Positions 1 through 64,000 are shown, counted from the stretch's first letter. The stretch is 64,000 nucleotides of DNA from Actinomycetes bacterium (GCA_021793675.1 JAJYSG010000004.1:2536-66535); one strand, 5' to 3'. Notes: generated by a model from the sequence alone, not told the origin. Made by a program: numbers and translations.

Positions 1-448
1 CGCGCGCGTGCTGCGCTCGGCGCCGCCCACCCCCTACGCGCACCGGAACATCGGCGCCGTCGCCTCGCTCGGCATGTACCAGGGCGTGGCCCAGATGTTC
101 GGCCGGTTCAAGGTGCGCGGCTTCCCCGCGTGGGTGCTGCACCGCACGTACCACGTCTTCGCGATGCCGACCTGGAACCGCAAGATCCGCATCATGGCCG
201 GCTGGACCTGGTCGCTGCTGCTGCGACGCGAGGTCATCGCGCTCGGCTCGCTGCAGGACCCACGCGCGGAGTTCCTCGCGGCCGCGGTGGGCGGGCCGTC
301 GCCGGACGCTCCTCCGGCCGCCGCGCCGTCCGGGGCCGGCCCGGCCTCGAACGGGTCCGACGAGCGGACCGCGCCGAGCCGCACGGCAGCGAGCGGTACA
401 GCACCGAGCGCTGCGGTGGCCGGCAGCGGGACCGGCGCCCGGGCCTGA
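1..448 (+). CDS. NAD(P)/FAD-dependent oxidoreductase (type II NADH dehydrogenase-like), 3' part; 5' end outside window
   Basis: C-terminal motif YAHRNIGAVASLG...GFPAWVLHRTYH typical of NDH-2 family. Confidence 0.8.
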   Translation, partial: ARVLRSAPPTPYAHRNIGAVASLGMYQGVAQMFGRFKVRGFPAWVLHRTYHVFAMPTWNRKIRIMAGWTWSLLLRREVIALGSLQDPRAEFLAAAVGGPSPDAPPAAAPSGAGPASNGSDERTAPSRTAASGTAPSAAVAGSGTGARA

Positions 449-529
449 GCGGGTCCGTGCCCGCGGTGCACGTCCGTCACCCTTCCCGCACGTCGGGGTG
501 CGCGGCGAGCCGTCGCCCGCGGGCGTCGG

Positions 530-1339
530 TCAGTCGGGGTCGTCGGCGTCGATGGGCGCGTGGTGGTCGAGGCCGGCGACGCCGCGCCGCCAGTACCCGC
601 TCGCGATGACCTGCTGCGGCGGCAGGCCCAGCTCCCGGCGCAGGTAGCGCCGCAGGGGGACGAGCATGGTGGCCTCACCCGCGAGGAAGGCGACGGTCCC
701 CGCGTCGATCGGCATGGCGCGGAGCTCGCTCTCGAGCTCGAGTCCGGCGCGGATCGTCGCACGCTGCGCGCCGGTGACCCCGTCGAAGTAGCGCGTGGCG
801 TCGTCGGGTGCCCCGGGGGCGTCCAGGAGCAGCGTCACCGGCACGGCGGGGGGCGCCAGGCGCAGCCAGCGCGCGGCGGCGGGGAACGCGGACTCGTCGG
901 CGACGAGCACGAGGGCCGTCAGCCCGTCGGGTACGAGCTTGGAGGTCTTCGGACCGGCGACGACGAGCGGGTCGCCGACGGCGGCGCGGCTCGCCCACGC
1001 GGAGGCGGGCCCGGCGTCTCCGTGCAGCACCATGTCCAGGTCCAGCTCGCCGGGACGGTGGTCGGCGGGCGTGTAGTCGCGGGAGATGACGGTTCCGGGC
1101 GCGGACAGCCCCAGGCCTCCGGCGTGGAAGCCGGGCGTGGCGATGCGCCCGGTGGCCGGATCGGGGAAGAACACCTTGAGGTGGTCGGTGGGGCCCTCGG
1201 CGGCGAAGCCGTCGAGCTCGCCGGTGAGCGTGATCCGCACGATGCGCGAGGTGACCTGGCGCACGGCGGCGACGTTCAGGCGGCGCTGTCGCAGCTCGTG
1301 CCGCACGTGGCTGCGGGTCAGCGAGATCGGTTCGGTCAT
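530..1339 (-). CDS. Siderophore-interacting protein (FAD-binding ViuB/SIP family)
   Basis: DHLKVFFP, SRDYTP, HGDAGPASAWA, ADESAFPA, SGYWRRG motifs; ATG at 1339 (MTEPISL). Confidence 0.92.
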   Translation of the reverse strand: MTEPISLTRSHVRHELRQRRLNVAAVRQVTSRIVRITLTGELDGFAAEGPTDHLKVFFPDPATGRIATPGFHAGGLGLSAPGTVISRDYTPADHRPGELDLDMVLHGDAGPASAWASRAAVGDPLVVAGPKTSKLVPDGLTALVLVADESAFPAAARWLRLAPPAVPVTLLLDAPGAPDDATRYFDGVTGAQRATIRAGLELESELRAMPIDAGTVAFLAGEATMLVPLRRYLRRELGLPPQQVIASGYWRRGVAGLDHHAPIDADDPD

Positions 1340-1432
1340 GCCCCACGGTAACCGGCGGCCCCACGGTGACCGGCGCCGGCAGCCGCCGGGCGTTCGCGTT
1401 CCTCGTGGCGGGCCGGGTGCGAGGATGGCCGA

Positions 1433-1506
1433 GCCCCCGTAGCCCAACCGGCAGAGGCAGTCGGCTTAAAACCGATCGAGTGCGGGTTCGAGCCCCGCCG
1501 GGGGCA
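1433..1506 (+). tRNA. tRNA-Leu(TAA), 74 nt, short variable loop, CCA not encoded
   Basis: Acceptor stem GCCCCCG/CGGGGGC, discriminator A; anticodon stem GTCGG/CCGAT with loop CTTAAAA (TAA at 1467-1469); T arm GCGGG-TTCGAGC-CCCGC. Confidence 0.95.
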
Positions 1507-1531
1507 CCCCGCCGAGGCAGGCCGCGGGGCG

Positions 1532-1876
1532 TCAGGCCGAGGGGCCGGGCTCGTCGGGCGGCCGGTCCGTCTGCTCGCGGTGCCGGCGTTCGCGTTCCCG
1601 CTGCTGGTTGCTGCGGGCGATCGCGGCGAGGAACTCGGGATCGTCGTCCGGCGCGCTGGGCCGTCCGCGGGCCGACGAGAACCGCACGCGGCCGCCCGGG
1701 CGCGCAGGACGGCCGGCGAGCAGCCAGGCCAGGGGCCCGAGGAACGGGACCACGAGGACGATGAGCAGCCACACCGGCCTGGGAAGCCTCCGGACGTGCG
1801 CGGCGTCGGACTGCGCCAGGTCGATGGAGCAGTACACCAGCAACGCGATCCACAGCAGGACCGGCAGGTAGCGCAT
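1532..1876 (-). CDS. PLD nuclease N-terminal (PLDc_N) domain small membrane protein
   Basis: Two hydrophobic helices, LPRPVWLLIVLVVPFLGPLAWL, then APDDDPEFL motif; GAGGAGG RBS before ATG 1876. Confidence 0.85.
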   Translation of the reverse strand: MRYLPVLLWIALLVYCSIDLAQSDAAHVRRLPRPVWLLIVLVVPFLGPLAWLLAGRPARPGGRVRFSSARGRPSAPDDDPEFLAAIARSNQQRERERRHREQTDRPPDEPGPSA

Positions 1877-2025
1877 GGCGCCTCCTCGGGACGGGCCTGC
1901 AGCCGACGGTAGCTCATGGCGCGGCCTGCGCGGCGCCGCAGACCACGCGGCCACCGACCGTTCAGGAAAGTCCCAGGCTGCGGGCGTATACCCTGACGTC
2001 GAGGCTCCGACCCCAGGAGGTCACC

Positions 2026-2874
2026 ATGGCCAACCCCGTGTTCGACAACGACCCGGTCTTCGGCGACCCGCGGCGCCGGCCCAACGGGCGGCGCGCCGTG
2101 GTCGCGCAGCCGAGCGTCGACCCCGTCACGCTCGAGCAGATGTACTCCGCGCCGTCGGCCACCGCGCGCGAGACCGGGCGGCTGACGTACGACGACGTCA
2201 TCGTGCGGACCGCAGGGCTGCTCACCCTGCTGGCGGCCGTCGCCGCCGGCACCTGGTACGGCACCGAGCACGGCATCCTGCCGGCGAGCACGTGGCTCAT
2301 CGGCATGGTGGTCGGCCTGGTGCTCGGCATGGTCAACGCGTTCAAGCGGCAGCCCAGCCCGGTGCTCATCACGCTCTACACGGCGGCGGAGGGCGTGTTC
2401 CTCGGCGGCATCAGCCTGGTGTTCACCGCGCTGCCGGTCACCGGGACCGGCACCGGCAACGCCCAGCCGATCGTGCTGCAGGCCGTCCTGGGGACGTTCG
2501 CGACGTTCGGCGCCGCGCTCTGGCTGTTCAGCTCGGGCCGGGTGCGCGTCACCGCGAAGTTCGTGCGGTGGCTCATCGTCGCGATGGTCGGCTACCTGGT
2601 GTTCCAGCTGGCCAACGTGGTGCTGTCGTTCTTCGTCGCGGGCGACGCCTTCGGGCCGTTGCGCTCCGGCGGCTGGGGCCTGCTCATCGGTGTCTTCGCG
2701 GTGGGCCTGGCTGCGGCGAACCTCATCGTCGACTTCGACGCGATCAAGCGCGGCGTCGTCGCCGGTGCGCCGCGCCGGTACGCCTGGACGGCGGCGTTCG
2801 GGCTCGTCGTGACCCTCGTCTGGCTCTACCTCGAGATGCTGCGGATCTTCGCGATCCTGTCCGGCCGACGCTGA
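2026..2874 (+). CDS. Bax inhibitor-1/YccA family membrane protein
   Basis: About 7 TM helices, DFDAIKRGV and LVWLYLEMLR motifs; AGGAGG RBS. Confidence 0.9.
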   Translation: MANPVFDNDPVFGDPRRRPNGRRAVVAQPSVDPVTLEQMYSAPSATARETGRLTYDDVIVRTAGLLTLLAAVAAGTWYGTEHGILPASTWLIGMVVGLVLGMVNAFKRQPSPVLITLYTAAEGVFLGGISLVFTALPVTGTGTGNAQPIVLQAVLGTFATFGAALWLFSSGRVRVTAKFVRWLIVAMVGYLVFQLANVVLSFFVAGDAFGPLRSGGWGLLIGVFAVGLAAANLIVDFDAIKRGVVAGAPRRYAWTAAFGLVVTLVWLYLEMLRIFAILSGRR

Positions 2875-2941
2875 GCCGTCACGCGCGCCCGGATCGTGTC
2901 GCCTCACGGCGCCGTCCGGGTGCGGATGGCACGCTGACCCG

Positions 2942-4327
2942 GTGAAGTACGTCGAGCACGTCGCCGACCTCGTCGGCGGCACGCCCCTGGTGCGGTTGTC
3001 CGCGGTGACGGCCGGCCTGGCCACGACCGTCCTGGCCAAGGTCGAGTACCTCAACCCGGGCGGGTCGATCAAGGACCGCATCGCGTGGGCCATGGTCGAG
3101 GCCGCCGAAGCCAGCGGCGCGCTGCGGCCGGGCGGCACCATCGTCGAGCCGACGAGCGGGAACACCGGGGTCGGGCTCGCGCTCGTCGCGCAGCGCCGCG
3201 GCTACCGCTGCGTCTTCGTCTGCCCGGACAAGGTGAGCCCGGACAAGCGGGACGTGCTGCGGGCCTACGGCGCCGAGGTCGTCGTCACACCGACGGCGGT
3301 GCCGGTCGAGCACCCGGACTCCTACTACTCGGTGTCCGACCGGTTGGTGCGCGAGATCCCTGGTGCGTGGAAGCCGGACCAGTACTCCAACCCCGAGGGG
3401 CCGGCCTCGCACTACCGGTCGACGGGGCCGGAGATCTGGGCGGACACGTCCGGACGGGTGACGCACCTGGTCGCGGGGATCGGCACCGGCGGCACCATCA
3501 CCGGCACCGGCCGCTACCTGCACGAGGTCTCCTCGGGCAGGGTCCGGGTGGTCGGCGCGGACCCTGCCGGGTCGGTGTACTCCGGTGGTGACGGGCGTCC
3601 CTACCTCGTCGAGGGCGTGGGCGAGGACTTCTGGCCGGCGGCCTACGACGCGGCGGTGCCCGACGAGGTCATCGCCGTCAGCGACGCGGACGCGTTCGCC
3701 ATGACGCGGCGGCTGGCGCGCGAGGAGGGGCTGCTCGTCGGAGGCTCGAGCGGCATGGCGGTGGTCGCTGCGCTGCGTCTCGCGCAGCGGCTGCAGCACG
3801 AGGCCCCGGCCGCCGCGGCCGAGGCCGTGATCGTCGTGATCCTGCCCGACTCCGGACGGGGCTACCTGTCCAAGATCTTCAACGACGCGTGGATGCGCTC
3901 GTACGGCTTCCTGACGACGAGCTCGGGCGCGACCGTCGCCGACGTGCTCACGACGAAGACCGGTGTGCTGCCCGACCTGGTCCACACCCACCCGAACGAG
4001 ACCGTGCGCGACGCGATCGAGATCCTGCGCGAGTACGGCGTGTCGCAGATGCCGGTCGTGGGGGCCGAGCCGCCGGTGACCATCGGCGAGGTCGCCGGGT
4101 CGGTGTCCGAGCGCGCGCTGCTCGACGCCGTGTTCTCGGGCGAGGCGGCCCTGTCCGACCGCGTGGACCGGCACATGTCACCGCCGCTGCCGCTCGTCGG
4201 GGTGGGGGAGCACGTGGAGTCGGCGCGGTCGGCGCTGCAGAAGGCGGACGCGCTGCTTGTCGTCGACGACGGCCGCCCGGTCGGGGTGGTCACCCGGCTG
4301 GACCTGCTGGCGTTCCTCGCCCGCTGA
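2942..4327 (+). CDS. cbs: Cystathionine beta-synthase with C-terminal CBS domains
   Basis: KVEYLNPGGSIKDR PLP lysine motif, EPTSGNTG, GIGTGGT, PDSGRGYLSK, C-terminal CBS pair. Confidence 0.95.
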   Translation: MKYVEHVADLVGGTPLVRLSAVTAGLATTVLAKVEYLNPGGSIKDRIAWAMVEAAEASGALRPGGTIVEPTSGNTGVGLALVAQRRGYRCVFVCPDKVSPDKRDVLRAYGAEVVVTPTAVPVEHPDSYYSVSDRLVREIPGAWKPDQYSNPEGPASHYRSTGPEIWADTSGRVTHLVAGIGTGGTITGTGRYLHEVSSGRVRVVGADPAGSVYSGGDGRPYLVEGVGEDFWPAAYDAAVPDEVIAVSDADAFAMTRRLAREEGLLVGGSSGMAVVAALRLAQRLQHEAPAAAAEAVIVVILPDSGRGYLSKIFNDAWMRSYGFLTTSSGATVADVLTTKTGVLPDLVHTHPNETVRDAIEILREYGVSQMPVVGAEPPVTIGEVAGSVSERALLDAVFSGEAALSDRVDRHMSPPLPLVGVGEHVESARSALQKADALLVVDDGRPVGVVTRLDLLAFLAR

Positions 4328-4424
4328 ACCGGGAACCCGCCGCGACGCGTCCGTGGCCACCGGATCGTCGCACGGCGGGCCGGCGGGCCGGCGTCGACCC
4401 GGTGCGAAGAACCCTGCTCTGACC

Positions 4425-4453
4425 TGGACAGACGCCATGGACAGACGCCATGG
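4425..4453. repeat. 13-bp tandem repeat TGGACAGACGCCA x2 plus TGG in HNH gene promoter region
   Basis: Seen directly. Confidence 0.85.
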
Positions 4454-4466
4454 GGTTGGCGTAGTA

Positions 4467-4482
4467 TCGAACACATGTTCGC
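4467..4482. promoter_or_regulatory. LexA (SOS) box overlapping start codon of HNH gene
   Basis: TCGAAC-ACAT-GTTCGC versus actinobacterial consensus TCGAAC-N4-GTTCGA; -10-like TAGTAT at 4462-4467. Confidence 0.85.
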
Positions 4483-6223
4483 ATGTGCGGAGGTGGTCGA
4501 CGTGGGCGGCGCGGTGCCGTCCGACGGCGCGCGCGCCGCGGACGTGTGGACCGCTGCGGGGTTCGAGAGCGGGCCGGTGGGCCCGGTGCCGGCACCCGAG
4601 GATCCGGCCGCCGGCGGGCCGGGCTGCTGGGAGCGGCTCGACGACCCGCACGCTGACGACTGGTGGGTCCCCGACGCCCGCGCCGCACTGGCGGGCGTCA
4701 CCGTGCCGACGGGCGACGGGAGGGTGGTCGGCGAGGGCGTGGGGGCCGACGGCGAACCCTCCGGGTCGTCGCCGGCGTGGGGGTCGGCCGAGTGTCTGGA
4801 GCGCCTCGCCCCGGGCGCCGGCCTGGCCCAGGTGCTGGAGCTCGCGGAGCCGGCCCTGCTGGCGGACGCGGGGCTGGTGGAGGCGGTGGTGGCGGCGGGG
4901 CGGTTGGCGGCGTGGGCGTGCCTGCAGGCGGCCTTGCTGGCGGCGGAGCTGTCGCGGCGGGGGTCGATGAACCCGGACTGGGGTCTGCCGGTGCCGTCTC
5001 GGACCTGTGTGGCGGGCGACGAGCTGGCGATGCGGCTGGGTTGGTCGCGGCCGGCGGCCGGCCGGCTGGTGCGCGACGGGCGGGCGCTGGAGGCCGAGCT
5101 GCTGCCGGTGGCTGACGCCGTTCGCGCTGGTCTGGTGGACGTCGTCAAGCTGCGGGTGCTGACCGACCGGTTGGCGGGCCGCGCCTACCAGCTGACCTGG
5201 CCGGTGCTCGAAGAGGTGCTGCCTGGCGCCCCGCTGCGCACCCCGACGCAGCTGGCCGCCGACGTGGACCGGGCGCTGCTGCGCGTGGACCCGGCGGATG
5301 CCGGGGTCCGGTTGCCCGCGGCGATCGCGGCCCGGCACGTGTGCCGCCCGCGCCGCCTGCCCGACGGCATGGCCGGCATCTGGGCCGTGCTGCCCGCGGT
5401 GGATGCGGCGCGCATCGACGGCACGCTGGAGGCCACCTCCCGTGCGGCCCGGGCCGGCGGCGACCGGCGCACGCTGGACCAGCTGCGGGCCGACACGTTG
5501 ACCAGCCTGGCCACCGGGAGCGCACTGCTGGCCGCAGCAGCGTTCGCCAGCGACGGCGCGGACCACCCGTGCCACGAGCCGGACGAGCCGGACGAGCCGG
5601 ACGAACCGGTGGGGCCGCCAGGGGGCGGCCCGCCGGGGCGCCGGGCGCCGGGCATCCGGATCCCCAGGGTGCGCATCGACGTGAGCGTGGCGTTGAGCAC
5701 GCTGCTGGGGATGGACGAGGCGCCCGGCGAGCTGGCCGGGCTGGGTCCCATCCCCGCCGAGCAGGCCCGCGCCCTGGCGGCCGGCGGCACCTGGCGACGC
5801 CTGGTCACCGACCCGTTGACCGGCGCGGTGCTGGACGTGGGGCGCACCCGCTACCGGCCGCCACGGCCGATCGCCGAGCACGTGCTGGCCCGCGACCAGG
5901 TCTGCGCCGCACCCGGCTGCAGCGTGCCCGGACACCGCTGCGACCTGGACCACACCACCGAGTACCACGCCACCCCCGCCAACGGCTCACCCACCCGCGG
6001 CACCACGAGTGCCGCCAACCTCGGACCACTGTCCGCACGGTGCCACCGGCTGAAGACCGACGGCGGCTTCACCCTCACCCAAACCGCACCCGGCACCTTC
6101 GCATGGCACACCCCCGCCGGCCTGACCTACCGCGTCACCCCTGGCAACCACGGCCACACCGAACGACTCGGGCCGCAGCGGGACCGTCCGAGCGCCGGCT
6201 ACCCCGACGAACCGCCGTTCTGA
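4475..6223 (+). CDS. DUF222 / HNH endonuclease domain protein (13E12-repeat family)
   Basis: RTLDQLRADTL, GELAGLGPIP, WRRLVTDP, RYRPP, RDQVCAAPGC...CDLDH...NLGPLSARCHRLKT, WHTPAG. Confidence 0.92.
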   Translation: MFACAEVVDVGGAVPSDGARAADVWTAAGFESGPVGPVPAPEDPAAGGPGCWERLDDPHADDWWVPDARAALAGVTVPTGDGRVVGEGVGADGEPSGSSPAWGSAECLERLAPGAGLAQVLELAEPALLADAGLVEAVVAAGRLAAWACLQAALLAAELSRRGSMNPDWGLPVPSRTCVAGDELAMRLGWSRPAAGRLVRDGRALEAELLPVADAVRAGLVDVVKLRVLTDRLAGRAYQLTWPVLEEVLPGAPLRTPTQLAADVDRALLRVDPADAGVRLPAAIAARHVCRPRRLPDGMAGIWAVLPAVDAARIDGTLEATSRAARAGGDRRTLDQLRADTLTSLATGSALLAAAAFASDGADHPCHEPDEPDEPDEPVGPPGGGPPGRRAPGIRIPRVRIDVSVALSTLLGMDEAPGELAGLGPIPAEQARALAAGGTWRRLVTDPLTGAVLDVGRTRYRPPRPIAEHVLARDQVCAAPGCSVPGHRCDLDHTTEYHATPANGSPTRGTTSAANLGPLSARCHRLKTDGGFTLTQTAPGTFAWHTPAGLTYRVTPGNHGHTERLGPQRDRPSAGYPDEPPF

Positions 6224-6312
6224 GCCCCGGGGCCCCGGCGCGGGAGGGTGCGGCACCGGCGGTCATAGGGTTTCGTCGTCCCGTTCCCGATCACGACGAG
6301 GAGCCCATTCCG

Positions 6313-7305
6313 GTGGCCATCTTCGACCTGCCGCTGTCCGAGCTGGAGCGCTACCTGCCGGAGGTCGACGAGCCCGCCGACTTCGACGACTTCTGGCGGT
6401 CGACCCTGGACGAGGCCCGCGGGCACGACCTCGCCCTCGAGGTGACGCCGGTGGATGCCGGGCTGTCCCTGGTGGACGTGCTCGACGTGACGTTCGCCGG
6501 CTTCGGCGGCCACCCCATCAAGGCCTGGGTGCTGCGACCCGCCGGATCGGCTTCCTCGGGCCGGGCGCTGCCGGCGGTCGTCGAGTACATCGGCTACGGC
6601 GGCGGCCGGGGGCTGCCGATCGAGCGGTTGGCTTGGGCGAGTGCCGGCTACGTGCACCTGATCATGGACACGCGCGGCCAGGGATCGACCTGGTCGGTGG
6701 GCGCGACGCCGGACCCGGTGGGCAGCGACGCCGCCTACCCGGGCTACATGACGCGAGGCATCCTCGACCCCTCGTCGTACTACTACCGCCGGGTGATGAC
6801 CGACGCGGTGCGGGCCGTGGATGCGGTGCGTGCGCTCCCCGGCGTCGACCCGGCCCGGGTCGCGGTGACCGGGGGCAGCCAGGGCGGCGGGCTGACGCTC
6901 GCGGCGGCAGGGCTGGCCGAGGGGCTCGTCGCGGCGATGCCGGACGTGCCGTTCCTCACCCACTACCGGCGTGCGATGGACGTCACCGACGAGTTCCCGT
7001 ACCAGGAGATCGTCCAGTACCTGAAGAACCACCGTGACCGTGAGGCGGCGGTGCTCCGGACGCTGGCGTACCACGACGGCCTGTCGTTCGTGCGGCGGGC
7101 GACGGCTCCGGCGTTGTTCTCCGTGGGGCTGCGTGACACGACGTGCCCACCGTCGACGGTGTTCGCCGCTCTGCACCACTACGGCGCGCTGGCCGGCGTG
7201 CGGCCGACGACGGAGATCGCCGTCTACCCCTACAACATGCACGAGGGTGGTCAGGCGTTCCAGCTCAGCCGCCAGATCGCCTGGCTCGGCGCACTGCTGT
7301 CGTGA
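6313..7305 (+). CDS. Acetyl xylan esterase / cephalosporin-C deacetylase (CE7)
   Basis: EPADFDDFW, EYIGYGGGRG, DTRGQG, GGSQGGG nucleophile, HEGG; GAGGAG RBS before GTG 6313. Confidence 0.93.
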   Translation: MAIFDLPLSELERYLPEVDEPADFDDFWRSTLDEARGHDLALEVTPVDAGLSLVDVLDVTFAGFGGHPIKAWVLRPAGSASSGRALPAVVEYIGYGGGRGLPIERLAWASAGYVHLIMDTRGQGSTWSVGATPDPVGSDAAYPGYMTRGILDPSSYYYRRVMTDAVRAVDAVRALPGVDPARVAVTGGSQGGGLTLAAAGLAEGLVAAMPDVPFLTHYRRAMDVTDEFPYQEIVQYLKNHRDREAAVLRTLAYHDGLSFVRRATAPALFSVGLRDTTCPPSTVFAALHHYGALAGVRPTTEIAVYPYNMHEGGQAFQLSRQIAWLGALLS

Positions 7306-7347
7306 CGGCGGGCATCGACGGTGCGGGGGCATGTGAGGATGTTCGCC

Positions 7348-7752
7348 ATGACTGATGCGCTCCCTGTCGCCACCGGCGCGTTCGGCGACAAGCCGACCCT
7401 GACCTTCCCGGCCGAGCCGGCGCCCGCCGAGCTCGTCGTGCACGTGCTGGAGCGCGGCACCGGCGACCTCGTCGAGGCCGGCCAGGACATCGAGGTCAAC
7501 TACCTCGGCCAGGTCTGGGGCGGCGCGATCTTCGACTCGTCGTACGACCGCGGGGAGTCCATCAGCTTCCCGATCGGCGTCGGCATGGTCATCGCCGGCT
7601 GGGACGACGGGCTGGTGGGCCAGCCGATCGGGTCGCGGCTGCTGCTGTCGATCCCGTCGCACCTCGGGTACGGCGACCGCGGTGTGCCGGCCGCCGGCAT
7701 CCGCGGCGGCGACACGCTGGTGTTCGTGGTGGACGTCCTCGGCGCCAGCTGA
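7348..7752 (+). CDS. FKBP-type peptidyl-prolyl cis-trans isomerase
   Basis: FDSSYDRG, VIAGWDDGL, IPSHLGYG, TLVFVVD. Confidence 0.95.
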   Translation: MTDALPVATGAFGDKPTLTFPAEPAPAELVVHVLERGTGDLVEAGQDIEVNYLGQVWGGAIFDSSYDRGESISFPIGVGMVIAGWDDGLVGQPIGSRLLLSIPSHLGYGDRGVPAAGIRGGDTLVFVVDVLGAS

Positions 7753-7764
7753 GGGGTGTCCGGC

Positions 7765-8388
7765 TCAGCGCAGGCCGGCGACGAGGGTGTCGAGGAGGTA
7801 GCGGAAGCTCATCTCGACGTCCTCCGGCAGCCCGAACCCGCCACCGAGCTCGAGCTCGACGAAGCCGTGCACGGCGGCGCGGATGGCGCGCACCTGGTCG
7901 ACCCATCGGTGGGCTGGTAGGCCGAGCTGGCGCACGGCACGCGCGACGAGCTCTACCGGCCCGGCCGATCCCGGGCCGAGCGCGGCGGTCTCGGCGCTCT
8001 GCACGGCGCGGTACCGGCCGGGATGGGCCAGGGCGTAGGCGCGGATGGCCGCGGCCAACGCCCGGACCGCCTCGGCTCCGGCGAGGGTGGCGCGGCGGTC
8101 GTCGTCCGCCGGGGCGTCCTTGTGCGCCGCGGCGTCCTCGAGATCGGTGGCGGGCCGTGCGATCGCGCGGGCCATCGCGTCGGTGAGGTCTGCGACGCAC
8201 CGCGCTGCGACCGCCGAGCGGAGCCCCGGTAGACCGTCGACGTGCTTGTAGAGGCTGGGCACGGCGACCCCGGCGCGGTGCGCCACCGTCGACAGGGCGA
8301 GGTCGCTCCACCCCGAGGGGCCGCCGTCGTCCACCACGCTCAGCGCGAGGTCGACGACCGCCTGCCTGCTCAGCCCGGCGCGCGGCAC
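7765..8388 (-). CDS. TetR/AcrR regulator with WHG-type C-terminal domain
   Basis: N-terminal HTH (VAHRAGVAVPSLYKHV), HPGRY, AVHGFVELELGGGF. Confidence 0.9.
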   Translation of the reverse strand: MPRAGLSRQAVVDLALSVVDDGGPSGWSDLALSTVAHRAGVAVPSLYKHVDGLPGLRSAVAARCVADLTDAMARAIARPATDLEDAAAHKDAPADDDRRATLAGAEAVRALAAAIRAYALAHPGRYRAVQSAETAALGPGSAGPVELVARAVRQLGLPAHRWVDQVRAIRAAVHGFVELELGGGFGLPEDVEMSFRYLLDTLVAGLR

Positions 8389-8389
8389 G

Positions 8390-9214
8390 TCAGCGGTCCT
8401 GGGCCGGGAGCGCGGCGAGGAAGTCGAGCACGGCGGGTACGACGACCTCCGGCGCCTGGTGCTGCGGGTAGTGCGCCACGTCGTCGAGCAGCTCGACGCG
8501 CGCGCCGATCTCCTCTAGCCACGCGGCCTCGGCGACCGGGTCGTGGTAGTCCGGGTCCCGGCGCCCGACGAACGCCAGCATCGGCACGTGGATCTCCGGC
8601 AGCCGCGGGGTCACCGGCGCGTGCGTGAGCTGCATGGTCAGCGAGCGGAACTGCGCCAGGTGGGCGGGTTCCCGCATCGAGGCGCCGATCGCGGCGATGT
8701 GCTCCTCGAGCCACGGCGCCTTCCGGCCGCGGTTGAGCGTGCCGCGGTAGTAGCTGGTCCAGAGAGCGGCGCCCCACGGCCGCGCGAACAGCAGCGGGTA
8801 CAGCAACCGCGCCGCCGCGCCCGACGACGGGTTGCGCAGCAGCGGCCCGGTGAGGACCAGCGCCGCGACGGCGTCGGGCCGCTCAGCCGTGGCGTAGGCG
8901 ACGGACGCCGCGCCCATGGAGTTGCCGACGAGCACGGCGGGGCCGCCGCCGAGCGCGTCCACCAGCGCCAGCACGTCCGCGGCGGTGGCGATGTCGCCGT
9001 GGGTCCGGAAGGTGGTGTCGGAGTCGCCGTGGCCGCGCAGGTCGGTGACGGCGACGCGGTACCCGGCGTCGACCAGCGGCCCGACGAGCTCACGCCACGT
9101 CGAACGCAGGTCGCCCATGCCGGGCACGAGGACGACGAGCCGGCCATCGGCCGGTCCGTCGACGGTGTACGCGACGCGGCCCTCGGGCCGCTGGATGAAC
9201 TGGACTGTGCTCAT
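8390..9214 (-). CDS. Alpha/beta fold hydrolase
   Basis: DLRGHGDS, GNSMG nucleophile elbow, catalytic His in AHYP. Confidence 0.92.
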   Translation of the reverse strand: MSTVQFIQRPEGRVAYTVDGPADGRLVVLVPGMGDLRSTWRELVGPLVDAGYRVAVTDLRGHGDSDTTFRTHGDIATAADVLALVDALGGGPAVLVGNSMGAASVAYATAERPDAVAALVLTGPLLRNPSSGAAARLLYPLLFARPWGAALWTSYYRGTLNRGRKAPWLEEHIAAIGASMREPAHLAQFRSLTMQLTHAPVTPRLPEIHVPMLAFVGRRDPDYHDPVAEAAWLEEIGARVELLDDVAHYPQHQAPEVVVPAVLDFLAALPAQDR

Positions 9215-9220
9215 GTCCCA

Positions 9221-9249
9221 AAGCTAAGACCATTAGCCAAGCGCGTCAA
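9221..9249 (-). promoter_or_regulatory. Sigma-70-type promoter TTGACG-17bp-TAGCTT with palindromic operator GCTAA-N5-TTAGC (9223-9237); leaderless transcript likely
   Basis: Hexamers and 17-bp spacing seen; ATG 9214 lies 6 nt after the -10; palindrome probably bound by the co-transcribed TetR (inference). Confidence 0.75.
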
Positions 9250-9339
9250 CCCTTGGAGGGACCCGCCGTCGAAGGATGAACCCGGGCGTCGCCCATCACC
9301 CCGTCGCCGCGGCCGTTGCCGCTAGCGCACGGACTGCGG

Positions 9340-9374
9340 GGCCAGCATCGCGTCGGTCACGCCCTTGAAGGTCT
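9340..9374. repeat. 35-bp imperfect direct copy of ligB segment 9874-9908
   Basis: GGCCAGCATCGCGTCGGTCA(C/T)GCCCTTGAA(G/C)GTCT, 33/35 identical. Confidence 0.9.
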
Positions 9375-9409
9375 GACGCGCGACGCGATGACTGACGCGC
9401 GCGAGCGGC

Positions 9410-9646
9410 TCACGCGAACGGGACAGTTGTGTAGCCACGGTCCGGAAGTACCGCGACCTTCCTGCCGAGGAGTTGCGTGAGCACCTGCTCAAGCGAGCGG
9501 AGATCCCCCATGGCGTCGACCCGCTCTGTTGGAACGACGAAAAGTCGCTCATCCTCGGAGTCGACGCGCAGGGTCCGCAGATCCGCTGCGTAGCCGGCCA
9601 GCGAGAATGCGGCCCTGACCGCCGCAACCTGACCGATGCTGAACAT
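9410..9646 (-). CDS. 78-aa hypothetical protein, C-terminus resembles minimal nucleotidyltransferase (MNT) fold
   Basis: LEQVLTQLLGRKVAVL resembles MNT LEELLGRKVDLV; TAGCCT-6nt-ATG leaderless promoter geometry. Confidence 0.5.
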   Translation of the reverse strand: MFSIGQVAAVRAAFSLAGYAADLRTLRVDSEDERLFVVPTERVDAMGDLRSLEQVLTQLLGRKVAVLPDRGYTTVPFA

Positions 9647-9655
9647 GCACAGAGG

Positions 9656-11019
9656 CTAGAGGAGCCCGCTGACGGTCTCGATCGTGTCGCCTCATCTGCG
9701 GACTTGTCGTCGCGGTAGCGGAGCACCCGCGCGAACCTCAGCGCCACGCCGCCGGGGTAGCGCGACGAGCGCTGCACCCCGTCGAACGCGATCTCGACCA
9801 CCTGCACCGGCCGGACGGTCACGACCCAGCCGTTGTCCTCGACGGCGAGCTCGGTGAACCGCTCGGTCTGCCAGGCCAGCATCGCGTCGGTCATGCCCTT
9901 GAACGTCTTGCCGAGCATGACGAACCCGCCGGCCAGGTCCCGGGCGCCGAGGTGGATGTTCGAGAGCTGCCCGGCGCGCCGGCCGGAGCCGCGTTCCACG
10001 GTGAGCACGACGAGGTCCAGCGTGTGCCGCGGCTTCACCTTGACCCACCCGGCACCGCGCCGCCCGGCGGCGTAGCCCGCGGTGGGCGACTTGACGACGA
10101 CCCCCTCCTGGCAGGCTCCCACCCATGCCGCGAACCGTTCTTGCGCCGCCGTCACGTCCGCCGTCACGATCCGATCCACCGTGTGACCGGCCGCCAGGCG
10201 GTCCAGCACGGCGAGCCGGTCGACGGGGGGCTCGTCGAGCAGGTCGCGATCCTCCGCGTGGAGCGCGTCGAAGAAGAAGGGCGTCAGCCCGGTCGACGCG
10301 GCGAGCTCCGCGTCGCGCGTCGCAGCCCGCGCGTTCGTCTCCCGGAACGGACGCGGCCGCCCCGCGGCGTCGACCGCGAGCGCCTCACCGTCGAGCACGA
10401 ACCGCTGACCGGGCATCGCACGGGCGATCGCCACGATCTCCGGCACGCGCCCGGTGATGTCGTCGAACGAACGGGTGAACACCCGCACGTCGTCTCCGTC
10501 GCGGTGCACCTGGATGCGGATGCCGTCGAGCTTGACGTCGACCACCGCGGGTCGCTCCGAGGCTGCGTCGACGGTGGCGAACGCCGCCGCCACGCTCGGA
10601 GCCGACGCGGCGAGCACGGGCCGCACCGGCCGCCCGACGGTCAGGCCGATCGCCGACAGCGCGGTCGTGGGATCGTCGGCCGTGAGCGCCGCCGCGAAGA
10701 GCGCCCCTGCGGCCGCCTCCCGCAGGGCCGCCGTGCCGGGACCCGACAGCCCGGCCAACGCCTCGAACGTTGCATCGACCGAGGTCACCGAGAGCGACGG
10801 CTCGTCGGCCGGCGGCGGCAGGTCCGCCAGTGCACGCGACCCCAGCCCGGTGCGCCGCTGCCGCAGCTCACCACCCAGGTACCGCGCCACGAGGCCGACC
10901 TCGTCCGGCCCGCCACCAGCCGCCCGGCGCAACGTCGCGACAAGCAGCGCTCGCTTGACCAGCCGCGCGCGCGTGACGGCGACGGCACCGGACGTCGCGG
11001 CGACCTCGGCGAGCAGCAT
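9656..11019 (-). pseudogene. ligB: ATP-dependent DNA ligase (LigB type), probably degenerate
   Basis: KLDGIR, LDGE, EGVVVK, WVKVKP, LRFAR motifs; apparent internal deletion in N-terminal DNA-binding domain; 1-nt frameshift near 9690 (restoring gives EADTIETVSGLL* ending at 9656). Confidence 0.75.
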
Positions 11020-11089
11020 CAGCCCATGGTGGCCCCGGCCACCGACACCCGCCCGGGCGGCCGGCTCCCTGCCGACCGCCCGTCAGGGG

Positions 11090-11752
11090 CTACGCCGGCA
11101 CGGGGCAGGCCACGCCCGTCGAGTTGACGGGGCAGTACCCGTGCGGGTTCTTGTCGAGGTACTGCTGGTGGTACCCCTCGGCGTAGAAGAACGGACCGGC
11201 GTCGGCGACCGGCCGAATCTCGGTGGTGATCGCGCCCAGCCCCGCGGCGGCCAGCCGCGGCGCGTAGGCCTCCCGCGTCGCGCGTGCGGCGTCCAGCTGC
11301 TCGTCGGTCGTCGTGAACACGGCCGACCGGTACTGCGTCCCGACGTCGTTGCCCTGGCGGTAGCCCTGCGTCGGGTCGTGCTCCTCCCAGAAGTGCCGCA
11401 GCAGGTCGGTGTCCGACAGCACCGTCGGGTCGTACGCCACCAGCACCGTCTCGGCATGCCCGGTGCGGCCGGTGCACACCTCCTCGTACGTCGGGTACGG
11501 CGTGAAGCCGCCCAGGTACCCCGCGGCGGTGGTCACCACGCCGGGCAGCTGCCACGCCGCCTTCTCGGCGCCCCAGAAGCACCCGGACGCCAGGTAGATC
11601 ACGGACGTCCCCGCAGGCCAGGGCCCCGCCAGGGGTGTGCCCAGCACGGTGTGGGTGGTGGGCACCTCGAACGCGTACGACACGCGGCCGGCGAGCGCGT
11701 CCTCGCGCGTCACCATCGTGGACTTCACGCCGGAACCGAACAGGAACCCCAT
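11090..11752 (-). CDS. msrA: Peptide-methionine (S)-S-oxide reductase
   Basis: GCFWG active site, [35 protein letters not shown]. Confidence 0.97.
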
Positions 11753-11839
11753 GGTCTCCTCCTTCTCCGTGGACACTCAACCGCGCCGGCCGGACGCGTG
11801 TTCCGGCGCCCTTGCACCGAGCCCGTAGGCTCGTCGGAC

Positions 11840-13045
11840 GTGACCGACGACGAAACGCTCGGCTTCGCCACGCGTGCCATCCACGCGGGCCAGGAGCCCG
11901 ATCCCGGGACCGGCGCGGTGGTGCCGCCCATCTACCAGGTGTCCACGTACCAGCAGGACGGTGTGGGCGGCCTGCGCGGCGGCTGGGAGTACTCCCGCTC
12001 CGGGAACCCCACCCGCGCCGCGCTCGAGGCGGCGCTCGCGGCGGTGGAGGGCGGTGCGGCCGGGTTCGCGTTCGCCTCGGGCCTGGCCGCCGAGGACGCC
12101 GTGCTGCGCGCCGCGCTGCGCCCCGGCGACCACATGGTCATCGGCAACGACGTGTACGGCGGCACGTACCGCCTGGTCGCGCGTGTGCTGGGCCCCTGGG
12201 GTGTCGAGCACACGCCCGTGGACCTCACGGCCGCGGACCGCCTCCTGGACGCGATCCGCCCCGGCCGGACGAAGGTCGTCTGGGTCGAGACGCCGTCCAA
12301 CCCGCTGCTGTCCATCGCCGACATCACCGCGATCGCGGGCCACGCGCGCGCGGCGGGCGCGCTGCTCGTCGTCGACAACACGTTCGCCAGCCCGGCGCTG
12401 CAGAACCCGCTCGCGCTGGGTGCGGACGTCGTCGTCCACTCGACGACGAAGTACGTGGGTGGGCACAGCGACCTCGTCGGGGGCGCCGCGGTGGTCGCCG
12501 ACGGCGCGCAGCTGCCCGCCGGCCTCGAGGGCCCGACCGGCACGACGAGCGTGCGCGACGCGATCCGGTTCCTGCAGAACGCCTCCGGCGCGATCGCGGG
12601 ACCGTTCGACGCCTGGCTCGCGCTGCGCGGCCTGAAGACCCTCGACGTGCGGATGCAGCGGCACTGCGCCAACGCGCAGCGGGTCGCCGAGTTCCTCGCC
12701 GCCCATCCGGCGGTCACGCACGTGAGCTACCCGGGGCTGGCGACGCACCCCGGCCACGAGCTCGCCGCGCGGCAGATGCGCGGCTTCGGCGGCATGATCT
12801 CGTTCCGCACCGGCGACGCCCAGGTGGCGGGCGCGGTGTGCGGCGCCACCCGGATCTTCACGCTCGCCGAGTCGCTCGGCGGCGTCGAGTCGCTCGTCGA
12901 GCACCCCGCCCGGATGACGCACGGCTCGGTGGCCGGCACGGCGCTCGAGGTGCCCGACGACCTGGTCCGCCTCTCGGTGGGCCTCGAGGACGTCGACGAC
13001 CTGGTGGCGGACCTCGACCAGGCGCTCGCGGTGGCGACGCGGTGA
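11840..13045 (+). CDS. metB: Cystathionine gamma-synthase/lyase
   Basis: YSRSGNPT, ETPSNP, DNTF, HSTTKYVGGHSD, LAESLGGVESL. Confidence 0.93.
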   Translation: MTDDETLGFATRAIHAGQEPDPGTGAVVPPIYQVSTYQQDGVGGLRGGWEYSRSGNPTRAALEAALAAVEGGAAGFAFASGLAAEDAVLRAALRPGDHMVIGNDVYGGTYRLVARVLGPWGVEHTPVDLTAADRLLDAIRPGRTKVVWVETPSNPLLSIADITAIAGHARAAGALLVVDNTFASPALQNPLALGADVVVHSTTKYVGGHSDLVGGAAVVADGAQLPAGLEGPTGTTSVRDAIRFLQNASGAIAGPFDAWLALRGLKTLDVRMQRHCANAQRVAEFLAAHPAVTHVSYPGLATHPGHELAARQMRGFGGMISFRTGDAQVAGAVCGATRIFTLAESLGGVESLVEHPARMTHGSVAGTALEVPDDLVRLSVGLEDVDDLVADLDQALAVATR

Positions 13046-14244
13046 TCGGTCCCGCGGACGTCAGGGCCGCCGCCGCCCTGCTCGACGGCGTCATCACGCG
13101 CACGCCCGTGCAGCGCAGCCGGGTGCTGTCGGAGCTCGTCGGCACCGACGTCTGGCTCAAGTGCGAGAACCTGCAGCGCACCGGGTCGTTCAAGATCCGG
13201 GGTGCCTACGCGCGCCTGGCACGGCTGTCCGACGAGGAGAAGGCGCACGGCGTCGTCGCGGCCAGCGCCGGCAACCACGCGCAGGGGGTCGCCCTGGCGG
13301 CGCAGATGCTCGGCATCGCGTCGGTCGTCTTCATGCCCGAGGACGCCGCGCTGCCCAAGATCTCCGCCACCAAGGCCTACGGCGCCCGGGTGGTCCTCGG
13401 CGGCTCCTCGGTGGACGACGCGCTGGTCGTCGCCCAGGCCTACGCGGACGAGACGGGCGCGGTGCTGGTGCACCCGTTCGACCACGTGGACGTCGTCGCC
13501 GGGCAGGGATCCACCGGCCTGGAGATCCTCCAGCAGGTGCCGGACGTCGGCACGGTCCTGGTGCCGGTGGGCGGCGGCGGGCTGGCCGCCGGCATCGTCG
13601 CAGCGCTGGACGACCGGCCCGACGTGCACGTGGTGGGGGTGCAGGCGTCGCACGCGGCCGCCTACCCGGAGTCGCTGCTGGCGGGCCACCCGGTGAAGGC
13701 GCCCGAGCTGCGGACCATGGCCGACGGCATCGCGGTGGGGCTGCCGGGCGAGGTGCCGTTCGAGATCATCGCCACGCACCGGATGCCGGTGCGCACCGTC
13801 TCGGAGGAGGACCTCTCGCGCGCGGTGCTGCTCGTGGCCGAGCGGGCCAAGCTCGTCGTCGAGGCGTCCGGCGCCGCGGGGGTCGCCGCGCTCATGGCCG
13901 CGCCGCACGAGTTCGCCGGCCGTGGACCGGTGGTGGCGGTGCTGTCCGGCGGGAACATCGACCCGCTCGTCCTGATGCGCCTCATCCGGCACGGGTTGGC
14001 GTCCGCCGGCCGGTTCCTCCAGCTGCGGATCACCATCCAGGACGCTCCCGGCGCGCTCGCCGGCGTGCTGCGCGACATCGCGGCTCTCGGCGCGAACGTC
14101 CTCGACGTGGTGCACCTGCGCACCTCCAAGGACCTCGCCTTCGACGAGGTGGCGGTCCAGGTGGAGGTCGAGACCAAGGGTCCGGAGCACTGCGTCGAGG
14201 TGGTGCGCGCGCTGCGCGAGAAGGGCTACCGGCTGACGGACTGA
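13042..14244 (+). CDS. ilvA: Threonine ammonia-lyase with C-terminal ACT domain
   Basis: KCENLQRTGSFKIRGA, ASAGNHAQG, LSGGNID; GTGA overlap with metB. Confidence 0.93.
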   Translation: MIGPADVRAAAALLDGVITRTPVQRSRVLSELVGTDVWLKCENLQRTGSFKIRGAYARLARLSDEEKAHGVVAASAGNHAQGVALAAQMLGIASVVFMPEDAALPKISATKAYGARVVLGGSSVDDALVVAQAYADETGAVLVHPFDHVDVVAGQGSTGLEILQQVPDVGTVLVPVGGGGLAAGIVAALDDRPDVHVVGVQASHAAAYPESLLAGHPVKAPELRTMADGIAVGLPGEVPFEIIATHRMPVRTVSEEDLSRAVLLVAERAKLVVEASGAAGVAALMAAPHEFAGRGPVVAVLSGGNIDPLVLMRLIRHGLASAGRFLQLRITIQDAPGALAGVLRDIAALGANVLDVVHLRTSKDLAFDEVAVQVEVETKGPEHCVEVVRALREKGYRLTD

Positions 14245-14341
14245 CCGCGGGCCCGCCGCTCCGGGACGCCCGGGCGAGCCCACGGCGGGCCGTGGAGCCA
14301 TGGTGCGGCGCGCGGGGTGCTGCCCGCCGGAGGGGAGAGCG

Positions 14342-15175
14342 ATGCGGTACACCGAGGTCGACGTCTTCACCGACACGCTGACGGCCGGCAACCCGGTCGC
14401 CGTGGTGCACGACGCCGACGGCCTGGACGACGAGACGATGGCGGCGTTCGCGCGCTGGACCAACCTCTCGGAGACGACGTTCCTGCTCCGGCCGGGTGAC
14501 CCGAGCGCCGACTACCGGCTGCGGATCTTCACACCGGGCGGCGAGCTGCCGTTCGCCGGCCACCCCACGCTCGGCTCGGCCCGCGCCTGGGTGGCGGCCG
14601 GTGGCGTGCCGCGCACGCCCGGCGTCGTGGTCCAGGAGTGCGGGGTCGGGCTGGTCCCGGTGCGGGTGCGCGACGAGGCGGTGGCGTTCGCGGCACCGCC
14701 GCTGCGCCGTTCCGGGCCCGCCGACGACACCGTGCGCGACCTCGTCGTGCGCAGCCTTCGCGTGGACCCGGGCGCCGTGCGCGCCGTGGAGTGGGTGGAC
14801 AACGGGCCGGGGTGGGTCGCCGTGCTGCTGGGCTCGGCCGACGAGGTGCTCGCGCTGCACCCCGACCACGCCGCCATGGGCGAGCAGGGCATCGGCGTCG
14901 TCGGGCCGCACGCGCCCGGCGGGCCGGCGGACGTCGAGGTCCGCGCGTTCGTCCCGGGCATCGGCGTGCCGGAGGACCCGGTGACGGGGTCGCTCGCCGG
15001 CGGCCTGGGCCAGTGGCTGCCGTCGACCGGCGTGGTCGGCGACGACTTCGTCATCCGCCAGGGCACCGCGCTGGGACGGCGGGGGACGGTGCGGGTGACC
15101 CGTGAGCACGGCGTCGTGTGGGTCGGCGGTGACACGGTGCTCGCGGTCACCGGCACGGTGGCGCTCGGCTCGTAG
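14342..15175 (+). CDS. PhzF family isomerase
   Basis: VDVF...GNPVAVV, NLSETTF, ELPFAGHPTLG, EDPVTGS. Confidence 0.95.
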   Translation: MRYTEVDVFTDTLTAGNPVAVVHDADGLDDETMAAFARWTNLSETTFLLRPGDPSADYRLRIFTPGGELPFAGHPTLGSARAWVAAGGVPRTPGVVVQECGVGLVPVRVRDEAVAFAAPPLRRSGPADDTVRDLVVRSLRVDPGAVRAVEWVDNGPGWVAVLLGSADEVLALHPDHAAMGEQGIGVVGPHAPGGPADVEVRAFVPGIGVPEDPVTGSLAGGLGQWLPSTGVVGDDFVIRQGTALGRRGTVRVTREHGVVWVGGDTVLAVTGTVALGS

Positions 15176-15326
15176 CCGTTTCCGCCGGGGGCCGGGAGGG
15201 TGGTTGGTAGACTGGCCGTTTGCGCCGTCGGACGACGGCCCCTCGTGGGCACCGGCGGCGCGGTCTCGCGGGACGCGTGATGACTGTGTGCGCCCTGCGG
15301 GCACGAGCCGAGGAAGGGATGGGGAC

Positions 15327-15812
15327 GTGACCGAATCGATTCAGGCCACGTGGCTGACGCAGGAGGCCTACGACCGCCTCCAGGCAGAGCTCGCCCACCT
15401 CGAGGGCGACGGGCGCCGGCACATCGTCGAGCGCATCGCCGCCGCGCGAGCCGAGGGCGATCTCTCCGAGAACGGCGGCTACCACGCCGCGCGGGACGAG
15501 CAGGCGAAGAACGAGGCGCGCATCCGCGAGCTCAAGGAGAAGCTGCGCAACGTCCACATCGGCACGCCGAAGGACGACGGCGTCGTCGAGCCCGGCATGA
15601 CGGTGACCGTGCTGCTGGCAGGCGACGAGATGACGTTCCTGCTGGGTGCGCGCGAGATCGCTGCCGGCACCGACATCGAGGTGTACTCGCCGACCTCGCC
15701 GCTGGGCGCCGCGATCAACGGCCACTCCGTCGGTGAGACGGTGGTGTACACCGCGCCCAACGGGCGCGAGTTCACGGTGGAGATCACCGCGGCGAAGCCG
15801 TTCGTCGGCTGA
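15327..15812 (+). CDS. greA: Transcription elongation factor GreA
   Basis: GDLSENGGYHAA, SPTSPLGAA, APNG. Confidence 0.97.
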   Translation: MTESIQATWLTQEAYDRLQAELAHLEGDGRRHIVERIAAARAEGDLSENGGYHAARDEQAKNEARIRELKEKLRNVHIGTPKDDGVVEPGMTVTVLLAGDEMTFLLGAREIAAGTDIEVYSPTSPLGAAINGHSVGETVVYTAPNGREFTVEITAAKPFVG

Positions 15813-15822
15813 TCCGAGGCGC

Positions 15823-15847
15823 CGGCGCCGGTGCGCGACCGGCGCCG
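15823..15847. terminator. 10-bp-stem hairpin between convergent greA and DUF4307 gene
   Basis: CGGCGCCGGT-GCGCG-ACCGGCGCCG. Confidence 0.5.
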
Positions 15848-15929
15848 CGGCGTCCCGGGCGCCGTGCCGGTCGGCCGCCGGGCAGGTGGCCCGAGCGTCG
15901 GTCGACGTGGCAGGTGGCCACCGCGCGTG

Positions 15930-16319
15930 TCAGTCGATGTGGCAGGTGGCCACGGTGCCCGTGACGGCGAGCTCCGAGGTCGGCAGGGTCACCGTGAGGC
16001 GCTGCGTGCTCGTCGTGCCCGGCCCGACCGGGACGTCGGCGACGCCCACCTCCGCGAACGACTGCGACAGGGCCTGGACCCGGCACGTGGCGCTCGCGCC
16101 GGGCGACTTGGTGACGTCGAACGTCACGTCGACGGAGGTCGGCCCGTTGACGTGGTAGCCGACGTCGCTCCACTGCACGGGGTCCCGCAGCATGTGGAGG
16201 CCGACCCAGGCGAGCAGCGCCAGCGCGGCGAGGCCGAGCAGGGCCAGGGCGGCGCGCCGGCCGGCGACGGTGCGGCTGGTCGGCGTCGGTCCGTAGCGGC
16301 CGGTGGGCGGCGTGGTCAC
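15930..16319 (-). CDS. DUF4307 domain membrane protein
   Basis: RYG motif, single TM, CRVQAL...AEVG, terminal Cys; usual position between greA and mca. Confidence 0.85.
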   Translation of the reverse strand: MTTPPTGRYGPTPTSRTVAGRRAALALLGLAALALLAWVGLHMLRDPVQWSDVGYHVNGPTSVDVTFDVTKSPGASATCRVQALSQSFAEVGVADVPVGPGTTSTQRLTVTLPTSELAVTGTVATCHID

Positions 16320-16424
16320 TGCGTGCTCACTGTCCTCGTTGCCTCGTTGAAGCGTCGGTGCACGATGATTGTTCCTCGTCGGGCCCGCGCCCGACGAACC
16401 GACGACGAGCCACGGGAGCACCGC

Positions 16425-17309
16425 GTGACCGACGACACCCTGCGGCTGATGGCCGTGCACGCCCATCCGGACGACGAGTCGAGCAAGGGCGCGGCCACGG
16501 CGGCCCGGTACGCGGCCGAGGGCGTGGAGGTGCTCGTCGTGACCTGCACCGGCGGCGAGCGGGGCGACGTGCTCAACCCGCACTACGGCCCGCCACCGGC
16601 CGGGGGCATCGTCGGGATGCGTGAGGTCCGCCGGGCGGAGATGGCTGCCGCGGCGGCGGCCCTCGGCGTGCGGCAGCACTGGCTGGGCTTCGTCGACTCG
16701 GGGCTGCCGGAGGGCGACCCGCTGCCGCCGCTGCCGGCGGGCTGCTTCGCGCTGACGCCGCTCGTCGAGGCCGCCGCGCCGCTCGTCGCGCTGGTGCGCG
16801 AGTTCCGGCCGCACGTGATGACCACGTACGACCCGTCCGGCGGCTATCCCCACCCGGACCACGTCATGTGCCACATCGTGTCGATGGAGGCGTGGTCGGC
16901 TGCCGGGGAGCCCGGCCGGTACCAGGGCACCGGTGCGCCGTGGCAGCCGCTCAAGCTGTACTACGACCACGGCTTCTCCCTGGCGCGCATGCGCGCGGTG
17001 CACGACGCGATCCTCGCGGCCGGTGGCGCGTCGCCGTTCAGCGACTGGATCGACTCACGCGAGTCGCGGGAGGTGCCGGAACGGCCGGTGACGACGCGGG
17101 TGCGGTGCGACGACTACTTCGACCGGCGGGACGCCGCGCTGCGCGCGCACGCCACCCAGATCGACCCGGCGGGCTGGTTCTTCGCCGTGCCCCGTGAGCT
17201 CGAGCGGCAGGTGTGGCCCTGGGAGGAGTTCGAGCTCGCGGCGTCCCGCGTGCCGACGACGACCCCGGAGGACGACCTGTTCGCGGGGATCCGGGGGCTG
17301 CAGGCGTGA
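16425..17309 (+). CDS. mca: Mycothiol conjugate amidase
   Basis: VHAHPDDESSKG, TCTGGERG, YPHPDH, AHATQIDP, EDDLFAG. Confidence 0.95.
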   Translation: MTDDTLRLMAVHAHPDDESSKGAATAARYAAEGVEVLVVTCTGGERGDVLNPHYGPPPAGGIVGMREVRRAEMAAAAAALGVRQHWLGFVDSGLPEGDPLPPLPAGCFALTPLVEAAAPLVALVREFRPHVMTTYDPSGGYPHPDHVMCHIVSMEAWSAAGEPGRYQGTGAPWQPLKLYYDHGFSLARMRAVHDAILAAGGASPFSDWIDSRESREVPERPVTTRVRCDDYFDRRDAALRAHATQIDPAGWFFAVPRELERQVWPWEEFELAASRVPTTTPEDDLFAGIRGLQA

Positions 17310-17791
17310 CCGGCCTCCTCCTCGCGGCGACGCCCAGCCCGTCGCCGTCGCCCCTGCCGCAGCTCAGCCCCACCCTCGGCTCGCCGGGGTTCATCGGATT
17401 CGTCTTCACGTTCGTCCTGGCGCTGGCCGTCATCGGCCTCGTGCTGTCGATGTCCCGCCACCTCCGCAAGGTCACCCGCAACGCCCGCCTCACCACCCCC
17501 ACCCCACCCCCCACCCCCACCTCCCGAACCGCAACGTCCGAGCCTTCGGCAGCCGGGAGTGACGTTCCCTCGGACGTCCGCGCCTCTTGGGAGGTTGCGT
17601 CCGAGCCTTTGGCTGTGGGGAGTGACATTCCCTCGGACGCTGCGAGAGGGGGGCGCGCGGGAGGGGGAGGGGAGGCGGGCGATGGGGGGCGTCGGGAGGA
17701 TGAGCGTGACGAGCGTGCGGGCGACGAGCCTGCGGTGGACGAGCGTGCGGGCGACGAGCCTGCGGGCGACGAGGCGCGGGGGCGGCGGTGA
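17306..17791 (+). CDS. Small membrane protein with repeat-expanded C-terminus
   Basis: SPGFIGF-TM-SMSRHLRKV pattern typical of the gene downstream of mca; GTGA overlap. Confidence 0.75.
   Translation: MTGLLLAATPSPSPSPLPQLSPTLGSPGFIGFVFTFVLALAVIGLVLSMSRHLRKVTRNARLTTPTPPPTPTSRTATSEPSAAGSDVPSDVRASWEVASEPLAVGSDIPSDAARGGRAGGGGEAGDGGRREDERDERAGDEPAVDERAGDEPAGDEARGRR
17530..17644. repeat. REP/MITE-like element: two 44-bp palindromic units, 63-bp period, inside a CDS
   Basis: ACGTCCGAG...CTCGGACGT (17534-17577) and GCGTCCGAG...CTCGGACGC (17597-17640); outer IR CGCAACGTCCGAG/CTCGGACGCTGCG. Confidence 0.8.
17708..17778. repeat. 15-bp tandem repeats encoding DE(R/P)A(G/V)
   Basis: GACGAGCGTGCGGGC / GACGAGCCTGCGGTG units. 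Confidence 0.8.
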
Positions 17792-18654
17792 GCGCGGGGC
17801 CACCGGTGCGGCCGGCCGTGCGGGTGGCGATCGCGCAGCTGGCGGTCGGGACCGACCGCCGGGCGAACCGCGCCGCCGCGGTAGCGGCGGTCGACGCGGC
17901 CGCGGCAGGTGCGGCGGACCTCGTCGTACTGCCGGAGTACGCCTCGGGGTATGACCCGCACGGCGTTGGTGTCCACCTCGCCGAGCCGATGGACGGCCCG
18001 TTCGTCACGGCGCTGCGCGAGCGCGCCGCGGCGACCGGTGTCGCGGTGGTCGCGGGGACGTCGCTGCCGTCCCGCGACCCGCGCCGTGCCGTCAACGCGG
18101 TGCTCGGGATCGACGCCGCCGGCGACATCGCCGGCGTCTACCGCAAGGTGCACCTCTACGACGCCTTCGGCGCGCGCGAGTCGGACGTGCTGGAGCCCGG
18201 GGCCCCCGACGCGCCGCCCCTGACCATGGTGGTGGCGGGCCTGACCTTCGGCGTCCTGACGTGCTACGACCTGCGGTTCCCCGAGTCGGCCCGCCGGGTG
18301 GTGGACGCCGGCGCCGAGGTGCTCGTCGTGCCCGCTGCCTGGGTGGACGGTCCCCTCAAGGCGATGCAGTGGCGCGCGCTGGCGGTGGCGCGTGCCATCG
18401 AGGACACCGCTGCGGTCGTGGCGGTCGGGATGGCGAGACAGGGTCTCACCGGCCGGTCGCTCGTCGTCGGGCCGGACGGCGTCGTGGTCCTGGAGCTGGA
18501 CGAGACGCCCGTCCTGGCTCACGCCGACCTCGACCCGAGCCAGATCGCGGCGGTGCGGGCGGCCAACCCGGCGCTCGCTGCCAGGCGGTACCGGGTGGTC
18601 GCGGTGCCGACCGACGAGACCAGCGGCGCGTTGTCACCGTCCACCGGGCGGTAG
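17788..18654 (+). CDS. Carbon-nitrogen hydrolase (nitrilase superfamily amidase)
   Basis: LPEY, YRKVHLYDAFG, TCYDLRFPE (E-K-C triad), ARAIE. Confidence 0.93.
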   Translation: MSAGPPVRPAVRVAIAQLAVGTDRRANRAAAVAAVDAAAAGAADLVVLPEYASGYDPHGVGVHLAEPMDGPFVTALRERAAATGVAVVAGTSLPSRDPRRAVNAVLGIDAAGDIAGVYRKVHLYDAFGARESDVLEPGAPDAPPLTMVVAGLTFGVLTCYDLRFPESARRVVDAGAEVLVVPAAWVDGPLKAMQWRALAVARAIEDTAAVVAVGMARQGLTGRSLVVGPDGVVVLELDETPVLAHADLDPSQIAAVRAANPALAARRYRVVAVPTDETSGALSPSTGR

Positions 18655-19087
18655 GCGGTCGCCCGGTGGCGTCGGGGACGACGAGAGCCGGAGCCGTGAG
18701 CAGCGACCCGAGAGCACCGTCCTGAGCGCCGGCACGTGCCACGGCGGAGCCGGTTGCGTCACGGCGGCTCCCGGGCAGGGGTGCTCCCGATGCATCGCGT
18801 CCTCGCCGGCGCCACGCCGAGCCCGTGGGTGGACGCGTTCGTCGGCGGCGGCACGACTCCGGCGACGCTCGGCCGGCGGCTGAGCCCCGGCGACGCTCGG
18901 CCGACGGCCCACCGCGGCGGGCTCGGAGCCTCCCGGACGGCGAGCCCGTCCCCGGACCGCTCGGGACCATCGCCCGGCAAGCGTTGGCGCGCTCGCGACT
19001 GGCCTGCGCGCACATCGCCATCGACGGCGCGTCGTCGGCGTGAGCCGCGCACTCGTGCTGCCTGGGGCGCGATGAGCCGGTGCGCCG

Positions 19088-19825
19088 TCAGCGCAGCGCG
19101 TAGGTGGCGACCGAGACCGCGATGTAGTGCGTGGTGAAGCCCACGACCGTCAGCGAGTGGAAGATCTCGTGGAAGCCGAACCAGCGCGGGCTGGGGTCGG
19201 GTCGCTTGAAGCCGTAGACCACGGCTCCCAGCGTGTACGCCGCGCCGCCGGCGATGATCAGCCACACGACCGCAGGTCCACCGCTGTGCCAGAACCGCGG
19301 CAGGAACCAGATCGCCGTCCAGCCGAGCGCGACGTAGATCGGCACGTAGAGCCAGCGGGGCGCCCCGAGCCAGAAGACCCGCATGAGCAGGCCGACGAGC
19401 GCGCCGGTCCAGATGACGACGAGCAGCGTCCTGGCCGTGCCGTGCGGCAGCAGCAGCACCGCCAGCGGCGTGTAGGTGCCGGCGATGATGAGGAAGATGT
19501 TCGTGTGGTCCATCCGGCGCAGCACGCGGGCGACGCGCGGCGACCAGTGGCCCCGGTGGTAGACGGCGCTGGTGCCGAACAGCAGCACCGCGGTGATCCC
19601 GAAGACCGTGTTGGCCCAGCGGGCCGGCGCCGTGGGGGACAGGGCGACCAGGACGATCGCGGCGGCGAGGACGAGCGGCGCGACGCCGGCGTGGATCCAG
19701 CCGCGCAGCTTCGGCTTGACCTGGCCGACGAGGTCGGCCGCCGCCCTCGTCGTGCGCGAAGGCAGGTCCCGACCGGGCTCCGTGCGGCCGGGGACGGCTC
19801 CCTCGTCGGCGTGCGCGGAACTCAT
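19088..19825 (-). CDS. trhA: Hemolysin III / PAQR family membrane homeostasis protein
   Basis: KPKLRGWIH, SAVYH, DHTNIFLIIAGTYTP, FGFHEIFH. Confidence 0.93.
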   Translation of the reverse strand: MSSAHADEGAVPGRTEPGRDLPSRTTRAAADLVGQVKPKLRGWIHAGVAPLVLAAAIVLVALSPTAPARWANTVFGITAVLLFGTSAVYHRGHWSPRVARVLRRMDHTNIFLIIAGTYTPLAVLLLPHGTARTLLVVIWTGALVGLLMRVFWLGAPRWLYVPIYVALGWTAIWFLPRFWHSGGPAVVWLIIAGGAAYTLGAVVYGFKRPDPSPRWFGFHEIFHSLTVVGFTTHYIAVSVATYALR

Positions 19826-19850
19826 CGGTCACCCTTCCACGAGCCGGGGT

Positions 19851-19884
19851 CTACGGCTACGCAGGTTACGCAACCGTAGGTTAC
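19851..19884. promoter_or_regulatory. Tandem TACG-N4-CGTA-type palindromes upstream of trhA, probable operator
   Basis: CTACG-GCTA-CGCAG and TTACG-CAAC-CGTAG with 15-bp period. Confidence 0.5.
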
Positions 19885-20022
19885 CTGTCGACGCAGCGGC
19901 GCGTCGTGAGAGTGCTGTGTTCGTTCGTCGTGCCCCGGCACCAGGACCCCGCGAGGAGGAGGGGGAGCGGGATACCGTGGGGTGCTGCCGTGCCCGCGGC
20001 CTCGCCCCAGGAGAGTGCACCG

Positions 20023-20778
20023 ATGCCCCATCCGCTCTACGGACTGTACGAGCGCCGGCTGCTGGCCAGCCTGTCTCGGGAGCGGATGCCACGGCACGTC
20101 GGGGTGATCCTGGACGGCAACCGGCGGTGGGCGCGGTCCATCGGCCTGGATCCCACCACGGGCCACCAACGCGGCGCGGACAAGATCGCCGAGGTCCTCG
20201 GCTGGTGCGAGGACGTGGGCGTCGAGGTCGTCACGCTGTGGATGCTCTCGACCGACAACCTCTCCCGGGACGCCTCCGAGCTGGTGCCGCTCCTGGAGAT
20301 CATCGAGGAGGCCGTCGCCAAGCTGGCCGCCACCCGGCGCTGGCGGCTGCAGCCCATGGGCTCGCTGGACATGCTCCCCGAGAGCACGACGAAGGCGCTC
20401 AAGGCCGCCGAGGCGGCGACCGCCGATGTCGCGGGGCTGCACGTCAACGTCGCCGTCGGGTACGGCGGCCGTTACGAGATCGCCGACGCGGTGCGCTCCT
20501 ACCTGCGCGAGGAGGCCGATCGCGGCGCGTCGCTCGAGAGCCTCATCGACGACTTCGACGTCGAGCACATCGCCGCGCACCTGTACACCAAGGGCCAGCC
20601 CGACCTGGACCTCGTCATCCGCACGTCCGGCGAGCAGCGGCTGGGCGGGTTCCTGCTGTGGCAGAGCGCGGAGTCCGAGTTCTACTTCTGCGAGGCGTAC
20701 TGGCCGGACTTCCGGAAGGTGGACTTCCTGCGCGCGATCCGCGCGTTCGCGGTGCGGGAGCGGCGGTTCGGGCTCTAG
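20023..20778 (+). CDS. Short-chain Z-isoprenyl diphosphate synthase (UppS family, Rv1086-like)
   Basis: HVGVILDGNRRWA, LSTDNL, IRTSGEQRL, YWPDF, RRFG. Confidence 0.93.
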   Translation: MPHPLYGLYERRLLASLSRERMPRHVGVILDGNRRWARSIGLDPTTGHQRGADKIAEVLGWCEDVGVEVVTLWMLSTDNLSRDASELVPLLEIIEEAVAKLAATRRWRLQPMGSLDMLPESTTKALKAAEAATADVAGLHVNVAVGYGGRYEIADAVRSYLREEADRGASLESLIDDFDVEHIAAHLYTKGQPDLDLVIRTSGEQRLGGFLLWQSAESEFYFCEAYWPDFRKVDFLRAIRAFAVRERRFGL

Positions 20779-21067
20779 CGGGTTGCCGGTGGCCGGCGGG
20801 TCCGCGAGCGCTGGTGAACTCGAGGTGACGAGCGCGCGTGTCGGCGACGGTCCGGGGCGAGCCGGAGCTACCGTCCGGCGGTAGAGGGGTGGCGCCCGCC
20901 GCCCCCCGGGAGGCCAGCCCATGGAGCATCCGCTCCGGACGGGAGGGGTCGCCCGGCCCCTTCGGGTCGGCCGACCGAAACCCGCAGCCGAGCGCCGCAG
21001 GGCCACCGTCAGGGTGGCCGGCGCGAGGTGCCCGGATCGGCGCTGACAGCGCCGGAGGGAGCCTGCC

Positions 21068-22441
21068 GTGGTCGCCAAGAAGAGCCTGACGTCGACCCTC
21101 GAGGTCGTCGAGCCCGCCACGAGGACCCACGTGCTCGACACCTCGGTGCTCCTCTCCGATCCCAAGGCGATCGCCCGGTTCGCCGAGCACGACGTGGTGC
21201 TCCCGGTGGTGGTCATCACCGAGCTGGAGGCGAAGCGGCACCATGCCGAGCTGGGGTACTTCGCCCGGGCGGCGCTCCGCGTGCTCGACGACCTGCGCGT
21301 GACGTACGGCCGGCTCGACGCGCCGATCCCGGTCAACGACCAGGGCGGCACGGTGCGGGTCGAGCTCAACCATGTCGACCCGAGCGTGCTGCCTGCGGGG
21401 TTCCGTCTCGGCGACAACGACAGCCGCATCCTGGCGGTCGCGGCCAACCTCGCCGCCGAGGGGTGCGACGTCACGGTGGTCTCCAAGGACCTGCCGATGC
21501 GGGTCAAGGCCGCGGCGGTCGGGCTGCGGGCGGAGGAGTACCGGCACGAGCTGGCGGTGGACTCCGGGTGGACCGGGATGGATGCGCTCGACGTCTCCGA
21601 GCAGCAGATGGCCCAGCTCTACGAGGGTGAGCCGGTCGCGCTCGCCGACCTCGACCTGACGGCGGGGCTGCAGCCGGGCGACGCGCCGCGTGACCTGCCG
21701 TGCCACACCGGGCTGGTGCTGCACAGCCCGCGCGGGTCGGGGCTGGGGCGCGTGACCGCCGACAAGCAGGTGCGGCTGGTGCGCGGCGACATGGACGTCT
21801 TCGGGCTGCACGGCCGATCCGCCGAGCAGCGCATCGCGATCGACCTGCTGCTCGACGAGGAGATCGGCATCGTGTCCCTCGGCGGCCGGGCCGGCACCGG
21901 CAAGTCGGCGCTCGCGCTGTGCGCCGGCCTCGAGGCGGTGCTCGAGCGCCGTCAGCACCGCAAGGTCATGGTGTTCCGGCCGTTGTACGCGGTGGGCGGC
22001 CAGGAGCTCGGCTACCTGCCCGGCAGCGAGTCCGAGAAGATGAACCCGTGGGCTGAAGCGGTGTTCGACACCCTCTCCTCGGTGGTCAGCCGGGAGGTGG
22101 TCGACGAGGTGCTCGACCGCGGCATGCTCGAGGTGCTGCCGCTGACGCACATCCGGGGCCGCTCGCTGCACGACGCCTTCGTCATCGTCGACGAGGCCCA
22201 GTCGCTCGAGCGCAACGTGCTGCTGACGGTCCTGTCGCGGATCGGGCAGTCCTCGCGCGTCGTCCTGACCCATGACGTCGCACAACGCGACAACCTGCGG
22301 GTGGGGCGGCACGACGGGGTCGCGGCGGTCATCGAGGCGCTCAAGGGTCACCCGTTGTTCGCCCATGTCACGCTGACGCGCTCCGAGCGCTCGCCCGTCG
22401 CGGCCCTCGTCACCGAGCTGCTCGAGGGCATCGAGGCGTAG
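21068..22441 (+). CDS. PIN-PhoH protein (PhoH2-like RNase/ATPase)
   Basis: PIN motifs LDTSVL and DNDSRIL; Walker A GRAGTGKS; HIRGRSL; VDEAQ. Confidence 0.95.
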
Positions 22442-22590
22442 CCGCACGACGAGGCCTGGGCCGGGGGTCGCAGGTCGCCGGCGGTCGCCCGGATCCGTTC
22501 GTCGAACTGCCCGCACGGGGCGCGCCGCATGGCTAGCGTCTTGTCCGAGTCGTGCCGCGTCGCGGCGCACCGTCTTCTTCGGAGCCCATC

Positions 22591-23067
22591 GTGTCCGTGC
22601 CCGGTCCCACTCCCGCCGACCCGCAGCCCGAGAGCACGCCGTACCCGCCGGCCCAGCAGCCGTACGGTGGCCAGGCGCCCTACGACGGGGCCGGGTACCC
22701 GGGGCAGGCGCCCTACGGCGGCCCGGCGCCCCAGGCGCCGTACCCGGGGCAGGCGCCCTACGCAGGGCAGGCGCCCCAGGCGCCGTACCCGGGGCAGGCG
22801 CCCTACGCAGGGCAGGCGCCGTACGCCGCCGCCGCACCCATCGGGTATGCGAGCCGGAAGAATCTCCTCGTCGCCTCCCTGCTGTGCTTCTTCCTCGGGG
22901 CCTTCGGCGTCCACCGGTTCTACGTCGGCAAGGTCGGCACCGGGATCCTCCAGCTGGTGACGGTGGGTGGACTCGGCATCTGGACCCTCATCGACTTCAT
23001 CATGCTGGTCTGCCAGGCGTTCAAGGACAGCGACGGCTACCCGCTGCGGTGGGACACCGTGCACTGA
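22591..23067 (+). CDS. TM2 domain protein with Pro/Gln/Tyr-rich N-terminus
   Basis: FLGAFGVHRFYVGK...GGLGIWTLIDFI TM2 motif; start approximate. Confidence 0.88.
   Translation: MSVPGPTPADPQPESTPYPPAQQPYGGQAPYDGAGYPGQAPYGGPAPQAPYPGQAPYAGQAPQAPYPGQAPYAGQAPYAAAAPIGYASRKNLLVASLLCFFLGAFGVHRFYVGKVGTGILQLVTVGGLGIWTLIDFIMLVCQAFKDSDGYPLRWDTVH
22671..22826. repeat. Coding tandem repeats (GQAPY units; 45-bp unit APQAPYPGQAPYAGQ)
   Basis: Seen directly. Confidence 0.85.
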
Positions 23068-23261
23068 CGGCGAGCGGATGACGGGGGCGGTCCGGAGTCT
23101 CGGGCCGCCCTTCGTCGTCCTCGTCCTCGTCGGGGCCTCGTCGATCTCCGCGGCGCAGGCCGTGCCGCTGCGCCGTGCCGGTGGCGGGCTGCGCCGGTGG
23201 CGGGCTGCGCCGCGCTGTTCCGGTGGCGCGGGGCTGGTGGTGGCGTGGCGAATGGCTTACT

Positions 23262-23290
23262 GTTCCGTAGGAACTATTCCGATGGGAATA
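23262..23290. promoter_or_regulatory. Two adjacent inverted repeats, probable PadR operator
   Basis: GTTCC-GTA-GGAAC and TATTCC-GATG-GGAATA in an AT-rich patch upstream of padR. Confidence 0.65.
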
Positions 23291-23306
23291 TATCGACAGG
23301 AGCATC

Positions 23307-23924
23307 ATGGCCGAGCTGCCGGTGGTCGCCGTCATGGCCCTCGCGCTGCTGCACGAGGAGCCGATGCATCCGTACGAGATCTTCCGCACGCTCGAGCAGC
23401 GCTCGGAGACGAGGCTCGCCCGTGTCACCGCGGGAGCGGTATACCACGCGGTCGAGCGGCTGGTGGCCGACGGGTTGGCCGAGCCGGTCGGCACCGAGCG
23501 CGAGGGCAAGCGACCCGAGCGCACCACCTACCGGGCGACCCCGGCCGGAACCGGCGCCCTGCTGCCGCGGCTGACCAGCCTGCTGGCCGACGACCACCGC
23601 ACGTACCCGGCGTTCGCGGTGGGTCTCGCCGAGGCGCCGCACCTGCCGCGCGCCGGCGTCATCGCCGCCCTCGTCGCGCGCCGCGACCGGCAGGCGGCCG
23701 CGCTGTCCTGGAGCCGAACCACCCTCGCCCAGCTGCAGCAGCAGCGCGGGCTCCCGCTCCGCTTCGTCCTCGACGTGGACCACGAGACCGCGATGCTGGC
23801 GGCCGAGGTGGCCTGGCTCGACGACATCGTCCAGCGTCTGGAGGCCGACCCCGACCTGTGGGAGTCGGACCAGGTCCTCGCCGGCACGGCGGATGTCAGT
23901 GCCGTGCCGCATCCTGCTTCCTAG
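23307..23924 (+). CDS. PadR family transcriptional regulator
   Basis: EEPMHPYEI, GAVYHAVERL, RPERTTY. Confidence 0.92.
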   Translation: MAELPVVAVMALALLHEEPMHPYEIFRTLEQRSETRLARVTAGAVYHAVERLVADGLAEPVGTEREGKRPERTTYRATPAGTGALLPRLTSLLADDHRTYPAFAVGLAEAPHLPRAGVIAALVARRDRQAAALSWSRTTLAQLQQQRGLPLRFVLDVDHETAMLAAEVAWLDDIVQRLEADPDLWESDQVLAGTADVSAVPHPAS

Positions 23925-23954
23925 CCCGCCCCAGCCAGCCCCTGAGGAGATCTC

Positions 23955-25637
23955 ATGTCCACCACCACGGCGCCGCCCGCGCTCGTCGACCTCCACGGCC
24001 GCAGCCCCTGGACCATCCTTCCGGGCCTCTGCCTGGGCTTCTTCATGATCATGATCGACATGACGATCGTGAACATCGCCGTGCCGACGCTCCAGGCGAC
24101 GTTCCACGTCGGCATCACCGCGGTCGGCTGGGTCAACAGCGCCTACCTCCTGACGTTCGCGGTGCTGCTGCTGGTCACCGGGCGGCTCGGGGACCGGTTC
24201 GGGCCGCGGCCGGTGTTCGTCGGGGGTCTCGTCGTCTTCACGCTCGCGTCGGCCGCCTGCGGTGTGGCGCCCTCCATCGGGTGGCTCGTCGCGGCCCGGG
24301 CCGTCCAGGGCATCGGCGGCGCCATGATGACGCCGCAGACCATGGCGATGATCACCCGGGTTTTCCCGCCGCGGAGCCGGGGAGCCGCGCTCGGCCTGTG
24401 GGGCTCGGTGGCGGGCGTCGCGACGATCGCCGGACCGCTGCTCGGTGGCGTGCTCGTGGAGACCGCCGGGTGGGAGTGGATCTTCTACGTCAACGTGCCG
24501 GTGGGCGTCGTCGCGCTGATCTTCTCGCTGCGCTGGCTGCCCCGGCTCGAGACGCACGACCGGTCGTTCGACGTGCTGGGCATGGTGCTGTCGGTCGCCG
24601 GGATGTTCCTCCTCGTCTTCGGCATCCAGGAGGGATCCACCTACGACTGGGGCACCATCCGTGGCCCGATCACGGTGTGGGGCGTGGTCGGCCTCGGCGT
24701 CGTCGTGCTGGGCGCGTTCGGGTGGCTGCAGCTGCGCCGTGGCGACGACGCACTGCTGCCGATGCGGCTGTTCCGGAACCGCACGTTCCTGCTCGCCAAC
24801 GCGTCGGGTGGCGCGCTCGGGTTCGCGATGGTCGGCATCTTCTTCCCGCTGACGATCTTCCTGCAGTCGATCCTGGGCCTCTCGCCGATCCGGGCGGCGC
24901 TCATCAGCCTGCCGGGTTCGCTGATCTCCGGCCTGGCGGCCCCCGTCGCGGGCCGGCTCTCCGACAAGGTCCCGCCGAAGTGGATCGTCGTGTTCGGCTT
25001 CCTCATGTTCACCGTGTCGGTGTTCTGGCTGGCGGCATGGATCAACGCCGAGGCGTCACCTTGGCGGCTGCTCGCCCCCATGTCGTTGTTCGGGTTCGGG
25101 ACCGGGACGGTGTTCTCGCCCCTCAGCAACCTCGCGGCATCCGCGCTGGACCATCGGACGGCCGGCGCCGGGGCGGGTGTGTTCAACACGAACCGGCAGG
25201 TGGGGTCGGTCATCGGCTCGGCCGCCATGGTGGCGCTGCTCACGTCGCGACTGAGCCACACCATCGCGGCATCGGCCCAGACCGCGGCGACGCAGCTCCC
25301 CGCGCAGTTCCGCCCGCAGTTCCTCGCGGCGTTCGCGCACCTCTCGTCGGCCGACTTCTCGGGCGCCAGCACGAACGGCCCGAACGCGTTCCCGCTGCCG
25401 CCGGGCATCCCGGCGAACGTCGCCAGCCAGGTGCGCCAGCTCGCGCTCGGCGCGGTGCACGACGGATTCGCGGCTGCGGCCACGCAGTCGATCATGCTCG
25501 CGGCCGCCGTGTTCTTCGTCGGCCTGCTCGCGGCGCTGGCGATGCGGTCGCAGCGGATCCACCATGGGTCTCCCAGCCCCGTGGACGGCGGGGGCGTCGG
25601 GCAGGCGCAGCCGGTCCGGGCCGTCGTCGAGGGCTGA
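23955..25637 (+). CDS. DHA2 (14-TM) MFS drug efflux permease
   Basis: DMTIVNIAVP, GRLGDRFG, RAVQGIG, GPLLGG, WIFYVNVPVG. Confidence 0.95.
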   Translation: MSTTTAPPALVDLHGRSPWTILPGLCLGFFMIMIDMTIVNIAVPTLQATFHVGITAVGWVNSAYLLTFAVLLLVTGRLGDRFGPRPVFVGGLVVFTLASAACGVAPSIGWLVAARAVQGIGGAMMTPQTMAMITRVFPPRSRGAALGLWGSVAGVATIAGPLLGGVLVETAGWEWIFYVNVPVGVVALIFSLRWLPRLETHDRSFDVLGMVLSVAGMFLLVFGIQEGSTYDWGTIRGPITVWGVVGLGVVVLGAFGWLQLRRGDDALLPMRLFRNRTFLLANASGGALGFAMVGIFFPLTIFLQSILGLSPIRAALISLPGSLISGLAAPVAGRLSDKVPPKWIVVFGFLMFTVSVFWLAAWINAEASPWRLLAPMSLFGFGTGTVFSPLSNLAASALDHRTAGAGAGVFNTNRQVGSVIGSAAMVALLTSRLSHTIAASAQTAATQLPAQFRPQFLAAFAHLSSADFSGASTNGPNAFPLPPGIPANVASQVRQLALGAVHDGFAAAATQSIMLAAAVFFVGLLAALAMRSQRIHHGSPSPVDGGGVGQAQPVRAVVEG

Positions 25638-25700
25638 GCCCGCCGGCCGGCGACGTCTCGGGTCGAGGGTGTGGCGGCGGGCCCGGCCCGTCGCGGTTGG

Positions 25701-27107
25701 TCAGGCCTGCGGCGGGCGGGTCATCGACAGCACGTCGAGCGCAACGTCCAGCTGTGCCTCGGTGACCTCCCCGCGCTCGACGAAGCCGAGGTCGACCACC
25801 GCCTGGCGCACCGTGATCCCGTGCTTGACGGCGTGCTTGGCGACCTTGGCCGCCGCTTCGTAGCCGATCACACGGTTCAACGGCGTGACGATCGAGGGCG
25901 ACGACTCCGCCAGGGCCCGGGCCCGCCCGACGTTCGCGGTGATCCCGGCGACTGCCTTGTCGGCGAGTAGCCGGCAGGCGTTCGACAGCAGCCGCAGCGA
26001 CTCCAGCACCGCCTGCGCGATGACCGGGATCTGCACGTTGAGCTCGAAGGCGCCGGAGGCGCCCGCCCACGCGACCGTGGCGTCGTTGCCGACGACGCGG
26101 GCGGCCACCATCAGGGTCGCTTCCGGGATCACCGGGTTGACCTTGCCCGGCATGATCGAGGACCCCGGCTGCAGGTCGGGCAGCGCGATCTCGCCGAGCC
26201 CGGTGTTCGGGCCGGAGCCCATCCACCGCAGGTCGTTGCAGACCTTCGTCAGGCTGACCGCGATGGTTCGCAGCACACCAGACAGCTCGACGAGCCCGTC
26301 CCGCGCGCCCTGCGCCTCGAAGTGGTTGCGAGCCTCCGTCAGGGGCAGTCCGGTGTCCTCGCGCAGCAGCGCGATGACGCGCTGCGGGAAGCCCGCCGGC
26401 GTGTTGATGCCGGTGCCGACGGCCGTGCCGCCCAGCGGCACCTCGGCGACGCGGGGGAGTGCCGCCTCGAGCCGTTCGATCCCGTACCGGATCGCCGCCG
26501 CGTAGCCGCCGAACTCCTGGCCGAGCGTCACCGGAGTGGCGTCCATGAGGTGGGTGCGACCGGACTTGACGACGTCGGCGAACTCGTCGGCCTTCGCCTC
26601 GAGTGCCTCCGCGAGATGCGCCAGCGCCGGCACCAGGTCGTTCACCACGGCGCCGGTCGCCGCGACGTGCACCGACGTCGGGAACACGTCGTTGCTCGAC
26701 TGGGAGGCGTTGACGTGGTCGTTGGGGTGGACGTCGCGACCCAGGGAGCGCGTCGCCAGGGTGGCGACCACCTCGTTGGCGTTCATGTTCGAGCTGGTGC
26801 CCGAACCCGTCTGGTAGACGTCGACCGGGAAGTCGGCGTCGTGCGCCCCGGCCGCCACCTGCTCGGCGGCAGCCACGATCGCGGCGGCGATGTCGGCCGG
26901 CAGCACGCCGAGCTCGGCGTTGGCGCGCGCGGCGGCCTTCTTGATGCGGGCGAGCGCTGCGATGTGCGCCCGTTCGAGCGTGGTGCCGGAGATGGGGAAG
27001 TTCTCCACGGCGCGCTGCGTCTGGGCACGGTAGAGCGCCGCCGCGGGCACCCTCACCTCGCCCATCGTGTCGTGCTCGATGCGGAAGTCGCCGGTGACGT
27101 CGCTCAT
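25701..27107 (-). CDS. fumC: Class II fumarate hydratase
   Basis: [30 protein letters not shown]. Confidence 0.97.
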
Positions 27108-27194
27108 GGCCTCATCCTGCCGCAGCGTCCGGGGTGCTCCGACAGTGCGACCGGACGGCCAGGGACCGGACGGCCAGGCCCACGCAGCCCTCTG

Positions 27195-27830
27195 TCACGC
27201 CCGGAGGACGTCGCCGACCACCTCGTCGAGCCTGGCCGTGCCGTCGGCCAACGTGTAGCTGACACCGACGACGGCGCACGTGCCGGCCGCGACGCGGCTG
27301 GCCAGCGTCGCCGAGTAGTCGGTGAGCATGTGCACGGTCGCGCGCAGGTGCTCGCGCGCGAGGTCCTCGACGGCGAGCGACGACACCGGCCGGCCGGACG
27401 CAGTCAGCCCCACGATGCTCGGGATCACCCGGTCGACCACCGCACGTACGAAACCGTGCGTGGTCTGCCCGTCGACGAGCGCCCGGGTCGCTGCCGTCAC
27501 GGCGCCGCACTGGTCGTGGGCCAGGACCACGACCAGGGGCGCTCCGAGCACCTCGACGCCGTACTCGATGGACCCCAGGACCGTCGTGTCGATGACATGG
27601 CCGGCGGTGCGGACGACGAAGGTGTCGCCCAGCCCTTGGTCGAACACGATCTCCGCGGCGACGCGGCTGTCGGAGCAGCCGAACACGACGGCGAAGGGCG
27701 CCTGGCCGGCGCTCAGCTCGGCGCGGTGCTCGACCCCCTGGGACGGGTGGAGCATCCGGCCGGCGACGAAGCGCGCGTTGCCCGCGACGAGCTCGGACCA
27801 CGCGTCGGCGGGAGTGATGGGACGAGTCAT
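27195..27830 (-). CDS. Beta-class carbonic anhydrase
   Basis: GNARF, CSDSRV, HDQCGAV zinc ligands. Confidence 0.95.
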   Translation of the reverse strand: MTRPITPADAWSELVAGNARFVAGRMLHPSQGVEHRAELSAGQAPFAVVFGCSDSRVAAEIVFDQGLGDTFVVRTAGHVIDTTVLGSIEYGVEVLGAPLVVVLAHDQCGAVTAATRALVDGQTTHGFVRAVVDRVIPSIVGLTASGRPVSSLAVEDLAREHLRATVHMLTDYSATLASRVAAGTCAVVGVSYTLADGTARLDEVVGDVLRA

Positions 27831-27898
27831 GCCCTAACGATGCCTTGACCGAGCGTCCGCCGCTCGTGGGGCTCGTGCCTGGGACCAGCCCGCGGGAC

Positions 27899-28828
27899 TC
27901 AGGCCTGCTCGAGCTCGGTTCGGTGCGGTGGGTTGGCGCCGGCCCGCGACACCGTGATCGCGGCGATCCGGATGCACCGGTCGAGTACCCGGCGCAGCGT
28001 CTCCTCGTCGATGCCGTGCAGCGCGGTGCGGCTGCTCGCCCCGAGCAGCCCCTCCGCCCACAGGCCGTCGATGAGGCCGGACATGAAGGAGTCCCCGGCG
28101 CCAACCGTGTCGACCACCGAGATGGGCACGGCGGGGATGCGCAGCCGGGCACCGCTCGCGGTGGCGGCGAACGCGCCCTGTGCGCCGTGCGTCACCACGA
28201 CGAGCGCGGGACCGGAGCGTGCCCAGCGCGCCGCCACCTCGTCGGGCTCCTGCTCCGGGTGCAGCCACAGCAGGTCGTCGTCGCTGGCCTTGACGACGTC
28301 CGCGATGCGCACGAACTCCTGGACCACCTCCAGCGCCTGCGCGGGCGTGCCCATGAGCGCCGGGCGGGCGTTCGGGTCGTAGGTGATGGTCGAGTGGCTC
28401 GCGCGCCGCGTCACCTCGCGCAGCACGGCCGGGCCGCCAGGCAGCAGGGTGGTGGCGATGGAGCCGGTGTGCACGACGAGCGGCGCGTCACCTTCGCCGT
28501 CCGACGAGGCCGGGAGGTCCCACGTGAGGTCGAACTCGTAGCTCGCCTGGCCGAGCGCGTCGAGCCGGGCGCGCGCCACCGGTGTGTGCGCCGGCGACCG
28601 GTCGCCTGTGAGGACGTGCACGCCGGCGGCCTCGAGGTGCGCCGTGACCCGCTTGCCGTACGCGTCGGTGGCCAGCCAGGTCAGCAGGTCCACCGGGCGT
28701 CCGAGGCGCGCGAGGCCCAGCGCGACGTTGGCCGGGCTGCCGCCGGGGTGCTCGTCGCACCGTCCGTCGGCGTGCTCGACGACGTCGACGAGCGCCTCGC
28801 CGATCACCAGGGCCCGCTGCTCGCTCAT
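27899..28828 (-). CDS. PfkB family carbohydrate kinase (fructokinase-like)
   Basis: GEALVD, GGSPANVA, YDPNAR, DTVGAGDSF. Confidence 0.93.
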   Translation of the reverse strand: MSEQRALVIGEALVDVVEHADGRCDEHPGGSPANVALGLARLGRPVDLLTWLATDAYGKRVTAHLEAAGVHVLTGDRSPAHTPVARARLDALGQASYEFDLTWDLPASSDGEGDAPLVVHTGSIATTLLPGGPAVLREVTRRASHSTITYDPNARPALMGTPAQALEVVQEFVRIADVVKASDDDLLWLHPEQEPDEVAARWARSGPALVVVTHGAQGAFAATASGARLRIPAVPISVVDTVGAGDSFMSGLIDGLWAEGLLGASSRTALHGIDEETLRRVLDRCIRIAAITVSRAGANPPHRTELEQA

Positions 28829-29148
28829 TCGTCCACCTCGTCGTCTGCGCCCGCCGACGGCGTGCCCGCCGGCGACGGGCCCGACGCCTCGCCCTGCTCG
28901 CCGTCCGGACCGGCCGCCGCGGGCGCCGCCGCGACCAGCCGCGCCCGGGCGCCGTCCAGCCACTGCTGGCACCGCGCCGCCAGCGCCTCGCCCCGCTCCC
29001 AGAGCGCGAGCGACTCCTCGAGCGTGCCGGCGCCGGCTTCGAGCCGGGCGACGACTGCGACGAGCTCGTCGCGCGCCGCCTCGTAGCCGAGGGCGGCGAT
29101 GTCGGCGTGCGGATCCTCGGCGGGTGGCTTGCGACCTGCGGTGGGCAC
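28825..29148 (-). CDS. xseB: Exodeoxyribonuclease VII small subunit
   Basis: YEAARDEL...LEESLALWERGEAL...CQQWL; start approximate. Confidence 0.93.
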   Translation of the reverse strand: MPTAGRKPPAEDPHADIAALGYEAARDELVAVVARLEAGAGTLEESLALWERGEALAARCQQWLDGARARLVAAAPAAAGPDGEQGEASGPSPAGTPSAGADDEVDE

Positions 29149-29219
29149 GCGCCAAGTCAACCAGCCCCTGCGGACATCCGATGACGGACCCTCGGCCCTC
29201 GGAGCCCGCCGGGTCCGCC

Positions 29220-29285
29220 GCGGGTCCAGTGCTGGGGCCGGGCGGGTCCGGCGCTGGGACCGGGCGGGTCCGCCGCTGGGGCCGG
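29220..29285. repeat. 3 x 22-bp G-rich tandem repeat between xseA and xseB
   Basis: GCGGGTCCnnnGCTGGG(G/A)CCGG units at 29220, 29242, 29264. Confidence 0.85.
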
Positions 29286-29294
29286 CCGGGCCCG

Positions 29295-30629
29295 TCAGCC
29301 GCCGATCCGCGTCACCCGCGCCGCCACCCTGCCGCGTGCGACGCGCACCGCCAGCTCGTCGTCCACCGCGACCTCCTCCGGGCCGCGTACCACCAGGCCG
29401 TCCGCACGCTGCACGACCGCGTACCCGCGGTCGAGGGTCGCGGCGGGGGACAGTGCCCGCACCTGGGCGGCCAACCCGGCGACCTGGGTGCGGGCCTCGC
29501 TCAGCAGCCCCTGCGCCGTGCGACGGCCACGCCCGACCAGACCGTCGAGCCGCGCCTGGTGCGGCGCGAGCATGGTCTCCGGGTGCACCAGGACCGGCCT
29601 GCTGCGCAGCGCGTCGAGGCCGGCCTGCTCACGGGCGAGCCGGTGCTGGACGGCGCTGCGCGCGCGATGACGGGCCTGCAGCAGCGCGGCGCGCTCCGCC
29701 GTCACGTCCGGCACGATCCGCTTGGCCGCATCGGTCGGCGTGGAGGCCCGCCAGTCGGCGACCAGGTCGAGCAGCGGCGTGTCCAGGTGGTGTCCGATCG
29801 CACTGACGAGCGGCGTGCGGCAGGCTGCGGCGGCGCGCACCAGCGCCTCGTTGCTGAACGGCAGGAGGTCTTCGAAGCTGCCGCCGCCGCGGGCGACGAC
29901 GATGACCTCGACCGCAGGATCGGCGTCGAGCTCCCGGATCGCCGCGCTGACCTCGGGGACGGCGCGCGGCCCCTGCACGGTGACGCGGCGGATCTCGAAG
30001 CCGACCGCGGGCCAGCGGGCACGGGCGTTCGAGACGACGTCGTGCTCCGCGTCGCCCTGCTGGGCGCAGACGAGCCCGACGACCGCCGGCAGGAACGGCA
30101 GCGGGACCTTGCGGGCCTCGTCGAACAGTCCCTCTGCCGCCAGCACGCCCTTGAGCCGTTCGATCTGCGCGAGCAGCTCACCCAGCCCGACGAGGCGGAC
30201 GGCGTCACCCGCGAACGACAGGTCCCCGGTCCGTTCGACGAACCTGGGCCGGGCGTGCACGACGATCCGGGAGCCGTCGGCGAGCCGGTCGACGATCGGG
30301 CTGACGTCGCGCGCCGGCAGCGTGACCCGCAGCGACATGTCGAGGTCGACGTCGCGCAGCGTGAGGAAGTAGAGGTTGTTCCAGCGCTTGAGGTTGAGCA
30401 CCTGGCCCTCGACCCACACCGGGGACATCCGGCCGACGTAGTCCGCGATCTTCGGCACCAGGTGGCGCACCGGCCAGGGGCGCTCGGCCGTCGTCTCGGC
30501 GGCCTTGACCGGCAGTGGCAGCGAGGAACCGGTGCCGGACGGGACCGCCGGCGACCGGGGGTGGCCGTCGCGCTCGGTCCGGCGCCCCGCCGCTGGTTCC
30601 ACCGGGTGGGCGCGATCGTCGTCCGACAT
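29295..30629 (-). CDS. xseA: Exodeoxyribonuclease VII large subunit
   Basis: WVEGQV OB fold, ARGGGSFEDL, SAIGH, STPTDAA, TLDRGYA. Confidence 0.96.
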   Translation of the reverse strand: MSDDDRAHPVEPAAGRRTERDGHPRSPAVPSGTGSSLPLPVKAAETTAERPWPVRHLVPKIADYVGRMSPVWVEGQVLNLKRWNNLYFLTLRDVDLDMSLRVTLPARDVSPIVDRLADGSRIVVHARPRFVERTGDLSFAGDAVRLVGLGELLAQIERLKGVLAAEGLFDEARKVPLPFLPAVVGLVCAQQGDAEHDVVSNARARWPAVGFEIRRVTVQGPRAVPEVSAAIRELDADPAVEVIVVARGGGSFEDLLPFSNEALVRAAAACRTPLVSAIGHHLDTPLLDLVADWRASTPTDAAKRIVPDVTAERAALLQARHRARSAVQHRLAREQAGLDALRSRPVLVHPETMLAPHQARLDGLVGRGRRTAQGLLSEARTQVAGLAAQVRALSPAATLDRGYAVVQRADGLVVRGPEEVAVDDELAVRVARGRVAARVTRIGG

Positions 30630-30775
30630 GTCGACCAGCCTGCCGTACGCCACCGACGGGCTGCGCCGACCCGGCCGGTCGCAGCGGTGTCGCGACCGGT
30701 GCGCGGGTCGAGGAGGCCGCACCTGGCGCGGCACCGCCCGGCCGGGACGTCCGCCGCGGAACGTAGGGTGGTGGG

Positions 30776-31804
30776 GTGACTTCGTCGACCGGCGTGCGTG
30801 CCCGGCGTGTGCTGCTCGCGGCACCGCGCGGGTACTGCGCGGGAGTCGACCGGGCGGTCGTCGCCGTGGAGAAGGCCCTCGAGCAGTACGGCGCCCCCGT
30901 GTACGTGCGCAAGGAGATCGTCCACAACAAGTACGTCGTCGAGACGCTGGCCGCGCGGGGCGCGGTGTTCGTCCACGACACCGACGAGGTGCCCGAGGGT
31001 GCGCGCGTCGTGTTCTCCGCGCACGGGGTCTCGCCCGCGGTGCGGGCCGCCGCCGCCGCCCGGTCGCTCCTGACGATCGACGCCACGTGCCCCCTGGTGA
31101 CGAAGGTGCACAAGGAGGCCGTGCGGTTCGCCGCCGAGGACTACGACATCCTGCTCATCGGCCACGCCGGCCACGAGGAGGTCGAGGGCACCGCGGGCGA
31201 GGCGCCGGGCCACATCCAGGTGGTCAACTCGCCGGACGACGTCGACGCGGTGCAGGTGCGCGACCCGCAGCGGGTGGTGTGGATCTCCCAGACGACGCTG
31301 TCCGTGGACGAGGCCATGGAGACCGTCCGCCGCCTGCGCGAACGTTTCCCGCACCTCGCCGACCCGCCGTCCGACGACATCTGCTACGCCACCCAGAACC
31401 GTCAGGTGGCGGTGAAGAAGATGGCGCCGGAGTGCGACGTGGTCGTGGTCGTGGGGTCCGCGAACTCGTCGAACTCCGTCCGCCTCGTCGAGGTGGCCCG
31501 CGAGGCCGGCGCGGGGGCCGCGCACCGGATCGACGTCGCCGGTCAGATCGACCCCGGCTGGCTGGACGGTGCGACGACGGTCGGGGTCACCTCCGGCGCG
31601 TCCGTGCCGGAGATCCTCGTCCGCGACGTGCTCGACCGGCTCGCCACGCTCGGGTTCGGCGAGGTCGAGGAGGTGCGCACCGCGACGGAGGACCTGATGT
31701 TCTCCCTGCCCCGCGAGCTGCGCGCCGACCTGCGCACCGGTGGGGCCGACCCCGGGCGTGCCCGGTCGCAGGCTCGTCGCGACGCCGCCGACCGCTCCCT
31801 CTGA
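30776..31804 (+). CDS. ispH: 4-hydroxy-3-methylbut-2-enyl diphosphate reductase
   Basis: [28 protein letters not shown]. Confidence 0.97.
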
Positions 31805-31831
31805 ACGGACTGACCCGCACCGGGGGCCCGC

Positions 31832-32980
31832 TCAGCCCGGGGTCGCCACCCCGCGCGCCTCGTCGAGCACCACCACCTGGTCGGTCGCGGACGCGACCAG
31901 CTCGGGTGCGTTGACCATCGACAACCGGGGGTCCACCGGCGCCGGCGTCGCCAGATCACCTTCCACCACGCCGAGGTCGGCGAACCGGCGGGCGCTGACG
32001 AGCACCCGGGTCTCCAGCGAGCCGACGACCTGGTTGTAGGCGGCGGCGGCGCCCTCCAGCGCGCGACCCAGCCGCGTGAGGTGGCCGCCCATGGTCGACA
32101 GCCGGCCGTGCAGCTCCTTGCCCAGGGACAGCACCTGCTGCGCGTTCGTGGCGAGCGCGTCCTGCTTCCACGCGTAGGCGACCGTGCGCAGCAGCGCGAG
32201 CAGCGTCGACGGCGTCGCGACGACGACGTGCCGCTCGAACGCGTACTCGGCCAGTGCCGGGTCGGCGTCGAGGGCCGCCTGCCAGAACGCGTCGGCCGGC
32301 ACGAACATGACGACGAACTCCGGGGCCGGCGCGAACTGGTCCCAGTACCGCTTCGCCGCGAGCTGGTCGACGTGACGCCGCACGTGCCGCGCGTGGTCGG
32401 CCAGGCGGGCGAGCCGCGTCGCCTCGTCGGGTGCCTGTGCCGCCTCGAGGAACCCGAGGAAGGCGACCTTCGAGTCGACCACCACGTGCTTGCCGCCGGC
32501 GAGCCGCACCACCAGGTCCGGCCGCAGCGCCCCGTCGTCGGTGCTCACCTGCTCCTGCTCGACGAAGTCGACGTGCGGCAGCATCCCGGCCGCCTCGACC
32601 ACGCGGCGCAGCTGCATCTCGCCCCACCGGCCGCGCACCTGCGGCGCCCGCAGCGCGGTGACGAGCTGCGCCGTCTCGCCGCGCAGCGACTCCGAGGCGG
32701 CCCGCATCTGCAGCACCTGCTCGGCCATGGCGGCCTGGCCGGCGGCCCTGGCTCGCTCGGCGGCGCCGACCTCTGCCCGCACCTGATCGAGCGTGCGTGT
32801 CAGCGGCTCGACCATCGCCCGCACCGACTGCTCCTGCGCCGCGAACTCGCCGGCGCGCGCCGCCGCGAGCTCGGCGCGCCGCACCCGCTCGGCAGCGCGG
32901 CCCGACGCCACCGCCCACGCCGGGGCGGCCCCCAGCACCGCCCCGACGACGAGCCCGACGAGCACCGACACGACATCCAT
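31832..32980 (-). CDS. rmuC: DNA recombination protein RmuC
   Basis: RGRWGE, RPD, VDSKV, FVVMFVP. Confidence 0.95.
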   Translation of the reverse strand: MDVVSVLVGLVVGAVLGAAPAWAVASGRAAERVRRAELAAARAGEFAAQEQSVRAMVEPLTRTLDQVRAEVGAAERARAAGQAAMAEQVLQMRAASESLRGETAQLVTALRAPQVRGRWGEMQLRRVVEAAGMLPHVDFVEQEQVSTDDGALRPDLVVRLAGGKHVVVDSKVAFLGFLEAAQAPDEATRLARLADHARHVRRHVDQLAAKRYWDQFAPAPEFVVMFVPADAFWQAALDADPALAEYAFERHVVVATPSTLLALLRTVAYAWKQDALATNAQQVLSLGKELHGRLSTMGGHLTRLGRALEGAAAAYNQVVGSLETRVLVSARRFADLGVVEGDLATPAPVDPRLSMVNAPELVASATDQVVVLDEARGVATPG

Positions 32981-33102
32981 GCGGGAACAGTCCCACGTGC
33001 CACCGACACGGCCACCCGGACCCGCGCCGCCGCACCCGGTCCGACCACGGCGAACCGGCGAACGCGCCGCCGCGTGTCCGATGCGCTCCCTATGCTGGCG
33101 CC

Positions 33103-33873
33103 GTGCCCGACGTCGCCCCCGCCCTCGTCCTGCGCGGCCTGTGGCGCCGCTTCGGTGCCAAGACCGCCGTCGCAGGCATCGACCTCGACGTCCCGGCCGG
33201 CTCCTTCTACGGTCTCGTCGGCCCGAACGGCGCGGGCAAGACGACGACGCTGCTCATGGCCACCGGACTGCTGCGCCCCGACGCCGGCCAGGTCTGGGTC
33301 GGCGGCGTCGACCTGTGGGCGGACCCGGTGCGTGGCAAGGCGCTGCTCGGCGTCCTCCCCGACGGCGTGCGGCTGTTCGACCGGCTCACCGGCGCGCAGC
33401 TGGTCACCTACGCCGGCCTGCTGCACGGCCTCGACCGCCCCACGGCCACCCGGCGTGCCAGTGAGCTGCTCGCGGCCGTCGACCTCGTCGCGGACCGCGA
33501 CACCCTCGTCGTCGACTACTCCGCCGGCATGGCGAAGAAGGTCTCCCTGGCGTGCGCGCTCGTGCACGCCCCGCGGCTCCTGGTGCTCGACGAGCCGTTC
33601 GAGGCCGTCGACCCCGTCTCGGCCGCCAACATCCGCGACATCCTCGCCGGCTACGTCCGGGGCGGCGGCACGGTCATCGTCTCGAGCCACGTCATGGACC
33701 TGGTGCAGCGGATGTGCGACCACGTCGCCGTCATCGCCGCCGGCCACGTGCTGGCGGCGGGCACGCTCGACGAGGTCCGCGCCGGCGCCACGCTGGAGGA
33801 CCGGTTCGTCGAGATGGTCGGCGGACGCACCGGCGGGGAGGGTCTCGCATGGTTGCGCACCTCCTCCGCCTGA
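33103..33873 (+). CDS. ABC transporter ATP-binding protein
   Basis: GPNGAGKT, YSAGM, LDEPF, SSH; TATGCT-6nt-GTG. Confidence 0.95.
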   Translation: MPDVAPALVLRGLWRRFGAKTAVAGIDLDVPAGSFYGLVGPNGAGKTTTLLMATGLLRPDAGQVWVGGVDLWADPVRGKALLGVLPDGVRLFDRLTGAQLVTYAGLLHGLDRPTATRRASELLAAVDLVADRDTLVVDYSAGMAKKVSLACALVHAPRLLVLDEPFEAVDPVSAANIRDILAGYVRGGGTVIVSSHVMDLVQRMCDHVAVIAAGHVLAAGTLDEVRAGATLEDRFVEMVGGRTGGEGLAWLRTSSA

Positions 33874-35408
33874 AGCTGACCCTCACCGCGAACGGGCTGC
33901 GCCGCAGCGCCTGGGTGCTCGTCGGCTTCGTCGTCGGTGCGCTCTACGGCGTCAGCGTGCTCATCGGCTCCCTCGTGGCGCTCGGCTACGTGTCGACGCA
34001 GGCGTTCGCGCTGCGTGAGATGACGGGCGTCCTGGCGGGCGCGGGTCTCGTCCTGGTGTGGTGGGTGGTGCCGCTCGTCGCGTTCGGTCTGGACGCGACC
34101 ATGGACCCGGCACGGTTCGCCCCGTTCCCCGTCCCGCGCTCGCGGCTCCTCGTCGGCCTCACGCTGGCCGGCCTGCTGGGCGTGCCCGGCCTGCTCACGC
34201 TCCTCGGCGCGGTCGGTTCGACGGTGCTGTGGTGGCGCGAGCCGGCCGCGATCCCGGTCGCCATCGTGGGCGCCCTGCTCGCCACGCTGACGTGCCTGCT
34301 GGGCTCGCGCGCGCTCACCGGGGCGCTGGCACGGATCGTCGTGCGGCGCCGGGTGCGCGAGGTGGGTGCCGCGCTCGTCGTGATCCCGCTCGTGCTCGCC
34401 GGGCCCGTCCTCACGCGGCTGATCCCGGCCGGCTACTCGCTGCGGGACGTCGACATCACGCCCGTGGTCCGCGTGGTCGCGTGGACGCCGCTGGGCGCGG
34501 CCTGGGGACTGGCGCCCGACGTCGCCGCCGGCCGCTGGGGTCAGGCGGCGGGCCGGCTGCTCGTCGCACTCGCCACGCTCGCCGTCGCCGCGCTGGCGTG
34601 GGACCGCAGCCTGCGCCGCGCGCTCGTCGAGCCGGTGCGCGAGACGACCCGGCGTCGCGACCGCGGGCTCGGCCTGATCCGCCGGGTGCCGGCGACCCCG
34701 CTGGGCGCCGTCTACGCGCGCTGCCTCACCTACTGGGCGCGCGACCCGCGGTACGCGCTGGCCGTCGTCATGGTGCCGGTGCTGCCGATCGTGTTCGCGC
34801 TGGTCGATCCGGGCGGCGGCTTCGTGCTGATGGCCGCGCCGCTGTCGGGGTTCCTCATGGGATGGGCGATCTCGGCGGACATCGCCTACGACGGCTCGGC
34901 GTTCTGGCTGCACGTCGCCTGCCCGGTGCGGGGCGTCGTCGACCGCTGGGGCCGGGCGCTAGCCGCCGCCACCGTCGCGGTCGTCGTGGTGGTGGTGCTG
35001 TCGGTGGTCAGCGCGCTGCTGGCGCACCGGCCCGGCCTGGTGCCCGCTCTCGTCGGCTCCGGCCTGGGGATGGCCGGCTGCGCGCTCGGTGTGGCGTCCG
35101 TCGCGTCGGCGCTGGTCGTCTACCCGGTGCGCCAGCCGGGGGACAGCCCGTTCTCGATGCGCCAGGGCGCGACGTTGCCGGCGTTCCTCACGCAGATCGG
35201 CGGCTGGGCGCTCGTCGGGGCGCTCTCGTTGCCGGTGACCGTGCTCGCCGGCGTCGCCGTGGCGGGGCACCCGGCGGCGGGCTGGGCCGCGCTCGTCGTC
35301 GGCCCGCTGCTCGGCGCGGGCGTGCTGGCGGTCGGCGCGTGGCTCGGCGGTCGGCTGCTGGATCGCACCGGCCCGGACCTGCTGCGCCGGCTGCTGGCGA
35401 TGACCTAG
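33849..35408 (+). CDS. ABC-2 type permease
   Basis: Multi-TM, overlaps ATPase gene, YWARDPRY motif. Confidence 0.88.
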   Translation: MVAHLLRLKLTLTANGLRRSAWVLVGFVVGALYGVSVLIGSLVALGYVSTQAFALREMTGVLAGAGLVLVWWVVPLVAFGLDATMDPARFAPFPVPRSRLLVGLTLAGLLGVPGLLTLLGAVGSTVLWWREPAAIPVAIVGALLATLTCLLGSRALTGALARIVVRRRVREVGAALVVIPLVLAGPVLTRLIPAGYSLRDVDITPVVRVVAWTPLGAAWGLAPDVAAGRWGQAAGRLLVALATLAVAALAWDRSLRRALVEPVRETTRRRDRGLGLIRRVPATPLGAVYARCLTYWARDPRYALAVVMVPVLPIVFALVDPGGGFVLMAAPLSGFLMGWAISADIAYDGSAFWLHVACPVRGVVDRWGRALAAATVAVVVVVVLSVVSALLAHRPGLVPALVGSGLGMAGCALGVASVASALVVYPVRQPGDSPFSMRQGATLPAFLTQIGGWALVGALSLPVTVLAGVAVAGHPAAGWAALVVGPLLGAGVLAVGAWLGGRLLDRTGPDLLRRLLAMT

Positions 35409-36055
35409 TCCTGCTCGGCCTCGTCGGCGGCAGGAGCCGCTGGGGCCGGGTCGCGCTCGGTCCGGTGCCGCCGGACCTGCCAGACGACGAAGGCGACGAC
35501 GACGATCCCGGCGACGACGAGCGCACCGTCCCGCCCGATCGCCTTCTCCACCGCCTGGTAGGAGGCCCCTGCCAGGTAGCCGACCGTGACGACGACGGCG
35601 CCCCACACCGCGCCGCCGGTGGCGTTGAACAGCAGGAACTTCCGGTAGGGCATCTTCACCGACCCCGCCAGCGCCGGCATGACGGCGCGGAAGAACGCCA
35701 CCCATCGGCCCAGCAGCACGGCCCAGCCGCCGCGCCGGGCCAGCAGGTCCTGGGCCTTGTCGAGACGCTCGCGCCGCCCGTCCAGCCGTCTGGACGCGAG
35801 GATGCGCGGGCCGATCTGTCGACCCACCTCGTACCCGACGCTGTCGCCCGCGATCGCGCAGAGGATGACGACGGCCATGACGCCCCAGAGCGGCACGTTC
35901 GGCCGGTGGGCGGCCACCCCGCCCAGGATCGCGGCGGTCTCCCCGGGCAGGATGAAGCCGACGAAGATGGCGTCCTCCGCGAAGACGACGAGCCCGACGA
36001 TCACGAACACCACCCACGGGGCGGACGTCAGCACGTGGTCGAGGAACGCGCTCAT
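35405..36055 (-). CDS. DedA family membrane protein
   Basis: LPGET, GDSVGYEVG, GRWVAFFR. Confidence 0.93.
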   Translation of the reverse strand: MSAFLDHVLTSAPWVVFVIVGLVVFAEDAIFVGFILPGETAAILGGVAAHRPNVPLWGVMAVVILCAIAGDSVGYEVGRQIGPRILASRRLDGRRERLDKAQDLLARRGGWAVLLGRWVAFFRAVMPALAGSVKMPYRKFLLFNATGGAVWGAVVVTVGYLAGASYQAVEKAIGRDGALVVAGIVVVAFVVWQVRRHRTERDPAPAAPAADEAEQD

Positions 36056-36108
36056 GAGCCGACGCTAGCCGACGGTCCCCGGACCGCCCGCCCGTAGACT
36101 CGTCCGAC

Positions 36109-37182
36109 GTGGCTCTCACCATCGGCATCGTCGGGCTCCCGAACGTCGGCAAGTCGACCCTCTTCAACGCGCTGACCCGGGCTCAGGTGCTGGCGGCGAA
36201 CTACCCGTTCGCGACGATCGAGCCCAACGTGGGCGTGGTCCCGCTGCCGGACCCGCGCCTCGACGTCCTGTCGCGGCTCTTCGACTCCGAGCGGATCGTG
36301 CCCGCCACGGTGTCCTTCGTCGACATCGCCGGCATCGTCAAGGGCGCCTCGGAGGGCGAGGGGCTGGGCAACAAGTTCCTCGCCAACATCCGCGAGGCCG
36401 ACGCGATCTGCGTGGTGACCAGGGCGTTCGCCGACCCCGACGTGGTGCACGTCACCGGCCGGGTGGACCCGCTCGACGACATCGCGACCATCCACACCGA
36501 GCTGGCGCTCGCTGACCTGCAGACGCTGGAGAAGGTGGTGCCGCGGCTGGAGAAGGAGGTCCGGGCCAAGAAAGCCGACCCCGTCGAGCTCGCCGCGGCG
36601 CAGGCCGCGCAGGCGGTCCTCTCGGAGGGCCGGGTGCTGCACGGCTCGGGCGTCGACGTCGAGGCGCTCGCGCCCTTCTTCCTGCTCACGACGAAGCCGT
36701 TCATCTACGTGTTCAACACGGACGACGCCGGTCTCGCGGACGCCGAGATGCAGGCGTCGCTGCGGGCGGCGGTGGCCCCGGCGGACGCGATCTTCCTCGA
36801 CGCCAAGTTCGAGGCCGAGCTCGTCGAGCTGGCGCCCGACGAGGCCCGCGAGATGCTCGCCGAGACCGGTCAGGAGGAGTCCGGGTTGGACCAGCTGGCC
36901 CGTGTCGGCTTCCACACCCTCGGCCTGCAGACCTACCTGACGGCGGGCCCGAAGGAGTCCCGCGCCTGGACCATCCACCAGGGCTGGACCGCCCCGCAGG
37001 CCGCCGGAGTCATCCACACCGACTTCCAGAAGGGCTTCATCAAGGCGGAGGTCATCTCGTACGCCGACCTCGTCGAGGCGGGCACCGTCGCTGCCGTGCG
37101 CGCCGCGGGCCGGGCCCGGATCGAGGGCAAGGACTACGTCATGGCCGACGGCGACGTGGTGGAGTTCCGCTTCAACGTCTAG
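36109..37182 (+). CDS. ychF: Redox-regulated ATPase YchF
   Basis: GLPNVGKST, DIAGIVKGAS, IHTDF, FRFNV C-terminus. Confidence 0.98.
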   Translation: MALTIGIVGLPNVGKSTLFNALTRAQVLAANYPFATIEPNVGVVPLPDPRLDVLSRLFDSERIVPATVSFVDIAGIVKGASEGEGLGNKFLANIREADAICVVTRAFADPDVVHVTGRVDPLDDIATIHTELALADLQTLEKVVPRLEKEVRAKKADPVELAAAQAAQAVLSEGRVLHGSGVDVEALAPFFLLTTKPFIYVFNTDDAGLADAEMQASLRAAVAPADAIFLDAKFEAELVELAPDEAREMLAETGQEESGLDQLARVGFHTLGLQTYLTAGPKESRAWTIHQGWTAPQAAGVIHTDFQKGFIKAEVISYADLVEAGTVAAVRAAGRARIEGKDYVMADGDVVEFRFNV

Positions 37183-37222
37183 GGCGTGTCTCCCATAGGT
37201 TCGGTGGGGCTGGCGGCAGCCT

Positions 37223-37648
37223 GTGCGGGTGACGACGGCTTCTTCGCGGTTCGCGGTGTTCGCTGACGAGCAGTGGGCGCGGATTGAGCCGTTGTTGCCG
37301 AGCAACGCAGGCCGTCGTGGGCATCCGTTCGAGGACAACCGGCGGGTGGTCGAGGGGATCGTCTACCGCTACCGGACCGGGATCCCGTGGCGGGACCTGC
37401 CGCGCGGGGAGTTCGGGCCGTGGCAGACGGTGTGGAAGCGGCACCGCCGCTATGCCGCGAACGGGACGTGGGACCGAGTGCTGGCTCGGTTGTTGGCCGA
37501 GGCCGACGCGGCAGGGCAGGTTGACTGGACGGTGAGCGTGGACGCCACGATCAACCGGGCCCATCAGCACGCGACGAACACCACGCGCCCGGAGCAGGAC
37601 ACAGGGGGCTCGTGCGAATCACAAGAATCTGCCGCTGACGGCGTGTGA
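37223..37648 (+). CDS. IS5 transposase, N-terminal ORF (orfA)
   Basis: DEQWARIEPLLP, RTGIPWRDLP, FGPWQTV, VDATINRAHQHA. Confidence 0.92.
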   Translation: MRVTTASSRFAVFADEQWARIEPLLPSNAGRRGHPFEDNRRVVEGIVYRYRTGIPWRDLPRGEFGPWQTVWKRHRRYAANGTWDRVLARLLAEADAAGQVDWTVSVDATINRAHQHATNTTRPEQDTGGSCESQESAADGV

Positions 37649-38144
37649 ACCTGCAGGTCACGGCATCGGACGCTCCCGTGGTGGGTTGACCACCAAGATC
37701 CATGCCGGTGTCGACGGGCACGGACGACCACTGGCGATCGTGGTGACCGGCGGGCAGCGCAACGACGGCGCGATGCTGACCGAAGTGCTCGCCGACATCC
37801 GTGTTCCCCGACTCGGTCGCGGCCGTGCACGCACCCGTCCCGATGCTGTCCTGGCCGACCGGGCCTACGCCTCCGGCGTCATCCGCCGTGAGCTTCGCCG
37901 CCGCGGCATCAAGGTCGTCATCCCCGAGAAGGTCGACCAGATCACCGCCCGCCAGCGGCGAGGCTCACGCGGCGGGCGGCCACCCACCTTTGACGCCGAC
38001 ACCTACAAGGACCGCAACGTCGTCGAACGCCACTTCGCGCTCACCAAGCAGTGGCGCGCCCTGGCCACCCGCTACGACAAACTCGCCACCACCTACCGCG
38101 CCGCCGTCGTCCTGGCCGCCTGCATCATCTGGACCCGCATCTGA
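37602..38144 (+). CDS. IS5 transposase, C-terminal ORF (orfB, +1 frame relative to orfA)
   Basis: IGRSRGGLTTKIH, ADRAY, YKDRNVVER, RALATRYDK; frame open across G5 run at 37604-37608; start is the inferred shift region. Confidence 0.9.
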   Translation, partial: QGARANHKNLPLTACEPAGHGIGRSRGGLTTKIHAGVDGHGRPLAIVVTGGQRNDGAMLTEVLADIRVPRLGRGRARTRPDAVLADRAYASGVIRRELRRRGIKVVIPEKVDQITARQRRGSRGGRPPTFDADTYKDRNVVERHFALTKQWRALATRYDKLATTYRAAVVLAACIIWTRI

Positions 38145-38211
38145 GAGAGACACGCACTGGCGGCCGGTGGGATCCTCGGCTCACCGGCACAGGCGTCGTC
38201 GTCGAGCCGGT

Positions 38212-38273
38212 CGGGGCACCCGGCACCCGGTCATCTCCCCAGAGCCGTGAGGTGCCGGGTGCCCCGCTCTTTT
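38212..38273 (+). terminator. 16-bp perfect inverted repeat followed by T tract
   Basis: CGGGGCACCCGGCACC (38212-38227) / GGTGCCGGGTGCCCCG (38251-38266) then CTCTTTT. Confidence 0.75.
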
Positions 38274-38285
38274 GAGCCAGGCCGG

Positions 38286-38792
38286 TCATTCCTGCGGGGC
38301 TACCAGGCCCAGCGCTGCGCAGAACGTGCCCACGTCCGCCCCGTCCGCGTTCGGCAGGACCGCGAGGCGCCCGTCGCGCAGCTCACACGCAGTCGGGTTC
38401 GGGACGTTGGGGATATCCACCTTCACGGAGCCGGTAGGGATGGCAGTCCATCCCGTAACGCACGAGTCGATCGCCTGCTGGACGCGCTCGGCCATCGGAA
38501 TCAGCCGTGTGGTCTGGTGTCCGTCATCGACCCAGACCGTGGTGGCATGGGGTGCTGAGAGGTCGGTCGTCGTGTAGCAGTCGAAGCTCGTGTTCAGCGC
38601 GTCCGTGGGGGCCGCATTGACGTAGATCGCGGCAGCCGTGGTCGCGCCGGCGATGACGAGCGCCGACCCGGCACCGGCCAGCGCCCAGGTGACACGCCTG
38701 CGATGCTTGCGTGTCTCGATGGTGGCGGCGATCTCGCGCCGCATCGTTGCGATCTGACCGTCCGTGGGGACGAAGTCCAGCGGAACACTCAT
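38286..38792 (-). CDS. Putative anti-sigma factor (single TM, Cys-containing extracytoplasmic domain)
   Basis: ATGA overlap with ECF sigma; short cytoplasmic N-terminus, RRR-TM, four external Cys. Confidence 0.75.
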   Translation of the reverse strand: MSVPLDFVPTDGQIATMRREIAATIETRKHRRRVTWALAGAGSALVIAGATTAAAIYVNAAPTDALNTSFDCYTTTDLSAPHATTVWVDDGHQTTRLIPMAERVQQAIDSCVTGWTAIPTGSVKVDIPNVPNPTACELRDGRLAVLPNADGADVGTFCAALGLVAPQE

Positions 38793-39394
38793 GCTCCGAC
38801 CTCCTTGTGATCGGCGAGACTGGCTTGCAGGCGTGAACGAAGCCGCGCAAGCCGATTGCGCACTGAGGCGTGACTGACACCCAGCTCGGCGGCCGCCTGC
38901 TGGTAGGAGCGGCCCATCTCGGTGCAGAGAATGAACAACCGTCGATCGATATCCGACAGCTGAGCGATGGCCTGATCGATTGCGACTCCGAGCATTCTGC
39001 GCTCGGCCGCGACGTCCGTCGTTTCTTCCTCGACCACGGCGTCGGCGTCGAGATCCATGAGTTGCCGCGAATCGCGCAGAGCCTTGCGTCGCTTCGCAAG
39101 GCTGATGTTGCGGCAGGCGACGAGAAGCCACGGGAGAGCCGAGTCGCCCACGAGAGTGATGGAACGTGCCTTCTCGAACGCGAGGACGAAGACATCCTGT
39201 GTGGCGTCCTCGGCGTCCCGTGGCGTCGCGCAAAGGCGCACCGCGTAGCGGTACACCGTCCTGACATGCCGGTCGTACAGCGTGCCGAACGCGGACCGGT
39301 CGCCGGCGCGCACGCGATCGAGAAGGACCCCGTCCAGCTCCTCGACGTCCGGCCACCCGGACGCCACTGCACGCTCCTCGCGGTCGACGGTCAC
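38789..39394 (-). CDS. ECF RNA polymerase sigma factor
   Basis: Region 2 LYDRH...DAEDATQDVF...PWL and region 4 SYQQAAAELGVSHASVRNRL. Confidence 0.95.
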   Translation of the reverse strand: MTVDREERAVASGWPDVEELDGVLLDRVRAGDRSAFGTLYDRHVRTVYRYAVRLCATPRDAEDATQDVFVLAFEKARSITLVGDSALPWLLVACRNISLAKRRKALRDSRQLMDLDADAVVEEETTDVAAERRMLGVAIDQAIAQLSDIDRRLFILCTEMGRSYQQAAAELGVSHASVRNRLARLRSRLQASLADHKEVGA

Positions 39395-39528
39395 GCTTCG
39401 TAGTGTCCTCGACCTCTGATTCGTCTCGCGCGACCTCGTCGGCTGCTCTTGCTGGTCCGCGCCGAGGGGAGGACGATGCCGGACGATTCCCTCATCGTGG
39501 AGGGGATGTCATCTGGGGAGATGAGCAC

Positions 39529-40113
39529 ATGAAGAGCACGAGACTGCCGCGCGCCCTGCTCGCGGTCGCACTTGCAGTGGGAATCGGGGCGGCCGCCGCC
39601 ACACCGGCTTCGGCCGCCGCAACGGGTGGTTCACCCGGGCAGGATTGCGGGTACTTCATCGAGACGGGCGCAACGGTGTGCGTGCCCCACGGCGCTGACC
39701 TCAACGGGGCAATCTACGCGCAGACAGGCAAGACGGTCGTCGAGATGTCGGCAAACGGCGTCACAGCGCTGACTGCGCCCGAATCAAAGCAAGCGTCATC
39801 GGGCATGACCGTAAGCCCGGCCTCGAACAGTTTCATCATTGGCAAGCTCTTCGACGACATCAACTACGGCGGCGGTTCCTACGAGATTCTCGCCAGTGGA
39901 CCATGCGCTTCCGGCACCCCAACGTGGTATCTCAACGACGTCGGATCCGCATGGTACGGCCGGGTGAGTTCGTTCCAGGGGTATTCGAACTGCAACGTCA
40001 CCATCTACGAGGGGACGTACCAGACCGGCGCACAACTCGGCCCACTCTCCTACTCGGCCTGGGTCGGTGCCGCGATGAACGACCGGACGAAGTCCGTCAA
40101 GCTGACCTACTGA
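39529..40113 (+). CDS. Secreted protein with C-terminal beta/gamma-crystallin-like (inhibitor I36-like) repeats
   Basis: Signal peptide ending PASA; LFDDINYGG...VSSF and IYEGTYQTG...MNDRTKSV Greek-key-like motifs; four Cys. Confidence 0.75.
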   Translation: MKSTRLPRALLAVALAVGIGAAAATPASAAATGGSPGQDCGYFIETGATVCVPHGADLNGAIYAQTGKTVVEMSANGVTALTAPESKQASSGMTVSPASNSFIIGKLFDDINYGGGSYEILASGPCASGTPTWYLNDVGSAWYGRVSSFQGYSNCNVTIYEGTYQTGAQLGPLSYSAWVGAAMNDRTKSVKLTY

Positions 40114-40397
40114 CGCGCTACCCGGCCTGAGTCGGTTCTGCCCGGGGCTGTTCCCGAGTCGCCGGGCAGAACCGACCGTCTCGCCACTGAACAGCCCGCT
40201 GCCCGAGCTCGCCCAAGTCCTCCTGCACCGCGAAGACCTCGGGGACCTGCCCGCCGACCTGGAGCTGCAGTGGCGAGACCGTGACATCGTCGCCCACCTG
40301 ACCGCATCTGCGTGACCGCCGCCGCCCCAGCTGTCTGCATCACCTGGCCACGCAAATGAGAGACACGCCCTAGCACCGGCGAGAGGGAGGGAGCGCC

Positions 40398-41216
40398 ATG
40401 AGCAAGGTCTGGTTCGTCACGGGCGCCTCGAGAGGCTTCGGACGGGTGTGGGCCACCGCCGCCCTGCAACGAGGCGACAGCGTCGCGCTCGCGGCACGGC
40501 GCCCTGCGGCGGTCCAGGACCTTGTCGACGCCTATCCGGACACCGCCCTGGCCGTGCGGCTCGACGTCACCGACCGCGAGCGCGTGTTCGCGGCCGTGCA
40601 GGAGGTGGTCGACCACTTCGGGCGGATCGACGTCGCGGCGAACAACGCCGGCTTCGGCCACTTCGGCATGGTCGAGGAGGCCACCGAGGAGGAGGTTCGC
40701 GCCCAGTTCGAGACGAACGTCTTCGGTGCGCTGTGGGTCACCCAGGCCGTCCTCCCGGTGCTGCGGGCGCAGCGGTCGGGCCACCTGCTGCAGACCTCGT
40801 CGCGGATGGGGGTCCAGGCGGTGCCCAACCTGGGCATCTACAACGCGTCCAAGTTCGCCCTCGAGGCCTTCTCCGATGCGTTGTCGCAGGAGGTGCGTGA
40901 TCTCGGGATCAAGGTCACGCTCATCGAACCGCAGGGCTACGCCACCGACTGGTCCAGTGTCTCAGCGCACCGGTCGGCCACGAACCCGGCGTACGACGAC
41001 TTCCGCGCCTGGCTCGCGGAGCATCCGACCACCGTGCCGCAGGGGCAGCCCGAGGCGACCGGTCGTGTGATCCTCGAGATCGTCGACATGGAGGAGCCTC
41101 CGCTGCGCGTCCTGTTCGGGCACGGCGCGGTCGAGCGGGTCGAGGCCGTCTACGCCGACCGGCTGCGGACGTGGGACGAGACGCGGCGGCTCAGCGAGCG
41201 CGCCGACCACCTGTGA
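40398..41216 (+). CDS. Short-chain dehydrogenase/reductase
   Basis: TGASRGFG, NNAG, YNASK. Confidence 0.95.
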   Translation: MSKVWFVTGASRGFGRVWATAALQRGDSVALAARRPAAVQDLVDAYPDTALAVRLDVTDRERVFAAVQEVVDHFGRIDVAANNAGFGHFGMVEEATEEEVRAQFETNVFGALWVTQAVLPVLRAQRSGHLLQTSSRMGVQAVPNLGIYNASKFALEAFSDALSQEVRDLGIKVTLIEPQGYATDWSSVSAHRSATNPAYDDFRAWLAEHPTTVPQGQPEATGRVILEIVDMEEPPLRVLFGHGAVERVEAVYADRLRTWDETRRLSERADHL

Positions 41217-41241
41217 CGACGGCCGGGCAGGCCGGTCCGGC

Positions 41242-41706
41242 TCAGGCGTGCTGGTCGGGGGCCTGCTCCGGCTGCACGGACCAGTCGGCGGGCTCGTCGT
41301 CGGTGTCGGCGTCGGCGATCGCCTTGGTCGGCTGCACCTTGCCCGGTGAGTGGTGCTGCGGGGCGTAGACCGTGTAGACCTGCATCGGCTCGTCGCCGAC
41401 GTTGGTGATGTTGTGCCAGCTGCCCGCCGGGACGGTGACGCACCAGCCGTCGGTCACCTCCTCGTCGAAGGTGAGCTCGTCCTTGGCCGGTCCCATCTGC
41501 GCGCGGCCGTGGCCGCGCTCGAGCCGGATGAACTGGTCGGTGTCCGGGTGCCGCTCCAGCCCGATGTCGTCGCCGACCGGGATGGACATGAGCGTGACCT
41601 GCAGGTACCTGCCGCTCCAGGCCACGGTGCGGTAGTTCGGGTTCGCGAGCGTCTCGGCCTCCAGGTCGAAGGCCTGGGGACGGGGACCGATGTCGGCGAT
41701 GGTCAT
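41242..41706 (-). CDS. Cupin domain protein
   Basis: QVTLMSIP, IGLERHPDTDQF, VPAGSWHN, YAPQHH; TACTGT-6nt-ATG. Confidence 0.92.
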   Translation of the reverse strand: MTIADIGPRPQAFDLEAETLANPNYRTVAWSGRYLQVTLMSIPVGDDIGLERHPDTDQFIRLERGHGRAQMGPAKDELTFDEEVTDGWCVTVPAGSWHNITNVGDEPMQVYTVYAPQHHSPGKVQPTKAIADADTDDEPADWSVQPEQAPDQHA

Positions 41707-41833
41707 GCTTGGACAGTAGCCGGGTGGGCGGAGGCCGGCCCGGCCGGGAGCGGTCGGATGCGACGCGGTGTTCGCGAGGCGCCGCCGGGCCGCGTCGGTG
41801 AGACTGCGGCATGACCCGAGGCACGGACGTCCG

Positions 41834-42835
41834 ATGAGGCAGGTCGCGGCGCGGTACCGCGCGAGCGGGGCCGACCTGCCGTTCGGCTCCCTCACGTCCC
41901 GGCACGGCGTGGCGATGGAGGGGTACTTCTGGCGCCTGACGGACCCTGCGGCGGGGCGGGTCGTGACGGCGCTGATCGGCGTGCAGCGATCGCGCCAGGG
42001 GCCGTGGGCCCTCGTCGGGCTGGGCGCCCATCCGGGACGGTTCTGGCGGCAGGACGTGCTGATGGACGCGCAGGCCAGGTCGCACGGTCCGGGTGCCCGG
42101 GCAGGGTCGGCCTTCGTCGCCGACGACCGGCGGATCCTCGTCGACCTCGGTCCGGACGCCCGCCTGGACGTCACCCTCGCCGATCTCGACCTCTGGCCGC
42201 GGAACCGCCCCTTCGGTGGGTCGAGCTGGTTCCAGATGGTCCCGGGGCTGAACCAGTACTGGCATCCATGGCTGCTCGGCGGCCGGGCCACCGGCACGGC
42301 GACGATCGACGGGGCGACGTGGCGGCTCGACGACGCCCAGGTGTACGCCGAGAAGAACTGGGGATCGGACGGGTTCCCGGACGCCTGGTGGTGGGGGCAG
42401 GCGCACGGCTTCGCAGAGCGGGACGCGTGCGTCGCGTTCGCCGGCGGCGAGGTGTCGGCCGGCCCGCTGCGGACCACCGTCACCGCCGTGGTGGTCCGGC
42501 TGCCCGGCGGCCCGCTGCTCCGCCTGGGCAACCCGGGGACCTCCCCGGTGCGCGCGACGACCAGTGACGGCAGCTGGCTGATCGCCGGCCGCACCCGCGC
42601 CTGGCACGTGCAGCTGGTCGGCCATGGCCACCCGGGCGATGCGCTGGTGCTGCCGGTGCCCCTGGTGGCGGAGCGCCGGGCGGTCCCCGGGGCGCTGGAG
42701 CACCTGGGCGCGACGCTGGACGTCCGCGTGCGGCACCACGGCCGGCTCGTCTGGGAGGGGACGAGCGGCCTGGCCGGCCTCGAGCACGGCGGCCTGGACC
42801 GGGCCGCCGCCGAGGCGCGCCGGCGGGAGCCGTGA
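41834..42835 (+). CDS. Tocopherol cyclase family protein
   Basis: EGYFWR and YAEKNWG..FPDAWWWGQ motifs resemble VTE1-family EGWYFR and EKNWG.FP..W.W.Q. Confidence 0.8.
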   Translation: MRQVAARYRASGADLPFGSLTSRHGVAMEGYFWRLTDPAAGRVVTALIGVQRSRQGPWALVGLGAHPGRFWRQDVLMDAQARSHGPGARAGSAFVADDRRILVDLGPDARLDVTLADLDLWPRNRPFGGSSWFQMVPGLNQYWHPWLLGGRATGTATIDGATWRLDDAQVYAEKNWGSDGFPDAWWWGQAHGFAERDACVAFAGGEVSAGPLRTTVTAVVVRLPGGPLLRLGNPGTSPVRATTSDGSWLIAGRTRAWHVQLVGHGHPGDALVLPVPLVAERRAVPGALEHLGATLDVRVRHHGRLVWEGTSGLAGLEHGGLDRAAAEARRREP

Positions 42836-42905
42836 TCAGGCGCACCGGCGGTGGGGGGAGGCCGTCACCTCACGGGGTGGTCCCCGCACCGACCGCGCGA
42901 CGTCG

Positions 42906-43576
<671 letters not shown>

Positions 43577-43580
<4 letters not shown>

Positions 43581-44710
43581 CGGTTGCCTCCCAGGGCGTT
43601 GAGGGGGTCGATCCGGGCGATGCGGACGACGGCGACGGCCGCGCCCACCATGCCCAGGGCCACGGTGAGGACGGTGGCGGCCGCGATGGGTCCGGCCTCG
43701 AGGGCGAACGGCATGGGGGTGGTGGAGATCGCCGCCCCGGCCGCCAGGCCCAGCCCGATGCCGAGCGCCGTGGCCGTCCCCAGCAGCACCGCGGACTGCA
43801 TCAGGCTGTCGCGCAGCAGGTAGCTCGTGCTGGCGCCCATCGCCCGCATGACGGCGATCTCCTGCTGGCGCTGGATCGTCAGCACGGTGAAGAAGGCGCC
43901 GACCACCAGGGCTGAGATGACGTAGAGGAAGGCCTCGATCATCTGCAGGGTCGAGGTCTCGGCGGTGTACCCGGGTGACGCACCGTAGGACTGCGCCTTC
44001 GTCAGCGAGGACGTGCCCGTGGCACGGTCGGCCGCCGCGAGGTCCGGACCGGCGCCCGCCTGGGCCTTCACCGCCACCGCGGTCACCTCGTGGTAGACCC
44101 GCGGCGGGACCGGGTCGCCCGGACGGACCCCGGCATGGATCTCCTGCCAGGTGCGCAGCGGCACGTAGCCCACCTCGACGTGACCGAAGGTCTGCTGGGT
44201 GGGCAGGATGCCGACCACGTGCAGCGCCGTGCCGAGCGGCTCGAGCGTCACCACGTCGCCGAGGTGGATGCCCTGCCTGGCCGCAGTCGCGCTGATCACC
44301 ACCTCGTCCGGGGCGCCGGTCAGCCGGGAGCCGCTGGCCACCGCGGGGTCGATGAACGACCCCGGTTCGACGCCGAACAGCGCCAGGTCGATCTCGAGGC
44401 CGCGGTTGGTCCGGGTGTTGACCAGGGTGTTCCCGAACGGCGCCGCCGCGGCGACGCCGTTCTGGTGCGCCCAGGCCGGCACCGCGTCGGTGGAGACCAC
44501 GCTGCGTGAGAACGCGGAGTCCTTCGTGACGTGCTGCTGGAACGCCAGTGACGTCACGGGCAGTCGCTGCAGCCCGGAGACGCCGTCGTTGGCCAGGCCC
44601 ACCGACAGCCCGCTGAGCAGCACCATGAGCATGGCGATGAGAACGACGACGGAGCCCATCAACGCGAAGCGTCCCCGGGCGAAGATCAGTTCGCGGGGGG
44701 CGAGGAACAT
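43577..44710 (-). CDS. FtsX/MacB-type ABC permease (HrtB-like)
   Basis: N-terminal TM, large external domain, EIAVMRAMGAS, three C-terminal TMs, IDPLNALG. Confidence 0.9.
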
Positions 44711-44729
44711 CTCAGTACCTCGCCGCAAG

Positions 44730-44777
44730 TTTTGTCGACACCATGTCGGGAACTATAACAACACCGTGTCGGCAAAA
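44730..44777. promoter_or_regulatory. Long inverted repeat with two CGACAC-type palindromic sites around -10 TATAGT; probable repressor operator
   Basis: TTTTGTCGACAC ... GTGTCGGCAAAA (11/12). Confidence 0.7.
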
Positions 44778-44865
44778 GTCCACCCGGCGTCGCGCCGACG
44801 GCCCCGCGCCCGGATCCCCGGGTTCCGCGTCGAGGTCGTCGGCGCGCCGCTGCGCGACTGAGCCG

Positions 44866-47031
44866 TCAGCCCGCGATCCGCCGCGACGGCCACCACATCG
44901 CGCGCCCGAGCTCCTGCCCGAGCGCGGGCACCAGCAGCGAGCGCACCAGCACCGTGTCGAGCAGCACGCCGAACGCCACGATGAACGCCAGCTGCAGCAG
45001 GAAGAGGATGGGGATCACCGCCAGGGCCGCGAACGTCGCGGCGAGCACCACGCCCGCCGAGGTGATGACGCCGCCGGTGATGCCGAGGCCCCGGGACATG
45101 CCCGCACGGGCGCCGGTGCGCAGCGCCTCCTCCCGCACCCGCGTCATGAGGAAGATGTTGTAGTCGATCCCCAGCGCGACGAGGAAGACGAAGCCGAACA
45201 GCGGCACCGCTGGGTCCGCCCCCGGCAGGTGCAGCACGTGGTTGAACACGACGGCGGAGATCCCCAGCGTCGCTCCGAACGACAGCACCACGGTGCCGAC
45301 CAGCAGCACCGGGGCGACGAGCGCCCGGAGCAGCAGCACGAGGATCACGAGGATCACCAGCAGCACCAACGGGATGATGAGGTTCCGGTCGTGCACCGAG
45401 GCGTGGTCGGAGTCCACCGCCGTGGCGGTCACCCCGCCCACCAGGGCGCCGGAACCGAGCTGGCTGCGCAGCTGGCGCACGGTGCTCTCCGCGGCGGCCG
45501 AGTCCGGCGCCTGAGCGAGGGTCGCCTCGAGCAGCACGTCACCGTGCGAGACGGTCGGTGCCGGCACGGGCGTCCCGGGGACCAGCGGCTGCACCCCGGC
45601 GGCGGTCACCGGCGCCTGACCGCTGGGGGAGCCGGCCGCCACCACGGCGACCGACGTCACGCCGTGCGACGCCAGCAAGGTCCCGGCCGCGGCCTGCAGC
45701 CGGTCCGCGGGGACGATCACCTGCACGGGGCTGCCGGAGCCCCCGGGGAAGTGCTCGGCGAGCTGCTGCTGACCGGTGCGCGCCTGCGAGCCGCCCAGCA
45801 CCAGGTCGCTGGCAGGCACGCCGCTGGCACGCAGCTGCAGCAGGCCCGCGCTGGCGACGAGCAGCACGACGACGCCCAGCAGCCACACCGGGCGCGACCG
45901 CCGTGCCACGAACCGCGGTACGCGCGCCCACAGGCCGGTGGTCGGCACGGGGTCCGCGCCGGCCTCGTCGGGCGCGAAGCGGGGCCGCCGCGGCCAGAAC
46001 GCCGCCCGGCCCAGCAGCAGGAGCAGCGACGGCAGCAGCGTCAGCGCGGCGAGCATCGCGAACACGATGCCGACGGCCGCGATCGGCCCGAGCGCGCGGT
46101 TCGACTGCAGCTCGCTGAGCAGCAGCATGAGCAGGCCGGCGACGACCGTGCCGCCCGAGGCGAGGATGGGCCCGACCGCGCCGCGCAGCGCCGCGCGCGT
46201 CGCGTCCCAGCGGTGCTCGTGCGCCCGCAGCGCCTCGCGGTACCGCGCGACGTAGAGCAGCGAGTAGTCGGTCGCCGCGCCGATCACCAGGATGAAGAGG
46301 ATGCCCTGCGTCTGGCCGCTGAGCGGGAACACGCCGGCCTTGGCCAGCCACCACACCGTCAGCAGGGCGGCCGTCAGCGCGAACGTGCTGGTGAGCAGCA
46401 CGACGAACGGCAGCAGCGGCGACCGGTACACCACCACGAGGATCACCAGCACGGCCAGCACGGCGACCAGCAGCAGGATGCCGTCGATCCCGCCGAACGC
46501 CGTCACCAGGTCGGCGGTGAACCCGGCCGGCCCGGTGACGTAGACGCTGGTGCCGGGCGGCACCAGGTGCGGCAGCGCGGTACGCATCGCCGCCACCGCG
46601 TCGCCGGTGGAGACCGACGCCGACACCGGGACGAACACCTGGGCCGCCGTGCCGTCCTGCGACAGGATCGGCGGGCTCGGCTGGCTGACGCCCGGGATGG
46701 CCGCCAGCGCGGCCGGGACCCGGTCCAGCTGGGCCCGCTGTGCGGTGGTCAGCGGCGAGCCGGACGTCACCAGCACCACCGCCGGGATCGTGTCCCCGCC
46801 GAGGAACGCGGGCAGCCGCCGCTGCACCTGGGTGGCCTGGGCGCTCGTCGGCAGGTAGGCGGTCGGGTCGTTCGACGAGACCTCGCCGACCCGTCCGAAG
46901 TACGGACCACCGACGCCGGCGACGGCGAGCCAGACGAGCACGATCAGCGCCGGCAGCACCGCGCGCAGCACCCGTGCGGTGCGGTGGCGCGCGGACGGCG
47001 TCCGGGTGGGCGGCGGGTCCAGGCGGGTCAT
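44866..47031 (-). CDS. MMPL family transporter in carotenoid operon
   Basis: GAATDY and ALGIDYNIFL motifs, two-repeat topology; ATGA overlap with crtEb. Confidence 0.93.
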   Translation of the reverse strand: MTRLDPPPTRTPSARHRTARVLRAVLPALIVLVWLAVAGVGGPYFGRVGEVSSNDPTAYLPTSAQATQVQRRLPAFLGGDTIPAVVLVTSGSPLTTAQRAQLDRVPAALAAIPGVSQPSPPILSQDGTAAQVFVPVSASVSTGDAVAAMRTALPHLVPPGTSVYVTGPAGFTADLVTAFGGIDGILLLVAVLAVLVILVVVYRSPLLPFVVLLTSTFALTAALLTVWWLAKAGVFPLSGQTQGILFILVIGAATDYSLLYVARYREALRAHEHRWDATRAALRGAVGPILASGGTVVAGLLMLLLSELQSNRALGPIAAVGIVFAMLAALTLLPSLLLLLGRAAFWPRRPRFAPDEAGADPVPTTGLWARVPRFVARRSRPVWLLGVVVLLVASAGLLQLRASGVPASDLVLGGSQARTGQQQLAEHFPGGSGSPVQVIVPADRLQAAAGTLLASHGVTSVAVVAAGSPSGQAPVTAAGVQPLVPGTPVPAPTVSHGDVLLEATLAQAPDSAAAESTVRQLRSQLGSGALVGGVTATAVDSDHASVHDRNLIIPLVLLVILVILVLLLRALVAPVLLVGTVVLSFGATLGISAVVFNHVLHLPGADPAVPLFGFVFLVALGIDYNIFLMTRVREEALRTGARAGMSRGLGITGGVITSAGVVLAATFAALAVIPILFLLQLAFIVAFGVLLDTVLVRSLLVPALGQELGRAMWWPSRRIAG

Positions 47032-47954
47032 GAGCGTCCCATCGTGATGAGGATCAGGGTGACGAGGAAGCCGACGACGTAGTTGACGGCCAGGAAGCGG
47101 CGCCAGCCGCCGTGCGCGGCGGCGGAGCTCTCGTCGGCCACCGACCGGTACGGCCAGGCCAGGGCCAGGTAGGGCACGACGAGCGGCGCCGCGAGCAGCC
47201 CGGGGAAGGGCTCCGCGAGCAGCAGCACGCCCGCGGCCGCCCAGAGCGTCAGGGCGAGCCGCACGGTGCGGGCGGCCCCGAGCGCCGTCGCGACCGAGGC
47301 GAGCCCCGCCTGGCGGTCCGGCACCACGTCCTGCACCGCACCGAACGCCTGCGCGGCGACGCCCCACAGGAAGAACGCGACGAGCGCGAGCACCGCCGGC
47401 CGGCTCCAGACACCCCCCGCGAGGACCAGGCCGTAGACGGCGGGGCCGGTGAAGTGCGTGCTCGAGGTCCGCGAGTCGAGCACGGGCCGCTCCTTGAACC
47501 GCAGCCCCGGAACCGAGTAGGCGGCGACGGCGAGCAGCGACACCGCCAGCACCGCCCACGACGCCGGTCCCCCGAGCGCGACGAGCACCGCGACGAACGG
47601 GACGCAGGCGGCCACCGCTGCGACGAGCACCTGCCGGTGCACACCCGGCTCGAGCAGGGCACCTTCGACGCCGCCCTTGCGCGGGTTCGCCGCGTCGGAC
47701 GCGTAGTCGAACACGTCGTTGATCCCATACATCGCGAGGTTGTACGGCACCAGGAAGAAGGCGGTGCCGAGTGCGAGCACCCACGTCACGCCGCCGCCGG
47801 CGAGCAGGTAGGCGGCGGCGAACGGGTAGGCGGTGTTCACCCAGCTCAGCGGCCGGGAGGCGGCCAGCAGCCGCCGCGCCAGGGCACTACCCGCCACGGC
47901 TCGCCCCACGCCCGGCGTGGTGGACGTCGTCGTGGCCGGCGTCGTGCTCGGCAT
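47028..47954 (-). CDS. crtEb: Lycopene elongase (UbiA-family prenyltransferase)
   Basis: SRPLSWVNTAYPF, YGINDVFDY, NPRKGGVEG, AVQDV; start uncertain. Confidence 0.9.
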   Translation of the reverse strand: MPSTTPATTTSTTPGVGRAVAGSALARRLLAASRPLSWVNTAYPFAAAYLLAGGGVTWVLALGTAFFLVPYNLAMYGINDVFDYASDAANPRKGGVEGALLEPGVHRQVLVAAVAACVPFVAVLVALGGPASWAVLAVSLLAVAAYSVPGLRFKERPVLDSRTSSTHFTGPAVYGLVLAGGVWSRPAVLALVAFFLWGVAAQAFGAVQDVVPDRQAGLASVATALGAARTVRLALTLWAAAGVLLLAEPFPGLLAAPLVVPYLALAWPYRSVADESSAAAHGGWRRFLAVNYVVGFLVTLILITMGRS

Positions 47955-48261
47955 GCTTCCTCCGGCGGGTCAGCTCCCACACGCCCGGCAGCAGCAGGGC
48001 GGTGGCCAGGGGATAGGAGAAGTCCTCGAGCGGCGCGCGCCCGAGGTGCAGCCCGGACGCGTGGGCGCGCGCGAAGTCGTCGACGCCCACCGCCAGCATG
48101 ACGTTGTCGACCACCGCCGTCATCACCAGCAGCACCGCGAGCGCCACCGCGGTGGGCGCGATCCCGATGGGCCGGCCGCGTCGTCGGGCCACGACCGCGG
48201 CCAGCAGGCGCACGGCGGCGGCGACGGCGACCAGGCCGAGCGCGAGCGTCGGGTAGCTCAT
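47887..48261 (-). CDS. C50 carotenoid cyclase subunit (CrtYf/Yh-like)
   Basis: MTAVVDNVM, APLEDFSY. Confidence 0.88.
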   Translation of the reverse strand: MSYPTLALGLVAVAAAVRLLAAVVARRRGRPIGIAPTAVALAVLLVMTAVVDNVMLAVGVDDFARAHASGLHLGRAPLEDFSYPLATALLLPGVWELTRRRKHAEHDAGHDDVHHAGRGASRGG

Positions 48262-48581
48262 GGCGACACCTTGCGCGGCAGTGCGCGCTGCGCGCCGCGC
48301 ACCAGCAGCACCGTCAAGCAGCAGAGGAAGGCGAGGAACACCGGCTCCTCGAGCGGCAGCTCCGGCGCCAGCAGCACGCCGGTCATCACGCGGCTCGGGA
48401 CGCGGAAGAACAGCCCGTGCGAGATCCCGACGAGGTCGGCGGCGAGCAGCACCGCGACCCCGACGGCGGCGACGACCGCCGCCCGCAGCGCGTCGTGCCA
48501 GAACAGCAGCCGCCACCGCCGGTCGACCAGCACCAGGCCGCCGCCGGAGACGAGCAGGGCCGTCAGGTAGGCCGCCCTCAC
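48258..48581 (-). CDS. C50 carotenoid cyclase subunit (CrtYe/Yg-like)
   Basis: DRRWRL, APELPLEE. Confidence 0.88.
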   Translation of the reverse strand: MRAAYLTALLVSGGGLVLVDRRWRLLFWHDALRAAVVAAVGVAVLLAADLVGISHGLFFRVPSRVMTGVLLAPELPLEEPVFLAFLCCLTVLLVRGAQRALPRKVSP

Positions 48582-50143
48582 GCCAGGCTCCCGACGCGCT
48601 CCGGCAGCGGCGACGCGCTGCGGTCCCCGCGGACGCGCTTGGCCACCAGCTCGGCGCTGATGAGGCACATCGGCACGCCGATGCCGGGGATGGTGCTGCC
48701 GCCCGCGTACAGCAGGCCCCGCACGCGGCGCGACGCGTTGGGCGCTCGCAGCACCGCGCTCTGGCGCAGGGTGTGGGCAGGGCCGAGCGCGCTGCCGGAC
48801 CACGACCGCAGGTCGTCGGCGAAGTCGCCGGGCGCGACGGTCCGCCGCACGACGACGCGTTCGGCCAGGTCGCCCGCGCCGGTCCACGCCGCGATCCGCT
48901 CGATCGTGCGGTCGACGAACGCCTCGACGGGCGCGTCGCCCGCGCCGTCGACGCCGCCGTGCCCGAGCCCCGGGTCCGCCGGCACCGGCACCAGGACGAA
49001 GAGGTTCTCGTCGCCCTGTGGCGCCACGGTGGGGTCGGTCGCGCTCGGCCGGCCGATGTAGAGGGACGGCGAGGCGGGCAGCCCGCGGCCGCGGCGCAGC
49101 GCGGCGAAGCCGCCGTCCCAGTCGTCGGCGAGCAGCAGCGTGTGGTGCGCCAGCTGCGGCACCCGGCCGCGGACCCCGAGCATCGCCAGCACGGCGCCCG
49201 GGCCCGGGTCGCGCCGCCGCCACCACCGCTCGTCGAGGTCCCGGTGCTCGGGGGCCAGCAGGGTGGTCTGGGCGTGGTGCAGGTCGCCGGCGGCGACGAC
49301 GAGCTCGGCGTCCAGCCGGTGCTCGGCCCCGTGCTCGTCCTGGTACAGCACGCCCCGGGCGGCTCCGCGCTCGACGAGGATGCGGTGCACGGGCGCGCCT
49401 GTGACCAGCCGCGCCCCGGCGGCGGTCGCCAGCTCGGCGACGGACTCGACCACGCGCGCGAACCCGCCGTCCGGGTACCGCACCGCGTCGTCCACGTCGA
49501 GGTGGCTCATGAGGTGGTACATCGCCGGCACCCGCATGGGGGACCCGCCGAGGAACACCGCGGGGTAGCCGAGCAGCCGGCGCAGCCGGGGGTCGCGGGT
49601 GTGGGCGCGGATCTCGGCGTCCAGCGAGCGGCCGAGCAGCCCGACCAGGCGGGGGAGCCGGGCCAGCAGCTGCCGGTCGAGGAACGGGCCCAGGGAGTCG
49701 AACGAGCTGTAGAGGAACCGGTCGATCGCCAGCCGGTAGGTCGCCGAGGCGGAGTCGAGGTAGCGCTCCAGGCCGGCGGCGGAGCCGGGGTCGAGGCCCA
49801 GCAGCGCCGCCCGCGCCGCGGGGCCGCCCGCCGGCAGGTCGAACGGCTCGGGATCGCCCTCGAAGTAGGCGCGGTAGCCCGGGTCGAGGGTGCGCAGCAC
49901 CAGCTGTTCGTCGGCGGACGTGCCCAGCAGCCGGTAGAAGTGGTCGAACACCTCGGGCATGAGGTACCACGAGGGCCCGGTGTCGAACCGGAACCCGCCC
50001 TGCTCCCAGGACCCGGCCCGGCCGCCGAGCCGCGGCAGCGCCTCGAGCAGCGTGACCCGGTGACCGTCCGCGGCGAGCAGGGCGGCGGCGGCCAGGCCCG
50101 CGACACCCCCGCCGATGACGACGGTCTCCAGCGGCCGGCTCAC
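48578..50143 (-). CDS. crtI: Phytoene desaturase
   Basis: IGGGVAGL, FDTGPSWYLMP, HTLRQS, PGIGVPMCLIS. Confidence 0.96.
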   Translation of the reverse strand: MSRPLETVVIGGGVAGLAAAALLAADGHRVTLLEALPRLGGRAGSWEQGGFRFDTGPSWYLMPEVFDHFYRLLGTSADEQLVLRTLDPGYRAYFEGDPEPFDLPAGGPAARAALLGLDPGSAAGLERYLDSASATYRLAIDRFLYSSFDSLGPFLDRQLLARLPRLVGLLGRSLDAEIRAHTRDPRLRRLLGYPAVFLGGSPMRVPAMYHLMSHLDVDDAVRYPDGGFARVVESVAELATAAGARLVTGAPVHRILVERGAARGVLYQDEHGAEHRLDAELVVAAGDLHHAQTTLLAPEHRDLDERWWRRRDPGPGAVLAMLGVRGRVPQLAHHTLLLADDWDGGFAALRRGRGLPASPSLYIGRPSATDPTVAPQGDENLFVLVPVPADPGLGHGGVDGAGDAPVEAFVDRTIERIAAWTGAGDLAERVVVRRTVAPGDFADDLRSWSGSALGPAHTLRQSAVLRAPNASRRVRGLLYAGGSTIPGIGVPMCLISAELVAKRVRGDRSASPLPERVGSLA

Positions 50144-51012
50144 GCCGCGACCCCCGGCGCGAGCGACCACCGCACCGCCAGCGCGACCTTCACCGGCGCC
50201 GGCACCGAGACCCGCACGTGGGCGAGCCGGTCGGCCGGCAGCCGGTCGATGCGCCGCAGCAGCTCGCCGAAGATCGCGGTGGCGACGAGCACCGCGCGGC
50301 GGCAGTCCGCCGGCAGGTGCCGCACCGCGCCCCGGGCGGCCCGCAGGTCCGCCCGGATGTCCGCGACGACGGCCGCCTTGGCCTGCTCGGTCAGCCCGGG
50401 GCGGGAGCCGGGCAGGTAGGCACGGCCGAGCCGCTGCCGGTCGTCGCCGACGTCGCGCAGGAAGTTCACCTTCTGGAACGCTGCGCCCAGGCGCGCCGCC
50501 CCCTCGTCGAGCGCCGCGCCGACCGCCGGGTCCACCGGCCGTCCCGCGAGGAACACCCGCAGGCACATCAGCCCGACGACCTCCGCCGAGCCGTGCACGT
50601 AGCTGCGGTACGCGTCGTCGTCGAACGCCACCTCGTCCAGGTCCCGCCGCATCGACGCGAAGAACGCCCTGGTCAGGGCGGGTTCGATGGCGCAGCCGCG
50701 GACCACCGCGGCGAACGCGTGGACGACGAGGTTCGCGGAGAAACCGGTGGCGACGGCGCGCCCGGTCTCGGCCTCGAGGTCGTCGAGCAGCCGGCGCTGC
50801 GCCGTCCGGTCGAGCCCGGCCTCCGCGGCCGTGCCGTCGACGACCTCATCGGCGATCCGCACCAGGGCGTAGATCGACGCGATGGCTCCCCGGCAGCGGC
50901 GCGGGAACAGGCCGGTCGCCAGCCGGAACGACGTGGAGTACCGGCGGATCACCGGGGCGGCGGCCAGGTGCGCGGTGCCGCTGTACAGCGCGAGCCCGGT
51001 CGCGCGGCTCAT
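50140..51012 (-). CDS. crtB: Phytoene synthase
   Basis: YSTSF, RIADEVVD, GSAEVVGLM, FQKVNFLRD. Confidence 0.96.
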   Translation of the reverse strand: MSRATGLALYSGTAHLAAAPVIRRYSTSFRLATGLFPRRCRGAIASIYALVRIADEVVDGTAAEAGLDRTAQRRLLDDLEAETGRAVATGFSANLVVHAFAAVVRGCAIEPALTRAFFASMRRDLDEVAFDDDAYRSYVHGSAEVVGLMCLRVFLAGRPVDPAVGAALDEGAARLGAAFQKVNFLRDVGDDRQRLGRAYLPGSRPGLTEQAKAAVVADIRADLRAARGAVRHLPADCRRAVLVATAIFGELLRRIDRLPADRLAHVRVSVPAPVKVALAVRWSLAPGVAA

Positions 51013-52181
51013 GACCGGCGCTCCGCGGCCCGGTCCGCCTCACGGGCGAGCAGCCGCGCCAGCCCCGTCGGCAGGCCGGCCCGCTCGACGAGACGCAGCG
51101 CGGCGTCCCGTTCGTCGTGCAGCTCCTGCTCGGCCCGCCGCCGCGCGCCGGAGCCCTCCAGGGCGTGGCGCAGCCGGTCGGCGTCCTGCTCGTCCAGGTC
51201 GGGGCGTCCGAACAGGTGCTCGACCGCCTGCCACGGCCCGGTGCCGCGGGCCGCCGCCACGAGGAGCGTCTGCTTGCCCTCTCGCAGGTCGTTGGACGCG
51301 CTCTTGCCGGTCTCGGCGCTCCGGCCGAACACCCCGAGCAGGTCGTCGCGCATCTGGAACACGACGCCGAGGGACCGTCCGACGTCCCCGAGCCGGTCGA
51401 CGAGCGCGGCGGGCGAGCCCGCGAGGATCGCCGCGGCACGCAGCGGCAGCTCCAGGGAGTAGTACGCCGTCTTGTCCGCCATCGTGTCCCTGATCTGCGC
51501 CGGCGTCGGGATCACCAGGCCGGCGGCGTAGGCGACGTCGGCGAGCTCACCGGCGGCTGCGCGGAACACGCTCTCGTCGACCAGCTCCACGAGCTGCGCC
51601 CGACGCGCCGCGTCGACGTCCAGGCGAGCGGCGATGCCCAGCGCCGACGTGAGCATGAGGTCCCCGGCGAGCAGCGCGGCGTGCTCGCCCCACCGCCGCG
51701 CCGGGTGCGCGGGCAGGCCGCCGGCGGCGCCGACGGCCGCGAACGTGCCCACCACGTTGGGTGCGCCGCGGCGCTGCACGTCGCCGTCGATGACGTCGTC
51801 GTGCACCAGGAGGGCCGTGTGCAGCAGCTCGACCGCCACCGCGAGCTCGATCGCGGGCTCCAGCCGGGTGCCGCCCAGGTGCAGGAAGGCGCCGAGCAGC
51901 AGCCGCGGGCGCAGCCGCTTGCCGCCGTGCGTCGCGGCCTGCAACGCGCCCCACAGCTGCGAGTAGGGCCCGGCGTGCCGGCCGGCCCGGGTCACCTGCT
52001 CGTCGAAGAACCTGTCGAGCCGCCGTTCGGTCTCGACGAGTGCCGCGGACAGCGTCGGCAGCACCACCGGGCCGGCGTGGCGGGGTCGTGCCGCGTCGCT
52101 CGCGGGCCGGCGCCGCCCGGTCGGCAGCTCCGGACCCGCCGGCTCCCGCGGGCCGAGGCCCGGGGCGGTCTCGGCGCTCAT
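51009..52181 (-). CDS. crtE: Geranylgeranyl diphosphate synthase
   Basis: GGKRLRP, HDDVID..RRG, KTAYYS, FQMRDD, DLREGK. Confidence 0.93.
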   Translation of the reverse strand: MSAETAPGLGPREPAGPELPTGRRRPASDAARPRHAGPVVLPTLSAALVETERRLDRFFDEQVTRAGRHAGPYSQLWGALQAATHGGKRLRPRLLLGAFLHLGGTRLEPAIELAVAVELLHTALLVHDDVIDGDVQRRGAPNVVGTFAAVGAAGGLPAHPARRWGEHAALLAGDLMLTSALGIAARLDVDAARRAQLVELVDESVFRAAAGELADVAYAAGLVIPTPAQIRDTMADKTAYYSLELPLRAAAILAGSPAALVDRLGDVGRSLGVVFQMRDDLLGVFGRSAETGKSASNDLREGKQTLLVAAARGTGPWQAVEHLFGRPDLDEQDADRLRHALEGSGARRRAEQELHDERDAALRLVERAGLPTGLARLLAREADRAAERRS

Positions 52182-52717
52182 GCGGCGCTCCGTGCGGGGC
52201 CGGCGACCGCCGGGTCGAGCTCGGCGAGCTGCCGCACCAGCCACGGGCTGAACGCCCACGGCGCCAGGCGCGCCGCGCGGGCCAGGTCGGCCGGCGCCAC
52301 CCACGCGTGCTCCAGCACCTCGTCGGGCGCCGGGTCCGGGTCGCCCAGGGGACGGGCGCGGAACACCGGGCACACCTCGTTCTCCACCACGCCCGAGGGG
52401 TCGACCGCCCGGTACCGGAAGTCGGGCAGCAGCGGCGCCAGGTCGGTCAGCTCGACACCCAGCTCGCGCCGCGCGTGGCGGCGCACCGCGTCGTCGGTCG
52501 GCTCGTCCGGGCGGGGGTGGCCGCAGAAGGAGTTGGTCCATACGCCGGGCCAGGTGCGCTTGGTCAGCGCGCGCCGCGTGACGAGCAGCCGGCCGGCGTC
52601 GTCGTACAGGTAGCAGGAGAAGGCGAGGTGCAGCGGGGTCGCGAGGCCGTGCACGTCCGCCTTGGGCGCCGTGCCGATCGGTTCGCCCGCGTCCGAGACC
52701 AGGACGACATGGTCCAT
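52178..52717 (-). CDS. idi: Isopentenyl-diphosphate delta-isomerase type 1
   Basis: LHLAFS, WTNSFCGHP, ENEVCP, FSPW. Confidence 0.96.
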   Translation of the reverse strand: MDHVVLVSDAGEPIGTAPKADVHGLATPLHLAFSCYLYDDAGRLLVTRRALTKRTWPGVWTNSFCGHPRPDEPTDDAVRRHARRELGVELTDLAPLLPDFRYRAVDPSGVVENEVCPVFRARPLGDPDPAPDEVLEHAWVAPADLARAARLAPWAFSPWLVRQLAELDPAVAGPARSAA

Positions 52718-52747
52718 GACTCACCTCCGTAGTTTCGCTAGCCAGGA

Positions 52748-52770
52748 TAGTAGCCTCCGGAAGGCAACTA
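52748..52770. promoter_or_regulatory. Imperfect inverted repeat in idi/MarR divergent spacer, probable MarR operator
   Basis: TAGTAGCCT-CCGGA-AGGCAACTA (8/9). Confidence 0.55.
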
Positions 52771-52794
52771 TGCGAGAAGGGGTAGCGTTCTGCC

Positions 52795-53361
52795 ATGCCA
52801 ACCGAGGCGGAGATCCCCGAGATCGCCCAGGGTTTCCACGACCCGCGGGTCGTCGACCGCGCCGGCCGGCTGGTCGCCACCGAGGGGCTCGACGAGGCCG
52901 AGGTCGCCGAGGTGGTGCGGGTCATGGACGCGCTGTTCCGGTGGCGCACCGCCGAGCAGCGGGCCAGCGCGGCGTCCCGCCGCTACATGCAGCTCGGCGA
53001 GACCGACATGAAGGCGCTGCGCTTCGTCATCGTCCGCACCGACCAGGGCCGGACCGTCACCGCGCGCGACATCGCCGAGCACCTCGGGATCTCCAGCGCG
53101 TCGACGACGAAGCTGCTGGACCGGCTGGAGCACGGTGGCCACATCCGCCGCACGCCGCACCCGTCCGACCGTCGCGCGATCGCGGTGGTGGTCACCCCGC
53201 AGACCCGGCGCGCCGCCGAGGAGACGGTCGGCCGCGAGCACGCGCGCCGGTTCCAGGTCGCCGCAGCGCTGCGCCCCGCCGAGCGGGAGGTCGTCATCGA
53301 CTTCCTCGAGCGGCTGAGCGCGACGAGCGAGGAGAGCTGGGCCGCACCGACCGCGCCGTGA
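52795..53361 (+). CDS. crtR: MarR family regulator, CrtR-like
   Basis: MQLGETDMKALR, ISSASTTKLLDRLE, PHPSDRRA; divergent from crt operon as in corynebacterial CrtR. Confidence 0.8.
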   Translation: MPTEAEIPEIAQGFHDPRVVDRAGRLVATEGLDEAEVAEVVRVMDALFRWRTAEQRASAASRRYMQLGETDMKALRFVIVRTDQGRTVTARDIAEHLGISSASTTKLLDRLEHGGHIRRTPHPSDRRAIAVVVTPQTRRAAEETVGREHARRFQVAAALRPAEREVVIDFLERLSATSEESWAAPTAP

Positions 53362-53411
53362 CGCGCGGCTCGCCGTCACGGTGCTGGTTCCAGCAGGGCG
53401 CTGACCACCGT

Positions 53412-53491
53412 GTTTCCAGTGCGTTACGGGAAACTCGCCGGGAGGCCTCGCGGTCGGAGGAATCCGTACTCACCGGTATCGACTTAGTAAC
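53412..53491. promoter_or_regulatory. Two GlnR/MtrA-like boxes upstream of peptide ABC operon
   Basis: Minus-strand reading GTAAC-N6-GAAAC (53412-53427) and GTTAC-N6-GATAC (53476-53491). Confidence 0.6.
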
Positions 53492-53636
53492 GATTCGATG
53501 GCCGTGTCCGGCCTGCCCGATTCGTCCTATCTGGACACGACTACGGTTTCTACAACCTGTGGCGGACCAGTGCCTGCCCCTCACCCCCCTGCGGGGCGAT
53601 CGGCCGGACCCGCCAGCTCCCTTCCCTGGAGGAACC

Positions 53637-55484
53637 TTGAAGATCAGGCGAATCAGCGCGGCGGCCGCCTTCGTGGCCGTTGGCGCGGTCGTCCTCGCGG
53701 CGTGCTCGAACGCGCCCGGGAACACCACGCCGTCGGCGTCCGGCACCAGCGGCGCGACCGCGGGCACGGCCATCGGCGGCACCATCCGCGTCGCGGAGAC
53801 GAACGCCTTCACGACGTTCAACCCCCTGACCAGCTCGGGCAACACCGACATCAACAACAAGGTCGTCGAGTACCCGACCCGGGCGTGGTTCAACTACGTC
53901 GAGGGCCCCACCCTCAAGATCGTCAAGGACCCGTCGTTCGGCACCTACCAGGTGCTGAGCAAGGACCCGCTCACGGTCAAGTACACGGTCAACAAGGGCG
54001 TGACCTGGTCCGACGGTGTCCAGGTGGACGCCTCCGACCTGCTGCTGGCGTGGGCGGTCGACTCCGGTCACTACAACTCGCCGGGTGCCGACGGCAAGTC
54101 CGGCACCAAGGACGACGTCAACTACTTCGACTACGCGGGTGACACCACCACGCTGGGCCTGACGTCGTTCCCCGAGATCAGCGCCGACAACATGTCGATG
54201 ACGCTGACCTACTCCAAGCCCGCCGCCGACTGGGAGATCGCGCTGCAGGCCGACGAGCCCGCGCACGTCGTGGCCAAGCACGCCGGCCTTGCCGACACCC
54301 AGGCCCTGGACGACCTGTTCAAGAAGCTCGCGGACACGGCGCCCAAGGCGACCGCGCCGGACCCCGAGCTCAAGAAGGTCGCGGACTTCTGGAACAAGGG
54401 CTTCGACACCACGACGCTCCCGAGCGACCCGTCGCTGTACCTGTCGTCCGGCCCCTTCGTCGTCTCGGACATCCAGGAGAACCAGTCCGTCACGCTGATC
54501 CCGAACCCGAAGTACACGGGTGACCTCAAGCCGCACGTCTCGCAGATCGTCATGCGGACCATCCCCGACGCGACCGCCGCGATCCAGGCCCTGCAGAACG
54601 GCGAGGTCGACGTCGTGGCGCCGCAGTCGACGGCCGACACGATGACCGCGCTCAAGGCGCTCAGTGGCATCAAGGTCATCACGGGCGACCAGCTGGCGTT
54701 CGACCACATCGACCTGACGTTCAACAACAAGGGTCCGTTCGACCCGGCCACGTACGGTGGGGACGCCGCCAAGGCTCTCAAGGTCCGCCAGGCGTTCCTC
54801 AAGACGATCCCGCGTCAGCAGATCCTCGACGCCGTCGTCACGCCGCAGAACCCGAACGCGAAGGTGCTCAACTCGCAGATCTTCGTGCCGGCGCAGGCCG
54901 CTTACGCTCCCGATGTCGCCAACAACGGCTCGGCCGCGTACGCCAGCGTCGACATCCCGGGCGCCAAGCAGCTGCTGCAGGAGGCCGGGGTCACCAGCCC
55001 GACCGTGCGCATCATGTACAACGTCGACAACCCGAACCGCCTGAACGCCTACACGCTCATCGCGGAGTCCGCGTCCAAGGCCGGCTTCAAGGTCGTCGAC
55101 GACGCCCAGCCGAAGGACAAGTGGGGCGGCATCCTGGGTGACGGCTCGTACGACGCGTCGATCTTCGGCTGGGTCCAGCCGGGCGTCGGCGTCTCGGGCA
55201 CGCCGCAGCTGTACAAGACCAACGGTGGCGGCAACTACAACGGCTACTCGAACCCGCAGGTGGACCAGCTGTGCGACCAGCTGACCGTCGAGCTCGACCC
55301 GGCCAAGCAGACCCAGCTGCAGACGCAGATCGACTCGCTGCTGTTCCCCGACGCCTACGGCCTGCCGCTGTTCCAGTCCCCGGGTGTCGTGGCCGTCTCC
55401 GACAAGGTCGGGGGCATGGACCAGTACAACTCCACGCAGTCCGGCGTGTGGTGGAACACGTGGGAGTGGACGATCAGCCAGTGA
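53637..55484 (+). CDS. Peptide/nickel ABC substrate-binding lipoprotein (family 5)
   Basis: GGAGG RBS before TTG, lipobox LAAC, WSDG, SSGPF, VRQAF. Confidence 0.93.
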   Translation: MKIRRISAAAAFVAVGAVVLAACSNAPGNTTPSASGTSGATAGTAIGGTIRVAETNAFTTFNPLTSSGNTDINNKVVEYPTRAWFNYVEGPTLKIVKDPSFGTYQVLSKDPLTVKYTVNKGVTWSDGVQVDASDLLLAWAVDSGHYNSPGADGKSGTKDDVNYFDYAGDTTTLGLTSFPEISADNMSMTLTYSKPAADWEIALQADEPAHVVAKHAGLADTQALDDLFKKLADTAPKATAPDPELKKVADFWNKGFDTTTLPSDPSLYLSSGPFVVSDIQENQSVTLIPNPKYTGDLKPHVSQIVMRTIPDATAAIQALQNGEVDVVAPQSTADTMTALKALSGIKVITGDQLAFDHIDLTFNNKGPFDPATYGGDAAKALKVRQAFLKTIPRQQILDAVVTPQNPNAKVLNSQIFVPAQAAYAPDVANNGSAAYASVDIPGAKQLLQEAGVTSPTVRIMYNVDNPNRLNAYTLIAESASKAGFKVVDDAQPKDKWGGILGDGSYDASIFGWVQPGVGVSGTPQLYKTNGGGNYNGYSNPQVDQLCDQLTVELDPAKQTQLQTQIDSLLFPDAYGLPLFQSPGVVAVSDKVGGMDQYNSTQSGVWWNTWEWTISQ

Positions 55485-55516
55485 CGCTGTGCTGACGGCT
55501 TCTGCTGTGTGACCTA

Positions 55517-55560
55517 GGACGGCGTCGGGAGGGCTCGCCCTCCCGACGCCGTCCGTCCTT
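55517..55560 (+). terminator. Hairpin with 18-bp arms after SBP gene (terminator or mRNA stabiliser)
   Basis: GGACGGCGTCGGGAGGGC-TC-GCCCTCCCGACGCCGTCC. Confidence 0.85.
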
Positions 55561-55720
55561 CTGGTCCGGGTCCACGCATCGAGACGCTAGAGTCGTGTCC
55601 CAGTTCGCCGAGCGCCCTGGTGCCCGGCGGGTTCCCCTGTCCACCCGGTCGCGGTGAACCGCGACCCCCCGCGCGGTCGCGCCGCACAACGGCGTGCCGT
55701 CGCGCGAGAGCGAGAAGTTG

Positions 55721-57250
55721 ATGGCCTCATACCTGCTGCGACGCCTCGGTGTGTCGCTGCTCATCCTGCTCGGGGCGTCGTTCCTCGTGTACATGCTGGT
55801 CTCCGTCAGCGGTGACCCGCTCATGGAGTATCGGGCGTCGAACAAGCCGAACAAGGAACAGCTGATGCAGGCGCGCATCGCGCTGCTGCACCTGAACATC
55901 CCGGCACCCGCGCGGTACTTCATCTGGCTGTCCGGCGCCGTCAAGTGCGTCGTGCCGGGCAAGTGCGACCTCGGCAAGGCGATCTCCGGCCAGCCCGTCA
56001 CGGCGGCGCTGGCATCGGCCATCCCGTCGACGTTGCAGCTGGTGACCGCGGCCATCCTGCTCGCGATCATCATCGGCATCGCGATCGGCATCGTCACCGC
56101 GCTGCGCCAGTACTCGGGCTTCGACTACACGGTGACGTTCGTCACCTTCCTCTTCTTCTCGCTGCCGAGCTTCTGGGTCGCCGTGCTGCTCAAGGAGTTC
56201 GGCGCGATCCGGTTCAACACCTTCCTCGGCCACCCGACGATCGGGCTGACCGCGCTCCTCGTCATCGCCCTGCTCAGCGGCGTGGTGTGGGCGCTCATCA
56301 TCGGCGGCACCTGGAAGCGCCGGGGGGTGACGTTCGTCATCGCCGCGGCCGCGGCCGCCGCGGTCACCGAGTACCTGAGCGTCAGCAAGTGGTTCCTCTA
56401 CCCCGGGCTGGGCGTGGTGCTCATCGTGGTGTTCGGCGTGGCGATCGCAGTCGGTGTCACCGTGCTGCTCGCGGGCCTGCAGCACCGGCGGGCGCTGTAC
56501 GCCTCGCTCATCACGGTGGCGCTGGGCGTCATCGCCATGTACGCGTTGCGGCCGGTGCTCAACCAGGCCTCGTTCTGGACCATCGTGCTGCTCGGCCTCG
56601 CCGCGATCGCTGCCGGGCTCGTCGTCGGCTGGCTCCTGGGGGGCTACGACCGGGGGCAGTCGATGAAGGCGGCGGCGCTGACGAGCTTCCTGGTGGCGGC
56701 CCTCGTGCTGCTCGACCGGTTCATGATCAGCTGGCCGCAGTACGTCAACCTGGCGAACGGACGGCCGATCGGCACCATCGGCGCCGCCACCCCGAACCTG
56801 CAGGGCGACTTCTGGATCACCGGCCTGGACAAGTTCAGCCACCTGGTGCTGCCGACGACCGCGCTGCTGCTCATCTCGCTCGCGTCGTACACCCGGTACT
56901 CACGCGCCTCGATGCTCGAGGTCATGGGTCAGGACTACGTCCGGACCGCACGCGCCAAGGGCCTGTCCGAGCGGGTGGTCGTGACGCGGCACGCGTTCCG
57001 CAACGCACTCATCCCGCTGGCCACGGTCGTCGCGTTCGACATCGGCCAGCTGCTCGGCGGCGCGGTCATCACCGAGAACGTGTTCTCCATCAAGGGCATG
57101 GGGCAGCTGTTCATCCAAGGGCTGCAGCGGCAGGACCCGAACCCGGTCATGGGCACGTTCCTCGTCGTGGCCATCAGCGCCGTCTCCTTCAACCTCATCG
57201 CCGACCTCGCGTACTCGGCGCTCGACCCGCGTGTGAGGGTGACCGCATGA
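55721..57250 (+). CDS. Peptide ABC permease (OppB-like, extra TM helices)
   Basis: YLLRRL, QDYVRTARAKGL, HAFRNAL, LDPRVR. Confidence 0.93.
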   Translation: MASYLLRRLGVSLLILLGASFLVYMLVSVSGDPLMEYRASNKPNKEQLMQARIALLHLNIPAPARYFIWLSGAVKCVVPGKCDLGKAISGQPVTAALASAIPSTLQLVTAAILLAIIIGIAIGIVTALRQYSGFDYTVTFVTFLFFSLPSFWVAVLLKEFGAIRFNTFLGHPTIGLTALLVIALLSGVVWALIIGGTWKRRGVTFVIAAAAAAAVTEYLSVSKWFLYPGLGVVLIVVFGVAIAVGVTVLLAGLQHRRALYASLITVALGVIAMYALRPVLNQASFWTIVLLGLAAIAAGLVVGWLLGGYDRGQSMKAAALTSFLVAALVLLDRFMISWPQYVNLANGRPIGTIGAATPNLQGDFWITGLDKFSHLVLPTTALLLISLASYTRYSRASMLEVMGQDYVRTARAKGLSERVVVTRHAFRNALIPLATVVAFDIGQLLGGAVITENVFSIKGMGQLFIQGLQRQDPNPVMGTFLVVAISAVSFNLIADLAYSALDPRVRVTA

Positions 57251-58353
57251 GCAGCCAGCAGCCGGACCGTCTCACCGACACGCTGGACAGCCGTGAGGTC
57301 CCGGAGGACGTCAAGGGCCTGTCGCAGGGCGCGTTGGTCCGCAAGCGGTTCCTCGGGCACACCGGCGCGATCGTCTCGCTCGTCCTGCTCGCCCTGGTCG
57401 TCATCCTGGCGATCACGTCGGTGGGTGTCGGCTTCCACGGCTGGTGGAAGTACAACTGGCGGCAGACGCCGGACATCGTCAACGGGGGCCACCCGACCCT
57501 CAAGCTGTTCCCGCCGTCGCTGGGCGACCACCCGTTCGGCCAGGACACCGTCGGGCGCGACTACTTCGCCATGACGATGCGCGGTGCACAGATCTCGCTG
57601 CTGGTCACCGTGATGGTCGGCGTGATCTCCGGCTTCGTCGGCGTCGTCATCGGCGCGCTGTCCGGCTTCTTCCGCGGCTGGCTCGAGTCGGTGCTCATGC
57701 GGTTCACCGACATCGTCATCATCATCCCGCTGCTGCTGCTGGGCGGCGTCGTCGCCTACAACTCCAAGGCCAACGTCTTCGTGCTCGGTGGGTTGCTCGG
57801 CCTGACCGCGTGGACCGGCATGGCACGGCTGGTGCGCGGCGACTTCCTGTCGCTGCGCGAGCGTGAGTTCGTGGACGCCGCACGGCTGGCCGGAGCCTCC
57901 AACGGCCGGATCATCTTCAAGCACATCCTGCCGAACGCGATCGGCGTCATCACGGTCAACACGACGCTGCTCATGAGCTCGGCGATCCTGCTGGAGACGT
58001 CGCTGTCGTACCTCGGCATGGGCGTGCGGCCGCCGGACACGTCGCTCGGCCGGCTCATCAGCGACAACCAGGCGGCGTTCTCCACCCGGCCGTGGCTGTT
58101 CTGGTGGCCCGGGCTGTTCATCGTGATCATCTGCCTGTGCATCAACTTCGTCGGCGACGGCTTGCGCGACGCGTTCGACCCGCGCCAGAAGAAGCTGGTG
58201 CTCAAGCGCGTCAAGGAGCCGGACCACGACCCCCTGCTCGAGGCGACGCAGGCCAGCGCGCTGCCGGGGATGCCGCTGAGCGAGATCGTCGCCCCACCCA
58301 CCGCAGCGGGCGGCTCCACCACGACGATCGACCTCGACGAAGGCGGCCGGTGA
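57247..58353 (+). CDS. Peptide ABC permease (OppC-like)
   Basis: HPFGQDTVGRD, EFVDAARLAGA, HILPN, GDGLRDAFDP. Confidence 0.95.
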   Translation: MSSQQPDRLTDTLDSREVPEDVKGLSQGALVRKRFLGHTGAIVSLVLLALVVILAITSVGVGFHGWWKYNWRQTPDIVNGGHPTLKLFPPSLGDHPFGQDTVGRDYFAMTMRGAQISLLVTVMVGVISGFVGVVIGALSGFFRGWLESVLMRFTDIVIIIPLLLLGGVVAYNSKANVFVLGGLLGLTAWTGMARLVRGDFLSLREREFVDAARLAGASNGRIIFKHILPNAIGVITVNTTLLMSSAILLETSLSYLGMGVRPPDTSLGRLISDNQAAFSTRPWLFWWPGLFIVIICLCINFVGDGLRDAFDPRQKKLVLKRVKEPDHDPLLEATQASALPGMPLSEIVAPPTAAGGSTTTIDLDEGGR

Positions 58354-58367
58354 CCGGCCGGGCGGCC

Positions 58368-58982
58368 TCAGAGCGCGAGCTGCAGCGCGACGCCCAGGGC
58401 CAGGAGCAACGCGAGCACCACGAGCCCACGCACGTCGACACGGCGCGTCACGGGAGTCTCGTCCGCCTCTCCGAGTGCGAGGGCACCCGACTCCGACAGG
58501 GCCTCCCAGCGCTGCCGGACCACGCGGGCCACCTGACCGCTGGGTGCGGACGGCAGCTCGCCGATGTCGGCACCGACCTTGGGGTCGCGGCCGACCGCGC
58601 GCAGGTCCACGGCGCTGGCCATCGCGCTGGCGTGCCGGCCCGGTCCCGGTGCGGCGAAGGCCTGCACCGCGCGGTGGGGCGTCACGAAGGTGCAGGCGAA
58701 ACGCGTGCGCACCAGGACGAGTGCGGCCCACGGCACGTGGTAGCTGGCCAGCGGGTTCTCCACGTCGATGCCGTCGTCGCGCACGTGCACACGAGGCTTG
58801 GCGAACACCAGCCAGCCGGCGAGAGCGCCGGCGAGCGCGAAGGGCAGCGCCTGCACCAGGCTCCTCGTCCCGCCGTCCACCAGCTGTGCGAACGCCAGGC
58901 CAGCCGCCACCACGGCGGTCGCCACGAAGGCCGGCACGGAGCTGCGGGGGCGGTACGTCCAGTCGTTGTCGCTTGTCGGCAC
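58368..58982 (-). CDS. Bacterial PH-domain membrane protein
   Basis: Two N-terminal TMs, PRVHV...VENPL...VPW motif, C-terminal TM. Confidence 0.8.
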   Translation of the reverse strand: MPTSDNDWTYRPRSSVPAFVATAVVAAGLAFAQLVDGGTRSLVQALPFALAGALAGWLVFAKPRVHVRDDGIDVENPLASYHVPWAALVLVRTRFACTFVTPHRAVQAFAAPGPGRHASAMASAVDLRAVGRDPKVGADIGELPSAPSGQVARVVRQRWEALSESGALALGEADETPVTRRVDVRGLVVLALLLALGVALQLAL

Positions 58983-59008
58983 GCCGTCATGATCCCAGGA
59001 GTTGCTCG

Positions 59009-60817
59009 ATGACCACGACGCCCCTCGGCGCCCCGGTGCTGCAGGTCCGCGACCTGGGCGTGGACTTTGCCGTCAACAAGAAGTGGGTGCCCGCTGCGGT
59101 GGGGCTGAACTTCGACGTCGCCGCGGGCGAGGTGCTCGCGATCGTGGGCGAGTCCGGCTCCGGCAAGTCCGTCACGTCGATGGCGATCCTCGACCTGCTG
59201 CCGAAGAACGCGCGGATCACAGGCTCCGTGCGGCTCAAGGGCGAGGAGCTGCGCGGCGCGTCGGCGTCCCGGCTCCGGCACATCCGCGGCAACGACATCG
59301 CCATGATCTTCCAGGAGCCGATGACGGCCCTGAACCCCGTCTACACGATCGGGTTCCAGATCGTCGAGACGCTGCGGCTGCACTCAGCGCTCTCGCCCGA
59401 CCAGGCCAAGCAGCGTGCGCTCGAGCTGCTCGAGATGGTGGAGCTGCCGGACCCCGCCAAGGCGTACCGCTCGTACCCGCACCAGCTGTCCGGCGGCCAG
59501 CGCCAGCGCGCGATGATCGCGCAGTCGCTGGCGTGCGACCCGGCGCTGCTCATCGCGGACGAGCCGACCACCGCCCTGGACGTCACGGTGCAGGCCGAGA
59601 TCCTCGACCTCATGCGCAACCTGCGCGACAGCCTCAACTCGGCGGTCATCCTCATCACGCACGACATGGGCGTGGTGGCCGACCTCGCGGACCGCATCGC
59701 GGTGATGCGGCGCGGCGTGGTCGTGGAGATGGGCACGTCGCAGGACATCTTCGGCAACCCGCGCCACGCGTACACGCAGGAGCTGCTGGCGGCCGTGCCG
59801 CACCTGGGCGGCGCCGAGATCGACATCACGGCCGCGCTGGTCCAGGCGACCGGCGCGGAGAGCCTCGTCCACGACGTGACGGCCGAGGCGCTCAAGCAGC
59901 GCGAGCTGGAGAACGCACGCCGCGCGGAGATCACGCAGCGCAAGGAGCGCGAGGAGGCGATGGCGGCCTCCCGCGAGACGCCGATCCTCGAGCTCGTCGA
60001 CGTGGCGATCGAGTACCCGAAGCAGGGCCGGATGCCGGCGTTCCGCGCGGTCGAGGGCGCCCACCTCGTGGTGCGGCCCGGCGAGGTCGTCGGCCTGGTG
60101 GGCGAGTCCGGCTCGGGCAAGACGACGATCGGGCGTGCCGCGGTCGGCCTGCTGCCCATCGCGGCGGGCAAGCTCACGGTGGCCGGTGTCGACATGTCCA
60201 AGCACGACCGCCGCGCCATGGGCCAGCTGCGCCGCAAGGTCGGCATGGTGTTCCAGGACCCGGCCTCCTCGCTCAACCCGCGCCTGCCCATCGGCGAGTC
60301 CATCGGCGAGCCGATGTTCCTCGCCGGGGTGGCGAAGGGCGCCGCACTGCAGCGGAAGATCGAGGACCTGCTCGACCAGGTCGAGCTGCCGCGCAACTAC
60401 CGCAACCGCTTCCCGCACGAGCTGTCCGGCGGCCAGAAGCAGCGCGTCGGCATCGCGCGTGCGCTGTCGCTGTCGCCGGAGCTGCTGGTGGCCGACGAGC
60501 CGACGTCCGCCCTGGACGTGTCGGTGCAGGCGCACGTGCTCGACCTGCTGCAGCAGCTGCAGGCGGAGCTGAAGTTCGCGTGCCTGTTCGTCACGCACGA
60601 CCTGGCTGTCGTCGACCTGCTGGCGCACCGCATCGCCGTGATGGAGCGCGGGCACATCGTGGAGCAGGGCACGCGCGACGCCATCCTGCGCAGCCCGCAG
60701 GAGGCCTACACGCAGCGGCTCATCGCCGCCGTCCCGCTGCCCAACCCGGAGAAGCAGCGCGAGCGGCGTGAGTTGCGCGCCCTGCTGCTGGAGGAGCACG
60801 CCCGGACGGCCTCGTGA
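59009..60817 (+). CDS. Peptide ABC ATP-binding protein (fused OppD-OppF)
   Basis: Two GESGSGK Walker A motifs, two LSGGQ signatures, DEPT; CAGGAG RBS. Confidence 0.96.
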   Translation: MTTTPLGAPVLQVRDLGVDFAVNKKWVPAAVGLNFDVAAGEVLAIVGESGSGKSVTSMAILDLLPKNARITGSVRLKGEELRGASASRLRHIRGNDIAMIFQEPMTALNPVYTIGFQIVETLRLHSALSPDQAKQRALELLEMVELPDPAKAYRSYPHQLSGGQRQRAMIAQSLACDPALLIADEPTTALDVTVQAEILDLMRNLRDSLNSAVILITHDMGVVADLADRIAVMRRGVVVEMGTSQDIFGNPRHAYTQELLAAVPHLGGAEIDITAALVQATGAESLVHDVTAEALKQRELENARRAEITQRKEREEAMAASRETPILELVDVAIEYPKQGRMPAFRAVEGAHLVVRPGEVVGLVGESGSGKTTIGRAAVGLLPIAAGKLTVAGVDMSKHDRRAMGQLRRKVGMVFQDPASSLNPRLPIGESIGEPMFLAGVAKGAALQRKIEDLLDQVELPRNYRNRFPHELSGGQKQRVGIARALSLSPELLVADEPTSALDVSVQAHVLDLLQQLQAELKFACLFVTHDLAVVDLLAHRIAVMERGHIVEQGTRDAILRSPQEAYTQRLIAAVPLPNPEKQRERRELRALLLEEHARTAS

Positions 60818-62748
60818 CGGCCTCCCGCCTGCGTGCGAGGGCCGCCGTCGTCCTGACGGCGGCCCTCGTCGCACCCCTGGCCGCATGCACGTCGCACACC
60901 GTCGACCCCGACCGGGCCGGTACGGTCGTCGTCGCGGTCGACTCCCCGTGCACTTCTCTCAACGCGGGGCTGCCCGAGGGGCGCACCGCCGGCAGCACGC
61001 TGGTGCGGGGGCTGGTGCAGGACCAGCTCGTCGGGCTGGACGACGCGGGTGCCCCGGTGGCCGACCCGCGGCTCGGCACCGTGGAGAAGGTGTCCGACTC
61101 GCCGCTGACCGTCCGCTACACGCTGGCCCCCGACGCGCGGTGGTCGGACGGCGTGGCTGTGAGCCCGGCTGACCTGCTGCTGGACTGGGCGGCACGCTCG
61201 GGGCGGTTCGACGAGGGTGCGCCCCGTGCCGCGGCCGTGGCGCCGACGCCGGGCTCGGCCCCCACCGCAGCCGGTGCGCCGTCGGCGAGCGCGACGCCGG
61301 GCGCGGGCGGCGACGTCGTCCGCTTCGGTGCGACGTCCGCCGCCGCGTTGGCGGCGAGCGCGACGCCGACGCTCGACGCGCACGGCATGACGGTGGTCTA
61401 CGCGCACCCGGTCGCGGACTGGCAGGTGGACCTCGACGTCGACCTCCCGGCCCACGTCGTCGGCAGGCTCGCCGCGCTCGGGGCGCCGACCCCCGCCGGA
61501 TCGGCGACGGCGGCCCCGCCGGCGACGGCCGCCGCGGGCGGTCGGTGGGCGCAGGACGACTGGGCACAGGCGGTGGCCACCGCGATCGTCGGCAACGACC
61601 ACGCGGCGCTCGCACGCATCTCCCGCGTGTGGCGCACCGGCTTCGACGCCGCCGCGCTGGCCGCCGACCCGAGCCGCGCCGTGACCACCGGCCCGTACCG
61701 GATCACCGCGGTGGACCCCGCTGGCAGCGTGACCCTGGCCCGCAGCACCGCCTACCGCGGTGCCCGTCCCGCGGCGCGTGACCACGTCGTCGTGCGCTGG
61801 AACCTGGACCCGCTCGCGGCGGTCGATGCCCTGCGCGCCGGGACGGTCGACGTCGTCGCGCCCGTCGTCACGCCCGACGTCACCGCGGCGCTGGGCCGCG
61901 TGCCGGGCGTACGGGTGGCGACGGGCGGCGGCGCGGTGCTGCAGCTCCAGCTCAACACGGCCGCGGGGCCCTTCTCCGCCGCGCGGGCGGGTGGCGAGGC
62001 CGCCGCGGCACGGCTGCGCGCCGACTTCCTGGGCGCGGCGCCCGCGACGGCGCTCGCGGCCGCCGGCGGCGCCCAGCCCTCCGACGTGGTGCTCGCCACG
62101 GTGGGTGCGCGGGGCGCGGTGGCTCCGACGCCGACGGCGGCCGGCACGGCTGCCGGCACGCCTGCCACCACGCCCGCCGCCACGCCCGCCGCCACGGCCA
62201 CCCCGTCGCCGCGCGACCTGACGCCGGGTGCGCCCGTCGCGGTGCGCGTGCTCGTCGCTACGGGTGACCCGGTGCGCGCGGCGATGCTCGCCGCGCTGAC
62301 GTCCGCCGTCCGTGCGGCCGGCTTCGACGTCACCGTCGCGCACCCCGCCGACCCGGCGACGGCCCTGTGGGCGGACCCGGGCGCGTGGGACGCGGCGCTG
62401 GTGCCGGTGCCGCAGGCGGAGCTACCGGCCGCCGGCGTCGTCGACGCCTGGCGCTCCCACGGCGCGACGAACGCGACCGGCCTGGCCGACCCGGCCCTGG
62501 ACGCGCTGCTCGACCAGATGGCCGTCACCCCGGACCGCGCCGCGGTGGCTGCCGACCTCGACCGCGTGGCGGCCATGGTGCGCGACGCGCACGTCGTGGC
62601 ACCCCTGGCCCGCCAGCCCAGCGTGACCGCCACCGTGGCGCGCGCCGCGGGATCCGGGCTGCCGGACGTGGGCACCGTCCCGGCGGTCCCCTGGGGGGCC
62701 GCCGACCTGTCGTCGTGGTGGTCCTGGGCGGTCCAGCCGGGCAGCTGA
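60814..62748 (+). CDS. Second, divergent Ala-rich family 5 substrate-binding lipoprotein
   Basis: LAAC lipobox, PLTVRYTL...WSDG...[12 protein letters not shown]; GTGA overlap with ATPase. Confidence 0.82.
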
Positions 62749-62819
62749 GCCGGGCCGGTAGAATCGAGGCCGCGCCCGCCGCCGTGGCGCGATTCCCCCG
62801 TCGAAAGCTGAGCCCCCGT

Positions 62820-64000
62820 ATGTCTGCCGTGCGTCCGGACCTGCGCAACGTCGCGATCGTCGCGCACGTCGACCATGGCAAGACCACCCTCGTCGACGCG
62901 ATGCTCTGGCAGACGGGCGCGTTCGGCGAGCACGACCACGTGGAGCGCCGCGCGCTCGACTCGGGCGAGCTCGAGCGCGAGAAGGGGATCACGATCCTCG
63001 CCAAGAACACCGCGGTCCGGTACACGGGGCCGTCGGCGGCGGCGCACAGCCAGCCCGACGGCATCACCATCAACGTCGTCGACACCCCGGGTCACGCCGA
63101 CTTCGGCGGCGAGGTGGAGCGAGGGCTGTCCATGGTCGACGGCGTGGTGCTCCTGGTCGACGCGTCGGAGGGGCCGCTGCCGCAGACGCGGTTCGTGCTG
63201 CGCAAGGCGCTCGCGGCGCAGCTGCCGGTGATCCTCGTCGTGAACAAGGTGGACCGGCCGGACGCGCGCATCGCCGAGGTGGTCGCCGAGACCACCGACC
63301 TGCTGCTCGGGCTCGCGGCGGACCTCCACGAGGACAACCCGGACCTCGACCTGGACGCCGTCCTCGACGTCCCCGTGGTCTACGCCAGCGCCAAGTCGGG
63401 CCGCTCGTCGCTCACGCAGCCGGCCGACGGCGGCCAGCCGGACGGCCCGGACCTCGAGCCGCTCTTCGCCACCATCCTCGAGAAGATCCCCGCGCCGACG
63501 TACGACGAGGGCGCGCCGCTGCAGGCGCACGTCACCAACCTCGACGCGTCGCCGTTCCTCGGGCGCCTCGCGCTGCTGCGCATCTTCAACGGCACCCTGA
63601 GCAAGGGGCAGACGGTGGCCTGGGTGCGGCACGGCGGCACCACGCAGACCGTGAAGATCACCGAGCTGCTCGAGACCCGGGCGCTCGAGCGCGTCCCGAC
63701 GGACGAGGCCGGACCGGGCGACATCGTCGCGGTCGCCGGCATCGAGGACATCACCATCGGCGAGACGCTCACCGACCCCGACGACCCGCGGCCGCTGCCG
63801 CTCATCACGGTCGACGACCCGGCGATCTCCGTGACCATCGGCATCAACACGTCGCCGCTGGCCGGCCGGGGCGGCAAGGGCCACAAGGTCACCGCCCGCC
63901 AGGTCAAGGACCGGCTGGAGCGGGAGCTGGTGGGCAACGTGTCGCTGCGGGTGCTGCCCACCGACCGGCCCGACGCCTGGGAGGTGCAGGGCCGCGGCGA
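62820..64000 (+). CDS. typA: Translational GTPase TypA/BipA, runs off window end
   Basis: ATG 62820, [21 protein letters not shown]-like [36 protein letters not shown]. Confidence 0.96.

Follow-up and report, generated by a model that had tools for sequence, protein, structure and literature searches.

A probable transporter-IS-like unit of the IS5 family carrying an ECF sigma factor module at the ychF stop codon of an actinobacterial genome

The window analysed here is a 64,000-nt stretch of DNA from a high-GC actinobacterial metagenome-assembled genome (1.87 Mb, 103 contigs, 62% complete). Between the ychF gene and a gene for an SDR oxidoreductase, it contains a 3.2-kb unit with the following flanks, ends and boundaries.

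36109-37182, + strand: ychF, the host gene of the left flank, a 357-aa ORF with the Pfam domains YchF-GTPase_C and MMR_HSR1
37183-40369, + strand: the whole 3.2-kb unit, from the left terminal inverted repeat (IRL) to the outer right one (IRR), delimited from the sequence and recurring as a block in other runs
37183-37200, + strand: left terminal inverted repeat GGCGTGTCTCCCATAGGT, the same or nearly so in the genus copies that keep their left end
38147-38160, + strand: degenerate inner right end, with C changed to A at the tip, the flanking CTAG changed to CTGG and a GA insertion just upstream
40316-40359, + strand: 3'-terminal remnant of another transposase gene, different from the first, recognised by its similarity to IS 3' ends
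40360-40373, + strand: perfect outer right end GAGACACGCC followed by CTAG, read in the sequence
40398-41216, + strand: SDR oxidoreductase gene of the right flank (Pfam adh_short)

The TAG stop codon of ychF was read as part of the target CTAG at 37179-37182, which confirms the initial annotation, and the C-terminus FRFNV followed by the stop is kept in 27 of the 29 relatives examined. On the other side, the ATG of the SDR gene is located 24 nt past the outer CTAG, with a ribosome-binding site 7 nt upstream of it. One unit only was found in the 1.87-Mb, 62%-complete assembly.

The left part of the unit is an intact IS of 974 bp (compact relatives have approximately 965-975 bp) with a transposase in two frames.

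37223-37648, + strand: transposase orfA (DUF4096, Pfam E-value 6e-29)
37604-37608, + strand: conserved G5 run ACAGGGGGC, recognised from its recurrence in aligned copies; the +1 recoding within the orfA/orfB overlap is likely to occur here
37686-38144, + strand: transposase orfB (DDE), whose frame is open from at least 37560

The whole DDE domain was found only in the fusion of the two products, as orfA contains DUF4096 only and orfB begins at profile position 35. The fused OrfAB protein of 306 aa covers positions 5-199 of the 200 positions of Pfam DDE_Tnp_1, and matches NCBIfam NF033580 (IS5 family transposase) with 270.8 bits against a cut-off of 110, over profile positions 6-257 of 258. The shift between the frames is +1, not -1. 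The aligned copies also have the two-frame arrangement. Three IS copies in the closest relative (G115) are essentially identical to each other inside the ends and have the same G5 run, two-frame layout and 202-codon orfB frame, and a related transposase CDS annotated by PGAP has 955 nt (3n+1). By transposase type, two-ORF layout, size and short repeats beginning with GG, the IS is a member of the IS427 group of the IS5 family. Of the reported members of this group, for instance, IS1248 and the ISPaes/ISPpa series have 832-865 bp, 2-bp direct repeats and two overlapping ORFs, with the whole DDE domain only in the frameshift fusion (PMC3281130), and ISPssp5 has 837 bp, an inverted repeat beginning GGGCGTGTCATC and the direct repeat TA (PMC6514802). 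The IS studied here shares with them the two-ORF transposase, the small size and the ends, which read GGGCGTGTC as in ISPssp5; it differs in the +1 frame of orfB with its G5 run, and exceeds the Paracoccus and Psychrobacter examples by approximately 110-140 bp. The copies of this IS family with both ends assembled are flanked by CTAG, with two near-misses (CCAG and CTGG). In CTAG sites, duplication of TA and of CTAG yields the identical sequence; TA inside CTAG is the likely duplication of the unit, as in the IS427 group, and with TA duplicated as in curated IS of this group, the unit would occupy 37182-40370 and be flanked by TA.

The two right ends of the unit are in very different states. 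The left end reads GGCGTGTCTC at 37183-37192, and canonical copies end in ATATGAGAGACACGCC-CTAG, whereas the right tip of the IS itself reads GAGACACGCa followed by CTgG. The identity to the G115 copies is 73% at 38131-38160 versus 85-95% over the rest of the IS, and this inner right end is probably inactive. The perfect outer right end lies 2.2 kb beyond the inner tip; the outer arms are complementary at 17 of 18 positions (37179-37196 versus 40356-40373), and the inner pair at 75%. The 14-mer GAGACACGCCCTAG occurs three times in the 1.87-Mb assembly, always at IS ends, and CTAG is approximately 12.6-fold depleted there (352 seen versus 4427 expected), which excludes a chance origin of the ends. 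Directly in front of the outer end, the 44-nt remnant has the codons AAAAPAVCITWPRK followed by a stop, and the counterpart in the IS is AAVVLAACIIWTRI followed by a stop. Together with the inverted repeat, it gives a 58-nt match (40316-40373), with 88% identity for the G115 copies and 76% for the IS next to it; left of 40316, no IS similarity was convincingly above that of shuffled sequences. The structure proposed in the initial annotation, namely an IS5/IS427-type IS with a damaged inner right end, foreign cargo, approximately 45 bp of a diverged transposase 3' end and a perfect matching right end at CTAG, was thus upheld at every coordinate, with both right ends read directly and the similarity stopping at 40316.

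The outer CTAGs say nothing in favour of a single insertion, as CTAG is the site of nearly every copy of the IS family. Two independent IS insertions around DNA that was present between ychF and the SDR gene beforehand, of which the right one was later deleted to its tip while the right end of the left one decayed in place, would give the same outer junctions owing to the CTAG specificity, and nothing would have moved as a unit; the 76% identity between the two right ends over 58 nt, which places them in different IS variants, is in line with such a history. Its weak point is the DNA that lies between the two right ends.

38212-38266, no strand assigned: strong terminator-like hairpin with 16-nt perfect arms, just past the stop of the membrane-protein gene
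38286-38792, - strand: single-pass membrane protein of 168 aa, putatively an anti-sigma factor, whose start overlaps the sigma factor stop in ATGA
38789-39394, - strand: ECF-type sigma factor of 201 aa (Sigma70_r2 and r4_2)
39395-39528, no strand assigned: divergent intergenic region, presumed from its position only to bear promoters
39529-40113, + strand: 194-aa secreted protein with a signal peptide (...PASA/AA) and a weakly I36/crystallin-like C-terminal half
40131-40176, + strand: strong terminator-like hairpin with 15-nt perfect arms, after the secreted-protein gene

The three ORFs of this cargo are intact, as the initial annotation had stated. The sigma factor matches TIGR02937 with 71 bits (cut-off 42.9), has regions 2 and 4 only, and its closest paralogue in its own assembly is 33% identical. 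The membrane protein has one hydrophobic span (residues ~36-58), lacks an HxxxCxxC motif, matches neither Pfam nor NCBIfam models, and falls into nine clusters among 5.8 billion proteins; the secreted protein falls into fewer than 10 among the same number. For the latter, Pfam Inhibitor_I36 reached 16.3 bits, under the cut-off of 21.1, the AlphaFold model has a pLDDT of 46.8, and a 45% identical homologue (P0025) is flagged PF03995. In the intergenic region, no sigma-70-like promoter was found, and no ECF motif was seen by eye. The hairpin at 38212-38266 has a folding energy of approximately -48 kcal/mol (z -5.1 on one strand and -5.8 on the other), and that at 40131-40176 of -43.5 kcal/mol (z -5.7).

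Homologues of the membrane protein and of the secreted protein were found in none of the 109 genomes of other species of the genus, and the cargo DNA had no match among 40 relatives. The GC3 of the cargo genes is 0.78-0.83 and that of the IS ORFs 0.84-0.85, compared with 0.975 for ychF, 0.954 for a dedA-like gene and 0.923 for the SDR gene among the host neighbours; genome-wide, long coding-like ORFs have a median of 0.916 and a 5th percentile of 0.80. This bears out the earlier remark that the codon usage of the cargo is less GC-biased than that of the host, and the composition changes just where the two outer ends lie. These comparisons of homologues, DNA matches and GC3 indicate that the cargo is foreign to the host, which argues against DNA already resident at the locus.

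Contigs from three other public runs also contain the block of IS, cargo and remnant, with approximately 98-100% identity. One of these runs is a soil metagenome from a different study, in which a first contig extends from 37179 through the inner junction to 39632 at approximately 98% identity, and a second one spans 39628-40355. In the isolate named organism B, a 1600-nt contig matches 37785-39383 at approximately 98%; there was no ychF match at 90% identity or more, and the first 600 nt of the IS and the outer end are uncovered, although such gaps in contig cover prove nothing. In the isolate named organism A, a contig of 967 nt has 40172-40373 at one end and 765 nt unlike the window in the remainder; judged from the listed strand and the record coordinates, not from the sequence itself, the outer end appears to abut unrelated DNA. 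As the IS-cargo junction and the linkage of cargo and remnant thus recur at approximately 98% in an unrelated isolate and in the metagenome of another study, we consider two separate insertions quite improbable.

The divergence between sources looks uneven: compared with organism A, the IS has 17 differences and 3 gaps over 37248-37577 versus 0 substitutions over 37692-38119. The higher divergence of its 5' part (approximately 5%) than of its 3' part and the cargo (0-1%) indicates that IS-IS recombination also shaped the element. This mosaic would fit an arrival of the shared foreign block by homologous or illegitimate recombination or within a larger island, not via its own outer ends, for example by a crossover with an IS copy that had occupied the ychF CTAG before, in which case the IS ends would be marks of old events. 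Other IS copies of 91-93% identity, located at the ends of contigs C102 and C4 of the same genome, are in line with this, as is the DNA downstream of ychF, which is different in every relative examined. However, the remnant and the outer end are donor-type up to 40355 in the soil run or 40373 in organism A, so that no homology is left for a right-hand crossover, and both flanking genes are host-like in GC3, indicating that the foreign DNA stops exactly at the two terminal repeats. Arrival by recombination is therefore unlikely.

A chimeric join at IS sequence has to be weighed in such a fragmented assembly, in which related IS copies break C102 and C4, and among the source-run contigs listed, none was shown across the ychF/IS junction. 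Against such an artefact, two junctions are spanned by independent contigs from what is probably the source run: the inner one with 0 differences (38098-38278) and that of the outer end and the SDR gene with 1 (40247-40468). Moreover, ychF and the IS have only CTAG in common, which is too short for a k-mer mis-join, and the other IS copies have no more than 91-93% identity. We regard an artefact as very improbable.

In the genus, 10 of the 18 relatives of the IS with a delimitable right end have cargo of 196-951 bp behind the transposase stop, inside the outer repeat; its genes encode Pribosyltran, CPCC, GNAT or DUF7677 domains. The Pribosyltran element is present in two genomes (G112 and G122) with 92-93% identity and unrelated flanks, and the homology ends at both element ends. 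Judged from such comparisons, the cargo-bearing relatives in the genus evidently move as whole units; this, together with the block in the three other runs, supports the earlier proposal that the block travels as one unit. Two relatives (G004 and G045) also keep a degenerate inner end behind the transposase stop. The initial annotation had pointed to an empty site in close relatives, but no clean one was found, and a search of the JGI metagenome contigs for the exact 22-mer of such a site gave no match. In G115, ychF is joined to window position 41231 onward, both the unit and the SDR gene are absent, and the ychF tail is abnormal; this locus resembles the product of a deletion more than an ancestral arrangement.

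We compared the unit with known cargo-carrying systems. TMo and ISEcp1/ISCR-type elements use surrogate ends, met by chance in adjacent DNA. One-ended mobilisation by such transposable modules (TMos) and by ISEcp1/ISCR (PMC3281130, PMC9330008) resembles the present case in that a single IS copy mobilises DNA beside its right end, but the outer end here is a genuine perfect IRR of the family behind a transposase 3' remnant and no surrogate. Composite transposons such as Tn6097 (PMC3281130) likewise have cargo between two IS-derived ends, but a true one needs two IS copies, and the second copy here has 58 nt only. The perchlorate-reduction island of D. agitata CKB is IS-flanked, and such islands typically carry a sigF/nrsF sigma/anti-sigma pair (PMC4623255); they share with the unit a sigma/anti-sigma circuit on horizontally transferred, IS-bounded DNA. 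The closest likeness is to transporter IS (tIS), which have passenger ORFs within their terminal repeats, e.g. ISKpn21, ISKpn65 and ISRel10 (PMC10132070; for the concept see also PMC9330008). Like them, the unit has one IS-family transposase, family-type terminal repeats on the outside and unrelated passenger genes within, here three intact non-transposition genes between IRL and the perfect outer IRR, and the relatives in the genus each hold a different passenger in the same slot. As for different sites, the signs are indirect for this unit, whose soil contig starts at 37179 and whose outer end in organism A, by the contig listing, lies by 765 nt of unlike DNA; the cargo-bearing relative in G112 and G122 occupies different sites. 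Unlike tIS, the unit has a 2.2-kb three-gene regulatory module as cargo, not one small ORF, and keeps a recognisable degenerate inner right end and a 44-nt transposase stub, which makes it look composite-derived.

We therefore favour, with a probability of about 0.7, a transporter-IS-like unit of the IS427 group of the IS5 family, likely of composite origin, which entered the CTAG of the ychF stop by transposition. The intact IS would provide the left end and the two-frame (+1) DDE transposase; as its own right tip has decayed, the left end would now work together with the perfect right end 2.2 kb downstream, which belongs to the 58 nt that are left of another, related IS copy. Most likely, a small composite transposon around the cassette of ECF sigma factor, putative membrane anti-sigma factor and secreted protein stood at the start, and deletion of one IS down to its tip would have turned it into a single unit. 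This unit may then have transposed into the CTAG between ychF and the SDR gene, with the stop preserved, and we infer that it moved by its own outer ends. The cassette is presumed to be a self-contained envelope-signal circuit, in which the membrane protein would hold the sigma factor, and the sigma factor would drive both the operon to which it belongs and the divergently oriented gene of the secreted protein.

The unit is a sound new example of a known cargo-carrying IS, not a new kind of element; tIS, composite transposons and IS-bounded sigma/anti-sigma islands are established concepts, and the gain here is descriptive. Standard annotation would list an IS5 transposase on its own and, after it, a sigma factor and two hypothetical proteins. 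Reading them as a unit explains why, in one species, a rare three-gene circuit is located at the stop codon of a housekeeping gene, and why it recurs nearly unchanged in unrelated organisms. A regulatory module is now added to the known cargo of small IS, and the preserved inner end and transposase stub are a readable record of a unit arising from a composite. Together with approximately 10 cargo-bearing relatives, the unit points to an uncurated, often passenger-carrying lineage of the IS427 group. It is conceivable, although we hold it only tentatively and as rather doubtful, that a CTAG-targeting clade of this group in high-GC actinobacteria carries cargo systematically, in a slot which follows the transposase stop, precedes the right end and can exchange its contents. 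New cargo would then be captured when two insertions occur close together, one of them loses its IS body and the inner end decays, and the present unit, with its degenerate inner end and second-copy stub, would be an intermediate caught in this process. If this is true, an IS of 1 kb can spread complete plug-in regulatory circuits of sigma factor, anti-sigma factor and target gene between genera.

The ychF gene (36109-37182; Pfam YchF-GTPase_C and MMR_HSR1) terminates with a TAG stop codon that forms part of the CTAG at 37179-37182, and an IS5/IS427-type insertion sequence (IS) follows immediately. The initial annotation had described this IS, the three genes behind it and a second right end as one mobile unit, and by direct sequence reading all the sequence features it listed were found. 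We give a probability of about 0.7 to the reading that the 3.2-kb block (37183-40369) is a unit that entered the CTAG of ychF through its outer ends. The block is composed of the following features.

37183-37192: left end, GGCGTGTCTC, sequence read directly
37183-38156: IS, 974 bp, with orfA (DUF4096) and orfB (DDE_Tnp_1) in two frames
38147-38160: inner right tip of the IS, GAGACACGCa then CTgG, sequence read directly
within 38157-40315: ECF sigma factor gene, with regions 2 and 4 (TIGR02937 above cut-off)
within 38157-40315: gene for a 168-aa protein with a single hydrophobic span, its ATG overlapping the sigma stop (ATGA)
within 38157-40315: divergently transcribed gene for a 194-aa protein with a signal peptide and an Inhibitor_I36 match below threshold
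38212-38266: hairpin after an outward-facing stop, about -48 kcal/mol, z about -5 to -6
40131-40176: hairpin after an outward-facing stop, -43.5 kcal/mol, z about -5 to -6
40360-40373: outer right end, a perfect GAGACACGCC then CTAG, preceded by the codons AAAAPAVCITWPRK and a stop

The orfB gene lies in the +1 frame, which is open from at least 37560, and a single +1 step beside the conserved ACAGGGGGC run yields a 306-aa fused protein that spans the whole DDE_Tnp_1 profile and scores 270.8 bits (cut-off 110) with the NCBIfam model NF033580, 'IS5 family transposase'. The ACAGGGGGC motif and the two-frame layout were also found in aligned copies of the genus, and the CDS of a related annotated plasmid copy spans 955 nt (3n+1), indicating that the split is characteristic of the family and does not reflect damage. 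Within the IS5 family, small size, two overlapping ORFs, a DDE domain in the fusion alone and a 2-bp duplication are the traits of the IS427 group (PMC3281130). Among curated members of this group, ISPssp5 shows terminal sequences that start with GGGCGTGTC and a DR of TA (PMC6514802). The window IS is similar to ISPssp5 in its ends and probably in the duplication of TA, and to the IS427 group in size, overlapping ORFs and the position of the DDE domain.

Canonical compact copies of the family read CTAG-GGCGTGTCTCCCATAT ... ATATGAGAGACACGCC-CTAG. Since nearly every copy is located in CTAG, the two outer CTAG sites of the 3.2-kb stretch do not discriminate between one insertion and two. The aligned copies with the two-frame layout include three from the closest relative, G115; these are 89% identical to the window IS, and between their ends they hardly differ from one another. 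In the window's own assembly (G000), the IS family is multi-copy and breaks the assembly. One right and one left end of other copies of the same family (91-93% identical) were observed at the starts of two contigs (C102:1-143 and C4:1-33; loci L002 and L003), each followed by CTAG.

The outer arms are 17/18 complementary, compared with 75% for the inner pair. The assembly (1.87 Mb) contains the 14-mer formed by the outer end and its CTAG at three places, each of them an IS end, and CTAG itself is about 12.6-fold depleted (352 observed vs 4427 expected), so the outer end is not due to chance. With 352 sites in 1.87 Mb, few possible targets are available to the IS family in this genome. Relative to canonical copies, the inner right tip has gained a GA, carries C>A at its tip and is flanked by CTGG in place of CTAG; no other part of the IS is as diverged (73% identity vs 85-95% elsewhere), and the left repeat is invariant.

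Similarity of the outer end to the IS 3' end was significant over 58 nt (40316-40373), reaching 88% to the G115 copies and only 76% to the adjacent IS, which indicates that this segment is the stub of a second, different IS copy. A cointegrate of two sister IS copies was rejected as the origin because the two right ends are only 76% alike, and the stub argues for a composite origin, in which a composite would have formed and then lost one IS body. A longer right-hand remnant of about 100-140 nt was dropped, as the local score without the IR was matched by 10 of 500 shuffles. The stretch of roughly 130 nt that separates the second hairpin from the stub (40187-40315) forms an open frame ending in ...ELQWRDRDIVAHLTASA and a stop, with no significant similarity to the transposase; a variant copy (P0023) keeps this frame as a read-through extension of its secreted-protein gene.

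The end motif was searched for in the relatives that the IS has within the genus. The results showed eight compact copies, whose right end lies 5-46 nt past the transposase, and ten extended elements, in which 196-951 bp separate the transposase stop from a perfect or near-perfect outer repeat with CTAG. The extra genes differ among the extended elements, and most are on the opposite strand.

L057:1497-3072 (genome G112): Pribosyltran
L072 (G122): Pribosyltran
L059 (G012): CPCC cysteine-rich
L061 (G004): GNAT
L068 (G054): GNAT
L067 (G045): DUF7677
L063 and L077 (G100), L065 (G009), L078 (G056): ORFs without family match

The G112 and G122 elements are 92-93% identical and represent the same unit at different sites, with an internal 666-nt deletion in G122. 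Their homology stops exactly at both terminal repeats and their flanks are unrelated, indicating that cargo-bearing members of this IS clade do move as whole units. A degenerate inner end past the transposase stop is kept also in the G004 and G045 elements. Most extended relatives terminate in the exact inverse of the left repeat (GGGAGACACGCC), whereas the window unit terminates in the compact-type right repeat with a TGA and a transposase stub, which points to a route of origin unlike that of the extended relatives.

An empty site in relatives, with ychF ...GTCTAG joined directly to CACCGGCGAG, had been predicted by the initial annotation and was not found. The ychF-downstream region differs in 29 of 29 relatives, the SDR gene of the right flank is there in 0 of 29, and tblastx of this DNA against the window gave uninformative noise. 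The exact empty-site 22-mer had no match in JGI metagenome contigs, a collection that may lack the records closest to the window. G115 (87-90% nucleotide identity) is without the unit at ychF yet also without the SDR gene, and window 37173 is joined there to 41231 within about 25 nt (L086:2877-2930). Its YchF C-terminus reads FRFQATSGQK, compared with FRFNV in the window and nearly all other relatives. The G115 junction thus looks like a later deletion, possibly IS-mediated, that clipped the ychF tail, and not like the ancestral state. With 37183-40373 excised from the window, the start codon of the SDR gene, which has a GGGAGG ribosome-binding site, would lie 24 nt behind the stop of ychF, a plausible native junction. 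The ychF stop also forms GTCTAG in at least three relatives. Elsewhere in G115 (L086:1-737), window 42844 is joined to about 53408-54131 within ~500 nt, and the ~10.5 kb at 42845-53407 are absent or moved.

The cargo had also been described as less GC-biased than the host, which codon usage bore out (GC3 0.78-0.83 vs 0.923-0.975 in surrounding genes). Inside the unit, GC3 was 0.78 for the sigma and secreted-protein genes, 0.83 for the membrane-protein gene and 0.84-0.85 for the IS ORFs, and outside it was 0.975 for ychF, 0.954 for the gene upstream and 0.923 for the SDR gene (genome median 0.916, 5th percentile 0.80), so the compositional break coincides with the two outer ends. The cargo DNA had no match in 40 relatives, a search of 109 other species of the genus for homologues of the membrane and secreted proteins was negative at E<=1e-5, and the best sigma paralogue in the window's own assembly is 33% identical.

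The evidence from public sequencing runs excludes X7-X19 (small word shares) and uncovered bins. In the probable source run (X1, mine drainage), independent contigs span 38098-38278 across the inner junction with 0 differences and 40247-40468 across the outer-end/SDR junction with 1 difference, which argues against a mis-join. A joint 37164>39680 in this run (side 21 nt) was dismissed as spurious. In a soil metagenome of another study (X2), a 2,569-nt contig starts at 37179, crosses the IS and its inner junction and reaches 39632 with 53 substitutions and 4 gaps, and a second contig covers 39628-40355; ychF pieces of this sample are only 91-95% identical. The isolate organism B (X5) carries 37785-39383 on one contig at ~98% identity and has no ychF match at >=90%. 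In the isolate organism A (X3), the ychF and SDR pieces are 94-97% identical, the IS pieces show 0 substitutions and the sigma gene is 99.5% identical; 40172-40373 stands at the end of a 967-nt contig whose other 765 nt do not fit the window. If the strand is read as in the other rows, these 765 nt lie past the CTAG and would represent a different flank. By exact look-up, cargo proteins of 99% identity are encoded on two longer contigs, one of 22,493 bp from NCBI (P0003 and P0007) and one of 9,468 bp from JGI (P0008); the variant P0023 comes from an ENA contig of 1,996 bp. These recurrences indicate that the IS 3' half, the cargo and the remnant have long been linked and that several hosts share this arrangement. 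The 5' part of the IS is seemingly more diverged between sources than the rest of the block, which suggests that IS-IS recombination was also involved. A plasmid collection yielded matches to the IS alone (~78%) and no cargo. No locus related to the anti-sigma-like protein was found in genome or metagenome contig collections, and the exact outer-end 24-mer had no match in the genome contig collection; these collections may lack the records closest to the window.

The strong hairpins behind both outward-facing stops indicate that the cassette is self-contained. The 168-aa membrane protein has no family match in Pfam or NCBIfam, and the membrane and secreted protein families are very rare, with 9 and 8 clusters, respectively, in 5.8 billion proteins. 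Homologues about 45% identical to each were found on Logan contigs of 2,098 nt in both cases, probably one and the same contig; if so, the membrane/secreted pair is conserved. The fold model of the secreted protein was poor (pLDDT 46.8). The search for a sigma-70-like promoter was negative, and inspection of 39395-39528 by eye revealed no ECF promoter motif. Judging from its architecture alone, the cassette presumably acts in envelope signalling, as a circuit that regulates itself and switches on the secreted protein. As the distant homologues keep the signal peptide, the window version of this protein looks like the intact one. At window 39384-39630, other cargo copies differ from the window both between the sigma and secreted-protein genes and in the codons of the signal peptide. 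P0007 and P0008, the secreted proteins of such copies, are annotated with 163 aa and begin at what is residue 32-33 in the window protein, and in soil-run contigs tails unlike the window adjoin position ~39630 from either side.

The term transporter IS has been applied to IS derivatives that carry passenger genes (PMC9330008; usage in PMC10132070), and other IS-driven cargo carriers include composite transposons and single-IS transposable modules (PMC3281130). A sigma/anti-sigma pair on horizontally transferred DNA, IS-flanked in one case, was reported for the perchlorate-reduction island (PMC4623255). An IS with passenger genes is thus an already known kind of element, to which the window unit adds a case, and its interest lies in the three-gene regulatory cargo, the preserved record of how it arose and its spread among hosts.
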